Of a stretch of 64,000 nucleotides of DNA, positions 1 to 64,000 are shown in pieces. The position numbers were made by a program, and so were the translations under genes. The stretch's first letter is position 1. Each line of letters begins with the position of its first letter. The notes below the pieces were generated by a model. That model made no database searches. It was not told the DNA's origin and was given only the letters and a program-made list of their open reading frames with translations. Origin of the DNA: an uncultured Holophagales bacterium. Lineage in GTDB: Bacteria; Acidobacteriota; Thermoanaerobaculia; Multivoradales; UBA5704. The stretch covers positions 768,001 through 832,000 of the forward strand of contig CAWJGT010000003.1 of assembly GCA_963842525.1 (NCBI GenBank). Reading direction: 5' to 3'.

Positions 1-654
1 GCGACCGGCGCCAGGGTGATGTAGCGCTTGCTCCAGGTGAGGCGCAGGGCGAGGCGGCCGTTGCGGTCATCGACGAAGAGGATGCCTTCGGAGCGGAGCG
101 AGGCGGCGTCGGAGCCGGCCTCGGGCTCGGTCAGGGCGAAGCAGGGGATCTCGTCGCCGCGGGCGAGGCGCGGGAGATACCAGTCCCGCTGCTCGGGCGT
201 GCCGTATGCGAGGAGAAGCTCGCCCGGGCCGACCGAGTTGGGGATGAGCACTACCGCCGAGAGCGCGAGCGATCGCGAGGCGAGCTTGCCGAAGATGGTG
301 GACTGCGCCAGGGCGGAGAAGCCGAGGCCGCCGTAGGCCTCCGGGATCGCCAGACCGAAGAAGCGCTTCTCTTTGAGGTAGCGCCAGACTTCCTCCGGGC
401 AGCTCGCGGGTCTGCCAGAGCTTCCACTCGTCCACCATCCGGCAGGCCTCTTCGACGGGGCCGTCGAGGAAGACCCGTTCGCGCGCCGTCAGCTCCGGAT
501 AGGGCTCGGCGAGCATGCGCCGGAAGTCGGGCCGGCCGGAGAAGAGCTCGCCGTCCACCCAGACCGTGCCGGCCTCCAGGGCCTGGCGCTCGGTCTCGGA
601 GATGCGGGGGATCAAGCCCTTGCGCCGCGCGGTCCGGATCAGCCAGGAGGGCAT
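1..654 (-). CDS. fadE: Acyl-CoA dehydrogenase (FadE-type), N-terminal part; runs off the window edge; frameshift near 395
   Basis: [28 protein letters not shown], then in a shifted frame [56 protein letters not shown]. Confidence 0.85.
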
Positions 655-708
655 GCTCCCAGAGTACCGCATCCGGGGCGGCGAACCGGCCGCCCCGGTG
701 CGGAGGCC

Positions 709-2793
709 CTACCAGCGGTATTCGAGGCCGGCGAAGACCGAGGCGCCGTCGCCGGGGAGGAACTGGGCGGAGTCGCGGCCCCGCGCGTCCGGGATCACGC
801 CGGTGGTGGCCGCGTAGGTCTCGTCCGTCAGGTTCTTGCCTTCGATGAACCCGGCGATGCCCTTGGCCGGCCGGTATCCCAGCTTGAAACCGAGGACGGC
901 GTAGCCTTCGGCAAAGAGCGTGTTGGCGTGGTCGACGGGATAATCGTCGGGGACCCACTCCAGGTTCGGTCCGCCGTAGAAGCCCGAGGCCTGCTGAACG
1001 ACCAGCTCGGTCCGCAGAACGTGCTCGGGGATGCCTGCGAGCTGGTTGTCGCCGTAAATAGGGTCGTTGGAAAACAGGAACCGGTTCCAGTTGTAGACCT
1101 GGCGCAGGGTCAGGTTCCGGCGGTCCCCGCCGAAGCGCAGGGTGAAGCCGACCTCGGCTCCGGAGTGAAGGGTCCTCTGGGCGTTGACCGTGCCCAGCGG
1201 ATTGCCCACGGCGTCGTTGAAGCTGAGGAGCTCGTCGTCCACCCGGGCGTGGTAGAAGGCCACGTCCCAGGCCGCCCGCCGGGCGTGGCCGCGGGTGCCG
1301 ACCTCCACCGTGGTCGCCGTTTGCGCGTCGAGCGGGAGGAGCCCGGTGCCTCCGACGTTGACCAGCTCGCCAAAGGTGGGAGGCTCGAAGCTCCGGCTGA
1401 CGTTGGTGAAGAGCGAGACCGCGGGGGAGACGTCCACCATCAGGCCGAGCTTGGGGCTGACGCCGGTGAACTCCTGGTTGTCGGTCTGGTCGCCGTTGGC
1501 GAGGAATTCGTCGTCGAAGTCCCGCCCCGCCTGCGAAAGCTGGAGGCCGGCCGACAGCCGGACCCCGGGCCACAGCTCCAGACGGTCCTCGGCGTAGAGG
1601 TCCAGGTTGAGGGACGTGGTTGCGCCGCGGGCGGTCGGAGCGCCGCGGTGGCCCCCGACGTTGACGAACCGGTTGTCCTGGAGGAAGCCGAGCGCGGGAC
1701 TGAAGCCGGCGATGAAGACGTTGCTGCGGCCGGCGAAATTGCCGTAGCGCTCATACCGGATGTCGCCGCCGAAGTCGTTGGACTCCTGGTCGAGGACCTG
1801 GAAGATCGGGTGGTCGAGGTTCTTGTACGACCAGAACGTGCCGATGTCGAGCAGGCTGGACGGGCTGAGCCGTACGCTCGTGCGGTTCGAGACGCGGTAG
1901 AGGTCGAAGTCCCGCTTCTGGTCCAAAGCCAGGTTCCCCGGGGCAGCCTGCTCCCGGTTCGTCTCCATCTGGGCGCGGGTCAGGTTGCCGGGAAGCTCGG
2001 AGTCGGTCTTCACCGCGGTGACGAAGAAGCGGGTCTCGCGTCCCTCGCCGAAGCGGTAGCCGAGATTGCCGAAGAAACGCTGGCTGCTCTGGACGCTGTG
2101 CTGGCGGAAGCCGTCCTGCGAGGAGTGGGTCAGGCTGAAGAGCGCGTCGAGCCGCTCGTGCTCGACCGCCGCGCTGGCCTGGCCCCGCAGATAGCCGAAG
2201 GCGCCTCCCTCGACGCGCACCCGGGCCGGGTCGGCGTCGTGGCCGTTCTCGGACACGAAGTTGATCGCGCCGCCCAGCGTCGAGGCGCCGTACTGGAGGG
2301 CGTTGGCGCCGCGGAAGACCTCGATGTAGCGGGCGCTCAGGGGCTCGACGGCCTGGAAGTCGAAGGCGCCGTCGGCGAGGTTGAGCGGCACTCCATCCTG
2401 GAGCAGCTTGAGCCCGCGGCCGTGGAAGGTGCGCTGGAGGCCCGAGCCGCGGATCGAGAGGCGTGCCTCCTCGGAGCCGAAGCGGGGCTGGACGAACACC
2501 CCGGGTGCGAAGTCGAGAGCATCCTTCAGGGTCGAGGTGCGGCCCTGCTTGTAGCTCTCGGCATCCACGAGGCTGGTGCCGCCCGGGACGTCCGCCAGCT
2601 CCTCGGCCGCCGTCTGCGGGCTGGGCAGGGTGAGCGAGGAGTCCTTGTCGCCGCGGACGGTGATCTCCTCTTCATAGGTCGGTGGGGATTCCGGCTCCTC
2701 CGGCTGCGGCGGTGCGTTCTCCGCCGAAGTCTGTGCTGCCAGAACGAAGGACAGCGAAGCAAAGGCACACGCGTGCCTCCACGAAAAAGACAT
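709..2793 (-). CDS. TonB-dependent outer-membrane receptor
   Basis: Signal peptide, TonB-box-like EEITVRG, plug motif LSIRGSG..LLQDGVP..IEVFRGANALQYGASTLGGAINF, C-terminal GKNLTDETY and terminal aromatic residue (YRW). Confidence 0.92.
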   Translation of the reverse strand: MSFSWRHACAFASLSFVLAAQTSAENAPPQPEEPESPPTYEEEITVRGDKDSSLTLPSPQTAAEELADVPGGTSLVDAESYKQGRTSTLKDALDFAPGVFVQPRFGSEEARLSIRGSGLQRTFHGRGLKLLQDGVPLNLADGAFDFQAVEPLSARYIEVFRGANALQYGASTLGGAINFVSENGHDADPARVRVEGGAFGYLRGQASAAVEHERLDALFSLTHSSQDGFRQHSVQSSQRFFGNLGYRFGEGRETRFFVTAVKTDSELPGNLTRAQMETNREQAAPGNLALDQKRDFDLYRVSNRTSVRLSPSSLLDIGTFWSYKNLDHPIFQVLDQESNDFGGDIRYERYGNFAGRSNVFIAGFSPALGFLQDNRFVNVGGHRGAPTARGATTSLNLDLYAEDRLELWPGVRLSAGLQLSQAGRDFDDEFLANGDQTDNQEFTGVSPKLGLMVDVSPAVSLFTNVSRSFEPPTFGELVNVGGTGLLPLDAQTATTVEVGTRGHARRAAWDVAFYHARVDDELLSFNDAVGNPLGTVNAQRTLHSGAEVGFTLRFGGDRRNLTLRQVYNWNRFLFSNDPIYGDNQLAGIPEHVLRTELVVQQASGFYGGPNLEWVPDDYPVDHANTLFAEGYAVLGFKLGYRPAKGIAGFIEGKNLTDETYAATTGVIPDARGRDSAQFLPGDGASVFAGLEYRW

Positions 2794-2850
2794 GGACAGA
2801 CCTCCTTTCCAGGTCGTGCGTGACAGGTCTTCGTTGTTTCAGACGAGACG

Positions 2851-3249
2851 TCAGGCAGCCTGGAAGGAGCGGGGCGGAGGGATTTCTGGAGCGCGCGAGG
2901 GGATGCGCGGCAGCCGGTAGGCCGCCTCCAGGGCAGCACCGGCGGGCTCGCGGCTGGACGGGGCTTCGCAGACGCGCTCGACCAGCCAGCCACGCAGGGC
3001 GAAGCTGGCGAACAGGACGTCTCCCGTGGCCGGCTGGCGTTGCCGCTTCATGGAGCAGGTCATCTGGACGCCGCCGTCGCAGTGAGCTCCATGAGGAGCG
3101 ATCAGCCGGCAGAAACAGCCGTTCTTCATCCCGCACGCGCAGGTGTGCTCGGAGAGGAACAAGGCTCCGGCGGGCGCCAGAAGCACGGCCAGCAGGCACA
3201 CTGCACTCAGACGGGTGGCCGGCCGGCGCAGGAAGGGACGCGCGGACAT
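2851..3249 (-). CDS. Small Cys/His-rich exported leader protein (DUF2946/CruR-like) upstream of the TonB receptor
   Basis: N-terminal hydrophobic segment, HTCACGMKNGCFC..HGAHC..TCSM, C-terminal RAPEIPPPR; directly upstream of and co-oriented with the receptor. Confidence 0.6.
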   Translation of the reverse strand: MSARPFLRRPATRLSAVCLLAVLLAPAGALFLSEHTCACGMKNGCFCRLIAPHGAHCDGGVQMTCSMKRQRQPATGDVLFASFALRGWLVERVCEAPSSREPAGAALEAAYRLPRIPSRAPEIPPPRSFQAA

Positions 3250-3322
3250 CTTCCTCAGTCTACACCTGGAATAGAGATCTGTTGCAAAGGGCGAGCAGGA
3301 AGCTCATCTGGAGGCGAAAACC

Positions 3323-4291
3323 ATGAACCGGCAGATCACGGGTATCCACCACGTCACCGCCATTGCGCGGGACCCGCAGGCGAACCTCGACTTCTATACC
3401 GGAGTGCTGGGGCTGCGGCTGGTGAAGAAGACGATCAATTTCGACGACCCGGGCACCTATCACTTCTATTATGGGGACGAGCAGGGACGGCCCGGCACCA
3501 TCCTGACCTTCTTTCCCTGGCCGATGGCGCGGCTCGGCTCGCACGGCGCCGGCCAGGCGACGGTGACCTCCTTCTCGGTCCCCGAAGGCTCGCTCGGCGC
3601 CTGGCAGGAGCGGCTGGACCGGCTCGGAGTGACGTTCGAGGCGCCGCGGGAACGCTTCGACGAGGAGGTCCTGACCCTGCTCGACCCGGACGGCCTCAAG
3701 CTCGAGCTGGTGGCCCGTGCGGATGACGACCGTACGCCCTGGCTGGCCGGTCCGGTGCCGCCCGGGCAGGCCATCCGCGGCTTCGACGGCGTGACCCTGA
3801 CCGAGTGGAACCCGGAGGTGACCGCCCGCGTGCTGGATGGTGTCCTGGGCTTCCGCGCCGCCGGCGAGCAGCGCGACCGCTTCCGCTTCGAGGCCGGCGC
3901 CGGCGGTCCGGGCACCCGGGTGGACGTCGTCGCCAAACCGGACGCACCGCGCGGCCATGTGGCGGCGGGCACGGTCCATCACGTGGCCTGGCGCACGCCG
4001 GACGACGCGCAGCAGAAGGCCTGGCACGAAGAGCTGGCCGGGCTCGGCTTCCACGTCAGCGCGATCCTGGACCGGCAGTACTTCCACTCGATCTACTTCC
4101 GCGAGCCGGGCGGGGTGCTCTTCGAGATCGCGACCGATCCGCCGGGCTTCACCCTCGACGAGACAGTCGAGAGCCTGGGCTCCGGGCTGCGGCTGCCGCC
4201 GTGGCTGGAGCCGGAGAGGAAAGAGATCGAGGCGATCCTGCCGAACGTCGAGGTGCGGCAGGTGGCCGAGAAAGTGGGAGGTGAGAGATGA
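3323..4291 (+). CDS. Ring-cleaving dioxygenase (two VOC/glyoxalase domains, MhqO-like)
   Basis: GIHHVTAI, LVKKTINFDDPGTYHFYYGD, GTVHHVAWR, DRQYFHSIYFREPGGVLFEIATD. Confidence 0.92.
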   Translation: MNRQITGIHHVTAIARDPQANLDFYTGVLGLRLVKKTINFDDPGTYHFYYGDEQGRPGTILTFFPWPMARLGSHGAGQATVTSFSVPEGSLGAWQERLDRLGVTFEAPRERFDEEVLTLLDPDGLKLELVARADDDRTPWLAGPVPPGQAIRGFDGVTLTEWNPEVTARVLDGVLGFRAAGEQRDRFRFEAGAGGPGTRVDVVAKPDAPRGHVAAGTVHHVAWRTPDDAQQKAWHEELAGLGFHVSAILDRQYFHSIYFREPGGVLFEIATDPPGFTLDETVESLGSGLRLPPWLEPERKEIEAILPNVEVRQVAEKVGGER

Positions 4292-4923
4292 AGGCGTCGC
4301 CGCATCGGGGTCAGCCCGTGCTCGCAGCGGGCCGGTCCCTGGACGAGGCCGATGCGGCCATGGTGATGGTCCATGGCCGCGGCGCCACGGCCGAGGACAT
4401 CCTGAGCCTGGCGGGTGAGCTGGAGAGGCCGGAGCTGGCATACCTGGCACCGCAGGCGGCGGGGTACACCTGGTATCCGTACAGCTTCCTCGCGCCGATG
4501 GAGCAGAACGAGCCGGGGCTCTCGTCGGGCCTGGAAGTCCTGGGCGACCTGCTCCGCCACCTGGAGGCGCACGGCATCCCGGCCGAGCGCACGGTCCTCC
4601 TGGGCTTTTCGCAGGGCGCCTGCCTGACGCTCGAATACGCGGCGCGCAACGCCCGGCGGTATGGTGGTGTAGTGGCTCTCTCCGGCGGCCTCATCGGTCC
4701 GCCGGGCACGCCGCGGGACTATGAAGGCTCCTTCGCGGGCACGCCCATCTTCCTCGGTTGCAGCGACCGCGACCCGCACATCCCCAGGGACCGGGTGGAC
4801 GAGAGCGCCGAGGTCGTCCGCAGGATGGGCGCCGAGGTGACCGAGCGGATCTATCCGGCCATGGGGCACACCGTCAACGAGGACGAGTTGAGCTTCGTCC
4901 GCGATCTGGTGAAGACGCTCTGA
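4288..4923 (+). CDS. Phospholipase/carboxylesterase (alpha/beta hydrolase, MhqD-like)
   Basis: HGRG, GFSQG nucleophile elbow, DRDPHIP, GHTV; ATGA overlap with the dioxygenase stop. Confidence 0.9.
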   Translation: MKASPHRGQPVLAAGRSLDEADAAMVMVHGRGATAEDILSLAGELERPELAYLAPQAAGYTWYPYSFLAPMEQNEPGLSSGLEVLGDLLRHLEAHGIPAERTVLLGFSQGACLTLEYAARNARRYGGVVALSGGLIGPPGTPRDYEGSFAGTPIFLGCSDRDPHIPRDRVDESAEVVRRMGAEVTERIYPAMGHTVNEDELSFVRDLVKTL

Positions 4924-5210
4924 CTATTTCCTTTTTCGTACCCAATCCGGGTCGGTGCGACTCCGAGTTGGACGATCCGTCCCGGCGTGCCCAGATCCTT
5001 TCTCCGCAGACCCAGGTCAGAGCCCAGGAACTCGCGGATCGCGACGAGGACGCGTTCCGCGTTCTCCCCGGTCGGTTCGATGTAGATGTCGAAATCCTTG
5101 GTGGCTCTGGGGCGGGCATGCAGGGCTACGGCGTGGGCGCCGATGATGAGGTACCTAGCCCCACTTCTGTTTAACGACTCGACAAACTCTTCGTAGTCGC
5201 GGTATCTCAC
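4924..5210 (-). pseudogene. Truncated nucleotidyltransferase-family gene (TA-like)
   Basis: YLIIGAHAVALHARPRATKDFD matches the NTase G..DxD motif; similarity ends at GVAPTRI, where it collides with the convergent esterase gene. Confidence 0.65.
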
Positions 5211-5388
5211 TCACGCCTCGCGCCTTGAGACTGGAGAGCAGGCAGTCCTGGACGGCGTTGACCCGCTCCTCGGGTGAAAGCTCCTCATACCAGAAACGGA
5301 AGTCCTCTTCCTCGGACTCGTCCAGATCCAGGATCCGGGCTTCCCAGAGCCTCCCGTGCCGATCGACGGCCGTCCCTCGCCGTTCCAT
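5155..5388 (-). CDS. Small partner protein of the nucleotidyltransferase (antitoxin-like)
   Basis: DFRFWYEELSPEERVNAV..PRLRRVCRVVK pattern typical of small ORFs overlapping such NTase genes. Confidence 0.5.
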   Translation of the reverse strand: MERRGTAVDRHGRLWEARILDLDESEEEDFRFWYEELSPEERVNAVQDCLLSSLKARGVSEIPRLRRVCRVVKQKWG

Positions 5389-5543
5389 GCGACAGACGTT
5401 AGCACGGCCCTGGCGCATCAGCACCGGATAAGGCCCTCGAAGAGGCCCAGGGCGTGATGCGGAAGGACTTCATCTGGAACCTGGAGCAGCTCAAGGCCGA
5501 GTGGACGAAACAGCGGTGAGGCGATCCTCTGTCAGATGGGAGA

Positions 5544-5762
5544 TCACAGCTCGTCGATGCCCATCTGCCTCGTCCGTCCGGCCTTGAAATCGGCGAGGGC
5601 CTTATCCGCCAGCTTCTCAAGCTGGTCGCTCGACCGGGCGAGGGTCTGATCCCACTTCGCTTCCCCATGGATGTCATCCAGAAGCTGTTGCGCAATCTCG
5701 TCCTGGAGTGTTTCGGGCAACCTCGAAGCCTCTTCAAACGCCTTAGCCAGAAGCTGAGTCAT
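5544..5762 (-). CDS. Small antitoxin-like protein (no toxin downstream)
   Basis: MTQLLAKAFEEASRLPETLQDEIA..WD...SSDQLEKLADKALADFKAGRT; AAGGAG ribosome-binding site. Confidence 0.65.
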   Translation of the reverse strand: MTQLLAKAFEEASRLPETLQDEIAQQLLDDIHGEAKWDQTLARSSDQLEKLADKALADFKAGRTRQMGIDEL

Positions 5763-5870
5763 CTCAGATCTCCTTCGTTGCTTCTCCGAGGTAAGTATGA
5801 CATGGGGCGAGGCGATTGCACCTCACCCCGCCGCGATCCACGGCATCCTGTCTTCGGTCATCTCCCGCCC

Positions 5871-7379
5871 CTACTTTTTCTCCCGAGGATGCATCAGGCG
5901 GAGGACTCCGAGCAGGCTCTGGGGCGCATGGGCGCTGGTGCGCCACTTGCGGCTCCCCGCTGCCAGGCGCTCGGCTTCGCGGTGCGACGACGGGTTGCCC
6001 GCCACCAGCATGCCCACCGCGGGCAGGCCGCTCGCCTCCAGCCGCTGGACGACCTGGCGGACGGTGTCCAGGGCCTCGGCCCCGTCCAGCCAGCCGAGGA
6101 CGCCGGCGCAGCTCGGCACGATGGCTGCGACCTGCGGCTGGGCGGCGGCGGTGAGCACCTGGACGTGGAGCGCGAGCTTGCCCTTGGGGCTGGCGAACGT
6201 GGCGCTCCCGGCTTGGCGGAGCTCGACCTGCTCGACCAGCTTCTGGAGCCCTTCGTTGCGGGGGAACCCGGGGGCGCGCTCGATCAGGCGTCGCAGGTCC
6301 GGCCAGATCGCTGGCTCCACCAGGACCAGGTAGGGGAGAGCGGCGGCGGGGAGGCCGGCTGCGGCGGCGGACGCGACCAGGTCGGCGATGGCCACGTCGA
6401 ATACGATGGCATTCGAGATCTCCATCGTGTTCTGGGGCGCCGGGTCGGGGACCTGGTCGCGAGGGGCGATCAGTCCATGCTCGACCAGCCAGGCGACGGC
6501 GAGCCGGGTGGTGAGCGGGGCCTCGGTCTCGTCCATGATGAGGTCGAAGAGGCGCGAGCCGGGCTGCTTGAGGAGCCGGGAAAGGATGCGCTGGAGCGGG
6601 AGGTGGGAGAGCTCGCCGGCGTCCTTGAGCAGGGTCCCGCTCATGGCGACCAGGGGCTCGCCGGTGGCGGGGAGGAAGCGGCGGCGCTTGTCCATCTCGT
6701 CCTTGAGCCAAGCCGCCCGCATCAAAAGCTCGTTCATGGGCAGGTGCTCGGGCGGCTGAGTCCGCGGCTCACCGCCTTCGTCGAAGCGGAAGCTTCCCTC
6801 CTCGGTGCAGAGCAGGGCGAGCAAGGCCTCGCTGCCGCGCAACCCCTGCCAGCGGGCGGCGACCAGCTCTCCCTGAGCGAGCTCGACAGCCCCCGAGCCG
6901 CCGGGGCCGCGCACCCGGAGGTGTCCACTCTTGCCTACTTGCCGGAGGTACTGGAGCACGGCCCAGAGCGGATGCCCGGCGAGGTCCCCCTGCAGGAGCT
7001 GGAGGCTGGCCACCCGGCTGCCGAGCAGGCGCTCCACCCGGATCTCCAGCTCTTCGAGGTCGAAGGGGCGGGCCAGGTATTCGTCGGCGCCTGCGCGAAG
7101 AGCCGCCACCCGCTGGGCCGGATCGGCGTCGTCGGAGAGCACAGCCACGCCGACGGTCCGGGTGCCCGGCCGGCCGCGCAGCGCCGCCACAGACACGAGC
7201 GCAGCCAGCGCGGGCAGATCGAGAACCACCAGGTCCGCATGGCCCTCGTCAGCCGTCTCGGCCACCCGATCGGCGCTGCCGAGGATCTCGACCTGATGGC
7301 CGGCCACGCGCAGCCGATCTTCGAGCACGGCCGCGAAGACCGGGTCCTTCTCGATCACCAGAATCTTGGCCACGGGCAC
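5871..7379 (-). CDS. Response regulator receiver + DUF4388 (PatA-N-like) domain protein
   Basis: KILVIE..DLVVLDL..GADEYLARPFD receiver; LQGDL...LQYLRQVGKSGHLRV..GELVAA..EGSFRF. Confidence 0.75.
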   Translation of the reverse strand: MPVAKILVIEKDPVFAAVLEDRLRVAGHQVEILGSADRVAETADEGHADLVVLDLPALAALVSVAALRGRPGTRTVGVAVLSDDADPAQRVAALRAGADEYLARPFDLEELEIRVERLLGSRVASLQLLQGDLAGHPLWAVLQYLRQVGKSGHLRVRGPGGSGAVELAQGELVAARWQGLRGSEALLALLCTEEGSFRFDEGGEPRTQPPEHLPMNELLMRAAWLKDEMDKRRRFLPATGEPLVAMSGTLLKDAGELSHLPLQRILSRLLKQPGSRLFDLIMDETEAPLTTRLAVAWLVEHGLIAPRDQVPDPAPQNTMEISNAIVFDVAIADLVASAAAAGLPAAALPYLVLVEPAIWPDLRRLIERAPGFPRNEGLQKLVEQVELRQAGSATFASPKGKLALHVQVLTAAAQPQVAAIVPSCAGVLGWLDGAEALDTVRQVVQRLEASGLPAVGMLVAGNPSSHREAERLAAGSRKWRTSAHAPQSLLGVLRLMHPREKK

Positions 7380-7400
7380 CTCGCTCGATTCCGGGCCATT

Positions 7401-7826
7401 CTATCTGTCCGTAATGGAGGCGGTGCGCGGCGAGTGCAACTCGATCGGGAGGTGCCGGGCAAAGTCCCCGAAGTCCCCATCCGTGGTCAGGATCGGTATC
7501 CCATGGCGTTCGGCGACGGCACAGAGGAGAAAGTCTGTGTTCGACCCCTGGATGCCCTTGGATCTGCACAGGTTGAAGAATTCGGCCGCCCTCTCATGGT
7601 CGGTCGTCACGAGGGGGAGGTCCGGGAAGGCGCCCAGGTGGTGCCGCAACCTGTGGAACTGAGCGGGCTCGCGAATCCCGGAGAGGACCTCCTGGCGAAT
7701 CGGACCGATGAGGCGAGCGCGCGCCTCCCAGATAAGGTGGCGAAGCTCTGGGACCACAGGGTGAGACACAGGCTTCCGGCGGCGGAAGGCCAGGGACCAG
7801 ACGCTGGTGTCGACCAGCACGCTCAT
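7401..7826 (-). CDS. vapC: VapC PIN-domain toxin
   Basis: VLVDTSVWS, IRQEVLSG, TDFLLCAVA, ILTTDGDF acidic PIN motifs. Confidence 0.9.
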   Translation of the reverse strand: MSVLVDTSVWSLAFRRRKPVSHPVVPELRHLIWEARARLIGPIRQEVLSGIREPAQFHRLRHHLGAFPDLPLVTTDHERAAEFFNLCRSKGIQGSNTDFLLCAVAERHGIPILTTDGDFGDFARHLPIELHSPRTASITDR

Positions 7827-8023
7827 CTCCGCCGCCGCTGCTCCTTGTAGTCGTACGCCGGGTCGTAGTCGATCTTGCCGAAGAGGTCGAGGATCTGGAG
7901 CTGCTTCCGGCGCTCGATGTACTCCTTGAGCGCCTCGTTGACCGTCGCCTTCTTCGTCCGGTGCCCTCCGAGGCGAAGCGCCTCCTCCAGGAGCCCGTCA
8001 TCGATCGCCAGGTTCGTCGGCAT
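7823..8023 (-). CDS. vapB: VapB-family antitoxin
   Basis: MPTNLAIDDGLLEEALRLGGHRTKKATVNEALKEY; ATGA overlap with vapC. Confidence 0.9.
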   Translation of the reverse strand: MPTNLAIDDGLLEEALRLGGHRTKKATVNEALKEYIERRKQLQILDLFGKIDYDPAYDYKEQRRRR

Positions 8024-8095
8024 CGTGTGCCCTCCCTGTCTACACAATAGCACAGCCGGAAATGTGTGAAGGGGACGCGGTGAGCGGTCTCAAAG

Positions 8096-8684
8096 CGCTG
8101 ACTCAGCGCACGCTCCGCAAAGCCAGAGTCAGCTCGCGCTGGCGCAATGTCCCGGGACGCTGGCTCAGCGTACGCTCCGCAAACCCAGCGTGAGCTCACG
8201 CTGGAGCAGAGTCCCGGGACGCTGGTTCAGCGTGCGTTCCGCAAACCCAGCGTGAGCTCACGCTGGCGCAGAGTCCCGGGACGCTGGCTCAGCGTGCGCT
8301 CCGCAAACCCAGCGTGAGCTCACGCTGGCGCAGAGTCCCGGGACGCTGGCTCAGCGTGCGCTCCGCAAACCCAGCGTGAGCTCACGCTGGCGCAGAGTCC
8401 CGGGACGCTGGCTCAGCGTGCGCTCCGCAAACCCAGCGTGAGCTCACGCTGGCGCAGAGTCCCGGGGCGCTGGCTCAGCGTGCGCTCCGCAAACCCAGCG
8501 TGAGCTCACGCTGGCGCAGAGTCCCGGGACGCTGGCCCAGCGTACGCTCCGCAAACCCAGCGTGAGCTCACGCTGGCGCAGAGTCCCGGGACGCTGGCCC
8601 AGCGTACGCTCCGCAAAACCAGCGTGAGCTCACGCTGGCGCAGAGTCCCGGGACGCTGGCCCAGCGTACGCTCGCAAAACCAGC
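8096..8684. repeat. Tandem array of a 62-bp palindrome-rich unit, about 9.5 copies
   Basis: Unit CGCTGGCTCAGCGTGCGCTCCGCAAACCCAGCGTGAGCTCACGCTGGCGCAGAGTCCCGGGA; 20-bp palindrome CCAGCGTGAGCTCACGCTGG at 8185, 8247, 8309, 8371, 8433, 8495, 8557, 8619 (degenerate copy at 8123). Confidence 0.97.
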
Positions 8685-8775
8685 TTTCACGCCCGGCGGC
8701 ACACATTGAACGTCCGCCAACACGCAACACCCATCGGCACGACGGAACGCGGCGTTGGTGGCTGCGGGGGCCTTG

Positions 8776-8833
8776 GAGACGCCCTGGCCGCGGTGGTCAC
8801 CACAGGCGCGGTGGTCGCGGACTAGGGCGTCTC
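8776..8833. repeat. Imperfect inverted repeat (hairpin)
   Basis: GAGACGCCCT...AGGGCGTCTC outer arms, with internal GCGGTGGTC direct repeat. Confidence 0.6.
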
Positions 8834-9126
8834 TACACACGGACGCGTGAGGAATGGACGGTCGTAGGACTGGACGCGATGTAGAGGAGATCACCCGACT
8901 GGAGAATCTCGTCCCAGACCTCGGTTCGAGGCGGCAATTCCCCGACGAGTTGGTGACCCGACAGGACCGGGAGATCCGTCAGTGGCTCCTTGCCCTGGAT
9001 CCTTTCGGCTCTGTAGAGAGCTATGGCCTCGCGGACCAGATCGTCGAAGAGTCGGTTCCTGGCTTCTGCTGCTTGCCGGAAGGCCTCGTAATCGGAGTCC
9101 GGTACGGAGACAGAGAAAGTTCTCAT
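8833..9126 (-). CDS. CopG/RHH-like antitoxin; cognate toxin not found
   Basis: MRTFSVSVPDSDYEAFRQAAEARNRLFDDLVREAIALY ribbon-helix-helix pattern. Confidence 0.6.
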   Translation of the reverse strand: MRTFSVSVPDSDYEAFRQAAEARNRLFDDLVREAIALYRAERIQGKEPLTDLPVLSGHQLVGELPPRTEVWDEILQSGDLLYIASSPTTVHSSRVRV

Positions 9127-9263
9127 GAGTACGTATCATACAAGCTTGGTCTGAGGCCGTCAATTCTCCGCCCCCGCCTCGTGGTAGTCTCCCTTCCGCC
9201 TTGCCGAGGCACTCTTATGCCTTGGTGGGGGCGGTCCCTTTCATCGCTCATCTGGAACGAGGC

Positions 9264-9962
9264 ATGCACGAGAGAGTCCTCATCACCGGCGCGGCCGGCG
9301 CCCTGGGCCGGAGCGTGGTGACGCGCTTCCTGGACGCTGGCGAGCGTGTGCTCGCGGTGGATGCCGACGAGTCGGCGCTCGGTGAGCTGACCGGGCTGGC
9401 TCCGTCGGACCGGCTGTCCGTGCGGCGGGTCGACCTGACCTCGACCGAGGAGGTGCAGGGCCTGTTCGACGACGCCGAGCGCGCTTCGGGCGTGCCGCGG
9501 GCCGTGGTCCACCTGGTCGGCGGCTTCCGCTGGGGGCGGATCGCCGACATGTCCGACCGCGACTGGAGCTATCTGTTGAAGCTGAACCTGGATACCACGT
9601 TCCGCGTGTTCCGCGAGGCGGCTCGGCGTTTCGAGAAGGCCGGCGGCGGAGCGATCGTGGCGGTGTCGGCTCCGGCAGGCCTGCTCGGCGAGGCCGGTGT
9701 CGGAGCTTATTCGGCCACCAAGGCCGGAGTGCTCCGCCTGGTCGAAGCGCTGGCCCGGGAGCTCGCGCAATACGGCGGCCGGGTCAACGCCGTCCTGCCC
9801 GGCACCATGGATACGCCGGCCAACCGGGCGGCGATGCCCGGGGCCGACCCGGACAAATGGGCCTCGACCGATGCGGTCGCGGCGGTTATCCACTACCTCA
9901 CGACGCCGGCTTCCGCCGCCGTCAACGGCTCCGCGGTGCGGGTGCCTGGACCGACGCTATGA
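9264..9962 (+). CDS. SDR family NAD(P)-dependent oxidoreductase
   Basis: TGAAGALG, YSATK catalytic motif, RVNAVLPGTMDT. Confidence 0.92.
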   Translation: MHERVLITGAAGALGRSVVTRFLDAGERVLAVDADESALGELTGLAPSDRLSVRRVDLTSTEEVQGLFDDAERASGVPRAVVHLVGGFRWGRIADMSDRDWSYLLKLNLDTTFRVFREAARRFEKAGGGAIVAVSAPAGLLGEAGVGAYSATKAGVLRLVEALARELAQYGGRVNAVLPGTMDTPANRAAMPGADPDKWASTDAVAAVIHYLTTPASAAVNGSAVRVPGPTL

Positions 9963-10469
9963 ACCATGCCCTGGAGTGCCATGTCTATTACGATTCGAGG
10001 CGCCATGCGGAGCCGCCTGCCGGGTGCGGCGACCGGATCGACCTCGCCGACCGGCCGGAGGCCGGGCATCTCCTCAATCGCTTTGGCCTCTCGCCGAAGG
10101 ATGACCTGCCGGCCGTCCTGTTGACCGAGGCCGGCGGCAAGCTGCGTATCGTCGGCCTGCGGCTCACCGAGGAGGAGACCGCGCGGCTCGCTTCCGGGGC
10201 ACGGCATCCCGGCCGAGCGGCTGATCGTCTACAGCTCCTCCTGGTGCCCGGACTGCCGGCGCGCCAAGCGGGTCCTGGAGGAGGCCGAGCGGCTCTTCGA
10301 GGAGGTCGACATCGACCGCGACCCGCAGGCCGAGGCCATGGTGCTGGAGAAGAGCGGCGGCCGCCGGGTGGTGCCCACGCTGCGCTTCGACGACCGGCTG
10401 TGGGCCTTCAACCCCGACCCGCCGCTGCTGCGCCGCCTGCTGGCCGGCAGGGCGCTCGACACGACGTAG
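9959..10469 (+). CDS. Glutaredoxin/mycoredoxin-like protein with an N-terminal extension; frameshift near 10200
   Basis: Second frame reads LIVYSSSWCPDCRRAKRVL..EVDIDRDP..SGGRRVVPTL. Confidence 0.7.
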
Positions 10470-10520
10470 CGGCGGGCTTCCGGCCCGCCTTTTCGTACCC
10501 GCCGTAAGGAGATGCATCCA

Positions 10521-11313
10521 ATGAGGATCGCGGTCTGCATCAAGCAGGTCCCCAACACCGAGGCCCGGCTGCGCATGAGCCGCGACGGCAGGTGGATCGA
10601 GGAAGAGGACCTGCCGTTCGTCATCAACGAGAGCGACGAGTACGCTCTGGAGGAGGGGCTCTCCCTGGCCGAGAAGACCGGCGGCGAGGTGGTGGTCTTC
10701 AGCCTCGGGCCGGAGCGCGTCAAGGAGGCGCTGCGCAAGACCCTGGCCCTCGGCGCGGCGCGGGCGGTACACCTGTCCGATCCCGCCTTCCAGGGCGGCG
10801 ACGCCCTGGCCACCGGCCGCTCCCTGGCGAAGGCCATAGGACGCGAGGCGTTCGACCTGGTGCTCACCGGCTCGCAGTCGGACGACCTGCGTTACGGCGC
10901 CACCGGGTCGATCGTCGCCGGGCATCTCGGCTGGCCGCACGTCTGGCTGGTCATGGGCGTCGAGCTGGAGGAGGGGAAAGAGCGCCAAGGTGACGCGCGA
11001 GATGGAGAGCGGCATCAACGAGATCTCGCGCATCCAACTGCCCGCGGTGCTGGAGATCCAGGCCGGCATCAACCATCCGCGCTACGCCTCGCTCAAGGGG
11101 ATCATGGCAGCCAAGAAGAAGGAGATCGCGGCCGTGACGCCGGCCGATCTGGGGCTCGACCCGTCGCAGGTGGGCGGTGCCGGGTCGCGGCTGGAGGTGA
11201 TCTCCGTCTCGTTCCCCCAGAGCGGAACCGGAGCCCAGATCCTGGAAGGCGACGCCAAGACGGCCGCCGCCCGGCTGGTCGAAAAACTGCAGAAGGAAGC
11301 GAGGGTGCTCTGA
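10521..11313 (+). CDS. etfB: Electron transfer flavoprotein beta subunit; frameshift near 10975
   Basis: MRIAVCIKQVP, INESDEYALEE, GSQSDD; second frame VTREMESG..NHPRYASLKGIMAAKKK. Confidence 0.9.
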
Positions 11314-12293
11314 TGGCGAACGTCTGGGTGGTCGTGCAGCAGCGGGAAGGCCAGCTCCCTCGCATCTCCTGGGAAGCGATCGCGGCGGCGCAGCGCCTGG
11401 CCGCGCAGGCTGGAGGGAAGGCCGAGGCGCTGGTCCTGGGCTCCGGGATCGGACTGGCCGCGGCCGATGTGGCCAAGTGCGACCTGGCCGTGGTACACGT
11501 GGCCGATCACGAGGCCCTGCGGGCCTATACGCCGGGCGGCTACATCGGCGCCCTGGCGCCGGCGATCCAGGCGGCGCGGCCGGATTGGATCGTGTTTCCC
11601 CATACGTATCAATCGGTGGACTACGTGCCGCGGTTGGCGCAGGTGGTGGACGCCGGGCTGCTGCCCGAGGTCACCGGTTTCGAATCCGGAGAGGGCGGCC
11701 TGGTCTGGTCGCGCCCGATCCTCGGCGGCAAGCTCCAGTCCAAGGTGCGGGTGAAGGGCGAGGGGACGGTCCTCGTCTCCGTCCAGTCAGGCGCCTTTCC
11801 GGCCGACGGGGTGGTCAAGGGCGAGGCCGAGGTCCGGCCGCTCGACGCCGACCTCTCGGGAGTGGCGCCGGACCGCGAGATCCTCGGCTATGAGGAAGTG
11901 GGTGGCGACCAGGTCGACCTCACCAAGGCGGACGTCATCGTCGCCGTCGGCCGTGGCGTCGGCGGCGCGGACAAGATGGGCCCTCTCGAAGAGCTGGCCC
12001 GTGCGTTGGGAGCCGAGATCGGCGCCAGCCGGCCGGTGATCGACAACGGCTGGCTGCCGCGCGACCGGCAGATCGGCTCTTCAGGGCAGACCGTCGCGCC
12101 CAAGCTCTACATCGCGGCCGGGATCTCGGGCGCCATCCAGCACCTGGTCGGCATGAAGGGCTCGTCGGTGATCGTGGCGATCAACAAGGACCCCGGCGCG
12201 CCGATCTTCACCGTGGCCGACTACGGCATCGTCGGCGACCTGCACGAGGTGGTTCCGGCGCTGACCGAGGCGATCCGGGCGGCGAAGGGGTAG
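11313..12293 (+). CDS. etfA: Electron transfer flavoprotein alpha subunit
   Basis: [58 protein letters not shown]. Confidence 0.95.
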
Positions 12294-12325
12294 ATTTCCC
12301 GTCCAGTCAGGAGGCGGGCGGCCGG

Positions 12326-12490
12326 GGCCCCTCACCCCCCGGCCCCCTCTCCCAACCGCCCTCCCTATCCTCCGGGAGAGGGGGAGAAATGCATATGGAT
12401 GAGCTGAGGTGATGACGCACGACATGTCTTCGCTCCCCTCTTCCGGTGGTCCGGGTGGGCGGTTGGGAGAGGGGCCGGGGGTGAGGGGCC
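12326..12490. repeat. Palindromic CCCTCACCCCC/CCCTCTCCC-family element (REP/MITE-like) overlapping the lysC start
   Basis: GGCCCCTCACCCCCCGGCCCCCTCTCCCAACCGCCC ... GGGCGGTTGGGAGAGGGGCCGGGGGTGAGGGGCC inverted arms. Confidence 0.85.
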
Positions 12491-15098
12491 GCTGGGTCGT
12501 CCTCAAATTCGGCGGAACCAGCGTCTCGACGCGGGAGAGCTGGCGGACGATCGCGAGCCTGGTGCGGGAGCGGATCGAGGAGGGGCTGCGGCCCCTTCTC
12601 GTCGGCTCGGCGCTGAGCGGCGTCACGGATGCTCTGGAGGAGATGCTCGGCCTCGCCGTGCTGGGCCGGCACGAGGCGGCTCTGCACGCGATCGAGGCAC
12701 GGCATCTGGAGCTCGGGCGGGCTCTGGGGCTCGACCCCGAGCCGGTTCTTCGCGGCCGAGCTCGAAGAGCTGTCGCGCCTCGCCCTGGCCGCCTCCCTCC
12801 TGCGTGAGGCCGGCCCCGGTCTCAAGGCCCGCGTCCTGGCCTGCGGCGAGCTGATGTCGACCCTCCTGGGCGTCGCCTTCCTCCAGGGCCAGGGGATTGA
12901 AACCGCCTGGCTCGATGCCCGCGAGGCGCTGGTGGCGCTCGACGAGCCGGGAGCCCGCGGTCTCCGCTATGGGCGCAGCGGGCGCGCCTATCTCTCCGCG
13001 AGCTGCGGCTGGGAGCGCGACGACGCGTTGCGCCTCCGGCTGGAGGCCATGAAGGCGGAGGTCGTCGTCACCCAGGGCTTCATCGCCCGCAACTCCGACG
13101 GCGAGGTCGTCCTGCTCGGCCGCGGCGGGTCGGATGCCTCGGCGGCCTGCTTCGCGGCCCGGCTCGGCGCCGAGCGCTGCGAGATCTGGACCGGCGTCCC
13201 CGGCATGTTCACGGCCAATCCGGCCCTGCTCCCGTCGGCCCGTCTGCTGCGCGCCCTCGACTACGAGGAGGCGCAGGAGGTCGCCATCGCCGGCGCCAAG
13301 GTGCTCCATCCGCGTGCGATTTCGCCTCTGCGTCACCACAGGATCCCGCTGCACGTCCGCTGGACCCTCCGGCCGGACGCGCCGGGCACCGTGATCTCCG
13401 CGTCTGGACCGGGCACCGAGCCGGAGGTCAAGGCGATCTCGACCCGTAGCGGCATCACGCTGATCTCCCTGGAGACGGTCGGGATGTGGCAGGCCGTCGG
13501 CTTCCTGGCCGACGTCTTCGCCTGCTTTGCCCGCCATGGGATCTCCGTCGACGCCATCTCGACCTCGGAGACCAACGTCACCGTCTCGCTGGACCCGGAC
13601 GCCAATGTCCTCGATCCGGCGCTCCGGCGGAGCCTGCTGCGCGATCTCGGGCAGCTCTGCGAGCCGCGGGTGATCGAGCCCACGGCGGCCATCTCCCTGG
13701 TCGGCCGCGGCATCCGGGCCATCCTGCACGAGCTCGGGCCCGGTGCTCGAAGCGTTCGAGGAGATCCAGGTCCATCTGGTCACCCAGTCGGCGAGCGACC
13801 TCAACCTGACCTTCGTGGTCGACCAGGAGCAGAGCGAGCGCCTGATCCGCCAGCTCCACGGCCTGCTCTTCGGGCACAAGACCGAAGGGCCTGTGTTCGG
13901 GCCGACCTGGGACGAGCTCGCCGCCGAAAGGTCGGCCGAGGCGGCGCGCCCAGCGGCGCCGTGGTGGCAGGAGCGTCGCGAGCGAGCTGCTGGCGCTGGC
14001 GCCAGGAGGAGGGCCCGGTCTACGTCTACGACGCCGAGACGCTGCGACCGCTCGGTCGCGGCCCTGCGCGGCCTGAAGGCGGTCGACCGGATCTTCTACT
14101 CCGTCAAGGCAAACCACCAACCGGAGGTGCTCGCCCGGTTCCACGGCGCGGGGCTGGGGTTCGAGTGCGTGTCGGTCCCCGAGCTGGAGCACGTCCGCGC
14201 GCTGTTCCCGGCCCTCGACGGCTCCTGCCTCCTTTTCACTCCCAATTTCGCGCCGCGCCAGGAGTACCGGCGTGCCTTCGAGCTCGGCGCCTGGGTGACT
14301 CTCGACAACCTGCACCCGTTGCGCGAGTGGCCGGAGGTGCTTGCGGGGCCGGGAGGTGCTGCTGCGGCTCGATCCCGGCCGGGGCAAGGGGCATCACGTC
14401 CACGTGCGCACGGCCGGCGTGCAGTCCAAGTTCGGAGTCGCTTTGGAGGAGCTGGACGAAGCCAGGCGGCTGGTCGAGGAGCGCGGGGTCCGCGTGGTCG
14501 GCCTGCACGCGCATGCGGGCAGCGGCATCCGCACCGCCGGGGCGTGGAGCGAGACCGCGGCCTTCCTGGGTGCCGCCATCGAGCGCTTCCCGGAGGTCCG
14601 GGTGCTCGACCTCGGGGGCGGCCTGGGGATTCCCGAGCGGCCGGGGCAGAGCCCCCTCGACCTCGACGCGTTGGGCGCCTCGCTGCGCCGCTTCCGCGAG
14701 CGGCTACCCCGAGCTTGGAGCTCTGGCTGGAGCCGGGCCGTTTCCTGGTGGCCCAGGCCGGCGTGCTGCTCGCCCGCGTGGTCCAGGTCAAGCGCAAGGG
14801 GGGCGTCACCTACCTCGGCCTGGAGACAGGGATGAACTCGCTGATCCGACCCGCCCTCTACGGCGCCTATCACCCGATCGTCAACCTCTCGCGCCTGGGC
14901 GAGCCGGCGACCCTGATCGCGCACGTCGTGGGTCCGATCTGCGAGACCGGCGACATCCTCGGCCGCTCCCGGCGCCTCGCTCCGGCCCGGGAGGGAGACG
15001 TCCTCCTGATCGCCAACGCCGGAGCCTACGGCCGCGTCATGAGCTCGCACTACAACATGCGCGAGCCGGCAGGGGAGCGGCTGCTGGAGGCAAGGTAG
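12412..15098 (+). CDS. lysAC: Bifunctional aspartate kinase / diaminopimelate decarboxylase; about 6 indels
   Basis: VVLKFGGTSVS, TQGFIA..LGRGGSD, GAKVLHP, ACT domains; FYSVKAN, SKFG, HAHAGSG, DLGGGLG, EPGRFLVA, VGPICETGD, NAGAYG..SSHYNMR across shifted frames. Confidence 0.9.
15004..15087 (+). repeat. Direct repeat copy 1 (84 bp, 3' end of the lysA domain)
   Basis: TCCTGATCGCCAACGCCGGAGCC...GGGGAGCGGCTGCTGG, matches 17034-17117 with 1 mismatch. Confidence 0.95.
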
Positions 15099-15146
15099 AC
15101 TGGATGGACGCCAGCAGGGTCAGGGGGCGGCGATTGGAGAGATAGG

Positions 15147-15711
15147 GTGCACGGTTTTCCGCGGGACTTCTGGGGCAAGCTCGACCAGGCGCCGGATGGC
15201 TCGGTGATCGGATGGCATCCGCTCGTCCATCATTGCGCCGACGTGGCCGCCTGCTGTGAGGCGCTGCTGCGCGAGACGCTTCTCGCACGCCGGCTGGCGG
15301 CGCTTGCGGGACGCGACCGACTCTCTTCCGTGCAGGTCGCCCGGGCGGGGCTACGCCGAACGGCGGCAAGGGCACCTCAACCTGATCCGCCGCGATCTCG
15401 CCTTCGGCTCGGACTCGGCCGGTGAAAGCGTCGCGTTCCCGAGCGGCGACACCGCGCGCCGCATCCCGACCCGCCTCGGGCTGGAAGACCGCCTCGTTCA
15501 CTTCGAGCCACCGGTGCCGAGCCCGTTCAACGCCGGCCGCGCGATCACCGACCTCACCCTGCCCCATCACCTTGTGGCGCCGGGGACCTCGCCGGATGCC
15601 GAGACCGCCGACGAGATCGAGCGGACCGAGGGAGGTTTCTCGTTCCGGTTCGGCGCCGGGCGGTACCTCTACGACCGGCTGGGGCTTCGCAGGGTGGACC
15701 TCACCCCCTGA
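15147..15711 (+). pseudogene. cas3: Internally deleted type I-E cas3 (HD N-terminus joined to the extreme C-terminus)
   Basis: FWGKL..GWHPLVHHCADVAACCEALL (Cas3 HD start) to about 15344, then in another frame IPTRLG..PSPF..FSFRFGAGRYLYDRLGL; adjacent cse1 fragment and I-E repeats support the call. Confidence 0.72.
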
Positions 15712-15728
15712 CCCCAGGGCGCTGGCGG

Positions 15729-15871
15729 GGACCTCACCCCCCGTCCCCCTCTCCCATCCCACCGGGAGAGGGGGCGCCGCCGCCCAAAGACATGAAAAAG
15801 CGAGGGTTGGGGGTTCCCCCTCTCCCGGCCGGCGGGGGGGCGATGGGAGAGGGGGTCAGGGGGTGAGGTCC
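15729..15871. repeat. Palindromic CCTCACCCCC-family element
   Basis: GGACCTCACCCCC..CCCCCTCTCCCATC ... GATGGGAGAGGGGG..GGGGGTGAGGTCC. Confidence 0.85.
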
Positions 15872-16065
15872 AAGGCTGCGGCGCCAGCGGGACTTTGGCG
15901 GGAGCCCCCAGGGCGCAGCGCCAACGTCTTCCCCTTGTCGCCGGGACATGTTATCTTTCGTCTTTCGTCCGGGAACGAATCCGAAGGAAGACATTCTATG
16001 AGTCAGCCCGCCGTTCAGGCCCTCGACGAAGACCTCTCCTTCGATCTCGGCACTCCTCCAGTGCC

Positions 16066-16339
16066 ATGAGCTTGAATGGGACCCGAAGAAGGCAGCCGCC
16101 AACCGTCGCAAGCACGGCGCATCGTTCGATGAAGCAGCAACGGTTTTCCCCTCGATCCGATGGCCGTGTCTGGCTCTGACCCGGACCATTCGCTCGGCGA
16201 AAAGCGATACATTACGTTCGGGAGGTCACGGTTGGGTCGGCTGCTTGCCGTATGCCACACGTACCGGCCGGGTACCATTCGCATCATCACTGCACGCCGA
16301 GTGACGCGCGGCGAAAGGAAGTTATATGAAGAAGGCTGA
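16066..16339 (+). CDS. brnT: BrnT-family toxin (indels at the start and near 16150)
   Basis: ELEWDPKKAAANRRKHGASFDEAATVF / DPDHSLGEKRYITFG..IRIITARR..ERKLYEEG. Confidence 0.8.
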
Positions 16340-16559
16340 AGACGAGATGCGAGCCGAGTACAAGAAAGCTGACTTTGCGAAGCTGGAACGTGGAAAGTTC
16401 TACGAGGAGGCGGCGCGAGGGACTTCTGTTGCCTTGCTTGAACCAGCTATCGCAAAGGCGTTCCCCACCTCAGAAGCAGTCAACCAAGCGCTGCACGATC
16501 TGCTAGCCCTGGCTGAGAAGGCGGCACGCATCACGCGCCGCGCCAAAGCGCGCCGCTGA
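16326..16559 (+). CDS. Antitoxin partner of BrnT (BrnA-like)
   Basis: DEMRAEY..RGKFY..LLEPAIAKAFPTSEAVNQAL; overlaps the toxin end. Confidence 0.75.
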   Translation: MKKAEDEMRAEYKKADFAKLERGKFYEEAARGTSVALLEPAIAKAFPTSEAVNQALHDLLALAEKAARITRRAKARR

Positions 16560-16609
16560 AGGTAACTCCGAGCGCGGGCGCGCCCCCCTGGGACCGTCGC
16601 CTCGTGACC

Positions 16610-16716
16610 CTCGTGGAGCCGGGAACCCCGCCGGACGCCGCGACCGCCGCCGAGGTCGAGCAGACCGAGGGAGGTTTCTCGTTCCGGTTCGGCCCCCGGC
16701 GCTACCTCTACGACCG
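16610..16716 (+). repeat. Diverged second copy of the cas3 3' end (copy of 15571-15677)
   Basis: Both 107 bp; shared core GACCGAGGGAGGTTTCTCGTTCCGGTTCGGC and TACCTCTACGACCG. Confidence 0.9.
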
Positions 16717-16735
16717 ATGGCGAGATTGTCAAGGC

Positions 16736-16950
16736 ATGCATACACACAGCTTGCTCGCTCAACCTCTGCTCACCGTCAGGGCCGGAGCCGGTGAACGGCT
16801 GAGGACCACCCTCCCGGATCTCCTCGCGCATCTCGGCCGCGGCGAGGAGCTGGAGCCGCTCGCGCTGCGGCCGCACCAGCACCACGCCTGGCACGCCTTC
16901 CTGGTCCAACTCGGCGCGCTGGTGCTCCACCGTACAGGGGACCGCTCGCT
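16736..16950 (+). pseudogene. cse1: N-terminal fragment of type I-E Cse1/Cas8e (CasA)
   Basis: HSLLAQPLLTVR..TLPDLLAHL..ALRPHQHHAWHAFLVQL; lies between the cas3 end and the I-E repeat. Confidence 0.65.
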
Positions 16951-16951
16951 C

Positions 16952-17035
16952 GGTTTCCCCGTGCCCGCGGGGATCGACCCATGCCGGAGGCGTTCCACTT
17001 CACCGTGAGTCGGTTTCCCCGTGCCCGCGGGGATC
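16952..17035 (+). CRISPR. Type I-E mini-array remnant: one 29-bp repeat, one spacer of about 31 bp, one truncated repeat
   Basis: GGTTTCCCCGTGCCCGCGGGGATCGACCC at 16952, again at 17012 and cut at GGATC; TCCCCG..CGGGGA stem typical of I-E repeats. Confidence 0.85.
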
Positions 17036-17117
17036 CTGATCGCCAACGCCGGAGCCTACGGCCGCGTCATGAGCTCGCACTACAACATGCGCGAGCCGGC
17101 AGGGGAGCGGTTGCTGG
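17034..17117 (+). repeat. Direct repeat copy 2 of the lysA 3' end
   Basis: 83/84 identical to 15004-15087. Confidence 0.95.
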
Positions 17118-17157
17118 GCGTGCGGGTCCTCACCCCTAGCCGGCAGACGGCGCGAGG

Positions 17158-17499
17158 TCAGGCCGCTTTCAGCATGAAGTTGACGTGCACGGCGTCAAAC
17201 GGGAAGACGATCCGCCCGTCCTCTGTTTTTTGAAGGATTCCCGCGTTGAGCAGAGCATGGACATCGCCATGCACCGCCTTGACGTCCCGTTCAACCCGCC
17301 GGGCCGATTCGCGGAGCGTCACCGGCCCGGCACCCGTCAGCACCGAGAGCAGCTCCCACCGCTTTTGCGTCAGAACCTTGAATAAAAGCGCTGGCGTTTC
17401 GAAGCTGATGAATTCTCCTTGCGGCTCTCCTTCGAAGGCGCGGAGCAGGCGGCGGTTGGTCTCTTTGCGGGATGAGACCTCCAAAGTCACGGTGCTCAT
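17158..17499 (-). CDS. Winged-HTH antitoxin-like regulator (HVO_A0114/TumA-like)
   Basis: ISFETPALLFKVLTQKRWELL..TLRESARRVERDVKAVHGDVHAL. Confidence 0.75.
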   Translation of the reverse strand: MSTVTLEVSSRKETNRRLLRAFEGEPQGEFISFETPALLFKVLTQKRWELLSVLTGAGPVTLRESARRVERDVKAVHGDVHALLNAGILQKTEDGRIVFPFDAVHVNFMLKAA

Positions 17500-17500
17500 A

Positions 17501-17782
17501 TCAGGATCTCCATTGATCCATATCGTTCCAGAAATCCGCGAGCAGTTGTGCTGGCGTCGTGAAGAGATACGGCGTCTGCTCTCCACCGATGTGTTTGTGA
17601 TCCCCCTTGCCGGGCTCATTGTCGTAGCGCAGCACACAAGCACCGTTCATCACGAAGGCAAGCCGGTACTTGAAGCCGTGCGTGCTGCCGAGCAAAGGCG
17701 AGGGTACCTGCCAAACCACCAGCTCCACGAAGGCGCCCTCAGAAACGACGCGGCGCTCACGGAGCAGCAGCGTCGCTTTCAT
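17501..17782 (-). CDS. DUF6516 / TumE-like toxin
   Basis: VVWQVP..HGFKYRL..LRYDNE.GKGDHKH motif. Confidence 0.75.
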   Translation of the reverse strand: MKATLLLRERRVVSEGAFVELVVWQVPSPLLGSTHGFKYRLAFVMNGACVLRYDNEPGKGDHKHIGGEQTPYLFTTPAQLLADFWNDMDQWRS

Positions 17783-17833
17783 GTTGGAGAAAATAACAAC
17801 GCCCAGGGGTGGCTGTCAAGCGGATCAGCGAAG

Positions 17834-17896
17834 CCCTCACCCCCCTGGCCCCCTCTCCCGTGCGTCCCGCACCCCCCTCCCCGAACGGGAGAGGGG
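17834..17896. repeat. Single-arm CCCTCACCCCC-family hairpin
   Basis: CCCTCACCCCCCTGGCCCCCTCTCCCGT...ACGGGAGAGGGG. Confidence 0.8.
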
Positions 17897-17908
17897 AAAC
17901 CAGGCAGG

Positions 17909-18736
17909 TCAGGAAAGGCCGATCTCGAGCTCGCGGCAAACCTCGGGCAGGATCAGCTCCGCTGGGGCGCGGATGCCCTGGACGCCTGGGACGGGCGGCG
18001 CGGCGGCTGGATCGATGGAGAGCACCGGCGTACGCCAGCCGAGCGCCTCCCGCAGCACGAGGTCGGTGATCCCCACCGAGAACGACGTGCCGGCGAAGAG
18101 AGCGAGAGCCATCCGCTCCACGGCGCTCCGCACCCGGCCGAAGCCATAGTCCACGTGCTCGTCGTAGGTTTCGTCGAAGAGCAGGGCGTGGGCACGCAGC
18201 AGAGCGCCGCAGCGGGGACAGCGGGGGAGGCTCTCGCGCACCGGGTGGGTCCGGAAGGCGGAGAAGTCGGCCTCGGCTGCCGGCAGCGAGCCGTGGGGCG
18301 CACCCAGGGAACAGCCGTCGCGCGAGCAGCGCACCCGGTCCGCGGTGCCGTGCACCTTGACCAGCCGCTGCGATCCCGCCTGCTCGTGCAGGGTGTCGAC
18401 GTTCTGGGTGACCAGGAGGAAGTCGCCGCCGCGGCCGACCTGCCAGCGCTCGAGGGCGGTGATGGCCCGGTGGGCCGGATTAGGCTTCGCGTCCAGGAGC
18501 CCGTCGAAGCTGCGCAGGAACCACTGCCACCAGCCGACCGGGTCGCGCTGGAAATAGCGGATCGTGCCGATCTCGGTGACGTCGCGCTTCCAGATCGCGT
18601 CCGGATCGGTGCCGCGGAAGAGGGGAAGGCCGCTCGCCGCGCTCACGCCGGCCCCGGTGACCACCAGGATCAGACCGTTGCCGGCCTTGCGGCAGGATTC
18701 GGAAATCCGGCGAACGTCCCGAACGTCCCCTTCCAT
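17909..18736 (-). CDS. cobB: Sir2-family NAD-dependent protein deacylase
   Basis: TGAGVSAASGLPLFRG, PNPAH, TQNVDTLH, VHG, CxxC zinc ligands, GTSFSV. Confidence 0.9.
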   Translation of the reverse strand: MEGDVRDVRRISESCRKAGNGLILVVTGAGVSAASGLPLFRGTDPDAIWKRDVTEIGTIRYFQRDPVGWWQWFLRSFDGLLDAKPNPAHRAITALERWQVGRGGDFLLVTQNVDTLHEQAGSQRLVKVHGTADRVRCSRDGCSLGAPHGSLPAAEADFSAFRTHPVRESLPRCPRCGALLRAHALLFDETYDEHVDYGFGRVRSAVERMALALFAGTSFSVGITDLVLREALGWRTPVLSIDPAAAPPVPGVQGIRAPAELILPEVCRELEIGLS

Positions 18737-18753
18737 GCCGCGGCAGGATAGCA

Positions 18754-20073
18754 TTGGGTGCGGTGAAGGCTTCCACTCTCGACGAGCTCGTTCTCCTTCC
18801 GGAGCCGCTGGCGATCCAGCGCCAGTACGACGCCAAGAACTATCGCGTCTTCCGCTGGCTGCTCGTCCCCTGCCTGATCATGCTGCTGGTCGGGATCGGC
18901 ACGGCCCTCCACGAGCGCTGGGCCGTTGCGCTGGTCTTCTACATCGTCGAGCTGGTGTTCACGCTGGCGATCCTCGCCGCCCGGGATACGCAGCTCGTCC
19001 AGAAGTGGTTCCGGCAGGTCCTGATCTGCTGGCTCGCCTTCGCCATCCTCGTCATCAAGGTGGCCAGCCTGTCCGACGATCCCGGCAATGCCGCGAATTG
19101 GAGTGGGGCATTCTTCACCGCTGCCGTCGTGTTGGTGCTCTTCCGGCTGCGTTTCTCCGAGCAGATCATCCTGTACGGCGCGAACTGGCTGGCCGCCGAG
19201 CTGCCCTCGTTCAACGAGGTGGTGCCGCTGACCGTGGTGTCGGTGCTCGGCCTGGTTGCCTCCTTCGTGTTCACGCAGGTCGAGAAGCGCCGCTTCCTCG
19301 CCGGCTGGCGCCGCGAGCACGGGCGGGCCAAGGAACGGCAGCGGATGCGGGAGGAGATCGACACGGCGCGCCGGATCCAGCTCAGCATGCTGCCCCAGGG
19401 CTCGCCGGACCTGGACTGGATCGAGATCGCTGCGGCCTCGCTCCCGGCCACCGAAGTGGGTGGCGACTACTACGACTACTTCCGCCTCTCGCCGTCGCAG
19501 CTCGCCCTGGTGGTCGGGGACGTGGCCGGCCACGGCCTGGCAAGCGGGCTCCTCCTTTCCGGAGTGAGGAGCTGCCTCTATCTCCTGGAAAAGGACCTCG
19601 GCTCGCCCATCGAGGTGCTGGACCGGCTCAACCACATGGTGCAGCGGACCACCGACCGGCGGACCTATGTGACCCTGCTCTGCGCCGTGCTCGACCGGAC
19701 GGCTGACGGCATTCACCTGAGCCTGGCCACCGCCGGCCACCCGCCGGCCCTCCACCTCGGCCGCGGCCGTTGCGAGGCCCTCGGCAACGGCGCACCGCCG
19801 CTCGGCACCTTCCTGGACACCAACTACGAGTTGGTGAGCCGTCCCTTGCTGCCGCGCGACGTGCTCGTCTTCTACACCGACGGGCTGGTCGAGGCGCGCA
19901 ACGCCCAGGGCCAGGATTACGGCGACGCCCGCCTGGAACGGGCCGTGGCGCGGGCCGCAGAGAAGGGGTCCGCCCGCGAGATCCGCGACGCCGTGCTCGG
20001 CGACCTCTCGAACTTCAAAGGCGACTCCGAGCAGGCGGACGACATCACCGTGGTGGTGGCGCGGCTGCGGTAG
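18754..20073 (+). CDS. Membrane-anchored PP2C/SpoIIE (RsbU-like) phosphatase
   Basis: About 5-6 TM segments; ARRIQLSMLP, VGGDYYD, GDVAGHG, AGHPP, YTDGLVE, DDIT. Confidence 0.9.
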   Translation: MGAVKASTLDELVLLPEPLAIQRQYDAKNYRVFRWLLVPCLIMLLVGIGTALHERWAVALVFYIVELVFTLAILAARDTQLVQKWFRQVLICWLAFAILVIKVASLSDDPGNAANWSGAFFTAAVVLVLFRLRFSEQIILYGANWLAAELPSFNEVVPLTVVSVLGLVASFVFTQVEKRRFLAGWRREHGRAKERQRMREEIDTARRIQLSMLPQGSPDLDWIEIAAASLPATEVGGDYYDYFRLSPSQLALVVGDVAGHGLASGLLLSGVRSCLYLLEKDLGSPIEVLDRLNHMVQRTTDRRTYVTLLCAVLDRTADGIHLSLATAGHPPALHLGRGRCEALGNGAPPLGTFLDTNYELVSRPLLPRDVLVFYTDGLVEARNAQGQDYGDARLERAVARAAEKGSAREIRDAVLGDLSNFKGDSEQADDITVVVARLR

Positions 20074-20161
20074 GGGTTTTATTCGGGATGCCGCCGGGCG
20101 GACGCAGTCTCGGAAAACCCGCCAAGCTCGCCGGGGGGAGGGGGAGAGCGTTCAGAGTGGG

Positions 20162-20669
20162 TTATTGAGCCAGCCGTGCAGCGGCACGGCGAGCCGCCTC
20201 GAAAAGGAGCTCGGGCTCACGGCGAGACCGCATCCAGGTCACTGGAGTCTCTCCATCGAGCACGTCCTGGGGTGTTACGAACCAGGATGCAATGGTGTAA
20301 GGGGTTTCAACAGCTCCTGCGAAAAGGTGGAGAATGCGCTGGATCTCTGGAAATGGCCGCCCGTTTCGGCCAAACTGGAAGGCTGGATAGAGCTTGCGGC
20401 CGCCTGAGCCATCGAGGGCCAGGAGTCGTCCCCGCCGGGCGAGATCGCTCACGGCTTGTCGGCTGCCGACCCCCAGAACGACCTTGGCCTGCTCCATCTC
20501 GAAGAGCGGTCCGAGGTGTCCTTTCCAGGCCAGCTCCGTCGCTGCCATCAACGCCGCCCGGCGGCCGAGCGTCTTGGGATCGCGGAGCTCCCGGAGAGTC
20601 CTCGGGGAGTCGAAGCTCCAGAAGAGTTTCTTCGAAAGCTCGGGCGGCGGCTGCGAGCGCCTTCGACAT
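20162..20669 (-). CDS. Xre/MbcA/ParS-like antitoxin (frameshift near 20610); RES toxin absent or only a trace
   Basis: SRQAVSDLARRGRLL..YPAFQF..TIASWFVTPQDVLDGETP. Confidence 0.6.
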
Positions 20670-20795
20670 GAAGCCAGTCTAGGAGTTCCCGTCAAGTCCG
20701 TCAAGAGCGCCTCCGGAGAGCCGGAGAGTCCCGCGCTGCGAGAGGCTCTGATGGTAAGTTATGCCCCGCTTGGCAGGTGACTCCAGGAGGTCCCG

Positions 20796-23712
20796 ATGCG
20801 TCGTTTCGTTCTCTTCGCTCTCTTGATGCTGGTGTGGGCTTGGACGCCCCTGAACGCCCAGGTGGCGGAAGCCCCAGAGGAGCAAATCCCGCCGCCGGCC
20901 TCTCCGGCCGCTCAGCCGGCCGAGGACTATGCCCCTGACCAACCCGAGCCGGGGAGCGTGGAGAAGATCCGGGAGCACACGACGGCTCCGGAGTTCCTTT
21001 CGGCGCCGGTGTCCTATGTGCCGGAGTCGGACACCGTGCCGTCGCCCGGGGACGTGCTGGGCCGGATCGTGGGGACGCCGGACGAGCTGAGCAAGGTCGC
21101 CGAGGTGCATGGCTACTTCCGGCGGCTCGACGAGGCGAGCGACCGGGTGCAGGTGCGGACGATCGGCACCACCGAGGAGGGGCGGGAGATCCTGCTCGCC
21201 CTGATCTCCGACCCCGAGAATCTCGCCTCCCTGGATCGCTTCAAGGACATCACCGCCCGCCTCGCCGACCCGCGCCGGACCTCCCGCGACGAGGCACGGC
21301 AGCTCGCCGGCGAAGGAAAGGTCCTCTACCACCTGATCGGCGGCCTGCACTCCACTGAGACCGGCAGCCCCGAGATGCTCATGGAGCTGGCCTACCGCCT
21401 CGCCGTGTCCGAACGCCCCGAGATCCAGGAGATCCGGCGCGAAACGGTCGTCCTCGTGACCCCGGTCATGGAGCCGGACGGCCGCGACCGCATGGTCGAG
21501 TGGTACTACCGCCACCTCAAGGGGAAGAAGCTGCCGTATGAGGAGCTGCGGGAATTCAGCGCGCCGCCCTACTGGGGGCACTACGCCCACCACGACAACA
21601 ACCGGGACGGCATGCAGCGCGCTCTCGCCCTCACACGGGCCCTCCACGGCGCCTACTACGAATTCCATCCGCAGGTGATGCACGACCTCCACGAGTCCGT
21701 GCCGCTGCTCTACATCATGACCGGCTACGGGCCCTACAACCGGGCAATCGACCCGGTGACCATCAGCGAGTGGACGCAGCTCGGCTTCCACGAGGCGGGC
21801 GAGCTGGCGGCCCTGGGTCTGCCCGGCGTCTGGACCTTCGGATTCTTCGACGGCTGGTGGCCCGGCTATCTCACCTCCGTCGCCAATCTTCATCACTCGA
21901 TCGGCCGCTTCTACGAGACCTTCGGCAACAGCCTGCCGGGGACCTATGAGCGCGACCTGTCCGAATCGAAGTACCTCGGCAAGCCGGTGACCGACGTCCA
22001 GTGGTACCGCCCCTGGCCGCCGGGCAAGAAGGTGACCTGGTCGCTGCGCAACAACACCAACTACATGGAGTCCGGCGTGCTCCAGGCCCTGGAGTACGCG
22101 GCGCGCCACCGGCGGGAGCTGCTGGAGAACTTCTGGGTCAAGGGGAACCGCGCCCTGGAGAAAGGGCGGACCGAGGCTCCCTACGCCTGGGCCTTTGCGC
22201 CCACGCAGCGCGACCCCGGGCGCCTCGCCTATCTGGTCGAGCAGCTCCGCGGCCAGGGGATCGAGGTCCACCGCCTGACCGCCGGCCTGACGGCCGGCGG
22301 CAAGAACTGGCCGGCGGGCAGCTACATCGTCCGCATGGACCAGCCGGCCCGCAACGCCGCGGTCAACCTCCTGGAGGAGCAGAAGTTCCCGGCCGACGAG
22401 CCGAACCCGCCGTACGACGACGTGGCCTGGACCTGGCCGCTCCTCTACGGTGTCGAGGGCGCAAAGGTCGACGACCGCAAGGTGCTCGACGCGCCCATGG
22501 AGCCGGTCACCACGGCGGCCGAGGTCTCTCCTGGCACGGTCGAGGGCACGGGTGACACCTTTCTCCTGCGCGACACCGGCCAGAACGCCCTTCTCCAGGC
22601 GCGCCTCCTGCTGGGGGCTCACCAGGTGGATGCTGCCGAGGTTACTTTCGAAGCCGGCGGGGTCTCGTATCCGGCCGGGAGCTGGATCGTCCAGGCGCCG
22701 CGCGAGGCGGTCGAGGAGATCGCGGCGCGGCTGGGGCTGTCGTTCCGTGCCACGGCCGCCCTGCCCGAGGTGCGCCGGCACGTGGTGGACCTGCCGCGCG
22801 TCGGCCTGCTCCATACCTGGACCTCCACCCAGGAAGCCGGCTGGGCACGCTATACGCTCGACCAGGAGAAGCTGCCGTATACGTCGCTGAGCGACGCGGA
22901 CCTGCGGCGCGGCGGGCTCGAAGAGCGCTTCGACGTCATCCTCTTCCCCAACAGCGGCGGGAGCTTTGCGCGGATCGTCCATGGCATCGACCCGAAGTAC
23001 GGGCCGCTCGCCTACACCACGACGCCGGAGTTCCCCAGCCATGGCATCCCGGACGCCGCGGAGGACATCACCGGCGGCATGGGGTTCGAAGGGCTCGGTA
23101 ACCTCCAGCGGTTCGTGGAGCGCGGCGGCGTGCTGGTCGCGCTGGCCAATGCCGGGACCCTGCCGGTCGACGGCGGGATGCTGCGGGAGGTCGAGCGCGT
23201 GCCGCCGGGCGGCTTCAACACCCCGGGCTCGGAGGTGCGCGCCAAGCTGCTGCGGCCGGAGCATCCGATCGCCTACGGCTATGAGGAGCGCACCAGCGTC
23301 TTCCGTGGCAACGGTCCGCTGTGGGACGTGGACAAGCGCCACCGCGGCCTGGTGGTGGTCCAGTTCGGGACCAAGAAGGTCGAGACCGGACGAGGAGAAG
23401 AAGGCCGAGGAGCCCGAGGAGGAGCAGAGCGAGGACATCGAGGAAGAGGACATCGACGATTCGCCCGAGGCCGGGACCGCGATGCCCGAGGCCAAGCCGA
23501 AGGCGGACGAAAAGGAGGACAAGCGGCTGGTGCTCTCCGGCTTCGTGCGCGGCGAGGATGTGGTCGACGGCAAGCCGGCCATCCTCGACGTGCCGGTGGG
23601 GCAGGGAAGGGTGATCCTCTTCGCCTTCAACCCCCTGCACCGCCACCTCAATCACTCGGACTTCCGATTCGTCTACAACGTCCTGCTGAACTGGAACGAC
23701 CTGCCGCGGTGA
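20796..23712 (+). CDS. Secreted M14 zinc carboxypeptidase with C-terminal GATase-like domain; frameshift near 23385
   Basis: Signal peptide, GLHSTE, DNNRD, HDLHE, PYDDVAWT; C-terminus GRVILFAFNPLHR in ORF 22966..23712. Confidence 0.88.
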
Positions 23713-25409
23713 GCGAGCCCGTCTCCCCGGAGGCCCCCCCGGTCCTAGTCCCCAACCCCGGCCGCGGCGGCGCCATTGCCGTCGCCCTCGGTATCCTTGC
23801 CTCGCGGCTGATCGGGTTCGTGCGCGACCGGGCGATCGGCCACTTCTTCGGCATCGGCCCGCACGCCGACGTCTGGCGGGCAGCGTTGCGCGCGCCCAAC
23901 GCCCTGCAGAACCTCCTGGGCGAGGGGACCCTGTCGGCCGCCTTCATCCCGATCTACTCGCGCCTGCTCAAGGAGGGGCGGGAGGAGGAGGCCGGGCGCT
24001 TCGCCGGTGCGGTCTTCGGGTTGCTCCTCGCTCTCGCCGGCTCCCTCGCCCTGCTCGGTGTCCTGCTCGCGCGGCCCATTGTGAAGGTCCTGGCGCTCGG
24101 CTTTGCCCTGGAAGAAGGCGGCGCCGTCGACCGCTTCGAGCTGACGGTCGCGGCGGTGCGCATCATCTTCCCGATGACCGCCGTCCTCGTCCTCTCGGCC
24201 TGGGCGCTGGGAGTGCTCAACAGCCACCGCCGGTTCTTCCTGCCCTACGTGGCGCCGGTCCTGTGGAGCGCGGCGATCATCGCGGCGCTGGTCTGGGCGG
24301 GCGGCTCGCGTCCGCCCGAGAGCCTCGCTCTCGCCGGCCTCGACCGCATCCTTTTCGCCGCCTGCTGGGGGGCCCTCGCCGGAGGGGGCCTCCAGCTTCT
24401 TGTGCAGCTCCCGCTCGTGCTGCGGCTGCTGCGCGGCTTCCGGATCTCCTTCTCGACCCGGGTCGAGGGGGTCCCGGAGGCGCTGCGGGCGTTCGGGCCC
24501 GTGCTGGCCGGGCGGGGCGCGGTGCAGCTCTCGGGCTATCTCGACATCTTCCTCGCCGGCTTCCTCGCGCCGGGCGCCGTGGGGGTGCTCGGCTACGCCC
24601 AGAACCTCTACATGCTCCCGGTGAGCCTCTTCGGGATGTCGGTCGCCGCGGCGGAGCTGCCCGAGCTGTCGCGGCTGCGGGCGTCCGGCGCGCGCGGGGA
24701 GGACACCGCCGGGACCGCTGCTGACCTCTTCGCGCGGGTGCGGCGGTCGCTGCGCCAGATCGCCTTCCTGAACGTCCCTACCCTGGTCGGCTATCTGGCC
24801 TTCGGCTTCCTCGTCATCGGAGCGGTCTACCGCACCGGCAAGTTCGAGGTGGCGGACAACTGGCTGACCTACCTGGTGCTCGCCGGCTACACGCTCGGCC
24901 TCCTCGCCTCGACCTCGAGCCGGCTGCTCCAGAACACGTTCTATGCCCTGGGCGACACCCGCGTGCCGGCCCGCATCGCCACTGTCCGGGTGGCGGCCTC
25001 GGCGGCGCTCGCCTGGCCGCTGATGACCTGGCTCGACCGCCATACCGTCTCCGAGCTGTTCGGCGCCGCCGACCCGGGCAGGGTCCTCCATCTTGGCGCC
25101 GTGGGGCTCGCCCTTGCCTCGGGCGTAGCCGCCTGGCTGGAGCTCTTCCTGCTGCGCAGGGCGCTCGCCCGGCGCTCGTCCGTCGCTTTCTTTCCCGGGC
25201 CGGAGATCGGCCGGATGATGCTGCTGGCCGGGGCGGCGGCCCTCGGCGCCGGATTGCTCTGGACGGTCCTGCCGCCTGCCCATGTCGCGCTCCAGGCCGC
25301 CCTGGTCGTCGGGCTCTACGCCGTGCTCTACCTCGCGCTCGCCCGCTGGCTCGCGCCCGAGGACCTGGGGTTCTGGATCGGCCGCTTCGGGCGGCGGCTG
25401 CGCCGTTGA
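23709..25409 (+). CDS. murJ: Lipid II flippase MurJ
   Basis: SRLIGFVRD, PNALQNLLGEGTLSAAFIP, GVLNSHRRF, FYALGDTRVP. Confidence 0.92.
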   Translation: MSEPVSPEAPPVLVPNPGRGGAIAVALGILASRLIGFVRDRAIGHFFGIGPHADVWRAALRAPNALQNLLGEGTLSAAFIPIYSRLLKEGREEEAGRFAGAVFGLLLALAGSLALLGVLLARPIVKVLALGFALEEGGAVDRFELTVAAVRIIFPMTAVLVLSAWALGVLNSHRRFFLPYVAPVLWSAAIIAALVWAGGSRPPESLALAGLDRILFAACWGALAGGGLQLLVQLPLVLRLLRGFRISFSTRVEGVPEALRAFGPVLAGRGAVQLSGYLDIFLAGFLAPGAVGVLGYAQNLYMLPVSLFGMSVAAAELPELSRLRASGARGEDTAGTAADLFARVRRSLRQIAFLNVPTLVGYLAFGFLVIGAVYRTGKFEVADNWLTYLVLAGYTLGLLASTSSRLLQNTFYALGDTRVPARIATVRVAASAALAWPLMTWLDRHTVSELFGAADPGRVLHLGAVGLALASGVAAWLELFLLRRALARRSSVAFFPGPEIGRMMLLAGAAALGAGLLWTVLPPAHVALQAALVVGLYAVLYLALARWLAPEDLGFWIGRFGRRLRR

Positions 25410-25472
25410 GGCACTTCCCAGGAGACGGCTTCCCGGTTAGACTCGGAGCACTTTCCGACCGCGTGGAGCTTC

Positions 25473-27296
25473 GTGCAGCACAAGACCACTGAGCAGAGCG
25501 AGCCGCTGGCCGTCCAGGAGATCCGGTTCTCCGAGGAGGAGCTGCGCCATCGCCTTCATATCGCCGACCTGCTGGCCCGGCTGGAGATGGCCGAATCGGC
25601 GGAACGGCGTTCGGCGTTCCTTGCCGAGGCGAGCGCCCTTCTGGCCTCCTCGCTCGACTACGAGGCGACGCTCTCCAGCCTGGCCCGCCTGACCGTCCCC
25701 TTCGTCGCCGACTACTGCATCCTCTACGAGCTGCAGGAGGGCCGTGAGGTCCGCCAGGTGGCGACCGCGCACGTGGACCCGGAGAAGGAGGAGCTGCTCG
25801 AGAGGCTCGGCCGCCTCTATCACCCGACGCTCGACAACCCGGCCAGCCCGGCCGCGGGCGTCATCCGGACCGGGACCCCGCGGTTTTCCGCAGATCCGAG
25901 CCCGGAGACAGCGTACGCGGTGACAGAGGACCACCAGGTCCTGGCGATCTACGAGCAGCTCCAGCCCCGCTCCTGGATGGTGCTGCCGCTCAGCATCCGC
26001 GGCCAGACTTTCGGCGCCCTCTTCCTTGCCACGTCCGACTCGGGCCGGACCTTCGGCGAGACCGAGATGCGGCTCGGCCGGGAGCTGGCCACCCGGGCCG
26101 CCGTTGCGATGGACAACTCGCGCCTGTATCGCGAGGCCCGCCGGGCCAATGCCTCAAAAGACCAGTTCCTCGCCGCCTTGAGCCACGAGCTGCGCACCCC
26201 GCTGGCGCCAGTCCTGGCGGTGATCTCTTCCATGGAGAGCGACGAGAAGCTGCGCCGGGAGATCGGCCGCGAGCTCTCCATGGTGCGGCGCAACGTGGAG
26301 CTCGAGGCCCGGCTGATCGACGACTTGCTGGACCTGACCCGCATCGCCCGCGGCAAGCTCGAGCTGTGCTGCCAGAGCGCCGACCTGCGCCAGATTGCGG
26401 GCCATGCCTTGCAGAGCTGCGACGCCCAGGAGGTGCAGAGGAAGCGGCTGTGCTTCGTGATCGACCTCGAGGCCTCGGAGCACGCGGTCTGGGGCGACCC
26501 GCCGCGCCTGACCCAGGTCTTCTGGAACCTCCTCAAGAACGCCGTCAAGTTCACTCCGGAGGGAGGCACGATTCAGGTCCGCTCGCGCTGCGGAGCGGAG
26601 GAGCTCGCCGTCGAGATCTCGGACACCGGGATCGGCATCGCGCCGGACGTGCTGCCGCGCATCTTCGACGCCTTCGAGCAGGCCGACCCCGCAATCACCC
26701 GCCACTTCGGCGGGCTGGGGCTCGGGCTGGCCATCAGCAAGGCGATCGTGGAGCTGCACGGAGGGCGCCTCCAGGCGGCCAGCCCGGGGCGCGGGCAGGG
26801 AGCCACCTTCACCATCCATCTACCGCTCGCCGGGGCTCGGGCGGAGGACCCGCCCCTGCGGCAGCCCCCCATCAGGGAGCCGCGGCCGGCCGCGGTGGAG
26901 GGCCCCCTGCGCATCCTGCTGGTCGAGGACCACGCCGACACCGCGGAGGCCATGGCCGAGCTGCTGACGATCCTGGGGCACCAGGTCACCGTGGCGATGG
27001 ACGTGGCGTCCGGCCGGGCCGCGGCCGAGGGTGCCGTGGCAGGGCCCGGCCTGGACCTGGTGATCAGCGACATCGGGCTGCCGGACGGCACCGGTTTCGA
27101 CCTGATGCGCGAGCTGTCCGGCAGCCATGGGCTGCGCGGGATCGCCCTCTCGGGCTACGGCACCGAGGAGGACATCCAGAAGAGCCTGGAGGCCGGTTTC
27201 CTCCGGCACCTCACCAAACCGATCGACCTGGGACGCTTGCGCGAGGTCCTCCGCGAGCTCAGCCCGCTTTCCTCCGGGATCCCACCGAGCCCCTGA
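25473..27296 (+). CDS. Hybrid sensor histidine kinase (GAF-HisKA-HATPase-REC)
   Basis: FLAALSHELRTPL, NLLKNAVKFT, DTGIG, GGLGLGL, DLVISDIGLPD, HLTKPID. Confidence 0.95.
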   Translation: MQHKTTEQSEPLAVQEIRFSEEELRHRLHIADLLARLEMAESAERRSAFLAEASALLASSLDYEATLSSLARLTVPFVADYCILYELQEGREVRQVATAHVDPEKEELLERLGRLYHPTLDNPASPAAGVIRTGTPRFSADPSPETAYAVTEDHQVLAIYEQLQPRSWMVLPLSIRGQTFGALFLATSDSGRTFGETEMRLGRELATRAAVAMDNSRLYREARRANASKDQFLAALSHELRTPLAPVLAVISSMESDEKLRREIGRELSMVRRNVELEARLIDDLLDLTRIARGKLELCCQSADLRQIAGHALQSCDAQEVQRKRLCFVIDLEASEHAVWGDPPRLTQVFWNLLKNAVKFTPEGGTIQVRSRCGAEELAVEISDTGIGIAPDVLPRIFDAFEQADPAITRHFGGLGLGLAISKAIVELHGGRLQAASPGRGQGATFTIHLPLAGARAEDPPLRQPPIREPRPAAVEGPLRILLVEDHADTAEAMAELLTILGHQVTVAMDVASGRAAAEGAVAGPGLDLVISDIGLPDGTGFDLMRELSGSHGLRGIALSGYGTEEDIQKSLEAGFLRHLTKPIDLGRLREVLRELSPLSSGIPPSP

Positions 27297-27305
27297 GGGG
27301 GCCGT

Positions 27306-28421
27306 TCAGCGCTCGACGGCGGGCCAGGGCGTGCCGGTGACCTCCTCCCACAGGCCCTGGAGGTCCGCCGGGACCGGCGCCTCGAAGGCAAGAGGCCGGC
27401 CGTCCCGTGGGTGCTGGAAGGAGAGCCGCCAGGCGTGGAGGGCCGGCCGCGGGAAGTCGCGCAGAGGGGCCTGGACGGAGCGGGGAAGGCCCTTCCAGCG
27501 GGCCTCGCCATAGACCGGGTCGCCGACCAGCGGGTGCCCGGCGTTCTTCATGTGGACCCGGATCTGGTGGGTGCGTCCAGTGGCGAGCTCCAGCTCCACG
27601 AGGGCGATCCCGGCATGATGAGCCAGCGTCCGGTAGCCGGTGCGCGCCGGCCGCCCCCTGGGCCTCACGGCCATCTCCGTGCGCCGCTGGGGGTGGCGGC
27701 CGATCGGTGCCTCGATCGTGCCGGACGGGGGCTCGGGCGCGCCGTAGACGATCGCGAGATAGCGCTTGTCCACCTGCCGTTCCGCGAAGGCGCGCGCCAG
27801 CCGGACGTGGGCGGCGGCCGTGCGCGCCACCACCAGGACGCCGCTCGTCCCCTGATCGAGCCGGTGGACGATCCCCGGCCGGCCCGGGCCGCCGACGCCG
27901 GCCATCTCCGGATAGCGGGCGAGGAGGTGGTGGGCGAGCGTGCCGCTGGCGCGGCCGGCCCCGGGGTGGACCGTGAGGCCCGCCGGCTTGTCGAGCACCA
28001 CCACGTCTGCGTCCTCGTAGAGGACCGCAAGCTCGCCCGGCTCGGGCTGGACGCGCTCTTCGCGCGGCTCGGGAGGATTGCATTCGATGCGGTCGCCCGC
28101 GGCGAGGGCGGCCGACGGCTTGGCCTCCCGGTCGTTGAGGCGCACCAGGCCGTCGCGGATCCACGTCTGGACCTGGTTGCGGGGGAGGTCGAGCTGGGAC
28201 GCGACGTGCCGGTCGAGCCGCTCGCCGGCCGCGGCGTCGTCGACGGTCCAGACCCTCACCCCCGGCCCCTCTCCCATCCGCACTCCCACCCCCGGGAGAG
28301 GGGAGGAAGAACCTCCCAGAATATTCTCTTCTTCTTCTCCTCTCCCCCCTCTCCCGGGGGAAGGGAGTGCGGATGGGAGAGGGGGGCCGGGGGGGGTGAG
28401 GGTTCCCACGGCGGCCAGCAC
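27306..28421 (-). CDS. rluD: RluA/RluD pseudouridine synthase (start 28421 or 28277; N-terminus carries the palindromic element)
   Basis: GERLDRH S4 domain, DKPAGLTVHPG, GIVHRLDQGTSG, TGRTHQIRVH, GDPVYG. Confidence 0.92.
   Translation of the reverse strand: MLAAVGTLTPPGPPLPSALPSPGRGGRGEEEENILGGSSSPLPGVGVRMGEGPGVRVWTVDDAAAGERLDRHVASQLDLPRNQVQTWIRDGLVRLNDREAKPSAALAAGDRIECNPPEPREERVQPEPGELAVLYEDADVVVLDKPAGLTVHPGAGRASGTLAHHLLARYPEMAGVGGPGRPGIVHRLDQGTSGVLVVARTAAAHVRLARAFAERQVDKRYLAIVYGAPEPPSGTIEAPIGRHPQRRTEMAVRPRGRPARTGYRTLAHHAGIALVELELATGRTHQIRVHMKNAGHPLVGDPVYGEARWKGLPRSVQAPLRDFPRPALHAWRLSFQHPRDGRPLAFEAPVPADLQGLWEEVTGTPWPAVER
28252..28403. repeat. Palindromic CCCTCACCCCC-family element in the rluD 5' end
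   Basis: ACCCTCACCCCCGGCCCCTCTCCCATCCGCACTCCC ... GGGAGTGCGGATGGGAGAGGGGGGCCGGGGGGGGTGAGGGT. Confidence 0.9.
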
Positions 28422-28423
28422 CC

Positions 28424-29017
28424 CTACGGCGCCGCTTCGTTCGTCTCGTGCCGGTGGTGCTTGCGCGAGCGGAAGCTGTCGATCGCCATCAGCACGATGC
28501 CGATCGAGATCGCGCTGTCGGCAACGTTGAACGACGGCCAGTGGTGGGCGCCGACGTAGACGTCGACGAAGTCGGTCACTGCGCCGCTCGACATGCGGTC
28601 GATGAGGTTGCCGACGGCGCCGCCGACCACCAGGGCGAGGGCGACCAGCAGCAGGCGGTCGCGCGTGGGGGCGAACCAGAAGTAGACCCCGACGGCGGTC
28701 AGCGCGGCCAGGCCGAGCAGGGTCAGCAGCCAGCTCCCGTCCCCGACCCCCTGGGCGGCGAAGAGCCCGAAGGCGACGCCGGTGTTGCGCACGTGGGTCA
28801 GGTTCAGGAAGCCGGGGATCAGCGGTTGCGCCGTATGGTGGGGGAGGTGGACCTCCACCAGCCACTTGGTCCACTGGTCGAGGACGATCACCCCCAGCGA
28901 GACGAAGAGGTAGCGGAGCTTGGCGAGCGAGGCGCTCAAGGCGGCGCTCCCGGTCAGCGGGGGACGAACGTCGTCGGGTTCCACCATCGGCTCTCCTGTT
29001 CTGCTCTCTTGTTTCAT
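28424..29017 (-). CDS. lspA: Lipoprotein signal peptidase II
   Basis: DQWTK, NTGVAFG, GAVGNLIDR, VTDF, FNVAD. Confidence 0.95.
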   Translation of the reverse strand: MKQESRTGEPMVEPDDVRPPLTGSAALSASLAKLRYLFVSLGVIVLDQWTKWLVEVHLPHHTAQPLIPGFLNLTHVRNTGVAFGLFAAQGVGDGSWLLTLLGLAALTAVGVYFWFAPTRDRLLLVALALVVGGAVGNLIDRMSSGAVTDFVDVYVGAHHWPSFNVADSAISIGIVLMAIDSFRSRKHHRHETNEAAP

Positions 29018-29634
29018 CGCGGGAAGCACCTGCGGGCCTCCCGGACCACCTCATCGAGGTCGGAGGGCGCCTGGAAGAGCCGGATCCCGGCGATCCCGGC
29101 GGCCCCGGCCGCAGCCGCCTCGCCGAACCGGTCTAGTGTAACCCCACCCAGCGCATAGACGGGAATTCCCATGGTCGCGGCTAGGGCCAGCTCGCCCGGC
29201 CCCCGGGGCGGGCCGAAGCGCGCCTTGCCCGGCGTCGGCCAGACCGGACCGAAGGTCACGTAGTCCGCTCCGTCGTGCAACGCCTGCTCGACCTCCTCGA
29301 CGTGGTGGGTCGAGAGGCCGAGGAGAACGCCCGGCCCGAAGCGCCTCCGCAACGCGGCGAGCGGCGGGCCGTCGGCGGGGAGATGGGCGCCGTCCGCACC
29401 AGCGGCAAGGGCGATGTCGACGCGGCCGTTGACCAGCAGGCGGGTGTCGGGCGGCAGGGCGGAGCGGGCGAGCCGGGCGAGGCCATGGAGGGACCGGTCA
29501 TCGAGGTCTTTTTCGCGGAGCTGGACCCCGTCGACCCCTGCCGCGGCGAGGGCGGCCAGCCACGGGGCGAGGCCACCCTCCGGCAGGGATGTCCGGTCGC
29601 TGATCGCGAGCTGCCTAAACCCTGGGGTCCGCAT
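29014..29634 (-). CDS. thiE: Thiamine-phosphate synthase (ThiE/TenI family)
   Basis: VQLREK, NGRVDIA..ADGAHL, GLSTH, DYVTFGPVWPTPGK, ALGG. Confidence 0.85.
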   Translation of the reverse strand: MRTPGFRQLAISDRTSLPEGGLAPWLAALAAAGVDGVQLREKDLDDRSLHGLARLARSALPPDTRLLVNGRVDIALAAGADGAHLPADGPPLAALRRRFGPGVLLGLSTHHVEEVEQALHDGADYVTFGPVWPTPGKARFGPPRGPGELALAATMGIPVYALGGVTLDRFGEAAAAGAAGIAGIRLFQAPSDLDEVVREARRCFPR

Positions 29635-29875
29635 CGGGGCTCCGCCCGGTCAGCAGCGCGTGCAGGTCGTGCGCCCCCCAGACCAGATGGACCAGCCCGA
29701 ACCCGGTGATGCCGCCGCGCACCACGGCGTGCGAGAGGAAATTTCGCAGTGCGACGAACGGAAGCTGGAGCACGGTGCGGTCCCACACGGTCATCCAGGG
29801 CACGAAGATGAGGAGGATCCCCGCTTCGATGCAATAGATGATGAAGAAGAGGCGCAGCAGGGTTGACGGGCGCAT
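29615..29875 (-). CDS. Small membrane protein
   Basis: Two hydrophobic segments (LFFIIYCIEAGILLIFVPW; VRGGITGFGLVHL); overlaps the thiE start. Confidence 0.6.
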   Translation of the reverse strand: MRPSTLLRLFFIIYCIEAGILLIFVPWMTVWDRTVLQLPFVALRNFLSHAVVRGGITGFGLVHLVWGAHDLHALLTGRSPDADPRV

Positions 29876-29902
29876 GGGCCGGGAGATTGTAATCGAACCC
29901 CC

Positions 29903-29996
29903 GGCCGCCCAGGACCAAAAGGACGGCAAGGACAGCAAAGACAGAGGGAGGGGGGTCCTTGTCGTCCTTGCTGTCCTTGCCGTCCTGGGCGGCGGG
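29903..29996. repeat. Inverted repeat built from 9-bp AAGGACNGC units
   Basis: CCGCCCAGGAC..GGACGGCAAGGACAGCAAAGAC versus GTCCTTGCTGTCCTTGCCGTCCTGGGCGG. Confidence 0.7.
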
Positions 29997-30001
29997 TGGG
30001 C

Positions 30002-32488
30002 CTAATCCCGGCGGCGCCGGGGCGGACGTTCGCCGCCGCCCTGATCGCCGCCCCGCGACCGCTCGACCGTCTGGCGCCGCGGGCGCTCCGGCTCGGAGGA
30101 CCGGGTGCTCCGCTCCCGGGAGGCCGGACGCTCCGGCGGCGCCTGCATCCGCGGCGAGGCTTCTCCGCGATCACCGCGGTCACCGCGGTCGCGCGAGGAC
30201 GGCGCCGGCGCCGGCCGCTCGTAGCTCCTGGGCGCGATCACCCGCGGCTCCGGCCGCTCGCGGGGCTCGGGCCGCTCGGTGCGCTGCCGCTCCGTAGGCT
30301 CGGGCCGCTGCGGCCGTTCATACCCGCCGCGCTCCCGGTCGGCGGAGGACGGCCGGACCGGCTCGGGCTCCGTCCGCCGGATCGCCGGCCGCTCGGGCGG
30401 CTCGGCGCTGCGCGAGCGGGGCGTTGGACGGTCGTCTTCCCGCGGGGCGACCCGGATTGTCCGGTCGGGCCGGGGCGCGCCGCCGTCGGCCTCTGGCGCG
30501 GGCCGGTTGATCCGCGGTGTCTCGCGCACCGCCGGCCGCTCGGGTTGAGCGGGGCGAGCAGGATCACTGCCGCGGGTCTGGTTCCGCTCGCGGTCGCTGG
30601 GGACGATCCGGATGTTTCCGTTCGACCCGTTCGGCCGCGGAGCCCCGCCGTCGTCGTCCGGCGCAGGCCGTCCGACCCGCGGGGTGGCTCCCGCGGCTGG
30701 CCGCTGGGGACCCTGGCCAGTCTCGCCGCGGTCACCGCCGCGGTCACCGCCGCGAACTGCCGGCCGCTCGCCGCCGCGCACTGCCGGCCTTTGGGCGCCG
30801 CCGTCATCCCCTGGCACGGGCCGTCCGACCCGCGGCCGGGACCCTTCCGTGGGCGTCGCGCCGGGACGGTTTCCAGTGATCACTCGCGTGCTGGGCCGCT
30901 CGCCCTCGGTCTGCGGGCGCGGCACCTCGCGGGCGACGCGGGGCGTTTCGCCCTGGCCCGGCTCGCGGGGACCGAGCGTTCGCGGGCGCAGCGGCGTGCC
31001 GTCGAGCTGGTTTCCGTCACGGTCGGCCACCACCCTGCGCACCACCGTGTCGGGCAGCTCCGGCCTGCGGGTCACGAACGGCGTCACGTCAGGCAGGTCG
31101 CCACCTCCCTGAACACCGCCGCGCCGTCCGTTGGGCTGATCGCGCAGCACTCGCACCGCCGTCCGCGGGTCGTCCCAGGTGTCCGGCGGGATCGGCCGCG
31201 TGTCGGTGGTGATGATGCCGCGCTCCAGCGGCGTCCGGCCGCGCATCTGGTCGATCGGGACCGCGTGGCGCTGCACGTTCCAGTGGTTGCGCCAACGGTC
31301 ATGGGAGCCGTCCCGGAACCCGTCGCGGTAGCCGTGGCGGTAGCCGCGGAAGTAGTTGCTGGACACGAACGTCCAGTGGTTGAACCCGCCCCAGTCGCCG
31401 CCGGCCCAGCCGTAGACGCCGGAGCGGAAGCCGGAGTGGTACCGCGAGCCGTAGTAGCGGGTGTAATAGCCGGTCGGGCACCAGCCGACGTAGCTCGGGC
31501 CCCAGTACCAGTAGACCCAGGCGGGCGCGAAGCGGCGGCCCGGCTGCCAGACCCAGCCATGGACGGGGAGATAGTCCCAGGTCCCATAGTGGTAGGGAAC
31601 CCAGCCCCAGGGCTCGTAGGAGACCCAGGTCACGCCGCTCGGCGTCCAGGCCCAGCGGCCCTGCCAGTAGGGGCGCCAGCCGACGGCCACGCGCGGACGC
31701 CAGTAGGGGCGGTTCTCGTAGGTGACCCAGCTCCCATGGCGGGCCAGAGGCGCTGCGTCGTACCGCAGGTTGTCGTCGACGTAGCGCACGTCGGCGAGCT
31801 GGTCCTGGTCGAGGTTGCGCGCCCAGCGCTCGAGCGAGTCGTAGGAGCCGGCAGCCTCGACGTCTGCACCGGCCGAACGGTCCCCTTCGAGGTAGATCTG
31901 CTCGTCGGCGCGCACGATCTGCGAGCCGCGGTCGGTCACGACCTCGGCCTTGCCTTTGCGCACCACCACCTCGCTCCACTGCTCCTGGTCGGTGGTGACG
32001 CGGTACGTGCCGAAGTCCTGGACGTAGATCGTGGCGTTCGGGGTCTCGATCCGCGGCAGCTCGTCGCCGAGCGAGTCCTCGGTGACCACGAGCTGGATGT
32101 TGCCCTCGATCAGCCGCACGACCGTGGCGCGGTCGCGGGTGTCGGACGAGGCGGCCAGGTGCTCCAGAACGAGCTCGCTGCCGCCGTCGATGCGGAGGAG
32201 GTTGCGGTCCGCCAGGACGACCTCGACGTGGGACCGCGAGGGGACCTGGAGGCGGTCTCCCGCGAGCACCGGCTGATTGACCTCCGCCGGCGTGCGTGCG
32301 CCCTTCTCCTGGGACGTTCCTGCCTGGACCAGGGTCGCCGACCCCTCCACCACGCGCACATAGCCATAGCTGTCGTCTTGATCGGCGGCCGCCGGCACCG
32401 CCAGGGCGAAGAGCAACCCCAGGGTGAGCCAGAAGCGGGACGCCGGACCGCGGCGGGGATCATTCCGAGTCGTCATGTGGACCTCCAT
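30002..32488 (-). CDS. Secreted FecR-like + DUF6600 protein with a long Arg/Pro/Glu-rich disordered tail
   Basis: Signal peptide, IETPNATI, WRPYWQGRW..WVSYEPWGWVPYHYGTW..WVWQPG..FAPAWVYW. Confidence 0.8.
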   Translation of the reverse strand: MEVHMTTRNDPRRGPASRFWLTLGLLFALAVPAAADQDDSYGYVRVVEGSATLVQAGTSQEKGARTPAEVNQPVLAGDRLQVPSRSHVEVVLADRNLLRIDGGSELVLEHLAASSDTRDRATVVRLIEGNIQLVVTEDSLGDELPRIETPNATIYVQDFGTYRVTTDQEQWSEVVVRKGKAEVVTDRGSQIVRADEQIYLEGDRSAGADVEAAGSYDSLERWARNLDQDQLADVRYVDDNLRYDAAPLARHGSWVTYENRPYWRPRVAVGWRPYWQGRWAWTPSGVTWVSYEPWGWVPYHYGTWDYLPVHGWVWQPGRRFAPAWVYWYWGPSYVGWCPTGYYTRYYGSRYHSGFRSGVYGWAGGDWGGFNHWTFVSSNYFRGYRHGYRDGFRDGSHDRWRNHWNVQRHAVPIDQMRGRTPLERGIITTDTRPIPPDTWDDPRTAVRVLRDQPNGRRGGVQGGGDLPDVTPFVTRRPELPDTVVRRVVADRDGNQLDGTPLRPRTLGPREPGQGETPRVAREVPRPQTEGERPSTRVITGNRPGATPTEGSRPRVGRPVPGDDGGAQRPAVRGGERPAVRGGDRGGDRGETGQGPQRPAAGATPRVGRPAPDDDGGAPRPNGSNGNIRIVPSDRERNQTRGSDPARPAQPERPAVRETPRINRPAPEADGGAPRPDRTIRVAPREDDRPTPRSRSAEPPERPAIRRTEPEPVRPSSADRERGGYERPQRPEPTERQRTERPEPRERPEPRVIAPRSYERPAPAPSSRDRGDRGDRGEASPRMQAPPERPASRERSTRSSEPERPRRQTVERSRGGDQGGGERPPRRRRD

Positions 32489-32696
32489 GTTGGAAGAACC
32501 TCTCGGTCCCCCGTTGGAGCAACTTCCGCGCCACCCCGGAAATTCCTCTGCCTGCGCGCCTTTCCCCCCTGCGCTGAGTATAATGGGCGCGCCTTCGAAG
32601 GGGTGCTACCGTCCACCGCAGGCGTCAAGGCCGTCCACCCGCAGCGGCACGGTCCCGCCAGGTTGCGGCCCCTTCGACATCGCGGAGGCTTCTCCC

Positions 32697-33587
32697 TTGG
32701 GGATCAAGAATTGGTTCGGCGGCGCCAAACAGGCCAAGCAGCAGGCCCAGGACAAGGAGCAGGACTACACCATCGACGACCTGATCGTCCTCGAGCGGTA
32801 CGACGAGGCGGCGGACCGTCTGAAGATGCGGCTCAAGCTCAACCCCCAGGACCTGCACTCCCACCTCAAGCTGGCCGAGGTCTACGCCCAGCTCCGGCAG
32901 TTCGACCGGGCGGTCGACGAGTTCGGCTTCGTGGCCGAGGAGTACGCCCAGGACGGCTTCTACGACAAGGGGGTCGCCCTCCTGTCCAAGGCCCAGAAGC
33001 TGGCGCCCATGGACCAGTCGCTGCGCTTCCGGATCGAGCGCATCCAGCGCGAGAAGAGCATGGAGCACGTGCGCGCCTACGCCCTCGAAGGGTTGCGCGA
33101 GGCCGGCGGCCAGCAGGCCGGCACCTCGGCCGTCGAGCTGAAGCGGCTCTGGCACAACCTGGCCACCAGCACCGTTGTGCAGCGCCTGCCGGGCGACCAG
33201 CTCAAGCGGCTGTTCTCCGCCATGCAGCTCGTCCGGGTCGAAGCGGGGACGGCCGTCGCCCAGGAGGGGAGCCGCGAGCAGTTCCTCCTCCTCCTCGTCA
33301 ACGGCGTCGTCGAAAGCTTCGTGCCGCAGGATGGCGGCAAGGACCTGACCGTGCGCAGCTTCACGTCCGGCGATATCATCGGCGAGGCGCCGCTGCTCGA
33401 GCGCGGCGCCTGGCCCGCGGGGTACCGGGCCGTCGAGCCGGTCACGGCCCTGCGATTGACCCGCGAGGGGCTCGAGCAGTCGCTGGTCGGCAACCCCGAC
33501 CCGCGCGGCTTCCTCGACGTCCTGCGCGAGCAGCACCACGACCGCGACGTCGCAGCCACGCTGCGCCGCATCCGGAGCACCGCCTGA
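32697..33587 (+). CDS. TPR + cyclic-nucleotide-binding domain protein (start uncertain, may be 32583)
   Basis: HLKLAEVY..YAQDGFYDKG TPR; QEGSRE..LLVNGVV..GDIIGEAPLL cNMP fold. Confidence 0.75.
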   Translation: MGIKNWFGGAKQAKQQAQDKEQDYTIDDLIVLERYDEAADRLKMRLKLNPQDLHSHLKLAEVYAQLRQFDRAVDEFGFVAEEYAQDGFYDKGVALLSKAQKLAPMDQSLRFRIERIQREKSMEHVRAYALEGLREAGGQQAGTSAVELKRLWHNLATSTVVQRLPGDQLKRLFSAMQLVRVEAGTAVAQEGSREQFLLLLVNGVVESFVPQDGGKDLTVRSFTSGDIIGEAPLLERGAWPAGYRAVEPVTALRLTREGLEQSLVGNPDPRGFLDVLREQHHDRDVAATLRRIRSTA

Positions 33588-34108
33588 TGGCCATTTTGTC
33601 CATCCGCATCTATCCCGATCCGGTCCTGCGCGCGAAATGCCGCGAGGTCACCGAATTCGACGCGCGGCTGCGCAAGCTCGTCCGCGATATGATCGAGACC
33701 ATGCACGCTGCGCCTGGTATCGGGCTGGCGGCGCCGCAGGTCGGCGTCGAGCTGCGGGTCGCCGTCCTCGACCTCTCCGTCGGGGAGGACCCGTCCAAGG
33801 TCCACATCCTGATCAATCCGCGGCTCGTCCAGCGCGAAGGGCTGGAGACCGACGTCGAAGGCTGCCTCTCCCTGCCCGGGATCACCGACAAGGTGGACCG
33901 CCCGTTGCGCGTCCAGGTCCAGGCGGTCGACCTCGAAGGCCGGCCGATCGAGATCTCCGCCGAGGACTGGCTGGCGCGCGCCCTCTGCCACGAAATCGAC
34001 CACCTCGACGGCGTCCTGTTCGTCGACCACCTGCGTGGGCTCCGCAAGGAGCGGGTGAAGCGGCAGCTCAGGAAGCTGGCCGCTGAAAGGGAAGCGGTCC
34101 TGGCGTGA
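33587..34108 (+). CDS. def: Peptide deformylase
   Basis: GIGLAAPQVG, EGCLS, HEIDHLDG. Confidence 0.97.
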   Translation: MAILSIRIYPDPVLRAKCREVTEFDARLRKLVRDMIETMHAAPGIGLAAPQVGVELRVAVLDLSVGEDPSKVHILINPRLVQREGLETDVEGCLSLPGITDKVDRPLRVQVQAVDLEGRPIEISAEDWLARALCHEIDHLDGVLFVDHLRGLRKERVKRQLRKLAAEREAVLA

Positions 34109-34674
34109 GGGCGCGGGAAGGTAGCGCGCGGCGGACCCTCCGGCTCGCCCTGGCCGTCCCCGTCGTGTTGGCCGCGGCTTGCGGCGGCGGAGGAGGCGGC
34201 GGAGGCCCGACCGAGCCGACCCCACCCCCACCACCCCCGCCGGGCATCACCTTCACGGCCTCGGGCGGAGGGGCCAACAGCATCTCCCTCGTCTCCGGAG
34301 CGGCGACCAACCAGACGACCCTCTTCCTCGAGGTCCGCGCCACGACGGTGACCGACCTCTATGGCGTGGCGTTCGACCTGCGCTATCCGAACACGGCCCT
34401 GCAGTTCGTGCGCGCCACGGCCGGCGGCTTCCTGGGCGGCGGCGCCACCCTCCAGGCCATCGAGGCGACCCCCGGCACGATCGTGGTCGGAGCCTCCAGG
34501 CTCGGCCAGGTGGCCGGCGTGACCGGCTCGGGGCTCCTGATGACGCTGGAATTCACCGCCCCCGCCGCGGGCTCGGGCACCTTCAGCTTCGCGGAGAACA
34601 CGGCGCTCAACGCGTCCGGGTCTCCGATGCCGGGCCTGACCTGGGCCGCCGGCACGGTCACGGTGACGCGCTGA
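34105..34674 (+). CDS. Lipoprotein with a cohesin-like beta domain
   Basis: Lipobox LAAAC, Gly/Pro linker, [20 protein letters not shown]. Confidence 0.7.
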
Positions 34675-34688
34675 CACCTGCGGCCGAT

Positions 34689-36122
34689 ATGCCAGATCTC
34701 GTCCTCTACAACACCCTGGGGCGCAAGCCCGCCCCGCTCGCGACCGTCGAGCCCGGAGCAGCCCGCGTCTACTGCTGCGGCCCGACCGTCTACAACGAGG
34801 TCCACATCGGCAACCTGCGGACCTTCACGGTCCAGGACCTGCTGCGGCGGACCCTCCGCTACCTGGGCTACAGCGTCCTCCACGTCATGAACCTGACGGA
34901 CGTGGACGACAAGACCATCCTGGGCGCCCACCGGGCCGGCATTTCGCTCGACGAGTACACCGCGCCGTTCATCGAGGCCTTCCTGCGCGACCTCGACACC
35001 CTGCACATCGAGCGGCCGGACGAGTTCCCGCGTGCGACCGAGCACGTGCCGGAGATGATCGACCTCATCTCCCGCCTGCTGGAGAAGGGATACGCCTATA
35101 CGAACGACGGCTCGGTCTGGTTCAGCATCGCCCGCGACCCTGACTACGGCCGGCTTTCGGGCTTCGACCTCGACCAGGTGCGCCGCGGCGAGCGGGTGGC
35201 GAGCGACGAGTACGAGAAGGAGGACCTGCGCGACTTCGCCCTCTGGAAGGCGGTCAAGCCCGGCGAGCCGGCCTGGGATTCGCCCTGGGGGCCGGGCAGG
35301 CCGGGGTGGCACGTCGAGTGCTCGGCCATGAGCATGAAGTACCTGGGCGAGACCTTCGACATCCACTCGGGCGGCGTGGACCTGATCTTCCCGCACCACG
35401 AGAACGAGATGGCGCAGTCGGAATCGGCCACGGGCAAGCCCTTCGTGCGCACCTGGTTCCACGCCGAGCACCTGATCGTCGACGGGCAGAAGATGTCGAA
35501 GTCCCTGGGCAACCAGTACACCCTTCAGGATCTTCTCTCCCGCGGGCTCGCGCCGCGCGCCATCCGTTACCTCCTCCTCTCGGTCCACTACCGGCAGAAG
35601 CTGAACTTCACCTTCGACTCGCTGGAGGCCGCCGCCGGCGCCCTGCGGCGGGTGGACGAGATGCGGTTTCGCCTCGCCCATACTCCTGAGAAAGGACAGG
35701 CCGACCCCGGTCTGGCCGCCGCCGCCGACCGGCTGCGCAGCGACTCCGTAACGGCCCTGGCCGACGACCTGAACATCGCCGCCGCCCTGGGTGCCGTGTT
35801 CGTCTTCATCAAGGACGTGAACGTGGCGATCGAGGAGGGGCGGGTGGGGGAGGGCGACCGGGAGCGGATCCTCGCCGCGCTGGCCGGCATGGACCAGGTC
35901 CTCGGCGTCCTCGATCCCGCCGCCTGGCCGGCCGGGAGCGGGGACGGTGTCGACGAGGCGAATGTCGCGGACACTGCGGAGATCGAGCGCCTCATCCAGG
36001 AGCGCAAGGATGCCCGCCAGCGCCGCGACTTCGCCGCCTCCGATCGCATCCGCGACGAGCTCACCGCGCGAGGGATCATCCTCGAAGACACTCCGCAGGG
36101 CACGCGGTGGAAGCGCAAATGA
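34689..36122 (+). CDS. cysS: Cysteine--tRNA ligase
   Basis: [43 protein letters not shown]. Confidence 0.98.
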
Positions 36123-36514
36123 GCCAGGGCTTCGAGGAGTTCCAGAGCCAGCCCCACAAGCGTGCCAAGGGGAAATTCGGCGAAGAGGAGGCGGTCCGCT
36201 GGCTCCTCGGCCAGGGCTACGAGATCGTCGAGCGCAACGTCGTCAACAAGGGAGGCGAGATCGACATCGTGGCCCGGGAGGGGGAGACCCTCTGCTTCGT
36301 CGAGATCAAGGCCCGCTCGAACAAAGCCTTCGGTCCGGCCATCGCCGCCGTCGACGCCCGCAAGCAGCGCCGCATCTCCCGCGCCGCCGCCCTCTACATC
36401 GCCGTCAAGCGCCTCCACAACGCCCCCTGCCGCTTCGACGTCCTCGGCCTCGACCGGGAGGGCGGCGGCTGGCGCTACACCCTGATCCGCAACGCCTTCC
36501 CCTACGCCGGTTGA
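36119..36514 (+). CDS. yraN: YraN (UPF0102) family endonuclease-like protein
   Basis: GKFGE, GEIDIVA, FVEIKAR, RFDV. Confidence 0.9.
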
Positions 36515-36576
36515 CCCGGAATACGCCGTTCCCGAGCGTGGTTGTCTCTGGAGGCCGCCGCTGGAGGCCTCTGCGC

Positions 36577-36605
36577 TTGACAGCCCCCCGGCCGGTGACT
36601 ATCCT
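36577..36605 (+). promoter_or_regulatory. sigma70 promoter of the tRNA pair
   Basis: TTGACA-17 bp-TATCCT, 16 bp upstream of tRNA-Gly. Confidence 0.75.
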
Positions 36606-36621
36606 TTGCACCTCGTGGCGG

Positions 36622-36696
36622 GCGGGAATAGCTCAGTGGTAGAGCACAACCTTGCCAAGGTTGGGGTCGCGGGTTCAAATCCCGTTTCCCGCTCCA
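36622..36696 (+). tRNA. tRNA-Gly(GCC)
   Basis: GCGGGAA/TTCCCGC acceptor stem, anticodon loop TTGCCAA, GTTCAAATC, CCA end. Confidence 0.97.
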
Positions 36697-36724
36697 GTAA
36701 CTCCGCTTCAGTCCGGCCCTCTCG

Positions 36725-36799
36725 GGCGACGTAGCCAAGTGGTAAGGCGAGGGTCTGCAAAACCCTTATTCATCGGTTCGAATCCGATCGTCGCCTCCA
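36725..36799 (+). tRNA. tRNA-Cys(GCA)
   Basis: GGCGACG/CGTCGCC acceptor stem, anticodon loop CTGCAAA, GTTCGAATC, CCA end. Confidence 0.97.
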
Positions 36800-36829
36800 T
36801 CCGACCTCCAAAGGGAACCCACTCCTAGC

Positions 36830-37294
36830 GTGGCCGAGAGTTACGTCTACAGGAGCCGCGGCTCGTTCGAGGAGGCCCGCATCCATGCGGCGGCCATCTA
36901 TTGCAGCGATGGCCGTTGGGGCAACCAGCTCGACGAGTTCCTGCAACAGGGGCTTCACCTTCCGCGGTACGACCGGCTGGCCTGTCCGGGTGGCCCTGTC
37001 GCCCTGGCGGGCCGGCTGAACGCCTACTGGGAGAGCCGGGGAGTCGAAGAGCAGCTCGCCTTCCTCGCCCGCGTCCACGACCTCCGGCAGGTGGTCCTGA
37101 TCGCGCACCAGGGCTGCGCCTATTACGGGGTCCGGCTGGGCATCCTGCCCTCCCGGATCGAGGAGGAGCAGCGTGCGGACCTGGAGAAGGCAGCCTCGGC
37201 GGTCCGGCGGATCGACCCTCGGCTGGAGGTGCAGTGCTACCTCGCCCGTGTGGTGGACGGCTCGGTCGTCTTCCAGAGCCTTTCGTCGTCGTGA
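36830..37294 (+). CDS. Beta-carbonic-anhydrase-like protein
   Basis: CSDGR and HQGC zinc-ligand motifs, PGG. Confidence 0.7.
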   Translation: MAESYVYRSRGSFEEARIHAAAIYCSDGRWGNQLDEFLQQGLHLPRYDRLACPGGPVALAGRLNAYWESRGVEEQLAFLARVHDLRQVVLIAHQGCAYYGVRLGILPSRIEEEQRADLEKAASAVRRIDPRLEVQCYLARVVDGSVVFQSLSSS

Positions 37295-37399
37295 GGGTCG
37301 TCGTCGCTCCTATCCTCAATTCCCACTAGATCAATAACTTAGAGCTTTTTGAGGCCCTGGTGCGCTGGCGGCATCCGGCATGGGGCATCATCCCTCCCG

Positions 37400-37468
37400 A
37401 TCACGGAGAGCACCCAGCGGCCGATCGGCAGGATCAATCCCGTCTCTTCGGCCACCTGGATGTGCAGT
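37400..37468 (-). pseudogene. Short EAL-domain remnant
   Basis: [18 protein letters not shown] matches the EAL FIPxAEETGLIxxIGxWVL motif with no full gene around it. Confidence 0.55.
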
Positions 37469-37524
37469 AAGCCTGCCCCTCTTCCTATTGCCTTCCCATA
37501 TGGGTTGTGATATTGGTATCCCAT

Positions 37525-37869
37525 ATGAAAGAGATCAAGGCGGATGTGTGGCAAGGCACCCTGGACCTGATGGTGCTCAAAACCCTCGAGACCCTGGGTC
37601 CCCTCCACGGTTATGGAATCGCCCGCCGCATCGAGCAGACGAGCGGCGATCAACTGGTGGTCAACTACGGCACGCTCTATCCGGCGCTCCTGAAGCTCGA
37701 ACAGGAAGGCTATGTCTCGGCGGAGTGGGGCGTCTCGGAAAACAACCGCAAGGCCAAGTTCTACACGCTCACGCGCGCCGGCCGGAAACAGCTCGAAAGA
37801 GAAGCGCGGGCCTGGGAACGGACGACCGGGATCATCGCGCGGTTCTTCTCCTCCGGGGAGACCTCGTGA
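37525..37869 (+). CDS. PadR-family transcriptional regulator (acidobacterial type)
   Basis: [42 protein letters not shown]. Confidence 0.92.
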
Positions 37870-40527
37870 TGGGCGCGATGAGAAGACATGTGCGCGCCCC
37901 GCTGCGCCGGTTCGCCGCGATGTTCGACCGCGCCCGCCTCGACCGCGAGCTCACGGCGGAGCTCGAGAGCCATCTCGCCATGCACATCGACGACAACCTG
38001 CGGGCCGGCATGACGCCCGTCGAGGCGCGCCGGCAGGCGCTTTTGAAGCTCGGCGGCGTCGCCCAGGTCGAGGAGCGCTACCGGGAGCGCCGCGGCCTTC
38101 CCTTGCTCGAAAACCTGATCCGCGATCTGTGCTTCGCTGCGCGGACGCTGCGCAGGAACCCCGGCTTCACCGCCGTCGCCGTGCTGACCCTCGGCCTCGG
38201 CATCGGCGCCAATACCGCGATCTTCAGCGTCGTCAACGCCGTCCTCCTGCGCCCGCTGCCGTTCCCGCAGCCCGAGCGCCTCGTGCTGGTCTGGGCGACG
38301 AATACGGAGACCGGCGACATGGAAGACGTCGCGACCTATCCCGATTTCGCGGACTGGCGGGCGCGGAGCCGGGCCTTCGAGCGCATGACGGCCTTCACCA
38401 CGCGCGGCATGACGATCGTGGGCCCGGACCAGGCGGAGCTGGTGCCGGCGGTGCAGGTGACGCCCGGCTTCTTCGAGACGCTGGGCATCGCGCCGGCGTT
38501 GGGACGGACATTCCGGCCCGACGAAGGAGAAGCGGGAACTGCCCAGGTCGCGGTGCTGAGCGATAGTGCTTGGAGGCGGCATTACGGAGGCCGCGCGGAC
38601 GTGCTGGGCAAGACGATCCGGGCCAATGAGGAGGCCTGGACGATCGTCGGGGTCATGCCTCCGGATTTCCGTTTCTCTTTCGATTCCGGGCCGCCGGAAC
38701 AGATCTATGTGCCGCTGGTCCGCGACCCGAGCCGCAATCACGGTTTCCTGCGGGTGTTGGGCCGCCTGCGGCCGGGTGCCCCTGTCACTGCCGCCCAGGC
38801 CGAGATGGGTACCATCACGGCGAGCCTTGCCCAGGAATTTCCGGATTCCAACCAGGGAGTCGGAGCGCGGGTCGTGCCGCTCGTGGAGGCTCTGGCCGGG
38901 AAGGCCCGCCTCGCCCTGGTGATGTTCCTCGGCGTCGTCTCGCTGGTGCTGCTGATCGCCTGCACCAACGTGGCGAACCTCCTGCTGGCGCGCAGCGCGT
39001 CGCGCCAGAAAGAGCTCGCTCTGCGGGCGGCTTTGGGCGCCGGCCGGGCGCGGCTGCTGCAGCAACTGGTGACCGAAAGCATCGTGCTCGCGCTGGCGGG
39101 CGGCGCGTTCGGCCTGCTGATCTCGAGTTGGACCGCGTCGCTGCTGGTGAGGCTCCTGACGCAGAGCTTCCAGATTCCACGGATCGAGAGCACGAGCATG
39201 GATGGATGGGTCCTGGGATTCGCCCTCCTCCTGTCGCTCGCGACCGGACTCCTGTGCGGAGCCGTGTTCGCACCCGTCGTCGTGTCGGCGAGCCTGGAGG
39301 AGAGCTTGCGCGAATCGAGCCGGACCTCCACGGGGAGCCGCGGCGGCCGGCGTCTCCGCAGCACGCTGATCGTGACGGAGACCGCGCTGGCGCTGGTCCT
39401 GCTGGCCGGCGCCGGGCTGCTTCTGAAGAGCCTTCTGGTGCTGCACAACACGGCACCGGGGTTCAAGGCGGAGGACGTGCTGACGGTGGATTTCTTCCTG
39501 CCGAAGAACAAGCTCTCCCAACCTCTCGAACGACGGAGGTTCTTCGAGGACGTCCTGGCGCACGCCGGGACGCTGCCCGGTGTGCGCTCGGCCGCGCTCG
39601 TCGCCAACCTGCCCATGAACGGCGGCTGGGACTCAATTGCAATTCCACGTGACGGGCCGGCCGGATCCGGCTCCTGACCAGGGATTCAGCGCGAATTTCA
39701 ACATCGCGAGCCCCGGCTACTTCCGGACCATGGGGATTCCTCTGCGTGCGGGCCGGGAATTCGCCCGGCAGGAGACTGAGACGGCGGGCGGAGTCATCGT
39801 CGTCAACGAGTCGGCGGCCCGCGCGTTCTGGCCGGATACCGACCCGGTCGGCAGGACCATCGAGCTGCCCGTCGACGACGAAACGACAGTCACCCTCACC
39901 GTCGTCGGCGTCACCGGCGATGTGCGGCAACTGGGGCTCGGCAGCGCGCCGCAGCCCGAGATCTTCCTCAACTCCATGCAGCCCGGCCCGCCCTGGCAGT
40001 GGCTCACCCTCGTCGTCCGCATGGCTCCGGAGCGGGCAGCGGCTTTGAAAAACGCCGGGTGGTCCGTGGACCGTGACGTGCCCATCACCCAGGTGCGCAC
40101 GCTCGACGAGGTGCTCTCGGCCTCCCTGGCGGAGCCCCGCGTCTACACGCTGTTGCTCGGCGTCTTCGCGGCGCTCGCCCTGATCCTGGCCGCGATCGGG
40201 CTCTATGGCGTCGTCTCGTACACCGTGACGCAGCGGACGTCCGAGATGGGAGTCCGCCTGGCGCTCGGCGCCGAGCGCAGCGCCCTCGTGCGGCTGGTCC
40301 TGCGGCAGGGCCTGAGCCTGACGCTGATCGGCACCGGGATCGGGCTCGTCGCAGCCCTGGCGGTGGCTCAGCTCCTCACCCGCTTGTCGCCCGAGATCCA
40401 GCCGGGCGACCCGCTGACCCTGTCGGCGGTCTCGGCCCTGCTGCTCGGCGTGGCGTTCATGGCGGCCTACCTGCCCGCGCGGCGCGCCTCGCGCGTCGAC
40501 CCGACCGTCGCGCTGCGGTACGACTAG
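37869..40527 (+). CDS. ADOP-type duplicated ABC permease (MacB/FtsX-like); frameshift near 39635
   Basis: [82 protein letters not shown]. Confidence 0.92.
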
Positions 40528-40599
40528 AGCCGCCCGGTGGAAGGGCGTCCAACAAAAGCTCCCGACTTGGTGTCTTTCTCTCCAGGAGCGAGGAGGGTG

Positions 40600-40874
40600 T
40601 AGAATCAGTCTGCTCTTTGAAAACCGAAGCTCAACGGCCGGCACAGGCCCCCTGCTCTGGGCAAAAGCCATGCCTGACAAGAAACGCGCCAGCGCCAAAA
40701 CGCCAATTTGGCCGGCACATAACTGCTCACCTGGATCTTGAACGGGCTCAGAGGGTTAGCCTCCAAGGAGGTTTGCCCGGACGGAAAAAGCCGAGCTCGT
40801 CGAGGCTCCATTTTCGGAGATAACCGCTCGAGCCACCTTAAGTCCTGTAGAATCAAGAGCCTGGAAGTGCCGCG
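40600..40874 (+). promoter_or_regulatory. Putative CRISPR leader
   Basis: Non-coding, less GC-rich stretch before the first repeat, containing GCTCTTTGAAAAC and TAAGTCCTGTAGAATCAA. Confidence 0.55.
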
Positions 40875-41397
40875 GTCGGAACTGCCCTAATCAGTACGGT
40901 GGGATTGCGACTTCTCCTTGCTGTGCGGGGGGGCGAATCGCTGCAAACGTAGTCGGAACTGCCCTAATCAGTACGGTGGGATTGCGACGAGGCTTCACTG
41001 GACCAACAACCTGACCAGTTCCAGGGGGAACGTCGGAACTGCCCTAATCAGTACGGTGGGATTGCTCAATTAAAAGGCCCCGGAGGGGCTCAAGGCATGT
41101 AGCCCGGGGTCAGAGCGACGAAGGAGCGGCGACCCCAGGTAAGGGAGAAAAAATATTTCCAAGCCCCGGCAGGGGCGGCAGCAGATTTGGCTGGGCACGA
41201 GCTTGCTGCCGCCCCTCTGGGGCTTGGAAACAAAATGGGCCTTCTGACCCGGGGTCGCCGCTCCTTCGTCGCTTTGACCCCGGGCTACACGCCTGAGCCT
41301 CTCCGAGGCTCTTTTTTTGCAACAACCGAGAGTGCGGTGGGATTGCGACGCCACAAGTCGCTGTACACCTTTCGGCGGCCGGGCTTGACAGCGTCGG
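40875..41397 (+). CRISPR. Orphan CRISPR array (37-bp repeat, type III-like), 3 spacers, interrupted by REP-like insertions
   Basis: GTCGGAACTGCCCTAATCAGTACGGTGGGATTGCGAC at 40875 and 40952; at 41032 truncated at ..GGATTGC; 3' half at 41331-41349; GTCGG start at 41393; spacers 40, 43 and 43 bp. Confidence 0.9.
41076..41310. mobile_element. REPIN/MITE-like palindromic element inserted in CRISPR repeat 3
   Basis: GTAGCCCGGGGTCAGAGCGACGAAGGAGCGGCGACCCC inverted against GGGGTCGCCGCTCCTTCGTCGCTTTGACCCCGGGCTAC; inner TTTCCAAGCCCC..AGGGGCGGCAGCA / TGCTGCCGCCCCT..GGGGCTTGGAAA. Confidence 0.8.
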
Positions 41398-41402
41398 GAG
41401 AC

Positions 41403-41477
41403 AAAAATATTTCCAAGCCCCGACAGGGGCGGCAGCAGATTCGGCAGGGCGTCGGTTTGCTGCCGCCCCTCGGGGAC
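41403..41477. repeat. Partial second copy of the same element (inner hairpin)
   Basis: AAAAATATTTCCAAGCCCCGNCAGGGGCGGCAGCAGATT shared with 41149-41187. Confidence 0.85.
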
Positions 41478-42004
41478 TACGCCGCTTCGGGTGGGCTGGC
41501 GACCCGTTCGTACAGCAGGGTGCCGGAGCGGTCGAGCGCCACGGCGCCGGCTGCTTCCAGCAGGAAGGTCAGGGAGGCGGGGGAGACGAGAAGGCAGAGG
41601 GCTACATGGAGCGCTTCGATCAGCCTCTCGTCAAAGAGCTCGAGCCAGCCGATGGGCTCGCCCCAGTCGCCCCGGCTCTGGACGGCATAGCCTTCCTGGT
41701 CGGGCTCGGTCTTGAGGCGGAAGGCCATGTCGCGCCCGATGCCGGGCAGGACGGCGGCGGCCAGAAGGGCGTAGAACGGCGAGACGAAGACTGCAGAGGC
41801 GCGGTGGCCGGCCGCTGCGCTCTCGCCGGCCCGGAACAGACCGAAATGCGCCCCCACAGGCTCGACGTGCCAGGGACCGGCCACGTCGGCCTCGCCCGCG
41901 GTGGGCGGCTCGTCGCGGTCGCCGAAGAGGTCGAGGAAATGGGGGTGGAAGGCGTTGTGCGGATGCAGGGTGCTACCATCGTCGGTGCCACGCATGGGAT
42001 TCAT
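41477..42004 (-). CDS. Hypothetical protein
   Basis: 175-aa ORF with AAAGGAG ribosome-binding site and its own promoter; no recognised family. Confidence 0.65.
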   Translation of the reverse strand: MNPMRGTDDGSTLHPHNAFHPHFLDLFGDRDEPPTAGEADVAGPWHVEPVGAHFGLFRAGESAAAGHRASAVFVSPFYALLAAAVLPGIGRDMAFRLKTEPDQEGYAVQSRGDWGEPIGWLELFDERLIEALHVALCLLVSPASLTFLLEAAGAVALDRSGTLLYERVASPPEAA

Positions 42005-42160
42005 TCTCCTTTGCGTTGGTAGGCCTGGGGTAAGGGCCCTGAACCCTTGCTCCGGGCCGCTTGGTTTCGAGAAACGACGGTTTCGACAAGCTGCGGGTGA
42101 GTCGGCGGGGCTTCTGGGTCGCGACCTCCTTTCGAGACACGGGACGACTGAGCTACCGCC

Positions 42161-42190
42161 ACACTACCGCCCCGTGGTTGCGGCTGTCAA
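42161..42190 (-). promoter_or_regulatory. Putative sigma70 promoter giving a leader of about 150 nt
   Basis: Minus strand TTGACA-18 bp-TAGTGT. Confidence 0.5.
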
Positions 42191-42278
42191 GCCCCTTTTT
42201 CTCCCTGGGGAGCGCAAACCGGATACCGGGGCATGCGGAGCACACCCCGGTATCCCTCCCTCTCACTCCCGCACGGCC

Positions 42279-42680
42279 TCAGCTCTCGGGGTCGGTGTCC
42301 GGAGTGCTCGCCTCGGCGGGCGCGCTGGCCGGCGTCTTGGCCGCCGCCACCGGCTTGCGCGCCCGTTTACGGCGCGGGATCATCCCGAACTGGACCAGCC
42401 GCTCGTTGCGGTAGCCGATCTTCCCCTTCGCCACGGCGCGGATCGCGATGGCCTGGGCCTTGCCGTGGCCCACCAGCTCCCGGATCTGCTGCGTCAGCTC
42501 CTGCCGGCCGGCATTCTGCGCCTCCTGCCGCGCCTTGAGGATCCGCGCATCCGCCAGGTCCCTCTCCAGAGACAGCCGTTCTGGTTCCACGGCGCCGAGA
42601 AGCTCCGCATGCTCCTTGGCGGCGGCGAGCAATCCCTCCCAGTCCTGGACGATGTCGGCGAACCCATTGATGCTGGACAT
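42279..42680 (-). CDS. Small helical/coiled-coil hypothetical protein with a basic tail
   Basis: AAAGGAGG ribosome-binding site; MSSINGFADIVQDWEGLL..RNERLVQFGMIPRRKRARK. Confidence 0.75.
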   Translation of the reverse strand: MSSINGFADIVQDWEGLLAAAKEHAELLGAVEPERLSLERDLADARILKARQEAQNAGRQELTQQIRELVGHGKAQAIAIRAVAKGKIGYRNERLVQFGMIPRRKRARKPVAAAKTPASAPAEASTPDTDPES

Positions 42681-42776
42681 GACGTCTTCCTCCTTTGAAA
42701 AAATCCGCCGCCTCGATTGGCTTCGGATCATTCGGGGCCAAAAAAATAGCTCTGGCCATAATCGGTCAACTAGGTC

Positions 42777-42805
42777 AAGATAAGACAGCTCGCGCACCGT
42801 GTCAA
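42777..42805 (-). promoter_or_regulatory. sigma70 promoter of 42279-42680
   Basis: Minus strand TTGACA-17 bp-TATCTT. Confidence 0.7.
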
Positions 42806-42848
42806 GAGGTCCGAGCGACATTTTCACAGGCTTGAGGGCGGCCCGGTC

Positions 42849-43058
42849 GGCCTCAGGGTCCCGAAGGTGGCCCTCAGACGCGAGCACATGGCCTTCAGGG
42901 GCCAATACCATGCTCCTGGAGGCGAAGCCGACGCCCTCAGAGGCAAGCAAATGGCCCTCAAGGGCAGACCCCTCGCCCTCAGGGGCGAACGCCTCGCCCC
43001 TGAAGGCGAGCGCGTTGACCCCAGGGGCGGGCAGGTGGACCTCAGGGGCGGTTTGGAG
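42849..43058. repeat. 21-bp-period array, 10 units (12-bp conserved core + 9-bp variable part)
   Basis: Core GCCCTCAGGGGC and variants start at 42849, 42870, 42891, 42912, 42933, 42954, 42975, 42996, 43017, 43038. Confidence 0.85.
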
Positions 43059-43118
43059 ATGTCTGGGGGCGGCCGCCTGGACCCAACACAGTGCGGACAA
43101 GACCGGAGCCGGCGAGAA

Positions 43119-43168
43119 AGCCCGGCGATGAATCGCCGGGCTGGCAACAGCGCCCCATGAATGGGGCT
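43119..43168. repeat. REP-like double hairpin
   Basis: AGCCCGGCGATGAATCGCCGGGCT and GCCCCATGAATGGGGC. Confidence 0.75.
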
Positions 43169-43314
43169 TGAAGCCGGGGAGTTGAGGCGCTTTTCCCTTC
43201 GAGTGAGATAATGGGGCTCCCGGCAACAGCTCCCCGATGACTTTTTTGGCGAGAAATTTCGCCGTATCCCGCGGCGAAACACGACATTCGAAGCGATCGG
43301 AAAGGAGGACAAAA

Positions 43315-43786
43315 ATGAACGTTAATCAATTGAAGCGTAACCAGGGTTGGAGGATCGACGCCATCAGTCCGACCGACGTCCACCCGGACGACATAGGGAG
43401 GCTGCATACAGAGATTACACTCATCTTCGAGAAGTCCCGCCGGTTCCAGTTATGGGACTATAAGGGTCAGCAGCCAATGGCATGGGGCCTCCTGGCAGCT
43501 CGTCGGGTGGCAACAAGAGCAAGCCGTGGTCGAAGGGACGCTCCGCAACAGCCAGACTTTCGTGATCACGTTGCCGGAGGCCTCGGACACAACTGAGCTG
43601 CAAGGTCTTCCAAGCCTCAGAGCTGGCCCCCACTCCCGGCCCCGCTTTCACCAGGCCCGAGAAGGGCTCGCGGAAGAGGAGGCCGCGAAGGGGCGAGGCC
43701 GACTTGCTCCCCCGGAGGCAGGTTCCTGGACTGCGCTCGAAGGAGGCGGAACACCGATCCGGCCTCCGCGGGGCGGGTCGGAGTAG
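43315..43786 (+). CDS. Small protein with C-terminal AGSWTALEGG motif (paralog of 47285-47701); 1-3 indels
   Basis: AAGGAGG ribosome-binding site; KRNQGWRI..TLIFEK, then VVEGTLRNSQTFVI, QLSCKV..FTRPEKGSRKRRPRRG and PEAGSWTALEGG in shifted frames. Confidence 0.65.
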
Positions 43787-43876
43787 CGCTGCCAATCGCT
43801 TCTCCCGCGCCATAAAGGAAATACTTTATAGTAGGGCCTCCGGCGGCAGATTTTCAGGTCCGGAACGGAGGTTTCG

Positions 43877-46800
43877 ATGAGGCGCGGCTTCCTGGCCCTA
43901 CTCCTGGTCGTTGGGCTGTTCTCCGGTGCGTCCGCCGTTCCGGGCGGTGCCGGGGAGGACGCTGAGGCCCTCCTCCCCGGCGACATCCGCGAGCGCTCGA
44001 TCGCGGCGGGGAAGGCCGATGCCTACCGAGTCGAAGTCGAGGATGCCCCCATCCTCATCGTTGTCGAGCAGCGCGGCATCGATCTCGTGGTGGAGGTCCT
44101 GGGGCCGGGCGAGCAGGGCTCGCGCGCGGTCGATGCCAGCAGCCGTTGGGGACGCGAGGTCGTTCTGCTGCCGGCCGATGCCGTGGGCCGGCACCGGATC
44201 GAGGTGCGCCCGCTGACGCAGGGTGTACCGCCAGGGCGGTACGTGATGTCCGTCGAGCTGCCGGAGGCCGAGGCGGATGGCGCGCGGCGTCTCGCGGCCG
44301 CATCGGCGATGAGCCGCGCCGGCCAGCTTGCTACGACAGGGAAATCCGAGGCGCTACGCCAGGCCACGGAGGTCTATCGGGAGGCCGTGGAGGGATGGCG
44401 GGCCCTGGGCGAGCGTGTCTGGGAGGCCGAGGCGCTGCATGCCATGGCCTTGACGGAACGGCAGCATGGCGAGCTGCGGGACGCCGCCGACGATTTTGCC
44501 CGCGCCCTGGCACTCTGGCGGGAGCTCGGCGAGAGACGGCGCGAAGCGTCTGCGCTGAACGGCCTCGGGAGGACCCATCTGGGCATCGGGGAGCTCGACG
44601 CCGCGCGTCGAGCCTTCGAGGGCGCGCACGCCCTCTATCACGATCTCGGAGAGCGCTTCGATGAAGGAGAAGCCCGCATCAACCTCTGCCTCGTCGAGCA
44701 GACCGTCGGCGCCGTGCCGGAGGCGCTCGGCTGCTATGAAGAGGTGCGATCGTTGTTCCACGAGCTCGGTGACCAGAGCCAGGAGGCGAGGATCCTCAAC
44801 AGCCTCGGCGGCATCTACAACGACCTGGGACAGCCCGACGCTGCGCTGGACCACTACGGTAAGGCCCTCACCCGGTGGCAGGAGGCCGGCGATCGCCTCG
44901 AAGAGGCCAGGACTCTCAACAACATCGCCGTGGTCTACCGCGCCCTGGGCGAGTGGCAGGAGGCGCTGCGCCTCTACGGACAGGCGCGGGACGTCCTGGC
45001 GCCGCTCGGCGACCGCATCCAGGAGGCGGCTCTGCTCAACAACATCGGCTACACCTACAACAGCCTGGGGGAGCCGCAACGGGCCCTGGTCCTGCTGCAG
45101 GAGGTCCTGCAGCTACGTAAAGAGACGCAGGACCGCCGGGGCGAGCTGATCTGCCTGAACAACATCGGCCTCACCCAGCGCAGCCTCGGCGACCTGGACA
45201 GTGCGCTCGCATACCACCGGCAGGCCCTTGCGCTGGCCACGGAGCTCGACGATCCGCGGCAGGAGGCGGTCACCCGTCTGCTCCTGGCAGAGGTCCTGCT
45301 GGATCGGGCCGATTCAGCCGCCGCGTTGCGCGAGCTCGACAGCGCCCAAACGCTTCTGGCAGAGACGGAGAGCCGCCGTGGCGCGGCCATGGCCCTCCAC
45401 CTGCGCGGCCGTGTGCTCGCCCTCGCGGGCAAGCCGGAGGAAGCCCTGCCAATCCTGCAGGACACCCTGGCCCGGCGGCGGGCCTTGCGCGACCGCGCCG
45501 GGGAGGTCGAGACCCTGCACGCGCTGGCCGCCGTGGAGCGGACTCTCGGCCGCCGGGACGAGGCGCGCTCCCATGCCGAGGAGGCGATAGCCCGGGTTGA
45601 GGAGATGCGGACCGGCTTCGTCAGCCCGGGCCTGCGGGCGGCATTCCTGGCGACGCAACGCCGCGCCTATGCGCTGCTGATCGACCTGCTCATGGACCGG
45701 CATACCGCTGATCCGAAGAAGGGCTACGGCCGGGAAGCCTTTGCCGTGAGCGAGCAGGCCCGCGCGCGCAGCCTGCTCGACGCCCTGTGGTCCGGGAATG
45801 CCTTCCACGCCGGAGGAGCGGTCCCCGCCGAGTTGCTCGAGCAGCGGCGGTCTCTGCGCTATCGCCTGGGAGTCAAGACAGAGCAGCAACTGCGGCAGAT
45901 CAATCCGGGAAGCGAAAAGGCCGAGGCATTGGAGCGGGAGATCGAGGCGCTGCTCACCAGGCTCGACAGCGTGGAGGCCGAAATCCACCGTCTCGCGCCG
46001 CGTGAGGCCGCCCTGGCCCAGCCGCCCACCCTCGGCGTCCAGGAGATTGCAGGGCTGCTCGATCCAGGTACCCTCCTGCTGGAGTACTCGCTCGGCAAGG
46101 AGCGGAGCTACCTCTGGGCGGTCGGAGCCGACCGCTCCTTTCACAGCTTCGTCCTCCCTGCCCAGCGCGAGATCGAGGACCTGGGACGCCGCGTCTACGA
46201 GGACCTGCGCACGGTCGAAGCCGGAGCGGCCGGCGGATCGGACGCGGCGGAGTCCCTGGCACGCATCCTCCTGGAGCCTGTCTGGAGCGAGGCGGCGCGC
46301 AGCCAGCGCCTGGTCGTGGTGCCCGATGCGGCGCTCCATGTCCTGCCGTTCAGCGCTCTGCCGGTCCCCAGGCCCGGCCAGGGTTGGAAAGCCAGCGGCT
46401 CTCGCGAGCCCCTCCTGGACCAGCAGGAGGTGGTCTATCTCCCCTCTGCGGCGACACTGGCGGTGGAGCGGCAGCGGCTGGCGCAACGTCCTGTAGCGCC
46501 GAAAGGAGTGGCGGTGCTTGCCGATCCGATCTTCGCCGCGGACGATCCGCGCTTGGCCGGCACCTCTGTGGCCAGCCGGCAGGCATCTGTCCACAGAGAT
46601 GGGCAACAAGTCTTCGAGCGCCTGCCGTCCAGCCGCGAGGAGGCGAAGGCGATCGCGGGCCTGGCCCCTGCCGGCGGGGTATGGACCGCCCTCGACCTCA
46701 AGGCCAATCGGGACGCGGTGTTGTCCGGCGAGCTGCGCGCCTACCGCGTCGTCCACTTCGCTACCCATGCCATCGCCGATACCCGCAATCCGGAGCGGTC

Positions 46801-47194
46801 CGGCCTCGTGCTCTCGCTCGTCGACGCGGCCGGCCGCCCCCGGGAAGGGTTTCTCGGTCTGCCCGACATCTACGAGCTCGATCTCGGAGCCGACCTGGTG
46901 GTCCTGTCCGGCTGCCAGACCGCGCTCGGCAAGGAAGTCCGCGGCGAGGGGCTCATGGGGCTCACGCGCGGCTTCCTGTACGCCGGCGTGCCGCGGGTCG
47001 TGGCGAGCCTGTGGCGGGTGCAGGATCGGACCACGGCGGACCTGATGTCCCGCTTCTACGAGCGCTTGTGGCGCGGCGGCCTCAGCCCCGCGGCAGCCCT
47101 GCGTGAAGCCCAGCGCTCACTGCGCCGCAGCAATCCGCGCTATCGCGATCCCTACGCCTGGGCCGGCTTCGTCCTCCAGGGCGACTGGCGCTGA
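43877..47194 (+). CDS. Signal-peptide TPR-CHAT (caspase-like) protease
   Basis: Signal peptide, PPC-like beta domain, many EARxLNNI TPRs, VVPDAALH, HFATH and LSGC catalytic dyad, VVASLW, PYAWAGF. Confidence 0.93.
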   Translation: MRRGFLALLLVVGLFSGASAVPGGAGEDAEALLPGDIRERSIAAGKADAYRVEVEDAPILIVVEQRGIDLVVEVLGPGEQGSRAVDASSRWGREVVLLPADAVGRHRIEVRPLTQGVPPGRYVMSVELPEAEADGARRLAAASAMSRAGQLATTGKSEALRQATEVYREAVEGWRALGERVWEAEALHAMALTERQHGELRDAADDFARALALWRELGERRREASALNGLGRTHLGIGELDAARRAFEGAHALYHDLGERFDEGEARINLCLVEQTVGAVPEALGCYEEVRSLFHELGDQSQEARILNSLGGIYNDLGQPDAALDHYGKALTRWQEAGDRLEEARTLNNIAVVYRALGEWQEALRLYGQARDVLAPLGDRIQEAALLNNIGYTYNSLGEPQRALVLLQEVLQLRKETQDRRGELICLNNIGLTQRSLGDLDSALAYHRQALALATELDDPRQEAVTRLLLAEVLLDRADSAAALRELDSAQTLLAETESRRGAAMALHLRGRVLALAGKPEEALPILQDTLARRRALRDRAGEVETLHALAAVERTLGRRDEARSHAEEAIARVEEMRTGFVSPGLRAAFLATQRRAYALLIDLLMDRHTADPKKGYGREAFAVSEQARARSLLDALWSGNAFHAGGAVPAELLEQRRSLRYRLGVKTEQQLRQINPGSEKAEALEREIEALLTRLDSVEAEIHRLAPREAALAQPPTLGVQEIAGLLDPGTLLLEYSLGKERSYLWAVGADRSFHSFVLPAQREIEDLGRRVYEDLRTVEAGAAGGSDAAESLARILLEPVWSEAARSQRLVVVPDAALHVLPFSALPVPRPGQGWKASGSREPLLDQQEVVYLPSAATLAVERQRLAQRPVAPKGVAVLADPIFAADDPRLAGTSVASRQASVHRDGQQVFERLPSSREEAKAIAGLAPAGGVWTALDLKANRDAVLSGELRAYRVVHFATHAIADTRNPERSGLVLSLVDAAGRPREGFLGLPDIYELDLGADLVVLSGCQTALGKEVRGEGLMGLTRGFLYAGVPRVVASLWRVQDRTTADLMSRFYERLWRGGLSPAAALREAQRSLRRSNPRYRDPYAWAGFVLQGDWR

Positions 47195-47284
47195 AGCCCC
47201 GCCAGCTCCGGTGAGATATCTGTCGGCCTCCCGACAGTAGAAAGGAGAACGTCATCCGGACGCAGACCGGAGGAGGGGGACGAT

Positions 47285-47701
47285 ATGGCACTGACAGACT
47301 GGACAAGGACCAAGGGCTGGGACATCAGCTCAAGCCCCGCTCCCAGCGGGGATCCGGGAACAGGGGTATCCAGCGGCACGCACCTTAAATTCGAAGACGC
47401 GGGCGGCGGTACGCAACTGAGGGTCCAGGTCTCCGGCACCGAATGGTCTGGTGTGATTGGGAACTACGACGGAATAGATACCCTTACGGGGGACCTTGGC
47501 AAGCGGACGTTCACGATCGTCCACAATTCCGCCACCAAGAAGTTGGCTTGTACGATCGATCCTGGCTTTTCCCCCCGCTCGCCTCTACTCGGCTTCGGCT
47601 TCAACCGGCTCAAGAAGCGCTCGAAGAAGAGAAAGGATCCGCGCGGAGGTCACGAGGGGCCTAGCGATGCCGGCTCCTGGACGGCGATCGAGGGCGGATG
47701 A
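47285..47701 (+). CDS. Small protein with C-terminal AGSWTAIEGG motif
   Basis: GGAGG-rich ribosome-binding site; intact 138-aa ORF; shares motifs with 43315-43786. Confidence 0.75.
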   Translation: MALTDWTRTKGWDISSSPAPSGDPGTGVSSGTHLKFEDAGGGTQLRVQVSGTEWSGVIGNYDGIDTLTGDLGKRTFTIVHNSATKKLACTIDPGFSPRSPLLGFGFNRLKKRSKKRKDPRGGHEGPSDAGSWTAIEGG

Positions 47702-47812
47702 GCGGCTCGGGGGATCGCTCCTGGCTCTCGCGGTATGATGCTCGGCGTTCTCGGTACACTTCCGGCACGGCCCTTCCGGCCGGTCTGCCAACGCCGAGGC
47801 GCGGCGGGCGCC

Positions 47813-48429
47813 ATGAGCATGGATACGGGACCACAGCCGGACGAGGCGGAGGTCGCGACCGACCTGGTCCGGCGGATTGCGGCCGGCGACACGGTCGCCG
47901 AGGGGCAGCTCGTCGAGCGCTACAGCCGAGGCATCCTCTACCTGCTGCGCCGCCTGGGTGCGCCTCCGGAAGCTCGCCGACGACCTTCACCAGGAAACCT
48001 TTCGCGTCGTGCTGGAGCGGCTGCGACGGAAGGGCCTCGACGAGCCGGCCGGGCTGGCTGGCTTCCTCCGCGGTACGGCGCGCAACCTGATGGTCGCCGA
48101 CCGGCGCAAGGCCGCCCGCCGCAAGACCGAAGCGGACCCCGACGGGCTGGAGCAGGCCGTTCACCCGGGGCCGGGCCAGCTCTCCTCGGTCCTCCACGAC
48201 GAGGAGGCCGAGATCGTGCGGCGGCTCATCGGAGAAGCTCCCGACGGACCGCGACCGGCAGGTGCTGCTGCGCTTCTACGTCGCCGAAGAGGAAAAGGAA
48301 AGCATATGCGCCGATCTGGGTCTGGACAGCCTGCACTTCAACCGTGTCCTCTTCCGGGCCCGCCAGCGCTTCAAAGACCTTCTGGAGCGCTTCCAGGCGC
48401 GCCAAGGGATGGAACCTCGAATGTCTTGA
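47813..48429 (+). CDS. ECF sigma-70 factor (indels near 47965 and 48237)
   Basis: DLVRRIAAGD..LVERYS; ADDLHQETFRVV..GFLRGTARN; RDRQVLLRFY..ICADLG..NRVLFRARQRFK. Confidence 0.85.
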
Positions 48430-48453
48430 AATCTGCAGGAGCAAGGCTACGCC

Positions 48454-49326
48454 ATGAACCACACCTATATCGAAGAAAATCAGGTCGTCGACCGCTACGT
48501 GATGGGCACGCTCCCCGCGGAGGAGGCCGACGACTTTGAAGATCACTATCTCTCTTGCCAGGAATGCCTCGACCGGCTCGATCTCGCCGAGTCGGAGGAA
48601 CGGGGCTTCAAGCGCATGGCGCGACAGGAGGTGGAGAAGGTCTCCGCTGTGCGGCAGCTCGCCCTCGTGGCCTGGCTCGCCCGCCTGAGCCGGTCCCGCC
48701 AGATGGCGGCCCTCCTGATGGTGCTGTTCGTCGTCGCCGTCCTGCCGGGGACTCTCGCGCTGCGCGAGATCCGGGAACGCGACCTGGACCTGGAGCAGAC
48801 GCGCTCGGCCCTGGCGCAGGAGCAGGAGCGGTCAGCCGCAGGCTCCCGGACCGCCGCGGACGCTGAGAAGCTGCGCCAGGATCTCGTTGCGAGGGACCGC
48901 GAGCTCGACAGCGAGCGGCAGGCCCGCGCCCAGGCGGAGGAAGAGCGCGACGCGGCCAGCCAGCCCCAGGGCAACGTCCCCATCCTGTTCCTCGATGCGG
49001 AGCGCAGCGCAGGGCCTTCCGCGGGCGAGCCCACCCAGCAGGTGCCCCTGCCGCAGTCCCCAGGCGGGATCGTCTTCGACCTGGCGATCGACGCGGAGCG
49101 ACATCCGTCCTACCGAGCCATCCTGCGCGACCCCCAGGGACGGGAGGTCTGGCGGGGCGGCGGCCTCCAACTGATGGGCGACACTGGAAGCCCGAGTCTG
49201 AGCCTCAGCCTCCCGTCAAGGCTGTTCGCGCCCGGCGCCTACACCCTCGTCGTCGAAGGGCTTACCCCCGGCCGCAAGCCGGCCGCCGCAGGCCGCTTCA
49301 CCTTCCTCGTCCTGCCCGCCCGCTGA
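48454..49326 (+). CDS. zf-HC2 anti-sigma factor (Zn finger, TM helix, coiled coil, extracytoplasmic beta domain)
   Basis: RYVMGTL..FEDHYLSCQEC (HxxxCxxC), TM LLMVLFVVAVLP, coiled coil, C-terminal PGAYTLVVEG. Confidence 0.82.
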   Translation: MNHTYIEENQVVDRYVMGTLPAEEADDFEDHYLSCQECLDRLDLAESEERGFKRMARQEVEKVSAVRQLALVAWLARLSRSRQMAALLMVLFVVAVLPGTLALREIRERDLDLEQTRSALAQEQERSAAGSRTAADAEKLRQDLVARDRELDSERQARAQAEEERDAASQPQGNVPILFLDAERSAGPSAGEPTQQVPLPQSPGGIVFDLAIDAERHPSYRAILRDPQGREVWRGGGLQLMGDTGSPSLSLSLPSRLFAPGAYTLVVEGLTPGRKPAAAGRFTFLVLPAR

Positions 49327-49541
49327 AGCCCCGGCCCCGCCGGCAGTTCCACGAAATCCTTTCGAATCCCCTGAGCCGCGAACGATCTCATTCCGTGTGA
49401 GATAGCGAAGCCTCTGGCAACAGCTATCCATCGAGATCCAGACCGGCGCACCCCCACTCCTCGTCTGCCGGGAGCAATACGAGAAGCTTTTACACGGCTG
49501 AGGTGGCGGAGAAGCGCGATGCCTTGCCATATAGTTGAGAG

Positions 49542-50264
49542 ATGGCATTCCCTCCCACCCGCCGGTCCGTGGTGCTGGCGGCGCGCGATGCCGACCCGGA
49601 GGTCCGGCGGCAGGCTTTCGGGACGCTCGCCGAGAGCTACTGGAAGCCGGTCTACAAGTACCTCCGCATGAAGTGGCGGACGGACGGCGAGGAGGCCCGC
49701 GACCTGACGCAGGCGTTCTTCGTCCAGGCCCTCGAAAAAGGGACGTTCGACCGCTACGACCCGGACAAGTCTCGTTTCCGGACCTATCTGCGCATCTGCC
49801 TGGACGGCTTCGCATCCAACGAGCGCAAGACTGCCCGCCGCCTCAAGCGAGGCGGGGGAGCCGTCCCCTTGTCCCTCGACTTCGAGGGCGCCGAGGCCGA
49901 GCTTGCGCGGCAGAGCGCTGCCGAGGATCTCGGCCCCGAGGAGTACTTCCACCGCGAGTGGGTGCGCGCGCTTTTCGGCCTGGCGGTCGACGAGCTCCGC
50001 CGGCGGTGCGAGGCCTCGGGCCGGAGCGTCCACTTCGCTCTGTTCGAGCGGTATGACCTGGAGGGAAACGAAGGAGCGGAGCGGCCGACCTACGCCGAGC
50101 TCGCGGCCGAGCACGGCCTCACTGCGACCCAGGTCACGAACTGGCTCTTCGCGGTACGGCGGGACCTGCGCAAGATCGTGCTCGACAAGCTGCGCGAGCT
50201 GACCGGAAGCGAGTCCGAGCTGCGGACCGAGGCCCGCGACGTCCTCGGGATCGAGCTGCCGTGA
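49542..50264 (+). CDS. ECF sigma factor of the Ser/Thr-kinase-associated type
   Basis: FPPTRRSVV, YWKPVYKYLR, ARDLTQAFF, RFRTYL, FHREW, TYAELA. Confidence 0.85.
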   Translation: MAFPPTRRSVVLAARDADPEVRRQAFGTLAESYWKPVYKYLRMKWRTDGEEARDLTQAFFVQALEKGTFDRYDPDKSRFRTYLRICLDGFASNERKTARRLKRGGGAVPLSLDFEGAEAELARQSAAEDLGPEEYFHREWVRALFGLAVDELRRRCEASGRSVHFALFERYDLEGNEGAERPTYAELAAEHGLTATQVTNWLFAVRRDLRKIVLDKLRELTGSESELRTEARDVLGIELP

Positions 50265-50288
50265 GGTGGATCGGAGCGTCTCCTGGCC

Positions 50289-51656
50289 TCAACCCTGCGT
50301 GGGCTTGAGGTGTTTCAGCGGAGAGTCGGCGAGCAGGGTTTCGAGCTTTCCGATCTGCTCCTGGGTCGAATCCTTCATCCACGGCTCGAGAGCCGCCGCG
50401 TATGCCTCTTCCAGGGCTGATTGTCCGCGTGCCTCATCACCAAGGCCCAGATAGGCTTCGGCCCTCGTCGCCAGCACCCAATACCTGTCGGCGCCTTGCG
50501 GGGCTTGATCGGACTCCAGCCATCGTTCGCAGATGGTGAGGACCTCCTGGCGCACACGGCGTGCCTGCACGAAATCGGCGATCGCTTCCGCCGGGTCGGT
50601 GGCATGCGCGGCCCTGACGTTGAGCAGGTAGGCGAAGTTGATCCCATTGTAATGATCGTTGCGCAGGTAGAAGCCGCGCTCATAGCCGCGTATGGCTTCG
50701 TCGATGTTCATGCTGTCCTTCGTCAGATCCCAGAGCCGCTTGTGCACCGAGCCCCAGAGACCGAGCGTTTCGGTGTCATTGGACGTCTCGGGATTCAGGG
50801 TGGCGAGCAGCTCGCGTGCTTCCTTGAGCGCCGCCTCTTCGGAGGGGTACTTGCTCTTATAGGTGATGAGGGCGAGGCGCTGGATGATGTAGGGGTCCTC
50901 GGTCCTTCCGGGTGCCTCGGTCTTCATCATGCCGCGAATGAAGGCAAGGAAGTTCTTCGCTGCGATGAAGTCGCCTTTCTTCTGCGCCTCGTCCACCTGC
51001 TGCATCAGGAGGCTGTGGGTCGCCTTGGCCTCTGGGGCCGGGCCGCCATCCTGTGCGGAACGTCCCTCCGGCCCCTTATCGGACTTTGCCACCGCCGCGG
51101 CGACAACCTGCGCGGCGGCTGCGAGGATCGGAGGGGTGAGACGGCTCAGGAACGTGTAGACGGGGCTGTCTTTCTTGGCTTCGGGATCCTTCTTCAGGAT
51201 CTCGACGATGGCCTCGGTGAGGAGCTGACGGAACCGCATCACCTCGTCGAAACCGATGTCCTCTCCCAGATGGTGATACTGCCGGACTGCGACGTGATTG
51301 ACGTCAAAGGGGAAGGTTTTGATGCCATCCTCGGCGATGACGACCGTGGTGTACGGGCGCAGCGCATGGCGCACGCCGAGCTCGTAGAACGCGTTCTTGT
51401 TCGACGTCGAAAGGTCGGCGACGACGACGTCCGCGTTCAGGAGCTGCTCGTACATCGGCACGTCGATCAGGCCGGAATGCACGATCTCGTCGGCGCGGAT
51501 ACATTTCAATCCCGCAGCTTCGACGGCCGGCTTGATCATGTTCTTGTAGGATCTGTCGAGATCGAGGGTACGACCGGTCTCGAAGTCCGTCTTCTTGCCG
51601 AATCCCATCACGACGAAGCATGTTCCGGTGGTATTCTCGGGGGTTCCGCTAGGCAT
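50289..51656 (-). CDS. DUF4071/MAP3K TRAF-binding-like protein (NDT-like N-terminus + TPR-S repeats)
   Basis: CFVVMGFG..IKPAV..RADE..ADLSTSNKNAFYELGVRHA..PFD; ETLGLWGSVHKRLW, YNGINFA, YWVLATRAEA. Confidence 0.78.
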   Translation of the reverse strand: MPSGTPENTTGTCFVVMGFGKKTDFETGRTLDLDRSYKNMIKPAVEAAGLKCIRADEIVHSGLIDVPMYEQLLNADVVVADLSTSNKNAFYELGVRHALRPYTTVVIAEDGIKTFPFDVNHVAVRQYHHLGEDIGFDEVMRFRQLLTEAIVEILKKDPEAKKDSPVYTFLSRLTPPILAAAAQVVAAAVAKSDKGPEGRSAQDGGPAPEAKATHSLLMQQVDEAQKKGDFIAAKNFLAFIRGMMKTEAPGRTEDPYIIQRLALITYKSKYPSEEAALKEARELLATLNPETSNDTETLGLWGSVHKRLWDLTKDSMNIDEAIRGYERGFYLRNDHYNGINFAYLLNVRAAHATDPAEAIADFVQARRVRQEVLTICERWLESDQAPQGADRYWVLATRAEAYLGLGDEARGQSALEEAYAAALEPWMKDSTQEQIGKLETLLADSPLKHLKPTQG

Positions 51657-51782
51657 CTCTATGTCCCTTCCAGGTCGTGACGGTGAGCGCCGCGAGCGTG
51701 TTCCCTCATTCTACAGCGTAGCTGGCCCGCCAGGAAGGCCGCCCGGCCAGGACGGGCCGCTTCTCACCGTATAGTCGAGGGC

Positions 51783-52883
51783 ATGTGGATCTCCGACGAC
51801 TCCCTGCGTCATCTGCGGGAGGTGACCGACCGTCCCGAACTGTCGGGCACCCGCTACGAGCTCGTCGAGACGATCGGACGCGGCGGCATGGGGACGGTCT
51901 GGCTCGCCCGCGACCGCGATCTCGACCGGGAGGTGGCGCTCAAGGTGGTCCACCTGCCCGAAGGAGAGGGCCAGGAGACCGAGAGGATGCTCCGCGAGGC
52001 GCGCATCCTCGCCCGCCTCGAGCACCCGGGCATCGTGCCGGTCCACGACGTCGGCCTCCTGCCGGACGGCCGCGTCTTCTACGCGATGAAGCGGGTGCGC
52101 GGGAGCCGTCTGGACGAGCACGCCCGGACCCTTCCCCTGACCGGCCGGCTGCGCGCCTTCGAACGGATCTGCGAGGCGGTCGCTTTTGCTCACGCCCATG
52201 GGGTCATTCATCGCGATCTCAAGCCCGAGAACGTGATGGTCGGACCGTTCGGCGAGGTGCTGGTGCTGGACTGGGGGGTGGCGAAAGACCTCACCCCCTG
52301 TCCCCCTCTCCCATCGCCCCCCCTTCCGCCGGGAGAGGGGGAACGCAGTTGGTGCTCTGAGAAGGTAGCTTGCAGTACACCCTCAGGGATTTCCTCCTCA
52401 AAAAGCCTGGACCTCGCCGGCAAACCTGAGCTGGGTCCCCCCTCTCCCGGCGGAAGGGGGGGCGATGGGAGAGGGGGACAGGGGGTGAGGTCTTCGACCG
52501 CCCATGGTACAGTCCTCGGCACGCCGGGATACATGGCGCCTGAGCAGGCGCGGGGCGAGGTGGAGCGGATCGACGAGCGGACGGATGTGTATGCGCTTGG
52601 CGCGATCCTCGCCTACCTGCTGGCGGGCGAGGAGCCGGTGCACCGGCCGCTTGATGCCATCCGCCGGCGGGCCATGGCCGAGGCGCCGGAGCAGCGCTAT
52701 CCGGGCGTGCAGGAGCTGGCAGCCGACCTCTCCCGGTACCTGGCCGGGCTGGCGGTCTCGGCCCACCGGGAGGGGCTCCTCGAGCGGGTGGGACGGTTCG
52801 TCCGCCGCTACCGGACCCCGATCCTGCTCATCCTCGCCTACCTGCTGGTGCGCGCCATCCTCCTCCTCGTGCTCGGCCGCTGA
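51783..52883 (+). CDS. Hanks-type Ser/Thr protein kinase with a 70-codon insertion in the activation loop
   Basis: GRGGMG, VALK, HRDLKPEN, DWGVAK..GTPGYMAPE, DVYALG; C-terminal TM helix. Confidence 0.92.
   Translation: MWISDDSLRHLREVTDRPELSGTRYELVETIGRGGMGTVWLARDRDLDREVALKVVHLPEGEGQETERMLREARILARLEHPGIVPVHDVGLLPDGRVFYAMKRVRGSRLDEHARTLPLTGRLRAFERICEAVAFAHAHGVIHRDLKPENVMVGPFGEVLVLDWGVAKDLTPCPPLPSPPLPPGEGERSWCSEKVACSTPSGISSSKSLDLAGKPELGPPSPGGRGGDGRGGQGVRSSTAHGTVLGTPGYMAPEQARGEVERIDERTDVYALGAILAYLLAGEEPVHRPLDAIRRRAMAEAPEQRYPGVQELAADLSRYLAGLAVSAHREGLLERVGRFVRRYRTPILLILAYLLVRAILLLVLGR
52285..52494. mobile_element. 210-bp palindromic element with perfect 57-bp inverted arms, in frame inside the kinase
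   Basis: AAGACCTCACCCCCTGTCCCCCTCTCCCATCGCCCCCCCTTCCGCCGGGAGAGGGGG and its exact reverse complement ending at 52494. Confidence 0.92.
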
Positions 52884-52969
52884 GGCGGGGCCTCAAAGGA
52901 ACCGCGGAGGACGTTGAAGAGGAGAGTGTCGGATATCGAACGACCTCAATCCATAGGGAGAGAACGCGC

Positions 52970-53836
52970 ATGAACAAACCAGTCCTCGGCCTCCTGCTGG
53001 GCGGCATTCTCGGCATCTTCGACGGGCTGTCCGCCCTGCTCTCGGCTCCGGAGACGGCGCCGGACATCCTGGGCATCGTCATCGGCTCCACGATCAAAGG
53101 GCTGATCGCGGGCGTCCTCATCGGGTATTTCGCCCGCAAGGTGAATTCCCTGCCGCTCGGCATCCTCTTCGGTCTCCTGGTCGGCGCCTTCCTGGCCTTC
53201 TGGGTGGCCTTCCTGCAGGGCCAGTACTACCTGGAGATCATGCTCCCCGGGAGCCTCGTCGGAGTCATCGTGGGCTACGCCACGCAGAAGCACGCCGAAG
53301 CGCGGAAGTCCGTCGCGGCGGCGCTCATCCTGCCCCTGTTGCTCCTCGCCTCGACCGCCCAGGCTGGAGAGCCTGCCGGGGGGCTGGACGCCAAGGCCGC
53401 TTTCGACGTGCTCAAGGGCCTGGCCGGCACATGGGAAGGGACGGCTGAAGGGCAGAGCCCAATCCCCTTCAAGACCATCTTCAGAGTCACCGCCGCCGGG
53501 AGCGTGGTGGAGGAGACCCTCTTTGCCGGCACCGACCACGAAATGATCAACATGTACCGCGTCAATGGCGACGAGCTGCGGGTCACCCACTACTGCGCCG
53601 CGGGCAACCAGCCCGAGATGACCCTCGACCGTTCGGCCTCCCGGCCCGACGACCTCGTCTTCGCCTTCGCCGGCGGCACCGGCTTCGACCACTCCAAGGA
53701 CATGCACATCCACGGCGGCCGGATCACCCTGAAAGGCGACGCGATGGACATCGCCTGGGCGGCCTGGGCGGGAGGCAAGGAGGCCGGGGTCAACCGCGGC
53801 ACGCTCAAGCGCGCGGGCGGGGCGGCGGGACGGTAA
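52970..53836 (+). CDS. Membrane protein (4-5 TM) fused to a beta-barrel-like THYC domain
   Basis: Hydrophobic N-terminal half; LAGTWEG..EMINMY..VTHYCAAGNQP. Confidence 0.65.
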   Translation: MNKPVLGLLLGGILGIFDGLSALLSAPETAPDILGIVIGSTIKGLIAGVLIGYFARKVNSLPLGILFGLLVGAFLAFWVAFLQGQYYLEIMLPGSLVGVIVGYATQKHAEARKSVAAALILPLLLLASTAQAGEPAGGLDAKAAFDVLKGLAGTWEGTAEGQSPIPFKTIFRVTAAGSVVEETLFAGTDHEMINMYRVNGDELRVTHYCAAGNQPEMTLDRSASRPDDLVFAFAGGTGFDHSKDMHIHGGRITLKGDAMDIAWAAWAGGKEAGVNRGTLKRAGGAAGR

Positions 53837-53871
53837 CGGGAGCTGCTGAACGTTCTCCTCGGAGGTGAACC

Positions 53872-54892
53872 ATGCGGCCCGTCCTTCTGATCCTCGCACC
53901 ACTGCTGCTCGCGGCACCCATCCAGGCCCAGACGGCCGCTTCCACCGCGGCGCAGGCCGAAGCGCCGGCCTATCGCACGGAGGACGTCCGCTATCCGAGC
54001 GGGCCGCTCACCCTGGCCGCCCTCCTGATGCTGCCGCCGCTCTCGCCGGAACGGGTCCCGGCCGCGGTCATCGTCCAGGGATCGGGAGCCAGTGACCGGT
54101 CGAACGCCTGGGCGCGCTCCATCGCCGAGGAGCTCGTGCGCGCAGGCGTTGCCGTCCTCCTCACGGACAAGCGGGGCAGCGGGGCCTCCGAGGGAGACTG
54201 GCAGACCGCGGACTTTTCCGACTTGGCCGGCGATGCCCTGTCTGGCGTCCGCTTCCTTCGTGGCCGGCCGGAGATCGACCCGGGCCGCGTGGGCCTCGTG
54301 GGGCTCAGCCAGGGCGGATGGATCGTCCCGCTCGCCGCGGCCCGCTCGACCGATGTGGCCTTCGTGATCGACATCTCCGGCGCGGCGGTCAGCTTCGCGG
54401 AGCAGTCCTTCACCGAGATGGGCAATACCGCGCGCCAAGCCGGCCTCCCCGAAGAGCAGGTCCGCGAGGTCCTGGAGCTCAACCGAGCCGTGGCCGAATA
54501 CCTCCTGACGGGCGCTTGGGAACGCTATCGTCAGGCTCGGGAGCGGGCGTTGCAAAGACCCTGGGGCAAGATCGCCGCCGGTTTTCCGGACTCGCCGGAT
54601 CTCCCCCTCTGGACCTTCTTCCGCGGTGTGGCCGGCTACGATCCCATGCCCTACTGGATCCAGCTCACCGAGCCGGTCCTGGTGGTCTACGGAGAAGCTC
54701 GACGAGCAGGACAACGTGCCCGTGAAGGAGAGCGTCCGCCGGCTCGAGCACGCCTTCGGGGCCGCCGGCAAGCGGAACCACCGCATCGTCGTCATCCCGG
54801 GCACAGGCCATGCCCTGACCGATCCGCAAGGGCGGGAGCTGATGCCCGCCTTCGTGGAGGTCTTGCGTTCCTGGCTGAAGGAGAACGTCTGA
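53872..54892 (+). CDS. Secreted alpha/beta hydrolase (S9/S15-like); frameshift near 54695
   Basis: Signal peptide, QGSG, DKRGSG, GLSQGG; second frame DEQDNVP..PGTGH. Confidence 0.85.
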
Positions 54893-54919
54893 GGCGTGCT
54901 TTGCGTCATCTTTGACCTC

Positions 54920-55471
54920 CTACCGGAAGAAGGTGTCCCACCAATCAAATTCTGGTGCATCGCGGCGCGGATAGAAGCGGGCGCGCTGCCGCACCGCTCG
55001 GAGTATTTGACCGATCTCACCTTGGGGCGCTCGGGAGAGGCGGGCCCATTCATGGACAAGCTCAGGAGTCTGCACCACAGAGACTCGATGCGTCAGCCCG
55101 TCGAGGAGGCGGAGAGCCTTGCGGTCGTCGGTCGCTACAGCGCCTCCGCGTGTCACAGCCAGAGCACAGATCGACGCCTCGCCATCGTCCAGATCGATCG
55201 CGAAGCGAACGAATCCGGCGATCTCCTCCTCGGAGGACAAATCCAGAATTGCAAGATTCAAGCTTTCCAACCGCTCCGGAGACATGACCTCTCTGCCGGT
55301 TTCGCCGGTCTGCGCGATCGACAGGATCTCCTTCGTTGCCACGAGACGCGAGGTGGCGAAATCATAGGGGAGGGTCTGCAGGATCTCCTGGATCCGTCCG
55401 GTGGCAAAGAGATTGATGAGGCAGCAGGCGTCCAACAAGAGCAGTGAGCCCTGCGGGAGGTCTCTGGGCAT
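54920..55471 (-). CDS. PIN-like domain protein
   Basis: LLLDACCLINL, LDDGEASICALA, VATDDRKA. Confidence 0.75.
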   Translation of the reverse strand: MPRDLPQGSLLLLDACCLINLFATGRIQEILQTLPYDFATSRLVATKEILSIAQTGETGREVMSPERLESLNLAILDLSSEEEIAGFVRFAIDLDDGEASICALAVTRGGAVATDDRKALRLLDGLTHRVSVVQTPELVHEWARLSRAPQGEIGQILRAVRQRARFYPRRDAPEFDWWDTFFR

Positions 55472-55488
55472 CTTGTGAGACGGCTGTC

Positions 55489-56706
55489 CTATCGACCGGC
55501 CGAGCCCAGAAGGGGTGTCCTGAGATCGAATGCATCACCGCGCTCGTCCCCTTCGATGGCTGACGCCTCGAGGCGTTGACTTCTTTCCCGTGCTCCCAGG
55601 CGATCCGTACGCAAAAACCGCGCGAGCTGCCCTTCGCTGAGCTGTTCCTGCTGCCAGGCTTCGACCGCCAAAGCGATATAGCGGGCAGGAAGGGGCTCTT
55701 CGTCGGGATGAATCGGCGCGAGCCCCAGGAATCTCTGGGCCTCACGATCTCGGAACCGTTCCTGCCGCAGACGGTCCCAGGTGCCTGCGGGCATCAGCCG
55801 CAGCGCCTCGAGCCTGCGGGTCATTGCCTCCACAGGGACGGCGTAGAAATGAGCGAGCCGCCAGAGGTCTCCATGGGTCATCCCTTGCGGGCGTTCGCGT
55901 TCGAGCTCCAGGTACCGCCGCCGCAGGCCCGATGCAGGCATCAGGAACGCCCTTGCGAACGCCTCGGCAAACCTCTCCCCGACGGGCCTGCGCTCGTAGC
56001 GTGCCTCGAAAGTGAGGGCCGGCCGGTAGCGGACGGTCAGGAAATGGCCAAGCTCATGGGCGAGGCTCAACCGCCGGCGTTCCGGCGGGTGGCAGAGATT
56101 GACGGCAATGCAGCCTCCGGAAGCTTCCGTGAAGGCGAACAAACCCGCCACTTGCGGCGGCAGCGTGAGTTGGAAGACTCGGAGGCCCACGTCTGCTTCG
56201 AGGACCTCCCGAAGGTTCACGAGCGATCCTTCGCCCAGGCCGAGCCGGTTCCGCTCGGCATCTGCGACGTCCTCTGCGGCCAGCTCAGGGTCGATTCCCT
56301 GGATGTCGTACTCTGCCGGGTAGCGCCGCCGAAGAGGAGCCTGGCAAAGCTCCTCGAGATGGATGTAATCCTCGCAGAGCCGCTGAAGCTCTTCGATCGA
56401 CGAGAGCAGGTCCGCATCGGCCGGAGCGCCTGACGGCAAGAGCCCTCGAAGCTGGAGGGCGAGTCCCTCCGCCGGTGCACCCCGCTGCAGAAGGTCAGAG
56501 ACGTTTCGCCCCAAGAGGGAGGAGATCTCGACGAGCTCCCCCGGTTTGAGTCGCCGCTCTCCCTTCTCGATGGCCACGATCGTGGTCCGTGCCATCCCCA
56601 GCCGGTCAGACATCTGCTGCTGGGTCCAGCCGCGAGCCTCGCGGGCCTCGCGAACACGAGCACCCAGCGCCCGCGGCTCCACGGCGTCGAGCGGGTTTTC
56701 GCTCAT
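55489..56706 (-). CDS. XRE-HTH + ImmA/IrrE metallopeptidase
   Basis: GARVREAREARGWTQQQMS..IVAIEKGER; RRLSLAHELGH (HExxH); ERFAEAFARAFLMP. Confidence 0.88.
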   Translation of the reverse strand: MSENPLDAVEPRALGARVREAREARGWTQQQMSDRLGMARTTIVAIEKGERRLKPGELVEISSLLGRNVSDLLQRGAPAEGLALQLRGLLPSGAPADADLLSSIEELQRLCEDYIHLEELCQAPLRRRYPAEYDIQGIDPELAAEDVADAERNRLGLGEGSLVNLREVLEADVGLRVFQLTLPPQVAGLFAFTEASGGCIAVNLCHPPERRRLSLAHELGHFLTVRYRPALTFEARYERRPVGERFAEAFARAFLMPASGLRRRYLELERERPQGMTHGDLWRLAHFYAVPVEAMTRRLEALRLMPAGTWDRLRQERFRDREAQRFLGLAPIHPDEEPLPARYIALAVEAWQQEQLSEGQLARFLRTDRLGARERSQRLEASAIEGDERGDAFDLRTPLLGSAGR

Positions 56707-56801
56707 GGACGAGAGTCTGCGCTCTGCTTCTGACAATGTCAAGCATCTATGAGATGTAGTCCGGCTTAATGTCAGAGTAGCTGACGCCTCCGAGGCGGGC
56801 T

Positions 56802-57283
56802 CTACTCCCCGACGAGCGCGAGAGCCTTGTCGCGAAGGGAGACGGAAAGGTACCTGCCCTCAGCGACCAGGTTTTCGACGATGGGACGGGCGTGAGCGAT
56901 CATCCCATCCTCTTGGCTGAGAGCACGATCCCGAGCGTTCCGATGACAGGGATCTGCAGAGCTTGCGCACACCGCCGCCCCTCGAAGTCGTCCAGGATGG
57001 CCATGCTCCCGGGATGGGACAGCGCCCAGGCGAGAACCGCAGATTCGCCTGCTCCGAGCTCAAGGCTGGTGATCTGCGGCGGGATCTGCGGGTCGGGGAC
57101 TGGAGTCAACCAGGCGTGGTGCTCGACAGCCTGGGCCGTCTCGTCCGACTCCTTCGCCCGGATCTCTGCAAGGACAGTTGCCGGAATGGCAACAGCAGGT
57201 CCGAGGGTTTTGAGGAGGTCGAGCTGACGGGCTCGGGATAGATGGATCAGGGGTGAGGCATCGATGACCGGCGCCTCAGCCAA
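56802..57283 (-). CDS. DUF3368 PIN toxin (frameshift near 56900)
   Basis: VIDASPLIHL, LGAGESAVL, LDDFEGRRCA, GTLGIV; second frame ends KALALVGE. Confidence 0.8.
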
Positions 57284-57527
57284 GCCCGATCTCCCGTTTC
57301 AAATCCTCGAGGTCCACCTGGATGACGTCGATCTTGCGTGCGGCGAGCTCGTCGATGAAGTCTGCCCGGGTGAGGCCGGCGATCTCCGCGGCGCGGCCTT
57401 GGGAGATGGCTCCGCGCCGGTACCACTCGATTGCGATGGCGAGACGCGCGTCCTTTTCAACCTCGTCCAGGGATTGGTGGAGTGCGGAGAGAACTCCTTC
57501 CGGGATTTCGATGCTCAGTATTGCCAT
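57276..57527 (-). CDS. UPF0175-family antitoxin
   Basis: LAIAIEWYRRGAISQGRAAEIAGLTRADF. Confidence 0.85.
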   Translation of the reverse strand: MAILSIEIPEGVLSALHQSLDEVEKDARLAIAIEWYRRGAISQGRAAEIAGLTRADFIDELAARKIDVIQVDLEDLKREIGLG

Positions 57528-57569
57528 GGTCTGCTCCCTGGACATCTTCCCATGCATGCTGCCTTGGGT

Positions 57570-58608
57570 TCAATGCCGGTCCCGCTTCCCATACCACCCC
57601 TTCAGCACCTCGAACGCCGGCTTGCCGAGGGGGCTGAAGGATTCGTCCTGCGGACCTCCTTGGCCGTGGCTGGGCCATTTCCACCAGAAGAGGCCAGCCA
57701 GCCAGGGCTCGCGGTAGAAGGCCTTGAAGACCACCTCGTAACAGCGGGCCTGCATCGCCGGATCGAGGGGCGCGTTGTCTTCCTTCCAGGGCTCGACCGC
57801 GGCGGCGGCGCTTGCGGCATAGCCGACTTCGGTAAAGAGGACGGGCTTGCGATGGCGGCGGGCCATGGCGGCGAGCTTTGTCCGCAGCTCGCGCAGGCGC
57901 TTCGAGCTTGCGCTCGGCTTCTCGCCGGGCGCGGCGAGCGGGTAGTACATGTTGAGGCCGAGGAAGTCGAGAGCGTCCCAGAAGGGCATGACCTCGAAGT
58001 CGTCCGCCCAGTTGGCGGCGTAGGTGAGCGGGCCGGAATAGACGCGGCGGATGTCGCGGATCAGCCCCCGCCAGGCCGCCTGGTGCCGGGTGACGCCTCC
58101 GAGCTCGGTGCCGATCACCAGCAGCGTCCACGCGCTCGCGCTGGGCGAGGCCGGCGTGATGGAGCATCCAGCGCCGGTAGTCCTCGAACCATTGATCGAA
58201 ATCCTTTTCGTTCGCGAAGACGATGTGCCCTGTGAAGACGCCGCGGCTCCAGAGCTGCGGCTTCAGCATGACCTTCAGCCCCAGCTCGTGCGCCTGGCGG
58301 ATCGCCCGCGCCACCCGCTCGTCGGTCTCGTCGACTCCGCGATAGCGGATGGTGAGCTCGGCCGGGGCGCGGGTGAAGGCGTAGGGGACGATCGCCACCG
58401 CGTTCGCTCCCAGGGCGCGGATGCGGGCGAGCTGCTCGCGGGCAGTGTCCGAGCCATAGCCGTGCTGCCCGCCGACCTCATGAGAGAACGAGATCCCGCG
58501 CAAAAACCCCGGCGCGAGGGGGATCGCGGGGGCCGAAGCTTGCGGGCTCGCTCCGACCAGAACGAGCGCGGCGCAGAGAACCAGGGTGCCCTTGGCTGCT
58601 GCCTGCAT
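57570..58608 (-). CDS. Secreted GH113-like (TIM-barrel) glycoside hydrolase; frameshift near 58125
   Basis: GANAVAIVP, GLKVMLKPQLW; IGTEL, YSGPLTYAANW, FWDALD, LFTEVGY, GLFWWKW. Confidence 0.8.
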
Positions 58609-58635
58609 GCACCGAGGCTATCGCAGACGTGCCCC

Positions 58636-58842
58636 TCAGCGCAGAGCTTCCCCGATCCTTCGGCCCTGCCGGGCAAGACCCTGGAGCTCGCGCATCTCGT
58701 CCACGGTCTTTTCCAACCAGCGAAGCCGTTCCGCGGGAGTCAGCCGGAGCCCGAGCCGGATGTGGTGACGGCGAGCTCCTCCAAAATCCCAGACGTCTTC
58801 TTGGCGGTCGGCTTGGCCTTCAGGCCTCGATGGTCCAGTCAC
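58636..58842 (-). CDS. Small antitoxin-like protein
   Basis: LRLTPAERLRWLE motif resembles the small partners of NTase genes; no partner present. Confidence 0.45.
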   Translation of the reverse strand: MTGPSRPEGQADRQEDVWDFGGARRHHIRLGLRLTPAERLRWLEKTVDEMRELQGLARQGRRIGEALR

Positions 58843-59330
58843 GGAGCCTTCTCTCCGAGCTCGACCACCACCTCCTGGTCGGCTGTGAGCATTACGTCCT
58901 GCTCGGAAAGGACCGAGCCGTCGGGCATCCAGACACGCAGCCGGTAGAAGCCAGACCGGAGGCTGGGGATGCGGAACGTGCCGCTGTCGAGCGGAGGGAC
59001 CGTGGAAGCCAAGACCCTACCGTCGCGCAGGAGCGCGACCTGCAGGGGCATGTTGGGGCCGTCCAGCACGCGGCCGGAAAGGGTGAGGTCCCCGGTTGCG
59101 AAGTCGAGGTCCAGGACGGCCTCTCGGGTGTCCGGCGGCACCTGCACGCGTCCGCTTGCCACGAGGTCCACGAGGGAGGGGTGGCCGTCGAGAGGCAGAC
59201 TGGCCGTCACCTCCCAGCTCCCGGGCTCGAGATCGGTGAGGCGATACCGGCCGTCCAGGTCCACTTCGCCTCGCAACTCGGGCAGTTGCTGCCCTCGGTC
59301 AGGGATTGGCCGGAATTCCAAGCCGCGGAG
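58839..59330 (-). pseudogene. 3' fragment of a carboxypeptidase-regulatory-like (beta-sandwich) repeat gene
   Basis: DGRYRLTDLEPGSWEV, LSGRVLD, SGTFRIPSLRSGFYRL; no clear start codon. Confidence 0.55.
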
Positions 59331-59347
59331 TGAAAAACTCTGTGGGA

Positions 59348-59905
59348 TCAGGGCGTCTGGCGCACCGCCCCTTCCATCGCCGCGAACGCCTTCTCGGCGA
59401 CCTGCCGGGCGGAGCCGAGGGGGTCCTTGCCGGACTGGATGGTGACGATGAGCTGGACCGCTCCTTTGGACACATGGAGCTGCTGGGCGGTTCCGCCCGC
59501 CCAGATCGCCTTGTCGCCGATCCCGGAGACGTCCTTCACGTCGTCCTGGGCTCGTGTCCGGAGGAACGACCGGTTCGATTCGATCCCGCGCCCGGCCGCC
59601 CGGGCCGAGGGGGAGGGGCGCACCAGGAGGCTCAAGAGCTTCGGGTGCTCCACCGTGCCCGCGTTGTAGGTGCACTCGAGCCGGCTGCGTCCCACCGCGT
59701 CGTCGAGCATGCTGCTCACACCGGCGATGGGCACGCCCGCGATGGCGCGGGCCTCCTGGGAGGTGAGCACTGCGCAGGCATCGAACTGCTCGGGGACCGT
59801 CAGGTCGGGCGTCCCTCCCGCATCGGAGCCGCAGGCGGCGAGGAGAGCACCCAGGAGCAACGGCAACAGGGGCAGGTGGATCTTGGGTCGGATCGCGGAT
59901 TTCAT
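59348..59905 (-). CDS. Lipoprotein (DUF3558-like)
   Basis: Lipobox LAAC, DACAVLT, CTY, VSGIGDKA. Confidence 0.7.
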   Translation of the reverse strand: MKSAIRPKIHLPLLPLLLGALLAACGSDAGGTPDLTVPEQFDACAVLTSQEARAIAGVPIAGVSSMLDDAVGRSRLECTYNAGTVEHPKLLSLLVRPSPSARAAGRGIESNRSFLRTRAQDDVKDVSGIGDKAIWAGGTAQQLHVSKGAVQLIVTIQSGKDPLGSARQVAEKAFAAMEGAVRQTP

Positions 59906-60010
59906 GGGCACGGGCCGATTCTATCCCTCGGAGAGGCTGAGGGGCTCTACCTTCCTTAGAGGGAGGAGGCCCGATCCGCGTTCCCGGGCAAATTGCGAGA
60001 GAATCCCCGC

Positions 60011-60746
60011 ATGAGCGAAGATCTCGATTCCCGTCTCTACTTCCGGCAGCTCCTGGCCGGCCGCCAAGTCGCCACCCGCCATCCGGTGGCCGGCCAGATG
60101 GCCAATTTCATGTACCTGCTCGGCGACCAGCAGAGCCGGGAGGCCTTCGTCGTGGACCCGGCGTGGGATGTCCGTAGCCTGCTCGACGTGGCGGAGGCGG
60201 ACGGCTACACGATACGCGGGGCCCTGGTCACGCACTATCACCCCGACCACGTGGGCGGCGACCTGTTCGGGCACTCCATCGAGGGGATCGCGCGGCTCCT
60301 GGAGCAGGCGGCGGTCCCGATCTACGTCAACAAGCACGAGGCCGAGGGTCTCAAGAAGGTCACCGGCGTCGCGGAGAGCGACCTGCGGCGCGTAGACGAC
60401 AGCGACCGGACCCGGATCGGAGAGATCGAGATCCAGTTCCTCCACACTCCTGGGCACACATCCGGGCAGCCAGTGCTTCCTCCTGGGCAACCGCCTCGTC
60501 GCGGGCGACACCCTTTTCGTCCAGGGTTGCGGCCGGGTCGATCTCCCGGGAGGTGACCCCGACGCGATGTATCACACCCTCACGGGCAAGCTCGCCAAGC
60601 TGCCGCCCGACACCGTGCTCTATCCAGGGCACAACTACGGCCCGACGCCCACCTCGACGATCGGCGACGAGCTGGCGCACAACCGCTATCTACGCATCCG
60701 CTCGCTCGATGACTGGCGCCGCCTGATGGGGCGGTCCGGCTTCTGA
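60011..60746 (+). CDS. MBL-fold metallo-hydrolase (glyoxalase II-like); frameshift near 60460
   Basis: VVDPAW, THYHPDHVGG, HTPGHT; second frame AGDTLFVQGCGR, YPGHNY. Confidence 0.88.
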
Positions 60747-60772
60747 CGCCCGAGGGGTGCGCCGTCACGGCG

Positions 60773-61174
60773 TCACCCCTTCCAGGCCTGCCACTGCAGG
60801 TGGGTGTCGGCCCGGTGCCGGAACCTGGTGACCCGGCCGGAGCCGCCGAAGTGCCAGATATGGATCTCGTCCTCTTCGGTGACGCGTGTGCCCGTCGCTG
60901 TCACCGTGGCCTCGACGTCGACGAGCGCCACGACCAGCCCGTCGCCTTCGAGGATCGCCTTGGGGGCGAATTTATGGAAGTCGAGAGCCCCCAGGCTGGC
61001 GAAGAACTCGGCGGCGCCGGCCTTCCCGTGCCGCGGCTGCAGCCAGGGCGGGCCATCCCAAGGTTGCGTTCCATATTCCCACTCGACCGACTCGTCCAGA
61101 CGGTCCAGGATGGCTGCGACGTCTCCGCGGCCGAACGCCGCGTACATCTCCTCGACGGTCTCCTTGTGTCCCAC
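60773..61174 (-). CDS. SnoaL/NTF2-like protein
   Basis: YAAFGRGD..VEW..HGK..FF..HIWHF..GRVTRFR. Confidence 0.8.
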   Translation of the reverse strand: MGHKETVEEMYAAFGRGDVAAILDRLDESVEWEYGTQPWDGPPWLQPRHGKAGAAEFFASLGALDFHKFAPKAILEGDGLVVALVDVEATVTATGTRVTEEDEIHIWHFGGSGRVTRFRHRADTHLQWQAWKG

Positions 61175-61248
61175 GGGCTCACCTCCTCGGTCTTTTGTTT
61201 CCAGAGTCTACGGAGCGGCCCTGGCAACCGGATGAGGGGAAATTTCGG

Positions 61249-62139
61249 CTACTCTCCCTCCGGCCAGGTGGCGGACGGACTCGAGACCCGATCGGTCCGT
61301 GCGTCGAGCCAGGCGAGAAGATCGCGGACCACCCGTGCCCGTTCGACCTCGTTGAGGATCTCGTGCAGGAAGCCCGGATAGACCTCCAGGCGCTTGTCCG
61401 CGCTGCCCAGCCGCTCGTAGACCCGGCGAGCGGTCTCGGGGTCGGCGATCGGGTCGTCGCTGCCGAGGAGGAAGAAGGCCGGCAGGCGGATCTCGCCGGC
61501 GCGCGCGAAGACCTCCCGCTGGGCGCGGCGGACCTCGAAGAACCAGCGCGGATTGAGGGTCTTGAAAACGAGCGGGTCCGCCTCGTAGGCGGCGACCACG
61601 GCGGGGTCGTGGCTCAGCCACCGTGCGGCGATCTCGCTCTTCCCGAGGTGCGTGGGCTTCAGGAAAGAGACGACGGCCGCCAGCCCGGCCTTGAGCGGCG
61701 GGACCTTGATCGCGGGTCGGAGAAAGGGGCTGCTGACGGCCAGCGCGGCGAAGGCGCTCGGGCGACGCAGGACATATTGGAGGGAGATCAGACCGCCGAG
61801 GCTGTGGCCCACGAGGATCCAGGGTGGGATCGTCCGGTCTGGCTCTTTGGGCCGGGCCTCGCTGATCCGCTCCAGGAAGAGGTCGAAGTCGTCGAGATAC
61901 TCACGGAAATGGCGGACGTAACCACGGACGCCCTCGGACCGGCCATGCCCGCGCAGGTCGAGCAAATGGCATTCGTAACCGGCAGCGTCCAAAGCCGCGA
62001 GGAGCTCGGCATACCGGCCCACGTGCTCCGCGTAGCCGTGCGCGATCGCCACCACGGCGCGGCAGCCCGGACGCAGGTGGTGCTGGACGGCCAGGGCCAG
62101 CCCGTCGGCGGTCCGGAGGGTCGACTCCAGCGGCGGCAT
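61249..62139 (-). CDS. Lysophospholipase (alpha/beta hydrolase)
   Basis: HGYAEH, DLRGHG, GHSLGG, DPIA, HEILNE. Confidence 0.9.
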   Translation of the reverse strand: MPPLESTLRTADGLALAVQHHLRPGCRAVVAIAHGYAEHVGRYAELLAALDAAGYECHLLDLRGHGRSEGVRGYVRHFREYLDDFDLFLERISEARPKEPDRTIPPWILVGHSLGGLISLQYVLRRPSAFAALAVSSPFLRPAIKVPPLKAGLAAVVSFLKPTHLGKSEIAARWLSHDPAVVAAYEADPLVFKTLNPRWFFEVRRAQREVFARAGEIRLPAFFLLGSDDPIADPETARRVYERLGSADKRLEVYPGFLHEILNEVERARVVRDLLAWLDARTDRVSSPSATWPEGE

Positions 62140-62190
62140 GGTGAGGAGTACTGTATGGGAACGGGATCCGGAGAGGAAGGAGGCCTGTAA

Positions 62191-63501
62191 TCATCCGTCC
62201 AGTAGCCACTCATAGGCGGGCTGCACCAAGATGCCGGGTGCCGTCCTCGGCAGCGCCTGATCGCGGGTAAGCACGAGCAGGCGCTGCGTTGCGTTCGGAT
62301 ATTCCACGGCGGCCTCCTGGAGCGCACGCAGCTCCCGGTCCATTGCGCCTTCGGTCCCCGGGTCAGCGCAAACCTGCACGAGCTCCTCGCCGCCGACGAG
62401 ATGGCGGGCATGGAAATCCACCTCGAAGCCGCCACCGGTCTTCACGTAACCCACCTCGGCTTTGCGCCGCTCCAACTCGATCAGCACGACGGTCTCCAGT
62501 GCGTGACCGAGGTTTGAGCGGCCGCTCGCGTCGAAGGCGCTGATCAAACCTGGGTCCACCGGATAGAGCTTGCGCGGATTTGAGTTGCGCCGCCGCTCCG
62601 AATCGGTGGCGAGAGGCACGGCGCTGAGCAGAAACGCATCCAGCAGGTGGCCGAGCATCGCGTGGACCGCGTCCTTGGCCACACCGTGGCCCTGGGCTTT
62701 GAGGTCCAGGTAGAGCCGGTGTACGCTGAAGGCGCCAGCCGGATTGCGCAGGCACTGGCGCACGAGCCAGCGTAGCGCCGTGACCTGCGAGATGCCGTAG
62801 CGCTCCACCACATCACGAAAGAGCACCGTGTCCACATAGCCCTGCAACAGCTCGATCCGCAGTCCCCGCGCGAGTTGCTGGGCTTCGGGAAAGCCGCCTT
62901 CAACCAGATACTCGCGGAACCGTTTCTCGACCAGAGACCGCTCCGCGCCGGTCCAGCGTGTTGCGTCCTGCTTAGGCTCTTCCCTGTGATGGCGCAGGAA
63001 CTCGCGGAAGCTGAAGGGCCGGATGGTGGTCTCCATCCCGCGCCCGCGTAGCGAGGTGTGGACCTCGCGGCTCAGCATCCGGGCCGAGGAGCCGGATACC
63101 ACGATCTCAACGCGCTCGGAATCCAGCACTCGACGCACGAAGCGCTCCCAGCCGCTCACGAGCTGAATTTCGTCGAGGAACCAGTGCACCGTCTCTCGCC
63201 CGCGCAGCTCCGGGTAACGGCGATAGTGCTCCTCCAGCAGCAGGTCGAGCTGATCCAGCCCGAGATCGGCGAGCCGGTCGTCATCGAAGCTGACGAACAC
63301 CCCGCGCTCCGGAGCAAGAGTCTGCTGCTGTTCGGCCTGCAACTGGCGCAAGAACGTGGTCTTGCCCGCCCGGCGCATGCCGGTGACCGCATGCACCTTG
63401 CCCGGCACCGCCGGCAGCCGGGCATCGCGCCGGGTGAGCGGCGTGGGCGGCGCCGCGAGCGTGGCGTTGAGTTTCTCGAGCAACACCGGATGGAGGGACA
63501 T
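62191..63501 (-). CDS. AAA_14 + DUF4143 ATP-binding protein
   Basis: GMRRAGKT, FLDEIQ, SGSS, GGFPE, KLYPVDPG, EVDF. Confidence 0.9.
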   Translation of the reverse strand: MSLHPVLLEKLNATLAAPPTPLTRRDARLPAVPGKVHAVTGMRRAGKTTFLRQLQAEQQQTLAPERGVFVSFDDDRLADLGLDQLDLLLEEHYRRYPELRGRETVHWFLDEIQLVSGWERFVRRVLDSERVEIVVSGSSARMLSREVHTSLRGRGMETTIRPFSFREFLRHHREEPKQDATRWTGAERSLVEKRFREYLVEGGFPEAQQLARGLRIELLQGYVDTVLFRDVVERYGISQVTALRWLVRQCLRNPAGAFSVHRLYLDLKAQGHGVAKDAVHAMLGHLLDAFLLSAVPLATDSERRRNSNPRKLYPVDPGLISAFDASGRSNLGHALETVVLIELERRKAEVGYVKTGGGFEVDFHARHLVGGEELVQVCADPGTEGAMDRELRALQEAAVEYPNATQRLLVLTRDQALPRTAPGILVQPAYEWLLDG

Positions 63502-63653
63502 GACAGTGGAAGGATCGGAGACAAGGTGTCCTTCTGTCAAGGACACATCGCGTTCGAACCCGGCTCTGGTAGAAGGACAGCTTGGCCTGCTGCCGGACCT
63601 GAGCTCTCGAAGCGGTAAGCAATGCTCTGTCGCCGCCTGCCTGGCCCTGGCTA

Positions 63654-64000
63654 CCCGAGACGCTGGCCCAGCGTCGGCTCCGCAAACCCAGCGTGAGCTC
63701 ACGCTGGCGCAGTGTCCCGGGACGCTGGCTCAGCGTACGCTCCGCAAACCCAGCGTGAGCTCACGCTGGCGCAACGTCCCGAGACGCTGGCCCAGCGTAC
63801 GCTCCGCAAACCCAGCGTGAGCTCACGCTGGCGCAGCGTCCCGAGACGCTGGCTCAGCGTACGCTCCGCAAACCCAGCGTGAGCTCACGCTGGCGCAGCG
63901 TCCCGAGACGCTGGCCCAGCGCACGCTCCGCAAACCCAGCGTGAGCTCACGCTGGCGCAGAGTCCCGGGACGCTGGCCCAGCGTACGCTCCGCAAACCCA
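63654..64000. repeat. Second tandem array of the 62-bp unit (at least 5.5 copies; runs off the window)
   Basis: CCAGCGTGAGCTCACGCTGG at 63688, 63750, 63812, 63874, 63936; same unit and orientation as 8096-8684. Confidence 0.97.

Follow-up and report, generated by a model that had tools for sequence, protein, structure and literature searches.

A small-protein family with a predicted beta-barrel fold beside an exported TPR-CHAT protease and an ECF sigma/anti-sigma pair in an uncultured Holophagales bacterium

A link between TPR-CHAT proteases and sigma factors is known from Craspase (PMC10028731), in which type III-E Cas7-11 is associated with the TPR-CHAT protein Csx29, its substrate Csx30 and a sigma factor. 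This system is guided by RNA and works in the cytoplasm. The locus described here would resemble it in tying a TPR-CHAT protease to sigma-factor control through cleavage of a partner protein. Unlike Craspase, however, the protease here is exported, none of the 38 window proteins scanned carries a Cas domain, and the small protein appears unrelated to Csx30 on family scans, which returned no match.

In Myxococcus xanthus, DdvS/DdvA pairs an ECF sigma factor with a transmembrane zinc-finger anti-sigma factor that itself bears a periplasmic TPR-CHAT region (PMC11506125 and PMC6061681). Both systems bring together an ECF sigma factor, a single-pass anti-sigma factor with an N-terminal H-x3-C-x2-C domain and an extracytoplasmic TPR-CHAT region with a His-Cys dyad, and in both CHAT proteolysis of the anti-sigma factor is proposed and still unproven. 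In contrast to DdvA, in which the TPR-CHAT region is part of the anti-sigma factor (PMC11506125), the CHAT protein here stands alone and is Sec-exported, and the anti-sigma factor has a small beta-sandwich ectodomain of its own. The element found here, GTGAGATA-N14-GACAG, also differs from the DdvS promoter, GTAA-n16-CGT, and the locus adds a constant partner, the small gene encoding a predicted barrel. A further difference is that several paralogous copies of the module occur per genome. The actinobacterial ECF54 group is likewise regularly found near TPR-bearing CHAT proteins, but it has no anti-sigma factor, whereas a zinc-finger anti-sigma factor is present here, and its predicted promoter, GTATCAG / CTCC, is other than our element (PMC7826278). 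Further groups in the supplement of that paper may include this very ECF group.

For the small protein, the nearest parallel is provided by the staphostatins, endogenous beta-barrel proteins that inhibit secreted cysteine proteases. They form staphostatin-staphopain pairs in Staphylococcus (MEROPS I57 / C47) and inhibit by substrate-like binding with glycine at P1 (PMC7863939). Like a staphostatin, the protein studied here is small, signal-less and a predicted beta-barrel, and its gene adjoins that of a secreted cysteine protease. It shows no detectable sequence similarity to staphostatins, however, none of which appeared among the best 50 matches listed in each of two structure searches, and its neighbour is a caspase-like CHAT protease, unlike the papain-like staphopains.

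Layout and conservation of the locus

The window, that is, the whole 64-kb stretch of DNA analysed, holds the five genes in the order given in the preliminary description: small gene A, TPR-CHAT, small gene B, ECF sigma and anti-sigma, all on the + strand (Table 1). A second ECF-like sigma gene stands at 49542-50264, 3' of a weak third copy of the element.

Table 1. Features of the locus, in window positions
Feature	Position	Strand	Basis
Promoter-like bipartite element 5' of A, GTGAGATA-N14-AACAG	43203..43229	+	relatives-only weight matrix
Gene A, paralogue of B	43315..43786	+	three-frame translations; profile without B
AGSWTALEGG copy within A	43718..43747	+	one of two genome matches
Exported TPR-CHAT protease, 1105 aa	43877..47194	+	Pfam CHAT, TPR_12
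Promoter-like bipartite element 5' of B, GTGAGATA-N14-GACAG	47211..47237	+	relatives-only matrix; exact pattern
Gene B, intact, 138 aa, small (predicted) barrel family	47285..47701	+	relatives; alignment A2; AlphaFold
AGSWTAIEGG copy within B, predicted barrel strand 8	47669..47698	+	AlphaFold
ECF sigma gene, split over three frames	~47813..48429	+	three-frame translation; DNA alignment
Single-pass anti-sigma factor, 290 aa	48454..49326	+	zf-HC2; conserved motif; hydropathy; AlphaFold
Weak third element, GTGAGATA-N14-AACAG	49397..49423	+	matrix, 13.9 bits

The CHAT protein comprises a signal peptide, a beta-sandwich, a TPR array and a CHAT domain with H964 and C1013. The CHAT domain scores 243.5 bits against a Pfam cut-off of 24 (E 4.1e-72), and many Pfam TPR families match the array, among them TPR_12 (E 4.2e-69). 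In agreement with the earlier claim of a protease with a signal peptide and an intact dyad, the N-terminus is signal-peptide-like (hydropathy 2.31), as it is in 9/9 CHAT orthologues, and both dyad residues are invariant in 9/9 aligned orthologues. A hydrophobic N-terminus is absent from 15 of the 16 small proteins; the mismatch of compartments flagged at the outset is therefore general.

An orthologue of the ECF sigma factor from the same genus scores 47.3 bits for NCBIfam sigma70-ECF (cut-off 42.9). The anti-sigma factor had been assigned to zf-HC2: its H-x3-C-x2-C motif is indeed invariant in 12/12 orthologues, but the Pfam score of 18.7 bits (E 0.002) falls under the cut-off of 22.2. In the AlphaFold model the N-terminal H-x3-C-x2-C domain is followed by a membrane helix near residue 85 (hydropathy 2.57), long helices and a C-terminal beta-sandwich, and the matches to the protein are generic Ig-like and CopC-like ones.

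Synteny was followed across 16 loci picked by anti-sigma similarity. CHAT adjoins the sigma/anti-sigma pair in 14 of these, and in ten the small gene stands between CHAT and sigma; in one further locus it lies 3' of the anti-sigma gene, and in another 55 nt past CHAT, with sigma and anti-sigma upstream of CHAT. Where the 3' end of CHAT is visible (15 loci), a small gene follows directly in 12, positional genes counted, and is absent in three (L033, L035 and L051). The positional genes of L031 and L034 are without the W-T-A motif. In G021 and G037 the sigma/anti-sigma pair is upstream of CHAT and the small gene stays with CHAT. The small gene is thus the signature neighbour of the exported TPR-CHAT protease, on whichever side the sigma/anti-sigma pair stands, and the proposed tie of A and B to this module is conserved across relatives.

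The small-protein family and its predicted fold

Sequence comparison identifies A and B as true paralogues of one family of small proteins, ~110-150 residues long. We searched the 213,548 six-frame ORFs of the whole genome with a profile of four other members of the family, leaving B out. B scored E 2.5e-29 and the frame-2 ORF of A scored E 5.8e-7; the match that followed them in the genome was at E 0.22. With tblastn, the A region was the top non-self match of B in the genome (E 0.017). The N-terminus of A is matched by family members in frame 1 (E 0.002-0.017), and its LxC and basic patch in frame 3. The pattern AGSWTA.EGG has exactly two matches in the 19,899,390 six-frame residues of the genome, one each in A and B; the two copies differ synonymously in six of ten codons and non-synonymously in one, so that what is conserved is the protein sequence. 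Both the paralogy and the divergent codon use had been read correctly from the window. Likewise, scans of Pfam and NCBIfam gave no match for the family, as expected from the earlier remark that it has no known name.

The family's spread is narrow and lineage-restricted. A phmmer search with B over 1.84 billion representatives returned four credible relatives (P0002-P0004 and P0007; E 1.2e-22 to 5.4e-4), and a class-wide profile search found the family at ten places in 8 of 301 genomes, all of one order. Nine of these ten places, in a search that had been proposed together with a score of co-location, are at CHAT loci. A family-like gene in G026 has no CHAT gene within ~7 kb.

In the 16-row alignment of the family (A2), W12, L34, W54 and A134 are invariant. 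The predicted fold of the family is an up-and-down beta-barrel of eight strands: the single AlphaFold model of B, made from this shallow 16-row alignment, has eight strands and a mean pLDDT of 77.8. The conserved G-[SGT]-W-T-A-x-E-G-G looks like the last barrel strand (residues 130-136 in B; pLDDT 90 over the last ten-residue block), E-G-G reaching past the strand, and a long, variable and probably disordered loop (~101-130, pLDDT 52-56) is predicted to join strand 7 to it. A structure search with the model gave, among the matches listed, eight-stranded up-and-down barrels at Z 8-10, values only slightly above those from unrelated barrels; these matches include designed barrels, the D-aminopeptidase barrel domain, avidins and lipocalins. 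Potempin E was among the matches listed in the wide structure search, at Z 6.7. The motif would be conserved because it closes the barrel with the N-terminal, tryptophan-containing strand.

The bipartite element and the frame breaks

Both strands of the window were scanned with a weight matrix derived solely from relatives. Its best site is the element of B (31.1 bits) and its second best, with equal spacing, that of A (24.8 bits); the third best lies 3' of the anti-sigma gene, where relatives have strong copies (22-32 bits). The exact pattern GTGAGATA-N14-GACAG has 36 matches in 19 of 61 related genomes, against one for the backwards control, and the element is found in 0 of 15 genomes without an anti-sigma match. 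It precedes A, B and most of their relatives, and in relatives also secreted-protein and TPR-protein genes after the anti-sigma gene; on contig C12 of this genome it stands 5' of two TIR_2 genes.

We infer that the adjacent ECF sigma factor uses this element as its promoter, which would make the barrel a signature member of its regulon. The element could instead serve another regulator as an operator, or be transcribed as an RNA element: its spacer has a high G+C content and is often a palindrome (CTGTCGG..CCGACAG at B), and neither the -35 nor the -10 part matches the common ECF promoter pattern, AAC/CGT. This seems improbable, since the spacer is fixed at 14 nt while its sequence is free, the element has a single orientation 40-120 nt 5' of start codons, across genomes it is found together with the anti-sigma family, and it adjoins the sigma gene where the small gene is missing (L029, 34.2 bits). 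In addition, an Rfam scan of 42800-49700 gave no family at threshold.

Gene A runs in the assembly through frame 1 (43315-~43435), frame 2 (~43442-43585), frame 3 (~43590-43694) and frame 2 again (43697-43786). Of the indels located earlier, those near 43575-43590 and 43695-43710 stand, but the first belongs near 43436-43460 and not at 43490. A related organism's contig differs from A by -3, -1 and a 94-to-35-nt replacement, which sum to -63, so that frames 2, 3 and 2 would be one reading frame there. The sigma gene, in a single frame in relatives, has frame breaks too, which the preliminary description did not mention; in a DNA alignment each is one extra A that the window has and three relatives lack, near 47970 and 48235.

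These breaks are most likely assembly errors and not decay, since +1 frame switches abound in this genome: four of its contigs hold 701 in-gene switches in 4.51 Mb of coding sequence, or about one per 6.4 kb, of which 584 (83%) are +1. A related genome, analysed alike as a control, has one switch in 0.33 Mb of coding sequence, whereas slices of equal size from the present genome have 66 and 49. The same kind of split is seen in a GH113 domain of the window. A decaying locus, in which A and the sigma gene are true pseudogenes and the system is non-functional in this organism, would fit the density of the breaks, which exceeds the genome average: there are three in A and two in sigma within ~1.1 kb, next to CHAT, B and anti-sigma genes that are intact over 4.6 kb; it would also fit the three paralogous sigma genes of this genome, each in one frame. 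We nevertheless regard decay as unlikely, given the genome-wide rate, the clustering of switches elsewhere in the genome, the single extra A's in sigma and the good protein-level alignment of all pieces, with stops and deletions absent.

Possible roles of the barrel protein

We postulate a self-activated operon of B, sigma and anti-sigma, and a separate copy of the promoter for A and then CHAT. The protease target and the role of the barrel, which we infer, would be as follows. The periplasmic TPR-CHAT protease would sense a signal and clip the ectodomain of the zinc-finger anti-sigma factor; the freed sigma factor would turn on the barrel genes and other targets; and the barrel protein, in the cytoplasm, would act on the protease and so provide feedback. 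Perhaps it is a staphostatin-like guard or inhibitor of the unexported protease precursor. Taken alone, this role is our leading guess and a tentative one, and a Sec-exported protease needs no cytoplasmic inhibitor a priori. The whole explanation (barrel family, CHAT neighbour, ECF regulon, protease feedback and assembly-error breaks) is in our judgement evenly balanced between right and wrong, and its descriptive part alone is highly probable.

The preliminary description had proposed that the C-terminal AGSWTAxEGG is a free peptide, cleaved by CHAT or activating the protease by docking on its TPR array, with A and B as substrates or activators coupling the protease to sigma release. The tight linkage of the small gene to the CHAT 3' end in both gene orders would suit such a role, as would the long disordered linker before the motif, the position of E-G-G outside the predicted strand, and the six of 14 motif-bearing members that end at most 5 residues after it. 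TPR domains that bind C-terminal peptides exist, as do proteases activated by such peptides, for example DegS. Yet a motif predicted as the integral eighth strand of a closed barrel, at pLDDT ~90, argues against a cleavage or docking peptide, and it is conserved jointly with the core residues W12, L34 and W54. Eight of the 14 members continue for another 11-34 residues, so that a free C-terminus is no feature of the family, and the small proteins are without the export signal that the protease has in 9/9 orthologues. We therefore consider the peptide role very unlikely.

If the barrel acted on the sigma side, as an anti-anti-sigma factor or an extra brake that binds the anti-sigma zinc-finger domain or sigma itself, the feedback would be on the operon and not on the protease. 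The barrel would share the cytoplasm with sigma and the anti-sigma N-terminal domain, its gene heads the putative self-activated operon in 10/16 loci, and amphipathic or hydrophobic stretches in several loops could hold it at the membrane. This too is quite unlikely, as the small gene stays by CHAT in G021 and G037, with sigma and anti-sigma upstream, and is absent from L029, which has sigma, anti-sigma and element. A somewhat better case, though still a rather unlikely one, can be made for the barrel as no more than a regulon product, for instance an effector that binds a ligand or is related to defence, adjacent to CHAT through shared regulation only. Very different genes also carry the element (e.g., secreted, TPR and TIR_2); the small genes evolve fast (21-32% identity between syntenic copies vs 42-63% for CHAT) and are prone to duplication (this locus has A and B, L023 two copies and L048 three); and one copy away from any CHAT gene has kept the element. 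Adjacency to the CHAT stop codon in both gene orders, in 12/15 loci, is however more than shared regulation requires.

By analogy with DdvA/DdvS, it is reasonable to suppose that the exported CHAT protease gates the ECF switch, and the module would be a split variant of that system.

The small-protein family and its predicted fold

Small genes A and B flank the gene of TPR-CHAT, an exported caspase-like protease, and are followed by genes for an ECF sigma factor and a zf-HC2-like membrane anti-sigma factor. The locus lies on contig C3 (the window being C3:768001-832000) of the 34-contig, 9.95-Mb assembly of the window's own genome, G000. The protease matches the CHAT family (Pfam PF12770) at 243.5 bits against a cut-off of 24, over profile positions 3-289 of 289, and also carries a long TPR array (Pfam) behind a signal-peptide-like N-terminus (hydropathy 2.31). 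Its catalytic dyad, H964/C1013, is unchanged in all nine aligned CHAT orthologues, and G000 holds about ten CHAT paralogues of at least 49% identity. Upstream of A, the stretch 40500-43300 has a G+C content of 0.59-0.63, against about 0.68-0.71, and contains two minus-strand ORFs (41477-42004 and 42279-43226), neither with a Pfam family; the latter has a weak match (28% identity) upstream of CHAT in a relative's locus.

Features of the locus, in window positions
Feature	Position	Strand	Remarks
Element before A	43203-43229		24.8 bits; rank 2 in window
Small gene A	43315-43786	+	
A, N-terminus (MNVNQLKRNQGWRI...TLIFEKS)			frame 1
A, core (GSSYGTIRVSSQWHGASW...GTLRNSQTFVI)	from about 43442		frame 2
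A, L-x-C strand and basic patch	43590-43694		frame 3
A, tail			frame 2 again
TPR-CHAT gene	43877-47194	+	1105 aa
Element before B	47211-47237		31.1 bits; rank 1 in window
Small gene B	47285-47701	+	138 aa
Sigma gene	about 47813-48429	+	
Anti-sigma gene	48454-49326	+	290 aa
Third element site	49397-49423		13.9 bits; just past anti-sigma, before second ECF-like sigma
Second ECF-like sigma	49542-50264		TIGR02937 52.8 bits; after the weak element copy
TPR-S / MAP3K_TRAF_bd protein	50289-51656	-	convergent
Ser/Thr kinase	51783-52883		

The preliminary description had taken A and B to be divergent paralogues of no named family that share a C-terminal motif, AGSWTAxEGG, and these points are borne out. 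A phmmer search with B, covering 1.84 billion representatives, yielded four short relatives (P0002, P0003, P0004 and P0007; E 1.2e-22 to 5.4e-4), all with the same tail as B; P0005 and P0006, long repeat proteins matching residues 24-96 only, were kept out of the family. When a profile built from the four relatives, B excluded, was run on 213,548 six-frame ORFs of G000, B was recovered with an E-value of 2.5e-29 and A, by its frame-2 ORF (43397-43783), with one of 5.8e-7. Because the next match lay far behind (E 0.22), A is, as judged by profile, a genuine member of the family. A tblastn search of G000 with B likewise gave the A region as best non-self match (E 0.017), and a word-index protein search recovered B itself alone, 1 of 11 candidates. 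Across G000 (19.9 million residues in six frames) the motif AGSWTA.EGG has exactly two matches, one at the end of A and one at the end of B, and the two copies differ synonymously at six of ten codons, in keeping with the earlier view that conservation acts at the protein level. Pfam and NCBIfam gave no credible match among the 16 rows of the family alignment, and the ESM Atlas no usable one; weak antibody heavy-chain rows in a profile search of PDB sequences (E >= 0.011) were regarded as noise.

Searched with B itself, 61 related genomes yielded nothing beyond weak matches, two of which (E 2.5 and 2.8) turned out to be syntenic under the profile, while another was dismissed because its AGSW was fortuitous and lay in a non-coding frame. 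A pattern search from a second alignment gave 22 genomic and 281 metagenomic contig matches, none confirmed by tblastn. Class-wide, in a sample of 301 genomes, the profile placed the family in 8, all of a single order, at ten places. Nine of these are CHAT loci; the exception is a stray copy in related genome G026, around which about 7 kb is free of CHAT, sigma and anti-sigma genes. The small proteins evolve much faster than the neighbouring genes: syntenic copies share 21-32% identity, where CHAT keeps 42-63% and the anti-sigma factor 46-65%. P0002 and P0004 are metagenomic singletons, the longest contig being 4083 nt, about two small genes and one CHAT gene, and they might flank a CHAT gene as A and B do.

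An AlphaFold model of B from the 16-row alignment (mean pLDDT 77.8, pTM 0.68) has eight strands, the first seven at residues 12-16, 33-38, 44-48, 57-61, 66-71, 74-81 and 86-92. The eighth (130-136, pLDDT about 90), preceded by a low-confidence loop, is the motif itself. Residues W12, L34, W54 and A134 are invariant in the alignment, and these and the L-x-C of strand 7 are of the kind that fills a barrel core. Foldseek found nothing at E <= 0.001, with calycin-type proteins at weak scores; in a wider structure search, Z values of 7-10 were reached by barrels of the eight-stranded up-and-down type (designed ones, the D-aminopeptidase barrel domain, avidins, lipocalins and Cap15) and 6.7 by potempin E, a protease inhibitor. 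Since the barrel Z values are modestly above background, we propose for B a predicted architecture, the eight-stranded up-and-down barrel, rather than membership of a family. If that is right, the tail would be conserved as the closing strand of the barrel, which would account both for its co-conservation with the N-terminal tryptophan and for the 8 of 14 motif-bearing members that extend 11-34 residues past the motif. This offers a testable structural reason for the conserved tail.

The sigma module and its promoter-like element

The middle piece of the sigma gene, which is split over three frames, reaches on its own only 15.4 bits with Sigma70_r2 (E 0.016; cut-off 24). The pieces are nevertheless 55-87% identical to intact sigma genes of relatives, and an intact same-genus orthologue scores 47.3 bits with TIGR02937 (cut-off 42.9). 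The anti-sigma factor falls below the zf-HC2 (PF13490) cut-off (18.7 against 22.2 bits, E 0.002); its H-x3-C-x2-C residues (H31, C35, C38) are unchanged in 12 of 12 orthologues. Its N-terminal domain is followed by one membrane helix (hydropathy 2.57 at residue 85), with long helices and a C-terminal beta-sandwich predicted.

Among the loci of the 16 best anti-sigma matches from the 61 related genomes, CHAT adjoins the sigma/anti-sigma pair in 14; of the two exceptions, one lacks CHAT within 8 kb and the other is ended by a contig edge. A small gene fills the CHAT-sigma gap in ten of the 16 (in locus L023, two in tandem), and a W-[TV]-A tail is present in eight of these ten, being absent from L031 and L034. 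Locus L033 lacks the gap and has its family member after the anti-sigma gene. In related genome G021 sigma comes first, then anti-sigma and CHAT, with the small gene 55 nt after CHAT (E 2e-14, ending GGGSWTAEAGG), and in G037 three small-gene paralogues follow CHAT, with sigma and anti-sigma on its other side. As the small gene stays after CHAT even where the sigma pair lies upstream, it is tied most closely to the CHAT 3' end. G000 itself has at least two more CHAT-sigma-anti-sigma modules: paralogous sigma/anti-sigma pairs occur on C24 (about 17.1-21 kb) and on C3 (about 193-197 kb and about 1020 kb), two of the three with CHAT upstream. The 149-aa gene in the CHAT-sigma gap at C3, about 194.8-195.8 kb, ends ...GVWGADD and is possibly a distant member of the barrel family.

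When the 170-nt stretches upstream of the small genes were aligned, a bipartite element emerged: GTGAGATA, 14 unconserved G+C-rich bases and GACAG. With a weight matrix made from ten relatives' sites only, both strands of the window were scanned, and the two best sites are those before B and A. Relatives carry strong copies (22-32 bits) at the place of the third site, just past the anti-sigma gene, before varied genes. The element also precedes the small gene of G021 and the stray copy of G026, and in L029, a locus with no small gene, it stands directly before sigma (34.2 bits). The exact pattern has 36 matches in 19 of 61 related genomes and the reversed pattern one; the exact pattern is absent from the 15 genomes without an anti-sigma match. 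Genome-wide, G000 has 20 sites of at least 15 bits, as against 6 in the reversed sequence. Fixed spacing, a single orientation, a position before gene starts and joint occurrence with the sigma family would all be expected of a cognate ECF promoter, and we regard the element as a candidate for one. A sigma-70 promoter scan gave no site, a terminator scan four against 3.2 expected, and Rfam two rows, both below threshold. About 35 nt upstream of A's element lies a sub-threshold match to the Acido-Lenti-1 sRNA (43121-43168, plus strand; 22.9 bits against a gathering score of 37; E 0.067). As in the window, an element (22.5 bits) lies ahead of CHAT in L023 (3181-3808; genome G019), where the gene it precedes is a 157-aa ORF unrelated to the barrel family.

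Beyond those before A and B, four G000 sites exceed 22 bits. On contig C12 (115436-117550), just downstream of another sigma-like gene, two tandem TIR_2 genes (42.3 and 43.1 bits; cut-off 28) each have an element before them (33.0 and 29.3 bits), and GTGAGATA-N14-GACAG may thus switch on defence-type genes. The other two copies (C30:65116-65147 and 72664-72695; 22.4 bits each) precede ORFs of 109 and 354 aa, neither with a Pfam family; a by-eye reading of the N-terminus of the C30 gene as a tail sheath was dropped for that reason.

Frame breaks and the quality of the assembly

The preliminary description had held that A must be rebuilt across indels. The reading through three frames stands, but the first shift lies some 40 nt earlier than was proposed. 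In the sigma gene, comparison with three relatives, where the gene occupies a single frame, reveals a surplus A at each of two points, about 47970 and about 48235. The sole public run listed with part of the window consists of soil-metagenome contigs of related organisms (0.07 of words), 27 of 33 being less than 95% alike to the window; no RNA run was listed. One of them differs within A by -3 at 43578, -1 at 43589 and a 94-to-35-nt replacement at 43610-43705; as these differences sum to -63, the 2-3-2 path of A would be, by arithmetic, one open frame in that relative.

Frame switches were counted with a trained codon-usage model and a seven-state Viterbi path over whole contigs, a switch being counted if it was direct, on the same strand and with the old-frame stop more than 100 nt past the junction. 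This gave 223 switches on C3 (196 of them +1; 1.67 Mb coding), 236 on C9 (193; 1.54 Mb), 129 on C1 (103; 0.61 Mb) and 113 on C34 (92; 0.68 Mb), or 701 in all, 584 of them +1, in 4.51 Mb coding. True gene boundaries have the opposite bias, and the same script found one switch in 400 kb (0.33 Mb coding) of a related genome, as against 66 and 49 in equal slices of G000. Both sigma breaks were found unaided. Elsewhere in the window, a gene with a GH113 domain is interrupted at about 58127, its Pfam match falling into profile positions 9-128 and 130-273, and a MacB/FtsX-type permease is apparently split at about 39631. These figures lead us to estimate that spurious bases were inserted into the assembly roughly once every 6-7 kb of coding sequence and in clusters, and these hundreds of single-base insertions affect every gene call on G000.

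The breaks in A and sigma are most likely the same spurious insertions. True decay of this one module, with A and sigma really broken, could be argued from the density of the breaks, five in 1.1 kb, and from the three paralogous sigma genes elsewhere in G000, all of them unbroken; against the background of mostly +1 switches throughout the genome and the near-clean control, we think it unlikely.

A possible role for the small partner

The set of parts common to these loci comprises an exported TPR-CHAT, a small barrel (predicted) without a signal peptide, an ECF sigma factor, a single-pass anti-sigma factor and the shared promoter-like element. In the arrangement we envisage, sigma would drive its own operon together with the barrel genes, periplasmic CHAT would act on the anti-sigma ectodomain, and the barrel protein would be a partner of the protease.

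Such coupling has one studied precedent. DdvS/DdvA is described as an ECF sigma factor with an extracytoplasmic TPR-CHAT, which in DdvA is fused to the anti-sigma factor, and the authors proposed proteolysis of the anti-sigma factor by CHAT; fused forms were reported in that account from Myxococcota and one Comamonas only (PMC11506125). Here, in contrast, CHAT and anti-sigma are separate genes, as they are in all 14 relatives' loci with both, and the halves of the element differ from those of the DdvS promoter, GTAA-n16-CGT. The actinobacterial ECF54 group is described as having CHAT-TPR neighbours, no anti-sigma factor and a promoter of GTATCAG / CTCC (PMC7826278), whereas here an anti-sigma factor is present and the conserved element differs from the promoter so described. 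Full-text searches combining CHAT with ECF terms gave no account of a split module that has a small barrel partner; apparently new here are a small-protein family without a name and a promoter candidate. The craspase of type III-E CRISPR systems is associated with Cas7-11 and is cytoplasmic; in contrast, the protease described here has a signal peptide, and a scan of 38 proteins of the window detected no Cas domain.

Staphostatins are described as small, signal-less barrels paired with secreted staphopains (PMC7863939). We tentatively favour a comparable role for the barrel protein, at well under even chances, since its gene follows closely on the CHAT stop codon in either gene order and its product, like the staphostatins, is predicted to be a small barrel without export signal. 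No sequence-family match to staphostatins (MEROPS I57) was found for the barrel proteins, and no staphostatin was among the 50 rows listed in each structure search. Perhaps the barrel protein is a dedicated, sigma-induced cytoplasmic partner of the exported protease, an inhibitor or safety catch co-evolving with each paralogous CHAT/ECF module, although this fuller version is somewhat speculative.

That the barrel protein is a mere regulon output seems rather doubtful to us. The element does stand before varied other genes as well as small genes, which speaks for this reading, but the small gene keeps its place directly behind CHAT in either gene order, and shared regulation would not need that. 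A cytoplasmic modulator of sigma and anti-sigma would equally need no signal peptide, and the gene commonly lies next to sigma, yet it follows CHAT where the sigma pair is elsewhere; we think this reading improbable. Least likely, in our judgement, is the model of the preliminary description, in which the tail is cleaved by CHAT or activates it. The tail forms predicted strand 8, and the fold prediction gives a peptide role no support.

Three features should make the split form easier to study than the fused one: protease, anti-sigma and the constant small partner can each be produced as a protein in its own right and then combined, a clear putative target promoter is at hand, and several paralogous copies per genome make specificity swaps possible. 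If the barrel protein is indeed an inhibitor or safety catch of its protease, a single bacterium would run several parallel protease-inhibitor-sigma circuits and, given that TIR-domain genes share the same promoter-like element, these circuits might possibly switch on defence-type genes.
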